Counted from the stretch's first letter, positions 1 to 20,000 are shown. The stretch is DNA of 20,000 nucleotides from an uncultured virus (IMG/VR IMGVR_UViG_3300042517_001086) (IMGVR_UViG_3300042517_001086), one strand, 5' to 3'. Translations and numbers: made by a program. Notes: generated by a model from the letters alone, not told the origin.

Positions 1-20
1 TCAACAACCAACTTTAAAAA

Positions 21-230
21 TCAGCTAGGAACTTTTTCTTTGTAGTCCTTTACTTCTGCTATGAGTTTTTTCAGTTTTTCATTATCTTTCAAATCAGATA
101 ACGTATAGTTAACTCTACGATTTTGTCTAGAGTCTGGATTCATGTCGCCCAAAAACAAAATACTAATAGCTAAACCGGAACTAACAATTAAAGTAATTAT
201 TAGCCCTGCAAAAAAAATAAACATTTCCAT
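21..230 (-). CDS. small membrane protein (N-terminal TM helix)
   Basis: ORF track; hydrophobic N-terminus; GGAG upstream. Confidence 0.7.
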   Translation of the reverse strand: MEMFIFFAGLIITLIVSSGLAISILFLGDMNPDSRQNRRVNYTLSDLKDNEKLKKLIAEVKDYKEKVPS

Positions 231-232
231 GA

Positions 233-403
233 TTAATCTCCCTTATAAGAGAATAGATTACCAAGACTAAGAATACTAGGAACCCACAAACCTACAAAAA
301 GTCCACTATCTTTAGCCTCTGGCATACCACTGAACCAAAGACCAACACTAAGAGCAAAGCTCAAAAAAGCAGCAACCAAAACACTAATCTTAAAAACGCT
401 CAT
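233..403 (-). CDS. small two-TM membrane protein (GLFVGLWVPSILSLG)
   Basis: Start moved to ATG 403 (GGAG RBS; promoter occupies 453-485); two hydrophobic segments. Confidence 0.7.
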   Translation of the reverse strand: MSVFKISVLVAAFLSFALSVGLWFSGMPEAKDSGLFVGLWVPSILSLGNLFSYKGD

Positions 404-452
404 AATAAAACTCCGGTTTGTGTTTGTTAAAATAACCTTTCGATACCCTTGC

Positions 453-485
453 ATTATACATCGTCATACTCAGCAGTCAACTTGA
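453..485 (-). promoter_or_regulatory. nested sigma70 / sigma28-like promoter
   Basis: TTGACT-N16-TATAAT plus TCAAG-N15-GACGATGT. Confidence 0.65.
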
Positions 486-489
486 ATTT

Positions 490-699
490 TTAGGTATTGT
501 CCTTATAAAGACCAACGCTCACTCCAGAATCAGCACTTTGATAATACTCTCCCTTACGATATTCTGGAAAATCAACTTCATTGACCCCAAATCCTATCCT
601 AAGATACTCATTAGCATGAATCTCTCCCTGAAAATAATCGTCAAATACTTTCACTTGTTCGATAGTTGAATTTCTAGCCACAATAAAAACCCATCTCAT
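490..699 (-). CDS. hypothetical protein
   Basis: ORF track; ATGA overlap with upstream gene. Confidence 0.7.
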   Translation of the reverse strand: MRWVFIVARNSTIEQVKVFDDYFQGEIHANEYLRIGFGVNEVDFPEYRKGEYYQSADSGVSVGLYKDNT

Positions 700-1085
700 G
701 TAAATTTCTCCAAAAGGCAGTCTTTAGCGTAAATTATACCACGTTTAACTGGAGGGTCAACTGGATTTTCAAATTTATTGACAGATTTTACAACCCATCC
801 AAACTTAGGCTTATCATCTTTCCAACCATACTCATTAGTAATATGAACACAATGTCTTTCATAATCAAAAGCCCAGTGACCTTTATTCTGATATTGAAAA
901 CAATGACTAAAAGTTATGGTTCCGATAATTCTACTCTTAAACTTAGCCGATTTCCCCGGAGTTTCAATTAGTGCCAACTCAACTCCCTCTAATCTTGTGG
1001 GGAGTCGATAGGAGCGGGTTTCGACCGTTTTCTGACCATTAATTAAAAGGGTAGACCACGGGGCTTGAATATTTAAACCAGTCAC
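696..1085 (-). CDS. ASCH (PUA-like) domain protein
   Basis: N-terminal GLNIQAPWSTLLINGQKTVETRS matches the ASCH signature (QPW...GxKxxExR). Confidence 0.85.
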   Translation of the reverse strand: MTGLNIQAPWSTLLINGQKTVETRSYRLPTRLEGVELALIETPGKSAKFKSRIIGTITFSHCFQYQNKGHWAFDYERHCVHITNEYGWKDDKPKFGWVVKSVNKFENPVDPPVKRGIIYAKDCLLEKFT

Positions 1086-1091
1086 GAATTA

Positions 1092-1172
1092 CTAAGCTCC
1101 AAACTGACATTTAGGACATCTTTTCCAATTACTACCACAAATTTTGCAAACCGCTCTATAAAACATAGTCAT
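1092..1172 (-). CDS. 26-aa Cys4 micro-protein (MTMFYRAVCKICGSNWKRCPKCQFGA)
   Basis: Manually translated; TGATG coupling with upstream gene; two CxxC motifs; fills the gap. Confidence 0.5.
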   Translation of the reverse strand: MTMFYRAVCKICGSNWKRCPKCQFGA

Positions 1173-1630
1173 CATTTATGTTCCTGATCGTATTCCTTTT
1201 GAGTCATATACGAACCATCTTTCTTCACTGTAGTAAATTGGCCCATTCCCATACATTTTTCACAAGCCGCCATATCTATTTTCGGCCCAGCAGCACCATA
1301 TTCTTGAAGCAAAATCTTGTATTTGTTCTGAACAATATCGCAATAATCGTAACCATCACCATAGGGTAGTCTAACACACTTTTCACACTTGTCAACCATA
1401 AGATGATGATTTATGAATAATGCCAAACTAGCATCCATCATGAGTTTATTAACGTCTGTTGGATATTCTCCAGAGCCTTTACATTGATTGCAAGTTATCA
1501 GTGGTGGTTCTGATAGTTTTTGTACTTTCTTTTTGTGGATAGGATTAAGAACAAAAATAGAGAATAATAACCCTATAACTGTTCCTAATACTATTATTGT
1601 TGGTTTAATATCAAAATTAGTTTCGTTCAT
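1172..1630 (-). CDS. membrane-anchored DnaJ-type zinc finger protein
   Basis: N-terminal TM; CNQCKGSG and CEKCMGMG (CxxCxGxG) motifs. Confidence 0.75.
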   Translation of the reverse strand: MNETNFDIKPTIIVLGTVIGLLFSIFVLNPIHKKKVQKLSEPPLITCNQCKGSGEYPTDVNKLMMDASLALFINHHLMVDKCEKCVRLPYGDGYDYCDIVQNKYKILLQEYGAAGPKIDMAACEKCMGMGQFTTVKKDGSYMTQKEYDQEHK

Positions 1631-1850
1631 AAAGAATCCTTAATATTTTACTTGCCATATGAGATATTCCCGCCTCTAATCCTTCTGAATATGTTAATTT
1701 TTTACTACCCTCAAGCACCTTCATAAACTCTATAGTATCAAGATAAGGCCCGAATGGTTCAGCAGCCTCTTCTTTGCATAAATCTTCTATCTTTTCTATT
1801 TTAGTGATAAGATAGAGTAATTGTTTTTGAAAATCTTTAGTCGTTGTCAT
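1617..1850 (-). CDS. hypothetical protein
   Basis: ORF track; overlapping operon packing. Confidence 0.65.
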   Translation of the reverse strand: MTTTKDFQKQLLYLITKIEKIEDLCKEEAAEPFGPYLDTIEFMKVLEGSKKLTYSEGLEAGISHMASKILRILYERN

Positions 1851-2025
1851 TTTCCTTGTAGTAAATTACTACTTTGGTTCCATAATCAGTAGTTACTTTA
1901 ATTTTATAAGGATCATAAGAAACTTTTAAGTGATGACACAAATCCTCACCAGCTCTTAATACTTCTTTTAGAGTTGGGGATTGTAGATAAATATCATTAT
2001 CTTTCGATATATCAAATGTTTTCAT
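1837..2025 (-). CDS. hypothetical protein
   Basis: ORF track; overlapping operon packing. Confidence 0.65.
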   Translation of the reverse strand: MKTFDISKDNDIYLQSPTLKEVLRAGEDLCHHLKVSYDPYKIKVTTDYGTKVVIYYKENDND

Positions 2026-2245
2026 TTGTGTATGCTTTCATTATCGACAAAAATTGTTCTATACTTTTTTGTGTAGTTTCTTTTGTGTCTCCATAATCTA
2101 TAAATAACCATCCATTCAATTCTGACCATATAAATAATTTAGTTGGACAATCAGAAATCTTAAACAATTTACCATTATATTCTAATATACAAGATATTAG
2201 GGTATTGCCATCTATTTGAGATCGTCTTTCGTTAATGATTCTCAT
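2012..2245 (-). CDS. hypothetical protein
   Basis: ORF track. Confidence 0.65.
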   Translation of the reverse strand: MRIINERRSQIDGNTLISCILEYNGKLFKISDCPTKLFIWSELNGWLFIDYGDTKETTQKSIEQFLSIMKAYTNENI

Positions 2246-2266
2246 ACTACTTGTAATATTCCTATA

Positions 2267-2352
2267 GTTAACCCCGCCCCGCCTACTCTGTCGGCAATTA
2301 GCCTAGTTGATCTACGCACTAAGCGTAAACATTCGACGGGAACAGGGTTAAC
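2267..2352 (-). ncRNA. candidate structured RNA (14-bp closing stem, internal hairpins)
   Basis: GTTAACCCTGTTCC pairs with GGGGCGGGGTTAAC using G-U pairs on the minus strand; internal TTTACGC/GCGTAGA hairpin; GC-rich island in an AT-rich intergenic gap. Confidence 0.45.
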
Positions 2353-2361
2353 ATTTTTATG

Positions 2362-2580
2362 TTATTCTAGTCCTAGTTCTTGATCAAGTTGGCTCAATTT
2401 ATTTAGTGCTTGTAGTCGCTGATAGTTCAAACCCGCCGCAAATCCACATTGGAAATAATAAAAATCATTAGGAGTTCCTTCATGATCTCCCTCTAGCCAT
2501 ACTTCTTCTGCTAATTGTTTGGCTTGGTCATAGCCAGACTGAATACTTTCTTTTTGTTTTTGTTGCCAAGTTTTTTTCAT
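2362..2580 (-). CDS. hypothetical protein
   Basis: ORF track; ATGA overlap; GGAG RBS. Confidence 0.7.
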   Translation of the reverse strand: MKKTWQQKQKESIQSGYDQAKQLAEEVWLEGDHEGTPNDFYYFQCGFAAGLNYQRLQALNKLSQLDQELGLE

Positions 2581-2837
2581 TTTTTCTCCAGTTCATTTAC
2601 TCTGTCTTGTAATCCTTGATAGTCAATCATGGGTTTATTACAACCCTCCAGCATATTCTGAATCTCAGTTTTCAACTCATCAACAGTTTCACACATAAAT
2701 ACAGGCATAGAGCGAATATAAGTAATATCCCCATTCTCGCCAACAAATACTTTTTTAATCCCAAAAACTATCTTAGGATCATAGCGAAGATGCTTATGTG
2801 TTTGTATTTCTTTGCTAATTCGGTATTCCCAGCCCAT
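2577..2837 (-). CDS. hypothetical protein
   Basis: ORF track; TAATG coupling. Confidence 0.7.
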   Translation of the reverse strand: MGWEYRISKEIQTHKHLRYDPKIVFGIKKVFVGENGDITYIRSMPVFMCETVDELKTEIQNMLEGCNKPMIDYQGLQDRVNELEKK

Positions 2838-3013
2838 TATTTTGTCCTTTTAGGAGACTTTTTAGATTTCACAGTAGATTTATTTTGTTCATTTATTTCT
2901 GGAAGATTCAACTCATCGAACTGTGCTGATTTAATAGCATCTAACATCTTATTCAGATTTTGTAGTCTTGTGACCAATTCCTCCCCAACATTAATTTGTT
3001 CGTTAGAACTCAT
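2837..3013 (-). CDS. hypothetical protein (58 aa, MSSNEQINVGEE...)
   Basis: Manually translated; TAA overlaps the next ATG. Confidence 0.6.
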   Translation of the reverse strand: MSSNEQINVGEELVTRLQNLNKMLDAIKSAQFDELNLPEINEQNKSTVKSKKSPKRTK

Positions 3014-3037
3014 ATCATTTTTTCCAGAGTTTCTTGG

Positions 3038-3244
3038 CTATTCATGAGTCACCACAATCTTCACACCATCAAATTCATGACGATCACAAGAATCATACAT
3101 TCCACATGAATATGGTTTATTGATAACGACAAAATCAAAATTAAAATCTCCGCTCAACTTATGCTCTTTAGTCAAATGATCAAAAAGAATAGTTTGAACA
3201 TCTTGGACACTGAGAACAATTTCTTTCTTGTTTTGAATTTTCAT
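3038..3244 (-). CDS. hypothetical protein
   Basis: ORF track; ATGA overlap. Confidence 0.65.
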   Translation of the reverse strand: MKIQNKKEIVLSVQDVQTILFDHLTKEHKLSGDFNFDFVVINKPYSCGMYDSCDRHEFDGVKIVVTHE

Positions 3245-3429
3245 AATAGATAGTATTCTTTAAGAGTTTGATATAGATTGTTGACTTGATTTTCGTCCAC
3301 TCTGAGTTCAGTAGGGTCACTACTATTATAGCTAAAAACCCTGATCAAGTAAGGTTTATTCTTCAAAAGTTCATTGTAATGAATCTCAACAATATCATAT
3401 TCAAGAATCAAAGTTCTTAATAGAGTCAT
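3241..3429 (-). CDS. hypothetical protein
   Basis: ORF track. Confidence 0.65.
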   Translation of the reverse strand: MTLLRTLILEYDIVEIHYNELLKNKPYLIRVFSYNSSDPTELRVDENQVNNLYQTLKEYYLL

Positions 3430-3640
3430 TATTATTTTTACTTAAATTCCTAAGACACTCACTATCTTGTTTCATAATCTCTCTAGCAATTTCCATTTGC
3501 TTGTTATTATTTGTTCTTTCTAATAGATTGCGTAGGGGCATCATCTTGACAAAATCTCTGTCGAGGACGGGTAACGACAAACACCACTCAATCGCCTCAA
3601 TTTCTTCGTTAGTCAAAGTTATTGGTTCTTGTTTAGTCAT
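3401..3640 (-). CDS. hypothetical protein
   Basis: ORF track; first gene after promoter 3710-3749. Confidence 0.65.
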   Translation of the reverse strand: MTKQEPITLTNEEIEAIEWCLSLPVLDRDFVKMMPLRNLLERTNNNKQMEIAREIMKQDSECLRNLSKNNNDSIKNFDS

Positions 3641-3709
3641 AATATATGAGCATTTGTGTGTGTTTTATGATATCAAGTGATAATATGTTATCGTTTGCAA
3701 GACAAAGTG

Positions 3710-3749
3710 AGTATACCATAGGTATCGGATGTTGTCAAGACTCACTTGA
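3710..3749 (-). promoter_or_regulatory. nested sigma70 / sigma28-like promoter
   Basis: TTGACA-N17-TATACT plus TCAAG-N15-TCCGATAC. Confidence 0.75.
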
Positions 3750-3938
3750 ATCAAAATCTAATAGGTCGGGGTTAATAAGGTCAATCATATAGTCTTTTGT
3801 AGCAGCCAACATAATTTCATCACCCACATCAACTAGAAGATCACTAAGATCAGATATAATTAGATCAACCAGATTATGAACTGCCGCAAAATCATTACGA
3901 TCAAGATTTTTCAGTTCTTTTTTTATATTAATTTGCAC
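3735..3938 (-). CDS. acidic hypothetical protein
   Basis: ORF track; GTG start coupled to the upstream TAG. Confidence 0.6.
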   Translation of the reverse strand: MQINIKKELKNLDRNDFAAVHNLVDLIISDLSDLLVDVGDEIMLAATKDYMIDLINPDLLDFDSSES

Positions 3939-4129
3939 TAAAACATCCTTTTAATTTCTAGTGGCTTATTTTCGATAATCTCAATAAGAACATTAGTAGA
4001 TTGATTCACAGCATAAATGAAGGATGCCATAGCAGGGTCATCGACTTTGTGTTTGGCAAATACTCTACATAGTTCTTTCATCTCTTTTAGTAAAGTAAGA
4101 CAATCCTCTTTATTATCTTCACTAGTCAT
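3938..4129 (-). CDS. hypothetical protein (MTSEDNKE...)
   Basis: ORF track, start moved to 4129 (TAATG coupling, GGAG RBS). Confidence 0.65.
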   Translation of the reverse strand: MTSEDNKEDCLTLLKEMKELCRVFAKHKVDDPAMASFIYAVNQSTNVLIEIIENKPLEIKRMF

Positions 4130-4218
4130 TAAAACAACTCCCCATATCCATTCCACCAATCATAAATTCGTATACAAGCCATATATCCTAGTATACCAAA
4201 TAATACAAGTCCAGCCAT
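4129..4218 (-). CDS. 29-aa membrane micro-protein (MAGLVLFGILGYMACIRIYDWWNGYGELF)
   Basis: Manually translated; TAATG coupling at both ends. Confidence 0.55.
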   Translation of the reverse strand: MAGLVLFGILGYMACIRIYDWWNGYGELF

Positions 4219-4427
4219 TATTTATTCTCCTTGTCTCTCCACAAAGGATAATCATTTTCATTTTTAGCCAATTTGTTCGCTAAATTCACTATCTCTCTTT
4301 CGCTCCAACCGCTAAAATGCCCTCTCATATGTATTTGGGTCAATTCATTACTACGAGTATTCTCATAATATTTCTGGACTGCTTCTATCCAAGCTTTAGT
4401 TGCTAGTTGTAGCGGATTTTCGGTCAT
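4218..4427 (-). CDS. hypothetical protein
   Basis: ORF track; TAATG coupling. Confidence 0.7.
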   Translation of the reverse strand: MTENPLQLATKAWIEAVQKYYENTRSNELTQIHMRGHFSGWSEREIVNLANKLAKNENDYPLWRDKENK

Positions 4428-4567
4428 TATTTATTCTCCAAAACTTCTTTCAAAAGATTAACAGCAGTCTCAAGCCACAAATCATAATCAGCCATATTAA
4501 AATCATTCTCAGTATTATCATAATCTACAATAAAGTTCCTGATATTACTTTTCAGTTTATCGTTCAT
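4427..4567 (-). CDS. 46-aa hypothetical protein (MNDKLKSNIRNF...)
   Basis: Manually translated; GGAGG RBS; downstream of promoter 4644-4672. Confidence 0.65.
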   Translation of the reverse strand: MNDKLKSNIRNFIVDYDNTENDFNMADYDLWLETAVNLLKEVLENK

Positions 4568-4585
4568 GGGTTGTCCTCCAAATTA

Positions 4586-4597
4586 GGTGTATTATAT
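4586..4597 (+). promoter_or_regulatory. GGTGTATTAT motif upstream of HNH gene (candidate phage late promoter)
   Basis: Same motif precedes all three HNH genes. Confidence 0.45.
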
Positions 4598-4643
4598 GAT
4601 GTTGAGGGTGTGGTCAGACACTTTTGACACTACAATACAAACG

Positions 4644-4672
4644 ATTATACTCGACGCCCAAGCTGTTGTCAA
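4644..4672 (-). promoter_or_regulatory. consensus sigma70 promoter
   Basis: TTGACA-N17-TATAAT. Confidence 0.8.
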
Positions 4673-4716
4673 CTGACCTTGACTCTGCTTGGGTTGTTGT
4701 TTTAATAGGCTAATTT

Positions 4717-5406
4717 ATGGACACTAAATTTTGTAATAAATGTAAAGAAGAAAAACCTTTTACTTGTTTTCATAAGAAAAAAAGGCCGAATAATGAAAAT
4801 GGATTAGCTCATGCCTGTAAAATATGTTTAAACAAATACTACAAAGAATATCACTTAAATAACAAAGAAAAAAGAAAGGAAAAATCTAAAACATGGTATT
4901 TGAATAATAAAGACAAGTTAATAGAAATGAATAAAACATATCATTCAAATAATAGAGACAAAAGATTACAAAAACAGAAAGAATACTACTTAATTAATAG
5001 AGAAAAAATTATTGAACAAAATAAAATTTATGCCACAAATAATAGAGACAAAATTAATAAAAGGACTATTGAGAATTGTCGTAAAAACCCATTGCTTAAA
5101 TTAAAGAAATCACTCAGAGGTAGATTGTATCAAGCCTTAGCTCATGGACTAAAATCTGAGTCGTCTATTGAATTGGTAGGATGTTCTATTGAGAAATTAA
5201 AACTGCATTTAGAGTCTCAATTTAAAGAAGGTATGAGTTGGGAAAACTGGTCATTTAAAGGATGGCACGTTGACCATATTCGCCCAATATCATCTTTCGA
5301 TTTCTCTGATCCTGAGCAAGTTAAACAATGCTTCAATTACTCAAATCTTCAGCCATTATGGGCCAAAGATAATTTGTTAAAAGGAAGCAAATTCATTTCT
5401 GATTGA
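4717..5406 (+). CDS. HNH homing endonuclease (N-terminal Zn ribbon, C-terminal HNH)
   Basis: CNKC...CKIC; WHVDHIRP...CFNYSNLQPLWAKDNLLKG; very AT-rich; opposite strand to neighbours. Confidence 0.85.
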   Translation: MDTKFCNKCKEEKPFTCFHKKKRPNNENGLAHACKICLNKYYKEYHLNNKEKRKEKSKTWYLNNKDKLIEMNKTYHSNNRDKRLQKQKEYYLINREKIIEQNKIYATNNRDKINKRTIENCRKNPLLKLKKSLRGRLYQALAHGLKSESSIELVGCSIEKLKLHLESQFKEGMSWENWSFKGWHVDHIRPISSFDFSDPEQVKQCFNYSNLQPLWAKDNLLKGSKFISD

Positions 5407-5424
5407 TTTGTTTTTGATTTGGGT

Positions 5425-5610
5425 TTACTTACCACTAAAAGCTATTTGATTACTCCCTTTACGGGCATTAATCCCACAGATATGACGTAGCATAATGTGA
5501 GCATTATTGATTTCAAAGCCCGGTTTGTCCTTCTTTTGGTCAATATAATATTGGATCATAGAGGCTAAAAGATCTAGTTCACTGTTGGTTAATTGAATCT
5601 GTTTATACAT
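5425..5610 (-). CDS. hypothetical protein
   Basis: ORF track; GAGG RBS; promoter upstream. Confidence 0.65.
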   Translation of the reverse strand: MYKQIQLTNSELDLLASMIQYYIDQKKDKPGFEINNAHIMLRHICGINARKGSNQIAFSGK

Positions 5611-5667
5611 CCTAAAACCTCAAATTTCCCCTGCATTATTACTTTTACTACCCGTATCCACCATAGC

Positions 5668-5725
5668 AGTATATCACAAAGAATCGCTTTCGTCAAGTAT
5701 CGACATAGGGGGCTTGACAACTTTA
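5668..5725 (-). promoter_or_regulatory. tandem sigma28-like and sigma70 promoters
   Basis: TAAAG-N16-GTCGATAC followed directly by TTGACG-N17-TATACT. Confidence 0.7.
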
Positions 5726-5742
5726 TTCAAATCCTGTACAAT
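5714..5742 (+). promoter_or_regulatory. divergent sigma70 promoter with no downstream ORF
   Basis: TTGACA-N17-TACAAT. Confidence 0.5.
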
Positions 5743-5838
5743 TAGCCTGTTATCCCACAAATTTCACCACGGGATAAGATAATAAGTGGATTTTAATACT
5801 TTTAGCCGATAAATAGGTGATATTAGCTAAGAACAACC

Positions 5839-6015
5839 TCACTTGAGCGTACTCTGGGATTGTTCAGATGTATAAGTTGATGATTGTTGGGGTACTGATA
5901 ATGATTTTGTAAGATAATAATGTACAGAAACCATAGAAACTATAGTAACTAGAGCCACAAAAACTAGATTCTTAATGAAAGGAACGTGAAATTCTTCAAA
6001 TTTTGATTTACTCAT
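5839..6015 (-). CDS. 58-aa membrane protein (MSKSKFEEFHVPFIKNLVFVALV...)
   Basis: Manually translated; AAGGA RBS; one TM segment. Confidence 0.6.
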   Translation of the reverse strand: MSKSKFEEFHVPFIKNLVFVALVTIVSMVSVHYYLTKSLSVPQQSSTYTSEQSQSTLK

Positions 6016-6122
6016 AATTATCGTCCTTATTGAAAAGATACTCTAAATAGTCTATCAAAAACGAATGAATTGTGATGCAGGCAAGAATTATCCATGCTCC
6101 GTGTAAAATAAGGGGATCATTC

Positions 6123-6269
6123 TCAATCATTTAAAGCTCTCAGTATTCTGTAAAAGATGGCCGATAGGGCTAAGAGTAGTATGAGGATTATGAATATTCT
6201 GGTAGGATCATCATGAATGAATGTGGGGCAAATTGGTCTTTTAACAATATTAGTTACCTGAGCTATCAT
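6123..6269 (-). CDS. small membrane protein
   Basis: ORF track, start moved to MIAQV; C-terminal TM. Confidence 0.55.
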   Translation of the reverse strand: MIAQVTNIVKRPICPTFIHDDPTRIFIILILLLALSAIFYRILRALND

Positions 6270-6376
6270 TGTCGTCTTTCCTTGATAGATAGGAGACAAA
6301 ATATAAACTCCCAAAATATACTGCTGATTCTACTAGGATCAAGGATATCATAAAGAATCCTAAGATACGGAATATC

Positions 6377-6544
6377 TCATTCATAACCAAAAACTTTCTT
6401 AATTAAGCCCAGAAAATATTCTGATTTAGTTTCAGTCTTTGGTTCAACCTGCTCAATTTTGTCACAACTTTTCGGAGCACAATTCTTTTTACAAACTTTC
6501 TTAGAGCAGGCTTTCTTTTTAGGACTAGATTTCTTTTTTGCCAT
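6377..6544 (-). CDS. small Lys/Cys-rich basic protein (MAKKKSSPKKKACSKK...)
   Basis: ORF track, start moved to 6544 (GAGG RBS; element B occupies the upstream sequence). Confidence 0.65.
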   Translation of the reverse strand: MAKKKSSPKKKACSKKVCKKNCAPKSCDKIEQVEPKTETKSEYFLGLIKKVFGYE

Positions 6545-6556
6545 AGTACAAATCCT

Positions 6557-6602
6557 CGCTGACTGTTTCCATAAATTCCAAATCGGAAGTTTTAGGTGAG
6601 AC
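6557..6602. repeat. element B copy 1 (46 bp)
   Basis: CGCTGACT-N14-CAAAT-N7-TTTAG-N2-GAGAC. Confidence 0.8.
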
Positions 6603-6658
6603 ACATAAGCTATATATCTCAAGAGTATTATAAAGAGGCCAGACTACTCTATCAAGAT

Positions 6659-6847
6659 TTATTCAGTCTTAAATTCCAACTTGGGTATCAGACTATCAGT
6701 ATCAGCGGACACTTTCTTAATGTCGATAACTATTAGAGTATCAGACATGTCAGGACTATTTTGTTGATATTTTAGTATGGCCTGATGAATCTTTTGACAA
6801 ATATGCTCACAATTCATCTGAGATTCTATTTTAATGGTTGTTATCAT
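6659..6847 (-). CDS. hypothetical protein
   Basis: ORF track. Confidence 0.65.
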   Translation of the reverse strand: MITTIKIESQMNCEHICQKIHQAILKYQQNSPDMSDTLIVIDIKKVSADTDSLIPKLEFKTE

Positions 6848-6856
6848 ACTAAAGTT

Positions 6857-6902
6857 CGCTGACTATATCCATAAAATCCAAACCGACTTTATTAGCTGAT
6901 AC
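6857..6902. repeat. element B copy 2
   Basis: CGCTGACT-N14-CAAAC-N7-ATTAG-N2-GATAC. Confidence 0.8.
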
Positions 6903-6918
6903 AATTGAGACTATTAAA

Positions 6919-6990
6919 AGCAAGAGAAGAGACTCGAACTCTCAACATTCAGGTTGGAAACCTAACGCTCTACCATTGAGCTACTCTTGC
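6919..6990 (-). tRNA. tRNA-Gly(TCC)
   Basis: Cloverleaf GCAAGAG/CTCTTGC; anticodon loop TTTCCAA; TTCGAGT T-loop; U73. Confidence 0.93.
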
Positions 6991-6999
6991 CTGAAGATA

Positions 7000-7344
7000 T
7001 TATCTCCAAGACCTTACTCTATACCATTTACCATTCTTACCTTGTGCTGACGCATCTCCTGTTAGTCTCATATTGTTACCTGGAGTACAAGTGTTACAAT
7101 TGGGAGACGAACCATAACCAACTCCTTCAAAGCTACCAATAACACCCCACACATGACCAGTAATGTTATTAGCTGCCATATGATTAGCTTCGGCCTGACA
7201 ACGTTCCTGATCATTATTTCCAACATAGTTTTTTGTATAACTTTCTACCCGATAAGTTGGCTGACTATAATACTTTGGTCGAGCCGCCTCTGCGGTAAAA
7301 GTAGTGACAAAAACTAGAGCAATTGCAATCATAAAAATCTTCAT
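7000..7344 (-). CDS. secreted protein with signal peptide (Cys/Gly-rich)
   Basis: MKIFMIAIALVFVTTFTAEA signal peptide; GGAGG RBS. Confidence 0.75.
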   Translation of the reverse strand: MKIFMIAIALVFVTTFTAEAARPKYYSQPTYRVESYTKNYVGNNDQERCQAEANHMAANNITGHVWGVIGSFEGVGYGSSPNCNTCTPGNNMRLTGDASAQGKNGKWYRVRSWR

Positions 7345-7375
7345 AAGTTCCTCCGTGAAAGTAATAAGTCTATTT

Positions 7376-7404
7376 AAGAAAAGACCCCCGAGTTTATTCG
7401 GGGG
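7376..7404 (-). terminator. rho-independent terminator
   Basis: CCCCCGA/TCGGGGG hairpin followed by TCTTTTCTT. Confidence 0.65.
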
Positions 7405-7470
7405 AATTCTCTAATGATCTATAATCAAACAAATCTGTCCTATGATCCTTTTGATTATCGACCATGAATA

Positions 7471-7686
7471 TTAACGAACAACACTGCGAACGCGAGCTAC
7501 AGTTCTTCGACCAACATTACGGGTAGCCTCAACTGTTCGGCGTGTTACTTCTACTGGGACTGAAATAACTTCCCTAGTAACATTGACAACTCGACTTCGT
7601 AGTGTACAATTGCCACTAGCACACTCACCAGCATAGGTTGACGAACCAAGAACCATAAGAGCAAACACAAGAACAAACTTAATCAT
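7471..7686 (-). CDS. small secreted protein (signal peptide; ECASGNC; Arg/Val-rich tail)
   Basis: Start moved to MIKFVL with AGGAG RBS. Confidence 0.7.
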   Translation of the reverse strand: MIKFVLVFALMVLGSSTYAGECASGNCTLRSRVVNVTREVISVPVEVTRRTVEATRNVGRRTVARVRSVVR

Positions 7687-7806
7687 AAACTTTCTCCTGT
7701 TGAAGTAATGTCGCGTCCCTGCGACTGTCATTTATGTTATAGTAAGTTCGGGGGATATGTGGTCAAGTTGCAGCCTATTACCATTTTTTAACTGACCCTC
7801 TAATCT

Positions 7807-7852
7807 CGCTGACTATCACCAACAAAACCAAATCCGGAGGATTAGCCGAGAC
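7807..7852. repeat. element B copy 3
   Basis: CGCTGACT-N14-CAAAT-N7-ATTAG-N2-GAGAC; preceded by TTTTTTAACTGACCC as in copy 4. Confidence 0.85.
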
Positions 7853-7894
7853 TAACCCTACCGGATTAAAATAACATCAAATTACTATTGTTTA

Positions 7895-8002
7895 CTATTT
7901 AATAGTTGGAGGAGAACAATGGCATGAGTAATAATATAAAGATACTAATGCTAACAATGTTACTATTATTCCAACGCTCCAATAAACTAATGTATAATTC
8001 AT
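7895..8002 (-). CDS. 35-aa membrane micro-protein (MNYTLVYWSVGIIVTLLALV...)
   Basis: Manually translated; GAGGTG RBS. Confidence 0.55.
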   Translation of the reverse strand: MNYTLVYWSVGIIVTLLALVSLYYYSCHCSPPTIK

Positions 8003-8010
8003 AAAGCACC

Positions 8011-8262
8011 TCATTTGTTAATTGTAAAAGTTTCTGTATCTGCCTTATCAGTTTTACTAATTTTACTCTTGCGAGTCATTTTAGTAATACGTCCACGACG
8101 ATCATCATGAGAAGATTCTAAGAAACATTTATCTTCATGGTTGTCATGAAAACCCTTGAATCTCCAGTCATAACTTTTGATAATATCTTCTGGCTTAGTA
8201 GAGTGATCATATATTTCACCCTCTACCTCAAAAGAAATTATTCTATGAAAAGTTTTAGGCAT
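8011..8262 (-). CDS. hypothetical protein
   Basis: ORF track, start moved to MPKTF (GAGGAG RBS). Confidence 0.65.
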   Translation of the reverse strand: MPKTFHRIISFEVEGEIYDHSTKPEDIIKSYDWRFKGFHDNHEDKCFLESSHDDRRGRITKMTRKSKISKTDKADTETFTINK

Positions 8263-8509
8263 GATAATGCTCCTCTTCTGTGAGAGTAGCAGGCCCATTA
8301 AAATCTTCCCAATTTTCCACCAGAACTTCTGGCGCTTCTTTCCGTATCTCAGATTCTAAGGCATAATTAGATTCTTTGTCTTTCTCATGCTGAAGATAGT
8401 CTCTTAACCTATCTTTGATCTGCATGAAATCTAATTCACCCAAGATCTGGTCAATATACTTTCTCTGAATTTCCTTACGATTACTTTCACCGATATATCT
8501 AGCACGCAT
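8255..8509 (-). CDS. hypothetical protein
   Basis: ORF track; GAGGTG RBS. Confidence 0.7.
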   Translation of the reverse strand: MRARYIGESNRKEIQRKYIDQILGELDFMQIKDRLRDYLQHEKDKESNYALESEIRKEAPEVLVENWEDFNGPATLTEEEHYHA

Positions 8510-8684
8510 AAATCACCTCATGGTTTAAAAGTTAAAAACACTTTTGCCCATGATTCCCTTAGTCCCGCATTTGTCTCACCATATGCTTGACTATTGGCTC
8601 CGTTGACTCCTGTATTATACCATGATGGGGTGGTGCATGGAAATGTTATTTCTTATTTGTATTTTTTAACTGACCCCCATTGTT

Positions 8685-8730
8685 CGCTGACTATCGCCAC
8701 GGTCGCCAAATCTGAAAGATTAGATGATAC
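8685..8730. repeat. element B copy 4
   Basis: CGCTGACT-N14-CAAAT-N7-ATTAG-N2-GATAC. Confidence 0.85.
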
Positions 8731-8734
8731 AAAA

Positions 8735-8959
8735 TCAATTATCAAATAAATCATCATCAATTTGATAATCATCAGATAAGAATTGTGTCGGACTAGATTC
8801 TGGTTCTGTCGCTCGTTTTTTAATGACAATTTCTTTTTCTTCCTGATTCAAGAACATATCACAAACTATACTAACAGAACCAAATAAGAAGAAGAATAGA
8901 ATTCCAGAAATTATGTAATATCCAGCCATAAGATCATTCATAAGATTAAGCATCACCAA
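8735..8959 (-). CDS. membrane protein with acidic tail
   Basis: ORF track; one TM; start uncertain. Confidence 0.6.
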   Translation of the reverse strand: MVMLNLMNDLMAGYYIISGILFFFLFGSVSIVCDMFLNQEEKEIVIKKRATEPESSPTQFLSDDYQIDDDLFDN

Positions 8960-9290
8960 TAGTACAACGTGTTGAAGTAGTTATTATTTTCTCGTGAGGA
9001 GAATTGACAGAGTATATCGATGTGCAAATAAGTTAATAACTAACCTTGGATTTGACAGTAACCAGAGACAAGACCCATACAAACACCAAATACAAGGCAA
9101 ACTTCTAGCATATAATCTCCCAAAGTTAGAGGATAGAACAACCACAAAATATTCCACCAATAGCAACAAGCTAGCTGGGGAAAAGAACTTGACAGATACC
9201 CTGAATTGGATTATATATTATGCAGGTGCGGAGGTGATATATACTATACATACTAATAACACCAACCTTGCCCTTCCCTGCCACAGTCCT

Positions 9291-9327
9291 AGTATACCAT
9301 ATCGTCACGTTGCACACAAACCCTTGA
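9291..9327 (-). promoter_or_regulatory. nested promoter overlapped by a single element-A palindrome (9317-9341)
   Basis: TTGTGT-N17-TATACT plus TCAAG-N16-GACGATAT; CAAACCCTT-N7-GATAACTTA overlaps the -35 region. Confidence 0.55.
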
Positions 9328-9371
9328 GGACAGATAACTTACAAACGTAACCGGACTCTCACCACCGTTTA

Positions 9372-9515
9372 CTATTCTTTGACAACCTCCTTTAGTTTTT
9401 TAGTAATATTGTCGAACGTTTTATGAACTGCGCCCGTAACAGTATAGTCTTTCATATATGCCTTGATAGCATCTATTAGTTTCCAAGCTTCTTGTTTACT
9501 AATATCAATTTCCAT
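9372..9515 (-). CDS. 47-aa hypothetical protein (MEIDISKQEAWKLIDAIK...)
   Basis: Manually translated; GGAG RBS and TAATG coupling. Confidence 0.65.
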   Translation of the reverse strand: MEIDISKQEAWKLIDAIKAYMKDYTVTGAVHKTFDNITKKLKEVVKE

Positions 9516-9688
9516 TAGTTCTCCACATAAGAGTTGTCAAAACTTTGAAATAGACCAGAAACATCTTCTTCAGAGTAAGGTCAGACAGAAGGAAGTCCAA
9601 AAGCTTTTCTATTTTTAATAGTTTCGCTCATATGTTCCAGAGCATCCAAGATTATTTCCATATCATGTTTTTCGATATAATAATTCAT
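9515..9688 (-). pseudogene. 57-codon frame with an internal TGA (nonsense or readthrough)
   Basis: MNYYIEKHD...LPSV*PYSEEDVSGLFQSFDNSYVEN*; TGA at 9581-9583; final TAA overlaps the next ATG. Confidence 0.5.
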
Positions 9689-9689
9689 A

Positions 9690-9896
9690 TTAGTTCTCCA
9701 GAATATCAGGGTAGTAGTCAGAGATTTGATCTTCCAACATTTTATTAGTCAAACCCTCTTTATTATCTCTCAACATATCATAAGCAAAAGTCCACAGAGT
9801 ATTAAAGTCCATGTCATCCAAAAGTCTGTGACAATAGATGTTAGTAATATCCTGTCGATTTTCATCAGTTACAATAATTTTTTCTTTCTGCATCAC
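9690..9896 (-). CDS. hypothetical protein
   Basis: ORF track; GGGAG RBS. Confidence 0.7.
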   Translation of the reverse strand: MMQKEKIIVTDENRQDITNIYCHRLLDDMDFNTLWTFAYDMLRDNKEGLTNKMLEDQISDYYPDILEN

Positions 9897-10014
9897 AAAG
9901 GGCTCCCGGTTTTTGCCTGACTATAAGACTATATAACAAAATCTAACTAACTTTATCTATTGAGAATAAATCTCAACTATTAGTCGCTTTGTTACTATCG
10001 TTGTTACACTGTTC

Positions 10015-10065
10015 AGTATACCACACTCTGCAACTTGACGCAACTGGTTGAAACATAAGAACTTA
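10015..10065 (-). promoter_or_regulatory. sigma70-like promoter overlapped by a single element-A palindrome (10041-10065)
   Basis: TTGCGT-N17-TATACT; CAACTGGTT-N7-AAGAACTTA. Confidence 0.55.
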
Positions 10066-10100
10066 GGAACAGAGTAGCTTGTTACTATTGACATAATTCT

Positions 10101-10146
10101 CGCTGACTAACAGCAACGGCAGCAAATCCGCTGGATTAGGCGAGAC
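10101..10146. repeat. element B copy 5
   Basis: CGCTGACT-N14-CAAAT-N7-ATTAG-N2-GAGAC. Confidence 0.85.
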
Positions 10147-10192
10147 AAATGAATATAATCCTATCTTTACATTATTCATTATTATTTTAACC

Positions 10193-10268
10193 TAACCCTT
10201 TGCCCAGTAACCACTTACGTCCACATACAGTATATCGTCATCGTAACCCATTGCCAACAGCCAACTTA
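10193..10268. repeat. two extra element-A palindromes (10193-10217, 10244-10268)
   Basis: TAACCCTTT-N7-AACCACTTA and TAACCCATT-N7-GCCAACTTA. Confidence 0.6.
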
Positions 10269-10292
10269 TGAGATTCTTTTACTAAATTGACG

Positions 10293-10370
10293 CAAGTCGT
10301 TGGTATCAAATAACTTAGAGAAATTTCGGGCGCCCCGGCTTGTCGTAAGTCCTTTGAGCATAAGGGTTTG
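10293..10370. repeat. element A copy 1 (78 bp, paired palindromes)
   Basis: CAAGTCGTT-N7-AATAACTTA / 28 bp GC-rich / TAAGTCCTT-N7-AAGGGTTTG. Confidence 0.85.
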
Positions 10371-10389
10371 CGTCAAGTGATCTAGACAC

Positions 10390-10425
10390 AAAAAAGAACC
10401 GCCACCCATTGCTGAGTGGCGGCTC
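10390..10425 (-). terminator. rho-independent terminator of the DUF932 gene
   Basis: GAGCCGCCACTCA-GCAA-TGGGTGGCGGTTC followed by TTTTTT. Confidence 0.85.
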
Positions 10426-10450
10426 CCGTGTCAACCCCTATTGCGAGGGA

Positions 10451-11401
10451 TTAGAGTGCTTGAGCGAACTGCATGGCCTTTTCCAGAGCCTTGGTGTTGT
10501 CGTTCGCGTTCAGTCCGAACCACAGGCTGTCGAGCCGATTATCTTCGGTGCGACCCTTATTGTAATTCAGATACTCGTTGTAGCCGTTATACGCGGCCCA
10601 CCACGTTCCACGCACACCCGTTGCACTCTGTTTCGGGCCTTCGACCAGAGCCAGAATCTCGTCCATAATGTTACGGGTGCGAGTCTTGATCTGATCGTCC
10701 GGCGTACCGTCAATGTCGAGCATCACCTTGACATAGCGACGAACGTCGGCCTGATTGAAGTTCTTCGACGCGAGGAACTTGAACTGTTCCGCAGTCGCCT
10801 CAAACTCCATGTTGATATTGTCCATAATATCTCGCACATTTTCCAGATTGGTCTTGCTGGAACGTGTGTGACGAATACGGATCAACTTGGAACCACTAGC
10901 CTTGCTATGGGCCATCGCCATAGTGTTAGCACACACAACGCGGATCGGCGTGTAGCCAACCCGGATAGCGGTCGTGCCATCGTGCGAGTTGCTGAGAAGA
11001 ATGAACTTCCCAACCTCGTCACCCTTCACGATCTCGCTGTTGTCGCGGTTCAGTTGGGCCAGAACCCAAACTTTCTGACCGCTGTGGAGCGAACCGGCAG
11101 TATGCAATGCACACTCGCCAGCGTCCAGAAACGGCTGGAACCAATCGAACGCCTCGCTGTTTTGTAGCGGGGTGTATCGCGGGCCGACAACGCCCAAAAT
11201 GCTGTCATCGGTCTTGCGATAGGTCGCACGGGCCGGAACGGGTTGCCCGTCCACCGTGACCAAATCCTTCAGACCAACTTCCCAATCCAAACCGGCGGCA
11301 GTCATCGCCTCCGAAACCGTGGGAGCCTCGTCGAGCTTATTGCCCAGACCGTGCCACGGGGTCGCACCAACAAACATCATCTGTTCAACTGCATGAGCCA
11401 T
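10451..11401 (-). CDS. DUF932 family phage/plasmid protein (TIGR03299-like)
   Basis: PWHGLG, AGLDWEV, LGVVGPRYTPLQN, NSHDGT, TPIRVVCANT, GTWWAAYN motifs; GAAAGGGA RBS. Confidence 0.9.
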   Translation of the reverse strand: MAHAVEQMMFVGATPWHGLGNKLDEAPTVSEAMTAAGLDWEVGLKDLVTVDGQPVPARATYRKTDDSILGVVGPRYTPLQNSEAFDWFQPFLDAGECALHTAGSLHSGQKVWVLAQLNRDNSEIVKGDEVGKFILLSNSHDGTTAIRVGYTPIRVVCANTMAMAHSKASGSKLIRIRHTRSSKTNLENVRDIMDNINMEFEATAEQFKFLASKNFNQADVRRYVKVMLDIDGTPDDQIKTRTRNIMDEILALVEGPKQSATGVRGTWWAAYNGYNEYLNYNKGRTEDNRLDSLWFGLNANDNTKALEKAMQFAQAL

Positions 11402-11444
11402 AATCATCCCTTTCGTGTTGCTGTTCAATCGTTCTTATGCACTG

Positions 11445-11485
11445 ATTCTACACTATATTATCGGCAGTGTCAAGCGAAAACTTTG
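11445..11485 (-). promoter_or_regulatory. nested sigma70 / sigma28-like promoter
   Basis: TTGACA-N17-TAGAAT plus CAAAG-N15-GCCGATAA. Confidence 0.8.
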
Positions 11486-11503
11486 GAAAAATTCCGCAGG
11501 TCG

Positions 11504-11581
11504 TAAGTGGTTGGCAGATAAGGACTTACGGCGACCGGGGCCGCCCCGCCTTGTCCTAAGTCTTTGGCTGGTAAGGGTTTA
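11504..11581. repeat. element A copy 2
   Basis: TAAGTGGTT-N7-AAGGACTTA / 28 bp / TAAGTCTTT-N7-AAGGGTTTA; contains the PRT stop codon. Confidence 0.9.
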
Positions 11582-12059
11582 GGATGATCGTCCCAAACTG
11601 CTTCTCAAAATATTTAGAATTAGAAGCATTGAAAGCACACTCCTCACCAAGATAGAAATATGCCCCGATACACTTTGCTCTTGGAGTATCGTCATTGATA
11701 CTATCCATAATATGTTTGATAGTATTTCCAGAACAAATCAAATCATCAATAATAACGTATCGAGATGGAGTAACGCCTTCAATAAAAAATTCGCTATATC
11801 GTTTTTCATCCTTGCGAACGATAATAATATTTTTATTAAGAATCTCTGCAATCTGTGGCACTACCATCAAACCACTTACGCCACAACAGGCAATGCTATC
11901 AAAATCATTCTCAATCTTACGCAGAGAGCAGATAGCCTTGATAATCACACCATTCCTATATTTGTGATTTAACACTCGGCTAGTATGAGCAGCCCCTTGA
12001 ATTATCTTGCCGTCTGGGGTACGCCGAAAATCATCAAGCTCTTGCTGAAAAGCGTTCAT
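11556..12059 (-). CDS. type I phosphoribosyltransferase-like protein
   Basis: PRPP-binding motif YVIIDDLICSGNT; preceding IACCGVSG and VRK loop. Confidence 0.85.
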   Translation of the reverse strand: MNAFQQELDDFRRTPDGKIIQGAAHTSRVLNHKYRNGVIIKAICSLRKIENDFDSIACCGVSGLMVVPQIAEILNKNIIIVRKDEKRYSEFFIEGVTPSRYVIIDDLICSGNTIKHIMDSINDDTPRAKCIGAYFYLGEECAFNASNSKYFEKQFGTIILNPYQPKT

Positions 12060-12061
12060 AA

Positions 12062-12146
12062 AGTGTGTGGTCGGATTTGAACCGACAATCCCGATAAGAA
12101 AGAAAGGAATTAAGAATAGGGTCTAGTCCCACCTAGATGCACACAC
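12062..12146 (-). ncRNA. tRNA-like RNA with an expanded (20-nt) pyrimidine-rich anticodon loop
   Basis: Acceptor GTGTGTG/CACACAC+T; D-arm TCTAG/CTAGA; T-arm GTCGG-TTCAAAT-CCGAC; imperfect anticodon stem CCTAT/ATCGG enclosing TCTTAATTCCTTTCTTTCTT. Confidence 0.75.
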
Positions 12147-12152
12147 AAAAAA

Positions 12153-12329
12153 TCAATCTTCATCTTCCTCAATACTAGGATAATAGTTCTTGCCATAAGA
12201 TGGAACCTCGTCATCTTCTTCCTCAAGATCATTCATCCAAGGTTCTTCATCCAGACCAAGATCCTCGGTATTTTCTACCAATTCATCGTAGTCATAGTTA
12301 TAGCCGTCATAGTAATCTTCATATCTCAT
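12153..12329 (-). CDS. 58-aa highly acidic, Tyr-rich protein
   Basis: Manually translated MRYEDYYDGYNYDYDE...IEEDED; 24 D/E versus 2 K/R; AAGAAAGGGAG RBS; own promoter. Confidence 0.75.
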   Translation of the reverse strand: MRYEDYYDGYNYDYDELVENTEDLGLDEEPWMNDLEEEDDEVPSYGKNYYPSIEEDED

Positions 12330-12353
12330 ATTTCTACTCCCTTTCTTACCTCT

Positions 12354-12381
12354 ATTCTACACCAACAATCGTCACTGTCAA
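12354..12381 (-). promoter_or_regulatory. sigma70 promoter with internal GACGAT
   Basis: TTGACA-N16-TAGAAT immediately 3' of tRNA-Lys. Confidence 0.65.
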
Positions 12382-12382
12382 G

Positions 12383-12455
12383 TGGGCCCTCGGGGACTCG
12401 AACCCCGAACCTATCGGTTAAAAGCCGAATGCTCTGCCAATTGAGCTAAAGGCCC
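12383..12455 (-). tRNA. tRNA-Lys(TTT)
   Basis: Cloverleaf; anticodon loop CTTTTAA; TTCGAGT T-loop. Confidence 0.93.
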
Positions 12456-12461
12456 GCCTTA

Positions 12462-12638
12462 TTATTCGGTTACGGTAATTTCCTCGTAAGAATAACTTTG
12501 GATATTTTCGGTTGTAAAATCATACAGCTTGTCGAAAACATCGACCCAATCAAAATCCTCTTGCATAGAGAGAGTAATTTCGGCCAGAGATTTACCATCC
12601 TCAGTCAGAATATCATAGATGCGAAGGTTCTTCATCAT
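12462..12638 (-). CDS. acidic hypothetical protein
   Basis: ORF track, start moved to MMKNLR (AAGAAAGGAA RBS). Confidence 0.7.
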   Translation of the reverse strand: MMKNLRIYDILTEDGKSLAEITLSMQEDFDWVDVFDKLYDFTTENIQSYSYEEITVTE

Positions 12639-12660
12639 CACTTTCCTTTCTTGTTCCAAC

Positions 12661-12703
12661 AGTCTACCATACCAATATCGTCCTGTCAACACCCAAAACT
12701 TTA
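12661..12703 (-). promoter_or_regulatory. nested sigma70 / sigma28-like promoter
   Basis: TTGACA-N17-TAGACT plus TAAAG-N16-GACGATAT. Confidence 0.75.
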
Positions 12704-12710
12704 AGATTCT

Positions 12711-12756
12711 CGCTGACTATCGCCAAGACCACCAAATCCGTAGGATTAGCAGAAAC
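12711..12756. repeat. element B copy 6
   Basis: CGCTGACT-N14-CAAAT-N7-ATTAG-N2-GAAAC; 3 bp from the tRNA-Glu 3' end. Confidence 0.85.
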
Positions 12757-12759
12757 AAA

Positions 12760-12831
12760 TGACCCCACTGGGTTACGCTCCCAGGTCTCCGGCGTGAAAG
12801 GCCAGCGTACTAACTACTATACTATGGGGCC
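12760..12831 (-). tRNA. tRNA-Glu(TTC), atypical T-loop AGCGTAA
   Basis: GGCCCCA/TGGGGTC; anticodon loop CTTTCAC; T-stem CTGGG/CCCAG. Confidence 0.85.
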
Positions 12832-12866
12832 GCACTCGCAACTCAAACATCAGCCTCCGATTAGCA

Positions 12867-12907
12867 ATCATACATCTGTTATCGGCAGTTGTCAAGGCCA
12901 GCCTTTA
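12867..12907 (-). promoter_or_regulatory. nested sigma70 / sigma28-like promoter
   Basis: TTGACA-N17-TATGAT plus TAAAG-N16-GCCGATAA. Confidence 0.8.
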
Positions 12908-12915
12908 GAAAATCC

Positions 12916-12993
12916 TAAGTCTTTATGGTACAAGCACTTACGTCGAAGGCGGTCCGCCACATTTGTTCTAAGTCCTTTCATACCAACAACTTA
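12916..12993. repeat. element A copy 3
   Basis: TAAGTCTTT-N7-AAGCACTTA / 28 bp / TAAGTCCTT-N7-AACAACTTA; 1 bp from the tRNA-Tyr 3' end. Confidence 0.9.
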
Positions 12994-12994
12994 G

Positions 12995-13076
12995 TGGTAG
13001 ATGCTGGATTCGAACCAGCGAAGGCAATGCCAGCAGATTTACAGTCTGCCCTCGTTGTCCACTTGAGTAATCTACC
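12995..13076 (-). tRNA. tRNA-Tyr(GTA)
   Basis: GGTAGAT/ATCTACC; anticodon loop CTGTAAA; long variable arm. Confidence 0.93.
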
Positions 13077-13080
13077 TAAA

Positions 13081-13167
13081 CGGCTGGAACAGGATTCGAA
13101 CCTGTGGACGGTTTTAATCGTCACATCTTTAGCAAAGATGCGCATTAGACCACTCTGCCATCCAGCC
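13081..13167 (-). tRNA. tRNA-Ser(GCT)
   Basis: GGCTGGA/TCCAGCC; anticodon loop TTGCTAA; long variable arm; G73. Confidence 0.93.
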
Positions 13168-13846
13168 TCAGTTCTTTTCTATTAGTATTTATCCCGTATT
13201 CTTTTGCCCATTTTCTTACAGCATTATCTGATACGTCAAATATTGCAGCAGTTTGTGTCCAATTATTCTTTATAAGTAACGCTATTAATTCTTCTTTTGA
13301 TGGTCTTTCTTTTACTTTTCTTCTATTTATTTTTGCACAAGTATATGAGCAGTATTTTTTATTGTATGTATTATTGTAACAAACAACACATGCATTGTAT
13401 TGTTTTTTTTGTTTTTTTCTAGAGATAGACGATTCTAGATCTACTGCTCTATAGGTCTGTTGTTTTATATTAGTTCTAGATTCTTTATATCCATTTAACT
13501 CTTCATGTAGTTCTCTATGACAGTTAGAGCATAACAATAAACACTTATCCGCTTCTTGTGTTAATTTTTTCCAACTCTGAGTATTTCCATTACTAGACAA
13601 TCCAAAATCTTTTTCGTTTGGATCCTTATGATGGAAATCTAAAGCTGAAACGCACTTATTATAACCGCACTTTTCACACTTTCCACCCTTATAGTCTACT
13701 AAATCTTTTTTGAGTCTTTTTCTTTTTCTACTAACAGCATCCATCCTGCATTTAGTACAACGATAATATCCTCTATTTTCCAGAATAAACTTTACATCAC
13801 CATGATGTTTACAGTTTCTAGTTATATACCTATCTTTATTTTCCAT
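13145..13846 (-). CDS. HNH endonuclease with C-terminal HTH
   Basis: CEKCGY...ALDFHHKDP...CLLLCSNCHRELH; C-terminal WTQTAAIFDVSDNAVRKW HTH; stop codon lies inside tRNA-Ser. Confidence 0.85.
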   Translation of the reverse strand: MENKDRYITRNCKHHGDVKFILENRGYYRCTKCRMDAVSRKRKRLKKDLVDYKGGKCEKCGYNKCVSALDFHHKDPNEKDFGLSSNGNTQSWKKLTQEADKCLLLCSNCHRELHEELNGYKESRTNIKQQTYRAVDLESSISRKKQKKQYNACVVCYNNTYNKKYCSYTCAKINRRKVKERPSKEELIALLIKNNWTQTAAIFDVSDNAVRKWAKEYGINTNRKELRLDGRVV

Positions 13847-13864
13847 GACCTATTTTTCTAAAAG

Positions 13865-13936
13865 CTGTGGGAACTGGTTCTGCCCCAGTATCTTACACTT
13901 TAACAGAGTGCCGCATTACTGTTATGCTATCCCACA
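13865..13936 (-). tRNA. tRNA-Asn(GTT), atypical T-loop GGCAGAA
   Basis: TGTGGGA/TCCCACA; anticodon loop CTGTTAA; T-stem ACTGG/CCAGT. Confidence 0.85.
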
Positions 13937-13960
13937 ATGGTATGTCTTGATCGTTATACC

Positions 13961-13972
13961 ATATAATACACC
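13961..13972 (-). promoter_or_regulatory. GGTGTATTAT motif upstream of tRNA-Asn and HNH
   Basis: GGTGTATTATAT identical to 4586-4597. Confidence 0.45.
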
Positions 13973-14007
13973 AAAGTTCGATTTTTAATCTGTTTTTCAA
14001 TTAAATA

Positions 14008-14080
14008 ATCCGCGGGGTGGATTTGAACCACCACTCAGCTGATCCAAAGTCAGCCGCTTTGCCAGTTAAGCTACCGCGGA
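14008..14080 (-). tRNA. tRNA-Gln(TTG)
   Basis: TCCGCGG/CCGCGGA; anticodon loop CTTTGGA; TTCAAAT T-loop. Confidence 0.92.
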
Positions 14081-14085
14081 ACAAG

Positions 14086-14158
14086 AGCCAGTGGCAGGAG
14101 TTGCACCCGCGACATTCAAATTACAAATTTGACGCTCTGCTGACTGAGCTACACTGGC
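14086..14158 (-). tRNA. tRNA-Thr(TGT), T-loop TGCAACT
   Basis: GCCAGTG/CACTGGC; anticodon loop TTTGTAA. Confidence 0.9.
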
Positions 14159-14174
14159 ATACTACTAATTATAC

Positions 14175-14336
14175 TCAATAGTCCCCATTCTCGCAAGCCC
14201 TGCGATTTTCAGCGGATCGGGTTCGGGTTCGCTTGGGGCGATTGTCCATAACGGTATGACGGTGTTCCTTGTGACCCGTAGGAACTTGCCACTGCGGTCG
14301 AACCTTGATTTTGATATGGTTGCGTTTGGGTCGCAT
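14175..14336 (-). CDS. small basic protein (MRPKRNHIKIKV...), overlapping the upstream gene
   Basis: ORF track; Arg/Lys/His-rich; start uncertain, no clear SD. Confidence 0.45.
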   Translation of the reverse strand: MRPKRNHIKIKVRPQWQVPTGHKEHRHTVMDNRPKRTRTRSAENRRACENGDY

Positions 14337-14583
14337 ATCGTCGTTGTTGTGGAGCGTAATCATGCCATTGTCCATTTTCGTGTAAGTAGAAAACCTTGTC
14401 AATATTAGGATCGTAAGCCATCAGACAGTATTGTACCGGATAAACTGGCTTTGTCAATACTTGTTTTTGCTCTTGTGAAGGATGACGCAAAGGTGGAATT
14501 TTTATATCACCCTTTTGGTAGTCCTTAACCCCATTATACGCCAGACCCACCACAGCAATCAATATCCCAATCCACTGGATCAT
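14209..14583 (-). CDS. membrane-anchored protein with Gln/Tyr-rich tail
   Basis: ORF track, start moved to MIQWIG; N-terminal TM. Confidence 0.65.
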   Translation of the reverse strand: MIQWIGILIAVVGLAYNGVKDYQKGDIKIPPLRHPSQEQKQVLTKPVYPVQYCLMAYDPNIDKVFYLHENGQWHDYAPQQRRYATQTQPYQNQGSTAVASSYGSQGTPSYRYGQSPQANPNPIR

Positions 14584-14626
14584 TCTCTCGCCCTTTGTTG
14601 ATTCCCTTCTCGTTCTCATATCCTTA

Positions 14627-14655
14627 TTATCGACCAATCACCACCCTAAACTTTA
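14627..14655 (-). promoter_or_regulatory. stand-alone sigma28-like promoter
   Basis: TAAAG(TTT)-N16-GTCGATAA with no TTGAC. Confidence 0.65.
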
Positions 14656-14675
14656 GGAGTTTTCTGGAATTTCTC

Positions 14676-14753
14676 TAAGTCCGCATCCTGCAACAACTTA
14701 CGTCAAATCCGGCCGCCCCCGCTCGCCCTAAGTGCTTATGCAGTAAGGGTTTG
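14676..14753. repeat. element A copy 4
   Basis: TAAGTCCGC-N7-AACAACTTA / 28 bp / TAAGTGCTT-N7-AAGGGTTTG. Confidence 0.9.
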
Positions 14754-14762
14754 CGGAAAGTG

Positions 14763-14927
14763 TTACATATCCACTTCTGTCCTAATATACTCCATATCCT
14801 TCTCACACTTTGTGCAAAAGGGTTCGCCATTTTCGGAATAGAACCAAGGTTCAACATAAACTAGATTATCACAATCTGCACATTCCCACAAGTGCCTTAC
14901 TTTTTTATCGTCTATTTTTGTCCACAT
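14763..14927 (-). CDS. 54-aa zinc-ribbon protein (CADC...CTKC)
   Basis: Manually translated MWTKIDDKKVRHLWECADC...; TAATG coupling. Confidence 0.65.
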   Translation of the reverse strand: MWTKIDDKKVRHLWECADCDNLVYVEPWFYSENGEPFCTKCEKDMEYIRTEVDM

Positions 14928-15157
14928 TATTCAATACTCCATCCGGCATCTTTGAGAATATGAGTAGTATGCAACACACAAGTTAATCCATCAGCATTTG
15001 TATAGTTTCTATATCCGCGTTCATCAAGGTAGATATGTTCATCCAGCGTGTCGTTTTCATTTGTTTCCCATATAGCATCCATCGCAGCATCCCTCGGACA
15101 TTTGTTGCAGGAATAAATTAGTTCTAGTGTCCCACATTTGATATAATACTTTGCCAT
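14927..15157 (-). CDS. hypothetical protein
   Basis: ORF track; AGGGG RBS. Confidence 0.7.
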   Translation of the reverse strand: MAKYYIKCGTLELIYSCNKCPRDAAMDAIWETNENDTLDEHIYLDERGYRNYTNADGLTCVLHTTHILKDAGWSIE

Positions 15158-15159
15158 GA

Positions 15160-15729
15160 TTATCCCCTGTCTCTAAATTGTTGGCAGTGAACACAATTAC
15201 ACGCCCCATAACCATCAACATCTTCATCAGCATCATAATCAAACTTTCCATAAATATCTTCATCCCAATCAGTAAAACTCTCAATCCCAAGGTCAATCAC
15301 AACCGGAACCCATGATCCTTTGCGTCGAACATAACCAAAGTTACCCTTGTGAGAATCATTATACTCTAAGCCATGCTCACCCAAATCATAAACTAGCTCA
15401 GAGATAGTAGTACCGTTCTTACATTCGCTCTGAAAACATTCACCATCACAATCCTCATCATGACATTCCGGCATAGTACGAGCCACTTCGGTCAAATAAC
15501 CATGAGCAGTCAACTCACCATCATGCCTACGAATCATACCAACATCCCCATATACCATAGGAGCCAAATTAAACTCGGCCAGATATTTTTGAACCCGATG
15601 GGCAAACTCTGCTTCTTGTTTATTCTCAAATTCTTTAAAGCCCACACGTTTACGGCCAATCTTTTTGTCTTTAATAATATAGAAAGCATTTTTACTTCCT
15701 GCATCATCATACAATCCAACGTAGCTCAT
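15160..15729 (-). CDS. minimal protein-kinase-like protein
   Basis: VGFK lysine, LAPMVYG, catalytic-loop-like YNDSHKGNFG, VVIDLG (DFG equivalent); Cys clusters. Confidence 0.7.
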   Translation of the reverse strand: MSYVGLYDDAGSKNAFYIIKDKKIGRKRVGFKEFENKQEAEFAHRVQKYLAEFNLAPMVYGDVGMIRRHDGELTAHGYLTEVARTMPECHDEDCDGECFQSECKNGTTISELVYDLGEHGLEYNDSHKGNFGYVRRKGSWVPVVIDLGIESFTDWDEDIYGKFDYDADEDVDGYGACNCVHCQQFRDRG

Positions 15730-15762
15730 AGCTTTCCCTTTCCAAGTTGGTGATACTCCACC

Positions 15763-15804
15763 ATTCTACAGTATCTTATCGACAAATGCAATAGTGAAAC
15801 TTGA
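15763..15804 (-). promoter_or_regulatory. nested sigma70 / sigma28-like promoter
   Basis: TTGCAT-N17-TAGAAT plus TCAAG-N16-GTCGATAA. Confidence 0.75.
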
Positions 15805-15812
15805 ATAATCTC

Positions 15813-15890
15813 TAAAGTCTTATGAGTCAAGGACTTACGACCGATCCGTCCGCTCGCCCTTGCCGTAAGTCTTTTACTGACAAGGATTTA
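15813..15890. repeat. element A copy 5
   Basis: TAAAGTCTT-N7-AAGGACTTA / 28 bp / TAAGTCTTT-N7-AAGGATTTA. Confidence 0.9.
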
Positions 15891-15919
15891 TAGAAAATCT
15901 CCTCTCCCCGTCAATTTTT

Positions 15920-15929
15920 GGTGTATTAT
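15920..15929 (+). promoter_or_regulatory. GGTGTATTAT motif upstream of HNH gene
   Basis: 17 bp before the ATG, followed by AAGGAG RBS. Confidence 0.45.
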
Positions 15930-15946
15930 TATTTAAAGGAGCTTTT

Positions 15947-16537
15947 ATGAAAAAAACACCCCAGTCCAAGATTGATAATAATTGTAAATGGGCTAAAAAT
16001 AATGTTAATAAAGTACGTCAATATAAACGCAAATACAAACACGAACAAAAAAGATTAGCCAGAGAACATATTAAATTCATAAAAGAACTTTCTGGTTGTA
16101 AAACTTGTGGAAATAAAAATATCCACTGTCTAGATTTCCATCATCGCCCTAAAACTAAAAAGAAAAATACAGTATGTAATCTTGTACGTCATGGATATTC
16201 TCTTGAAATAATTAAAAGAGAAATAAAAAAATGTGATATTATTTGCTCTAATTGCCATAGAACATATCATTACACTGGCAAGTATATGAGGAATAAAAAA
16301 GGTGCCTTAGTACATACTATTAAATCAAATAGTAAGTGCTTATATTGTAGTTGTAATAATATAGAATGTCTAGATTTTCATCACACAGATGACAATAAAG
16401 AACATAGTATAGGTGCAATGATACGAGATAAAGCCGTATCTATAGAACAGTTAAAAACAGAGATTGAAAAATGTATCATACTCTGCTCTAACTGTCATAG
16501 AACGCTTCATGCTAATGACAGGGAAAAAGAACATTAG
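15947..16537 (+). CDS. tandem double-HNH endonuclease
   Basis: Two repeats of CxxC...CLDFHH...CSNCHR; AT-rich; convergent 26-bp overlap with the GP88-like gene. Confidence 0.85.
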   Translation: MKKTPQSKIDNNCKWAKNNVNKVRQYKRKYKHEQKRLAREHIKFIKELSGCKTCGNKNIHCLDFHHRPKTKKKNTVCNLVRHGYSLEIIKREIKKCDIICSNCHRTYHYTGKYMRNKKGALVHTIKSNSKCLYCSCNNIECLDFHHTDDNKEHSIGAMIRDKAVSIEQLKTEIEKCIILCSNCHRTLHANDREKEH

Positions 16538-17222
16538 GCTTATCTTTATCGAGACACATATTGCAAGCCTGACTATCCTTTGTTCCAGTGCATGTAACAA
16601 ATGAACGACCACGACGAATCTCTGGACAAGTGATAAACTTTTCACCTTCAAGTATTACCAGTTTCGGTAGAGCCTGACGCCATGCGTCTGCCTTTGCTTT
16701 ATTTTTGGGTCGCTTTGGTGCAATTTTTTGGTCGCTGTCACACCATGCGAACTTGGTAAAACCCTTAGATTTTGCAATCTTCATATGTTCACCATTATGA
16801 ATACTAGCAAAGATAGAAAAATACTTGCCAAGTTGTGCTGGAATACGCTCGTCATAAACATGGGTATAAAACCACATTTTTGGCAAAGTATCACCATCGG
16901 CCAGAATACTATCGCAAGCCCAGACTACATTCTCTACAAAGCTAATATCAAGTTCGCCATTCAGCAACCAATCGCCACGTTCCATAAATCGAATACTACG
17001 ATTACGACGCTTGGCTTCTAGAATCATAGAGCGGATACGATTCTTTTCTGTGATAAGATTCTGCATACCAGCAGGGCGAACACCCGGATAAATCTTCTCA
17101 GTGTTTTCGGCATAACAACCATTATCAAGAAATGCACAGTCTGGCGGGCAAGTATCCCCAACCGGGCGAGAAACTACCAGACAATTTTTGCCGAGCTTGT
17201 CATTACCTTCAGCGTACTTCAT
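16512..17222 (-). CDS. GP88-like Cys-rich phage protein
   Basis: GNDKLG, TCPPDC...GCYA, RF...GD, WFYTH, C-terminal TCPE...TC...CNMC pattern; AGGAG RBS. Confidence 0.65.
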   Translation of the reverse strand: MKYAEGNDKLGKNCLVVSRPVGDTCPPDCAFLDNGCYAENTEKIYPGVRPAGMQNLITEKNRIRSMILEAKRRNRSIRFMERGDWLLNGELDISFVENVVWACDSILADGDTLPKMWFYTHVYDERIPAQLGKYFSIFASIHNGEHMKIAKSKGFTKFAWCDSDQKIAPKRPKNKAKADAWRQALPKLVILEGEKFITCPEIRRGRSFVTCTGTKDSQACNMCLDKDKPNVLFPCH

Positions 17223-17243
17223 GTTCTTCTCCTGTGTCTACTG

Positions 17244-17285
17244 ATTCTACACTATGGTATCGGCATAGTCAAGCGAAAAACTTCA
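17244..17285 (-). promoter_or_regulatory. nested sigma70 / sigma28-like promoter
   Basis: TTGACT-N17-TAGAAT plus TGAAG-N16-GCCGATAC; closely similar to 11445-11485. Confidence 0.8.
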
Positions 17286-17302
17286 AAAAATTATTCTTGA
17301 TG

Positions 17303-17380
17303 CAAGTTGTTGTGAAATAAGGACTTACGACGAACCGGGGCGGCCGGGCTTGTCCTAAGTGCTTATGCAGTAAGGGTTTA
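17303..17380. repeat. element A copy 6
   Basis: CAAGTTGTT-N7-AAGGACTTA / 28 bp / TAAGTGCTT-N7-AAGGGTTTA. Confidence 0.9.
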
Positions 17381-17387
17381 TGACAAA

Positions 17388-17461
17388 CGAGAGCGACGGG
17401 ACTCGAACCCGCAACCTCTAGCGTGACAAGCTAGCGATCTAACCAATTGATCTACGCCCCC
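17388..17461 (-). tRNA. tRNA-Asp(GTC)
   Basis: GGGGGCG/CGCTCTC; anticodon loop TTGTCAC; G73. Confidence 0.92.
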
Positions 17462-17466
17462 AATAA

Positions 17467-17538
17467 TAGCCCCAAGAGGAATCGAACCTCTAACCAGTGC
17501 TTAGAAGGCACTTGTTATATCCATTTAACTATGGGGCC
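17467..17538 (-). tRNA. tRNA-Arg(TCT)
   Basis: GGCCCCA/TGGGGCT; anticodon loop CTTCTAA. Confidence 0.92.
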
Positions 17539-17603
17539 GCAATACCGCAAGCCCCCACGGCGTCCCGTGGAGGCTCGCAGCCATTATAACTCCTTAGAGT
17601 CGA

Positions 17604-17861
17604 TCACGCAACTGCTTCAGTAGTTTCCTTTTCTACCTTACCGTCATGGGCATCACCAGCCTGTTCAGCAGTCACACCCGTAACCCTCGCTCGCCACACC
17701 TTATAACCTTGCTCGCTGAAAGCCTTGACCTCACCGGCCTTGACATTAGCGTGAACATCGCCAGGAAGGCTATCGCTCAGGCAATCACGAATCGAATCAA
17801 CCACGCCGTCACGATCAAGCTCATCGGCCACAACATCAACCACAAAACTAAACTTCTTCAT
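17604..17861 (-). CDS. hypothetical protein
   Basis: ORF track, start moved to MKKFSF (GGAG RBS); two upstream promoters. Confidence 0.75.
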   Translation of the reverse strand: MKKFSFVVDVVADELDRDGVVDSIRDCLSDSLPGDVHANVKAGEVKAFSEQGYKVWRARVTGVTAEQAGDAHDGKVEKETTEAVA

Positions 17862-17908
17862 CTTACATTCTCCAAAAAGTGTTACAGTTACCAAATCGTT
17901 CTAGTATC

Positions 17909-17937
17909 AGTATACGCTACTGTTACCCACTTGTCAA
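17909..17937 (-). promoter_or_regulatory. sigma70 promoter
   Basis: TTGACA-N17-TATACT. Confidence 0.75.
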
Positions 17938-17997
17938 GTCCGTCGTGATGGTTTCTGTTGTTGGCATCATCGCGGAGTCTTGTCTCGTGATACTCTC

Positions 17998-18038
17998 ATT
18001 CTACAGTATAGTATCGTCATTGTCAAGCCGGAACTTGA
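17998..18038 (-). promoter_or_regulatory. nested sigma70 / sigma28-like promoter
   Basis: TTGACA-N17-TAGAAT plus TCAAG-N15-GACGATAC. Confidence 0.8.
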
Positions 18039-18067
18039 GTGTCCCTCAAAAATTTTTGTTTTTGTCC

Positions 18068-18145
18068 TAAGTTGTTTGCTGATAAGGACTTATGTCAAAT
18101 TCGGCCCGCCCCGTTTGCCGTAAGTCTTTACAGCATAGGGGTTTA
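18068..18145. repeat. element A copy 7
   Basis: TAAGTTGTT-N7-AAGGACTTA / 28 bp / TAAGTCTTT-N7-AGGGGTTTA; 2 bp from the stop of the bL12-like gene. Confidence 0.9.
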
Positions 18146-18147
18146 GG

Positions 18148-18522
18148 TTATGAGAGATAACCCTCACAACCCAATCCAGCCAGATCACGCAGCAGTGCCT
18201 CTGCCGCTTCGGGCGTTTTCAGCATCATGCTCTGCTTGGTTCCTGCCGGTGCCGGATACCACTTGTCGTACTTCCAACCACCAACCAGAAAGTCGGTCCA
18301 ATCCTTTGCCTCTTTCAGTCCCCACCCGGTGTGAAGACGAATAGCTTTGATGCAAGGGATACGATTATCCGTATTCATTCCAGCAGTAATCGTCACACAA
18401 CGACGCTGGTTCACACCCAGTGCAACTTCCAACGAGCAAACAATCTTCTCGAACATGTCGAGACTGCAACCGTTGGCAATCATGTTCAGAGACTCACGGA
18501 CGCTCAGTTCGACTTTGATCAT
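18148..18522 (-). CDS. ribosomal protein bL12 (L7/L12) C-terminal-domain-like protein
   Basis: NRIPCIKAIRLHTGWGLKEAKDWTD and EAAEALLRDLAGLG resemble the bL12 CTD ([24 protein letters not shown]...AEALKKALEEAG). Confidence 0.75.
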   Translation of the reverse strand: MIKVELSVRESLNMIANGCSLDMFEKIVCSLEVALGVNQRRCVTITAGMNTDNRIPCIKAIRLHTGWGLKEAKDWTDFLVGGWKYDKWYPAPAGTKQSMMLKTPEAAEALLRDLAGLGCEGYLS

Positions 18523-19003
18523 AAATTCCAAAACTTTCTGTATACTTAGGGTCTATCTCGTAAATGCCGTCAAAATTTCCGTTACGTTCTTCCAGAATAT
18601 GTACCTGTCGCCCATCGGTAACTAAGGTGTCATACTCACTGTTATCCCAAACAAATTCACCACCATCACTCTCCCTACGCCAATGTACGTCTTTGATTGG
18701 GTTATAATACAACTTCTCAAGATTGTCAATAGGCAAAGAGGGATAAAAATCCTTGCGAAGCATAACTTCTTCACACTGCACCCAACCACTAACATTCTTT
18801 TTCTGTTTCTTATTGACCCATTTTGCCCTAGCTACCTTATTTACCAGCTTGCAACCACGCATCTCTAACTGGTATTCTGTAGGATCTACATAAAATTGGT
18901 CAACCCTTTTCTTACCCTGCATAATATTTACTTGCCACTTCCGATAGTTCTGCCCATTGAGCAGATGGAATCGTACTTCGGCGTGTTTTTCGACCGTTTT
19001 CAT
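18494..19003 (-). CDS. hypothetical phage protein
   Basis: ORF track; GAGG RBS; ATGA overlap. Confidence 0.75.
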   Translation of the reverse strand: MKTVEKHAEVRFHLLNGQNYRKWQVNIMQGKKRVDQFYVDPTEYQLEMRGCKLVNKVARAKWVNKKQKKNVSGWVQCEEVMLRKDFYPSLPIDNLEKLYYNPIKDVHWRRESDGGEFVWDNSEYDTLVTDGRQVHILEERNGNFDGIYEIDPKYTESFGIYDQSRTERP

Positions 19004-19245
19004 TTACCTCTCCCGATAACAACGCATGACGTAGGCTCGTCGCCTTCCATATCCTTGTAGTACGTTGCGTGTCGCCCATTATACCAATAAAGCTTTTCTT
19101 GTCCATCCCAATTATCATCAACAACAACAGCCCCATTCCTCTGAACTTCGATATTGTCGTATCCACCCTCGTAACCCGGCACCAGTACCAGCATATCTTG
19201 GGGTAGCTTGTTCAGTTCTTCGATCAATTCGGCAACAGTCATCAT
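19000..19245 (-). CDS. hypothetical phage protein (MTVAELIEELNKLPQD...GYEGGYD)
   Basis: ORF track; GAAAGGGA RBS; promoter upstream. Confidence 0.75.
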   Translation of the reverse strand: MMTVAELIEELNKLPQDMLVLVPGYEGGYDNIEVQRNGAVVVDDNWDGQEKLYWYNGRHATYYKDMEGDEPTSCVVIGRGK

Positions 19246-19266
19246 ATTCCCTTTCGTGTTACCACT

Positions 19267-19308
19267 ATCTTACACTACTATTATCGACAAGTCAAGAGGG
19301 AATCTTGA
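19267..19308 (-). promoter_or_regulatory. nested sigma70 / sigma28-like promoter
   Basis: TTGACT-N17-TAAGAT plus TCAAG-N15-GTCGATAA. Confidence 0.75.
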
Positions 19309-19325
19309 AAAAATATTGCTAATCG

Positions 19326-19403
19326 TAAAGTCTTTAGAGATAAGGACTTACGTCGAAACCGGCCCGCCCGATTTGCTCTAAGTCGTTATGTAGCGGTAAC
19401 TTA
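19326..19403. repeat. element A copy 8
   Basis: TAAAGTCTT-N7-AAGGACTTA / 28 bp / TAAGTCGTT-N7-GGTAACTTA; contains the stop codon of the upstream gene. Confidence 0.9.
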
Positions 19404-19512
19404 TGTACCACCAACCACAATCTCCGCATAAACTCCAAACAAGACCATGCTTATCAACAGTATACATAATTTCATTACAGTTGCCACAACCACACATGTT
19501 AAAAGTTTTCAT
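19378..19512 (-). CDS. 44-aa zinc-ribbon micro-protein (CGNC...CGDC)
   Basis: ORF track, start moved to MKTFNM. Confidence 0.55.
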   Translation of the reverse strand: MKTFNMCGCGNCNEIMYTVDKHGLVWSLCGDCGWWYISYRYITT

Positions 19513-19516
19513 AATT

Positions 19517-19774
19517 TCAACCACTAGGATAATCTGGTGGGTAAGGCTGTTCTGGTGGTGGTGGTTTTGGTTGCCCCTCATCGGGTTGCCAGTATGGAGC
19601 ATCCATATAATCTACATTACCGGGAGCTTCACTACAATCAATATTGTGAATACAAAAAGGATCATTATAGTTTATCCTATATGTTCCACGCCACACACCA
19701 ATAGGCTCACCATAATAGATGATCTTCTGACCATTAATAGGACGACGAGGTCCGTGGAAACTAATCCATTCCAT
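19517..19774 (-). CDS. hypothetical protein (MEWIS...; DUF551-like, Pro-rich tail)
   Basis: ORF track; TAATG coupling; GAGGTGG RBS. Confidence 0.7.
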   Translation of the reverse strand: MEWISFHGPRRPINGQKIIYYGEPIGVWRGTYRINYNDPFCIHNIDCSEAPGNVDYMDAPYWQPDEGQPKPPPPEQPYPPDYPSG

Positions 19775-19944
19775 TAGGATGCCACCTCTGTTTCGCAGTC
19801 CATCAGTTTATTAAAAACACGTTCTTGCATCTTCATAAACTGATTCTGATTTCCCCAATATTCTCCACGCTCCATATTCTCACATACCAGATTATACAAA
19901 TAGTTAATTTCGGTTTTGGTCAGCTCAAGCGTTGTAGTTTTCAT
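19774..19944 (-). CDS. 56-aa hypothetical protein (MKTTTLELTKTEINYLYNLV...)
   Basis: Manually translated; TAA overlaps the next ATG. Confidence 0.65.
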   Translation of the reverse strand: MKTTTLELTKTEINYLYNLVCENMERGEYWGNQNQFMKMQERVFNKLMDCETEVAS

Positions 19945-20000
19945 CCCTTAGTAACCTCAATACTCCACTTAGTACCCTTCAACTCAGCAATCACACACAT

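Follow-up and report, generated by a model that had tools for sequence, protein, structure and literature searches.

The window analysed here, a stretch of 20,000 nucleotides from the 243,821-bp genome of an uncultured virus, carries a minus-strand array of cassettes (10451..19602) encoding DUF932, PRTase-like and GP88/DUF7227-like proteins, many ORFans, two HNH genes and eight tRNAs. The G+C content of the cassette ORFs ranges from 29 to 55% and mostly exceeds the genome's 35.6%, the low values being those of the two HNH genes (29–31%). Eight plus-strand copies of a repeated element align without gaps at the starts given by the initial annotation. Element 1 (10293..10370) is the last along the direction of transcription and follows the only canonical intrinsic terminator between positions 9800 and 20000 (10394..10427, minus strand), which sits between the DUF932 gene and the element. 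As previously described, most copies closely follow a gene: six of the eight either overlap the 3' end of a minus-strand gene or tRNA or lie at a distance of 0–9 bp, and two of these hold the stop of an ORF. Elements 2 (11504..11581) and 8 (19326..19403) contain, both at element positions 53–55, the TAG codons of the minus-strand ORFs 11556-12059 and 19378-19602. Element 3 (12916..12993) directly abuts (0 bp) the 3' end of tRNA-Tyr (12994-13076, minus strand) and element 6 (17303..17380) lies 6 bp past that of tRNA-Asp (17387-17462, minus strand), while elements 4 (14676..14753) and 7 (18068..18145) lie 9 and 2 bp past the stops of the minus-strand ORFs 14763-14927 and 18148-18531. At element 5 (15813..15890) a plus-strand HNH gene begins 57 bp rightward.

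Most cassettes have a promoter of their own. Minus-strand promoters are predicted beyond position 1 of six elements, at gaps of 35, 30, 20, 30, 41 and 30 bp: TTGGCA-17-TATACT (10/12; 10229..10257) for element 1, a sigma-70-type TTGACA-17-TAGAAT (11/12; 11445..11473) for element 2, serving the DUF932 gene at 10451-11428, TTGACA-17-TATGAT (11/12; 12867..12895) for element 3, serving tRNA-Glu and later genes, TTGACT-17-TAGAAT (10/12; 17244..17272) for element 6, serving the GP88/DUF7227-like gene at 16512-17222, TTGACA-17-TAGAAT (11/12; 17998..18026) for element 7, and a promoter-like TTGACT-17-TAAGAT (9/12; 19267..19295) for element 8. A weaker minus-strand site, TTGCAT-17-TAGAAT (15763..15791), 21 bp beyond element 5, was read by eye and falls below the scan threshold, and element 4 has no promoter of at least 9/12 within 110 bp and none nearer than 113 bp. 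The seven promoter-associated copies counted earlier are six by the prediction tool and one by eye, and the earlier distance of 8–29 bp departs from the 20–41 bp given here only because a different measuring point was used.

Architecture and distribution of the element

Each copy comprises two 25-bp palindromes whose starts are exactly 53 bp apart around a 28-bp linker, as originally proposed, and the identical 26-mer reported for elements 4 and 6 was found again. The 78-bp length given previously holds for the core; conserved TTGNCS/SGNCAA flanks extend the full unit to 88 bp. This unit resolves into four 15-bp half-sites (TTGNCS-TAAGTNCTT) of alternating orientation, forming two 15-7-15 inverted pairs on either side of a 14-bp core of G+C only. 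The centres of the GTAAG pentamers fall at element positions 2, 24, 55 and 77, with 2, 3 and 2 helical turns between them, which would place all four on one face of the helix. The pattern AAGNACTTA-N28-TAAGT, allowing at most 2 mismatches, has 17 matches in the window (chance expectation 0.97 +/- 1.05; 17 reached in none of 200 shuffles), namely the eight elements on both strands and a solo half element (match at 10057). The latter (10032..10066, plus strand) consists of a TTGACG flank, an arm, N7 and a AAGAACTTA arm, without the G+C core or the right half.

The eight copies described initially are not confined to the window. A scan of the whole genome and of relatives, which the initial annotation had called for, returned 18 copies in the genome, all in a single stretch of about 19 kb at 197.5–216.5 kb, and one array in each of five complete related genomes, with 28–35 strand matches within 17–20 kb (0–1 matches for the reversed pattern). 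The half-site 9-mer is nearly exclusive to the array, which holds 13 of 14 and 12 of 18 of its genome occurrences. In all, 403 distinct copies were collected from related viral contigs, 397 of which have exactly the same length and align ungapped; 291 of the 397 differ from one another by more than 20%. No element matched Rfam at the gathering score.

Polarity toward the next promoter is consistent over the wider set, where a promoter of at least 10/12 lies just past arm 1a, on the opposite strand, in 288 of 383 copies (288 vs 50), and the stop codon of the upstream ORF starts at element positions 25–91 in 224 of 383. The element precedes the sigma-70-type promoter of the next cassette, whose -35 box lies about 1–4 helical turns further on. 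The gaps peak at 20, 30–31, 41–42, 53 and 64 bp, a pattern that persists after clustering into 196 groups. The steps of about 10.5–11 bp could come from modular inserts (e.g. a CCTTAC-N6-GTAAGG palindrome) and not from selection on phasing. Eighteen strong minus-strand promoters at 159–197 kb stand without any element, so promoters in general do not include it.

Arm sequence and base pairing

Conservation within the element is position-specific: particular arm positions are near-invariant, and variation is free in the spacers and the core. Information reaches 1.4–1.97 bits per position at TAA, TT, AA and TTA, against about 0–0.3 bits in the N7 spacers. In the long hairpin as in the two short ones, Watson-Crick frequencies equal the expectation from independence. 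Among 137 diverse copies compared with 500 shuffles, the long hairpin had 65.1% of cells paired (66.4 +/- 0.4 in shuffles), a three-hairpin model 68.6% (70.0 in shuffles) and the left palindrome alone 68.6% (71.1 in shuffles), with all 500 shuffles at or above the observed value in each case, and the right palindrome alone had 73.5% (73.3 in shuffles; 190 of 500 at or above). None of these four tests gave a sign of compensatory change. Native elements fold 0.7–2.1 kcal/mol worse than chimeras built from halves of different copies, with the exception of the right palindrome. In these alignments the arms are conserved as sequence and not as base pairs, and nothing points to selection for pairing.

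Homology breaks and proposed exchange of cassettes at the element

Gene-content breaks between relatives do map to the element, a check that the initial annotation had proposed: about every second comparison loses homology there, against 2–5% over an equal distance in the flanks. Of flank pairs homologous 130 bp away, 91–96% are still homologous within the flank and 38–54% across the element, where 39–53% are unrelated, the copies being phylogenetically related so that these pair counts are not independent events. In four relatives (L036, L055, L077 and L081) a single chimeric element stands in place of the 181-aa cassette that lies between the elements at genome positions 210340 and 211047. 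Left-half and right-half similarity among the 18 copies is uncorrelated (r = -0.10), the two halves having independent histories. Inferred change-points are scattered, occurring at both outer edges of the element as well as in its core and its two spacers; the N7 spacers account for about 37 of 247.

The initial annotation had noted no recombinase gene in the window, and the searches of the entire genome agree for the site-specific enzyme families named here. No tyrosine recombinase (PF00589) matched above cut-off in the genome, where a single sub-threshold match of 24.2 bits falls in an ATP-grasp-like ORF, or in any of the five complete relatives; nor were a serine recombinase, an rve/DDE enzyme, a Y1/HUH enzyme (best PF01797 match, 12.1 bits), a transposase or a RAYT-type enzyme found in the virus's own genome. 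The genome does encode RecA, RuvB, two endonuclease VII domains, ERCC4, PD-(D/E)XK and SSB, and also a split DnaE-type polymerase. A search for a protein that might bind the element returned none: the array ORFs most conserved over 46 other contigs belong to no informative family, and an Atlas search gave no result.

Interpretation and comparison with known systems

The initial annotation had offered two interpretations. In that of an integron-like cassette array, the role of the element as cassette boundary and breakpoint is borne out, but a mechanism by integron or tyrosine recombinase finds no support; we reject an integron, since no PF00589 integrase is present, inferred crossovers are scattered and not located in N7, cassettes have their own promoters and the element has a fixed length. 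That of phased double operators for an oligomeric, predicted DNA-binding protein fits the data best, though indirectly, through position-specific conservation, the absence of pairing covariation and the helically phased promoter distance.

Among the alternatives, a stem-loop in RNA (or single-stranded DNA) as in classical PeSLs, a long imperfect hairpin that stops or weakens read-through or shields the 3' end of the mRNA or tRNA precursor made from the upstream cassette, its arms alike only through recombinational homogenisation, seems unlikely to us. It would suit the location directly behind stop codons and the 3' ends of tRNAs and the mean folding energy of about -26 kcal/mol (90-nt element, either strand), and the G/C-rich hairpins of PeSLs have been shown to terminate transcription (PMC2839356). 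With only one canonical terminator, the region must need some terminator function, which could be RNA-based. On the transcribed strand z is below -2.6 in four of the eight window copies and -1.85 in one; against this, three are near 0, with no gain in folding over shuffles, and the fold predicted varies from copy to copy. No tested structure shows compensatory change, pairing is at or below the shuffled level, and native halves pair worse than chimeric ones. A terminator scan found five terminator-like sites, none of them among the eight elements; after the core comes UUUGA at most, so that the U tract that follows the G+C-rich hairpin in an intrinsic terminator is absent. Nor would homogenisation free N7 and the core yet fix TAA/TT in all four arms, and the constant length also argues against a hairpin.

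Quite improbable, in our judgement, is a recombination or cleavage site whose 15-7-15 pairs are cut by a recombinase or homing-type endonuclease (host-encoded, of an unrecognised family, or a phage HNH or endonuclease VII-domain protein) that drives the insertion and excision of cassettes, the array being an integron-like platform that lacks IntI. Inverted arms on either side of a 7-bp spacer do fit the geometry of a tyrosine-recombinase core site, cassettes are gained and lost between elements with a chimeric element at the empty site, the halves act as independent units joined at the core, and upstream ORFs end within the element as integron cassette ORFs often do in attC; an HNH gene also lies 57–58 bp right of non-orthologous elements in two of three independent occurrences. 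These observations are opposed by the enzyme searches above, by the scatter of change-points, by comparisons of assembled contigs, which gave no reliable joints, and by the self-protection that 18 sites in the phage's own genome would demand. It is very improbable that the element is a selfish miniature inverted-repeat element (a MITE, or REP/BIME- or Correia-like) that spread regionally and was then tolerated. Its terminal and internal inverted repeats, short fixed length, many copies and solo half element would accord with such an origin, but all copies stand in one array, one per cassette junction and with consistent polarity, and neither a transposase nor a RAYT-type enzyme was found. Block comparisons yielded no case in which both flanks were conserved and the element was simply missing, and in bacterial genome bins true copies were found nowhere but on five phage-like contigs of 3.8 to 141 kb.

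We favour, at roughly even chances, a boundary element between cassettes that is bound by protein as duplex DNA, a counterpart of PeSLs exchanged by phage recombination. The array that it divides, carried by a lake jumbo phage of 244 kb and by its relatives, is single, hyperplastic, about 19 kb long and presumably early. The duplex element would be read by a sequence-specific dimer of dimers or higher oligomer, and the bound complex may block upstream read-through as a roadblock-type terminator, tune the adjacent promoter, or both. Cassettes would be swapped through recombination inside or beside the element. The likely agent is the phage's RecA/RuvB/endonuclease VII, for which the conserved module of element and promoter would be the substrate, as has been suggested for PeSLs; we consider a dedicated site-specific recombinase improbable. 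The conserved arms measure only 9–15 bp, which is short for RecA-type exchange. More doubtful is the broader proposal that lake jumbo phages possess a recombinase-free, integron-like plug-in platform in which the 88-bp element, a putative nucleoprotein site with four phased half-sites, serves as the socket. If it is true, the putative socket protein would end the upstream transcription unit, set up the next promoter and steer breakage or strand exchange to the G+C core, and every cassette would travel with half an element at both ends.

Several known systems share parts of this design. The attC sites of integrons are 57–141 bp long, carry RYYYAAC/GTTRRRY boxes (R''/L''-L'/R') and are recombined as a folded strand, in arrays of promoterless cassettes beside an IntI tyrosine recombinase and a common Pc promoter. 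Like the element, they are imperfect inverted repeats at cassette boundaries, ORFs often end inside them and their halves belong to neighbouring cassettes; the element differs in lacking an integrase, the RYYYAAC/GTTRRRY boxes and a fixed crossover point, in having cassettes with promoters of their own and a fixed length, and in arms (TAAGTNCTT) conserved as duplex sequence and not as a folded strand. In tyrosine-recombinase core sites inverted arms surround a 6–8 bp spacer within which crossover occurs; the 15-7-15 geometry is alike, whereas change-points here are not concentrated in N7. REP/BIME and Correia repeats, which are reported to bind proteins and to affect termination and mRNA stability, likewise sit at the 3' ends of genes as two imperfect palindromes separated by a defined linker, but they are scattered around bacterial chromosomes and associated with RAYT or IS transposases, whereas here there is a single phage array with strict polarity, one copy per junction and no Y1 enzyme found. 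The dispersed operators of global regulators such as KorB of IncP plasmids and C1 of phage P1 resemble the element as many copies of one palindromic site at short, varying distances upstream of one replicon's promoters; the element is instead a double palindrome with a G+C core that doubles as a recombination boundary, its regulator being putative.

The passages on PeSLs in PMC2839356 and PMC4122927 describe a simple Gn-loop-Cn or A3-4G3-loop-C3T3-4 hairpin, report mini-circles and terminator activity, and ascribe exchange to homologous recombination. As described there, PeSLs belong to T4-type phages, whereas the phage studied here, with its split DnaE-type polymerase and RecA, is not T4-like, and their simple hairpin contrasts with a unit fixed at 88 bp that has four sequence-specific half-sites, lacks a U tract and shows no pairing covariation. 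In those same accounts PeSLs are, like the element, composite intergenic modules of about 100 bp with a G/C-rich palindromic part, a near-consensus sigma-70 promoter and an AT-rich stretch (read directly here in 40 example intervals), and both mark hyperplastic regions between ORFans to which the indels and replacements between relatives map.

Distribution and anatomy of the repeat

The eight copies of the repeat that the initial annotation had described as 78-bp units starting at 10293, 11504, 12916, 14676, 15813, 17303, 18068 and 19326 (copies 1-8) were confirmed at these positions and align without gaps, while the unit itself proved to be longer. The sequence TTGNCS precedes every arm on its outer side, giving a 15-bp half-site (TTGNCS-TAAGTNCTT), and with these flanks the element extends to 88 bp, laid out as two 15-7-15 pairs of inverted half-sites around a 14-bp, G+C-only core. 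A search of the window with AAGNACTTA-N28-TAAGT (at most 2 mismatches) gave 17 matches, comprising the eight elements on both strands and a solo half at 10057, compared with 0.97 ± 1.05 expected from shuffled sequence (17 was reached in 0 of 200 shuffles).

The window spans positions 187200-207199 of a virus record that is 243,821 bp long, has direct terminal repeats and contains 35.6% G+C. The whole-genome profile scan proposed in the initial annotation, built from the eight window copies, recovered 18 copies (E values of 1e-9 to 3e-21), all of them in a single stretch between 197.5 and 216.5 kb (the array), and no convincing copy in the rest of the genome. The phage encodes a split DnaE-type polymerase, a DnaB-like helicase, RIIA, many sugar-metabolism genes and a 6454-aa protein, the last as a single ORF at genome 13704-33068 (+) in the structural region. 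No close cultured relative was found: megablast against cultured phages returned one 63-bp match, and relatives of the polymerase at the protein level show at most 35% identity. Public sequencing runs in which the stretch occurs carry the labels lake water or freshwater metagenome; no RNA run is listed among them.

An exact 16-base version of the pattern matched at least 179 viral-contig stretches, and a profile search of these loci located 936 matches representing 403 distinct copies in context. Among the matches listed, 397 of the 403 copies are identical in length, and 291 of these 397 show less than 80% mutual identity. The complete relatives G002-G006 (200-238 kb) carry one array each, with 28-35 strand matches within 17-20 kb versus 0-1 for the reversed pattern. 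A further viral record, L083, is 100% identical to the present genome over 12,928 bases (1-12928), so that the same phage is on file twice. In bacterial genomes a motif search found true elements only on a few MAG contigs of about 3.8-141 kb; the loci concerned (L199, L207-L209, L216, L235, L195 and L277) lie on five contigs filed in bins of unrelated taxa and are probably phage DNA wrongly binned. A 4.3-Mb gammaproteobacterial bin (G001, loci L312-L335) contains 24 copies of GTAAATTCCGGA-N4-TAAGGACTTA (reversed control 0). They mostly lie behind a C-rich run where genes end, some copies are in tandem at a distance of 84 bp, and none has an Rfam match. The 11-mer and 28-bp spacing that this repeat has in common with the element are largely imposed by the search pattern and its likeness to the phage arm may be due to chance; it was not used as evidence.

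Per-position counts over the 397 copies define the anatomy of the element. Information reaches 1.4-1.97 bits at TAA, TT, AA and TTA in all four arms, the inner arms being the best conserved. Both N7 spacers have ~0-0.3 bits, and most of the core is likewise low. The GTAAG/CTTAC pentamers are centered at positions 2, 24, 55 and 77, thus spaced by 22, 31 and 22 bp, which corresponds to roughly 2, 3 and 2 helical turns. The half-site 9-mer is nearly restricted to the array, where 13 of 14 and 12 of 18 of its occurrences in the genome fall, and no Rfam family matched the elements at gathering scores. A small perfect palindrome (CCTTAC-N6-GTAAGG), found between element and promoter at 6853-6870 and 8478-8495 of locus L002 (genome 214052 and 215677), occurs in the genome only at these two array positions, is frequent in relatives, and contributes two further GTAAG-type pentamers one helical turn apart.

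Genes and promoters around the elements

The minus strand carries the genes and tRNAs of the region. Along the path of transcription, an upstream gene or tRNA is followed by the element, which an AT-rich gap separates from the promoter and then the next gene. The upstream 3' end is overlapped by the element or lies 0-9 bp away in six of the eight window copies, and the two genes reported to have a TAG stop inside an element do so at element positions 53-55. Among 383 copies, 329 have a long upstream ORF ending nearby and in 224 the stop of the upstream ORF begins at element positions 25-91, with peaks on conserved triplets at 83 (53 copies), 84 (29), 78 (26), 55 (23), 90 (21) and 25 (14). A sigma-70-type match of at least 10 of 12 is present on the opposite strand just past arm 1a (the outermost left arm) in 288 of the 383 copies, compared with only 50 copies that have one directed away from the other side of the element. 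Measured from position 1, the -35 box is most often 20, 30-31 or 41-42 bp away, and minor peaks lie close to 53 and 64; these peaks, stepped by 10.5-11 bp, persist after crude clustering into 196 groups. Terminator-like sites in the region number 5 versus 7.1 expected, the only canonical one lying at 10427-10394. The element is not a general promoter part, since 18 minus-strand promoters scoring at least 11 of 12 at 159-197 kb have no element and coding sequence directly before them. Many strong minus-strand promoters at genome 159-216 kb have CGATA in the spacer, which occurs in 19 of the 60 sites scoring at least 11 of 12, and TG before the -10 box.

The cassettes, each a promoter plus gene or tRNA unit between elements, hold mostly ORFans, together with DUF932, PRTase-like, GP88/DUF7227-like, DUF7249, Kyano_Gp96 and HNH genes and tRNAs. 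The G+C content of array ORFs ranges from 29 to 55% (55% in the DUF932 gene, window 10451-11428) versus 35.6% for the genome, which suggests a foreign origin for several cassettes. A tenth tRNA called by Rfam at window 13865-13936 (minus strand; 49.7 bits), absent from the ARAGORN calls, directly adjoins an HNH ORF at 13145-13846, and window 2268-2351 (minus strand) has an Rfam match to DUF3800-VIII RNA that barely exceeds the gathering score (40.7 versus 40.2 bits). A second repeat family of 57-66 nt with 5-6 copies (window 6538, 6838, 7788, 8666, 10082 and 12706) has a small, hairpin-like conserved core (AAATCC-N3-GGATT), and one copy adjoins tRNA-Glu.

Cassette exchange and the nature of the boundary

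Relatives at 70-90% identity keep the general order of the array and differ in insertions, deletions and replacements, with many alignment blocks stopping inside an element or within ~65 bp. For copy pairs sharing at least 80% identity in the flank segment that lies 130 bp from the element (111 and 127 pairs), the nearer flank segment is still similar in 91-96% and unrelated in 2-5%, whereas across the element only 38-54% of pairs remain similar and 39-53% are unrelated, in line with gene-content breakpoints at the element. Four related loci (L036, L055, L077 and L081) lack the 181-aa cassette that sits between the elements at genome 210340 and 211047 and have one element at this site; the right half of this single element is that of the 211047 element, and its linker start resembles that of the 210340 element. 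Left-half and right-half similarity are uncorrelated among the 18 genome copies (r = -0.10), and copies 4 and 6, like copies 15 and 17, have identical right palindromes and different left halves. Likelihood change-points in 247 one-sided pairs are scattered over the left edge, both spacers (about 37 of the 247), the core and the right edge; there is thus no sign of one fixed crossover, at a resolution that is limited and with pairs that are not independent events. Contigs of 4 runs compared with the array gave no reliable joints; a single skip from 11474 to 19340 was rejected (one contig of depth 2.5, with one side of 29 letters that 33 foreign letters separate from the other). An HNH endonuclease gene on the strand opposite to the array genes (window 15947-16537, plus strand) begins 57 bp right of element 5, and in L055 (near 11336) a homologue of 55% identity begins 58 bp right of an element that is not orthologous, a placement that hints at homing of HNH genes next to elements. 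A third independent occurrence lies 667 bp from an element.

The initial annotation had proposed two readings, integron-like recombination sites or phased double operators. For the former, a role of the elements as cassette boundaries is supported, but an integron mechanism is not borne out: there is no integrase, the length is fixed and the crossovers are scattered. The search for a recombinase elsewhere in the genome, as suggested by the initial annotation, found no tyrosine recombinase, resolvase, rve or Y1 transposase. The sole PF00589 match scored 24.2 bits, short of the cut-off; it lies in an ATP-grasp-like ORF and is a false positive. None of the five complete relatives has a PF00589 match. 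The genome encodes RecA, RuvB, two endonuclease VII-domain proteins, ERCC4, a PD-(D/E)XK nuclease and SSB.

Because the four arms are versions of one 9-mer, a strand can be drawn as a single long hairpin or as a core hairpin accompanied by two short ones; four independent tests gave no sign of selection for pairing. At variable positions the Watson-Crick frequency equals the expectation from column composition in the long hairpin, in both short hairpins and between N7 and N7'. In an alignment of 137 diverse copies (500 shuffles per model), the long hairpin has 65.1% of cells paired versus 66.4 ± 0.4 when shuffled, the three-hairpin model 68.6% versus 70.0 ± 0.4 and the left palindrome alone 68.6% versus 71.1 ± 0.5, all 500 shuffles equalling or exceeding the native value in each case, while for the right palindrome alone (73.5% versus 73.3 ± 0.5) 190 of 500 shuffles are as high. 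The pairing excess over slid partners (31-51%) merely reflects the palindromic consensus. Native folding is 0.7-2.1 kcal/mol worse than that of chimeras of halves from different copies for the core, inner arms, whole element and left palindrome on both strands, the right palindrome alone being slightly better native than chimeric (-0.5 and -1.15 kcal/mol). Predicted folds of the transcribed strand differ among the eight window copies (z of -2.95, 0.19, -2.77, -0.38, -1.85, -2.68, -3.27 and -0.26). A plus-strand folding advantage of these eight was gone in the 397 copies (-26.5 versus -25.7 kcal/mol); all-pairs mutual information was dominated by neighboring columns and uninformative, and targeted pair tests were used instead. 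Homogenization among copies was rejected as the cause of the pattern, since it would not free the spacers yet fix the same trinucleotides in four arms. Together with the absence of pairing selection, this points to the element as a putative recognition site in duplex DNA. The operator-like reading is favored, given sequence-specific arms that lack pairing covariation, although no binder emerged: among ORFs of the window and the array, Pfam and PHROGs scans found no DNA-binding family, the other ORFs of the genome yielded in Pfam scans only a 199-aa sigma-70 region 4 protein encoded far from the array, and Atlas look-ups for a candidate gave no usable match.

Relation to known cassette systems

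These results offer a concrete and testable picture of the way in which uncultured large phages of a widespread lineage maintain a region where accessory genes and tRNAs can be freely exchanged by means of a standard boundary element. The motif marks cassette boundaries in metagenomic phage genomes and so aids annotation and studies of gene flow in lake phages. Should the element prove to be bound by a protein, it would represent a new DNA-protein recognition pair, usable as an insulator or cassette junction.

The element fails all tested defining features of an integron: it comes with neither integrase nor attC boxes, its length does not vary, the cassettes are not promoterless and there is no sign of a fixed crossover. 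No description of it was found in the open-access papers searched, those on promoter-early stem-loops (PeSLs) dealing with T4-type phages only. The closest described system is the PeSL of these phages, which consists of a stem-loop terminator rich in G/C, an AT-rich stretch and a sigma-70 promoter and is clustered in hyperplastic regions, with modular shuffling through recombination and formation of mini-circles (PMC2839356; PMC4122927). Compared with the PeSL, the element described here occupies the same position and has the same effect on the genome but belongs to an unrelated phage lineage; its stem-loop part is a fixed 88-bp unit of four sequence-specific half-sites, with neither a U tract nor pairing covariation, making the boundary far more sequence-specific. 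The whole is best seen as a PeSL-like cassette module with an unusually specific, probably protein-bound boundary element.
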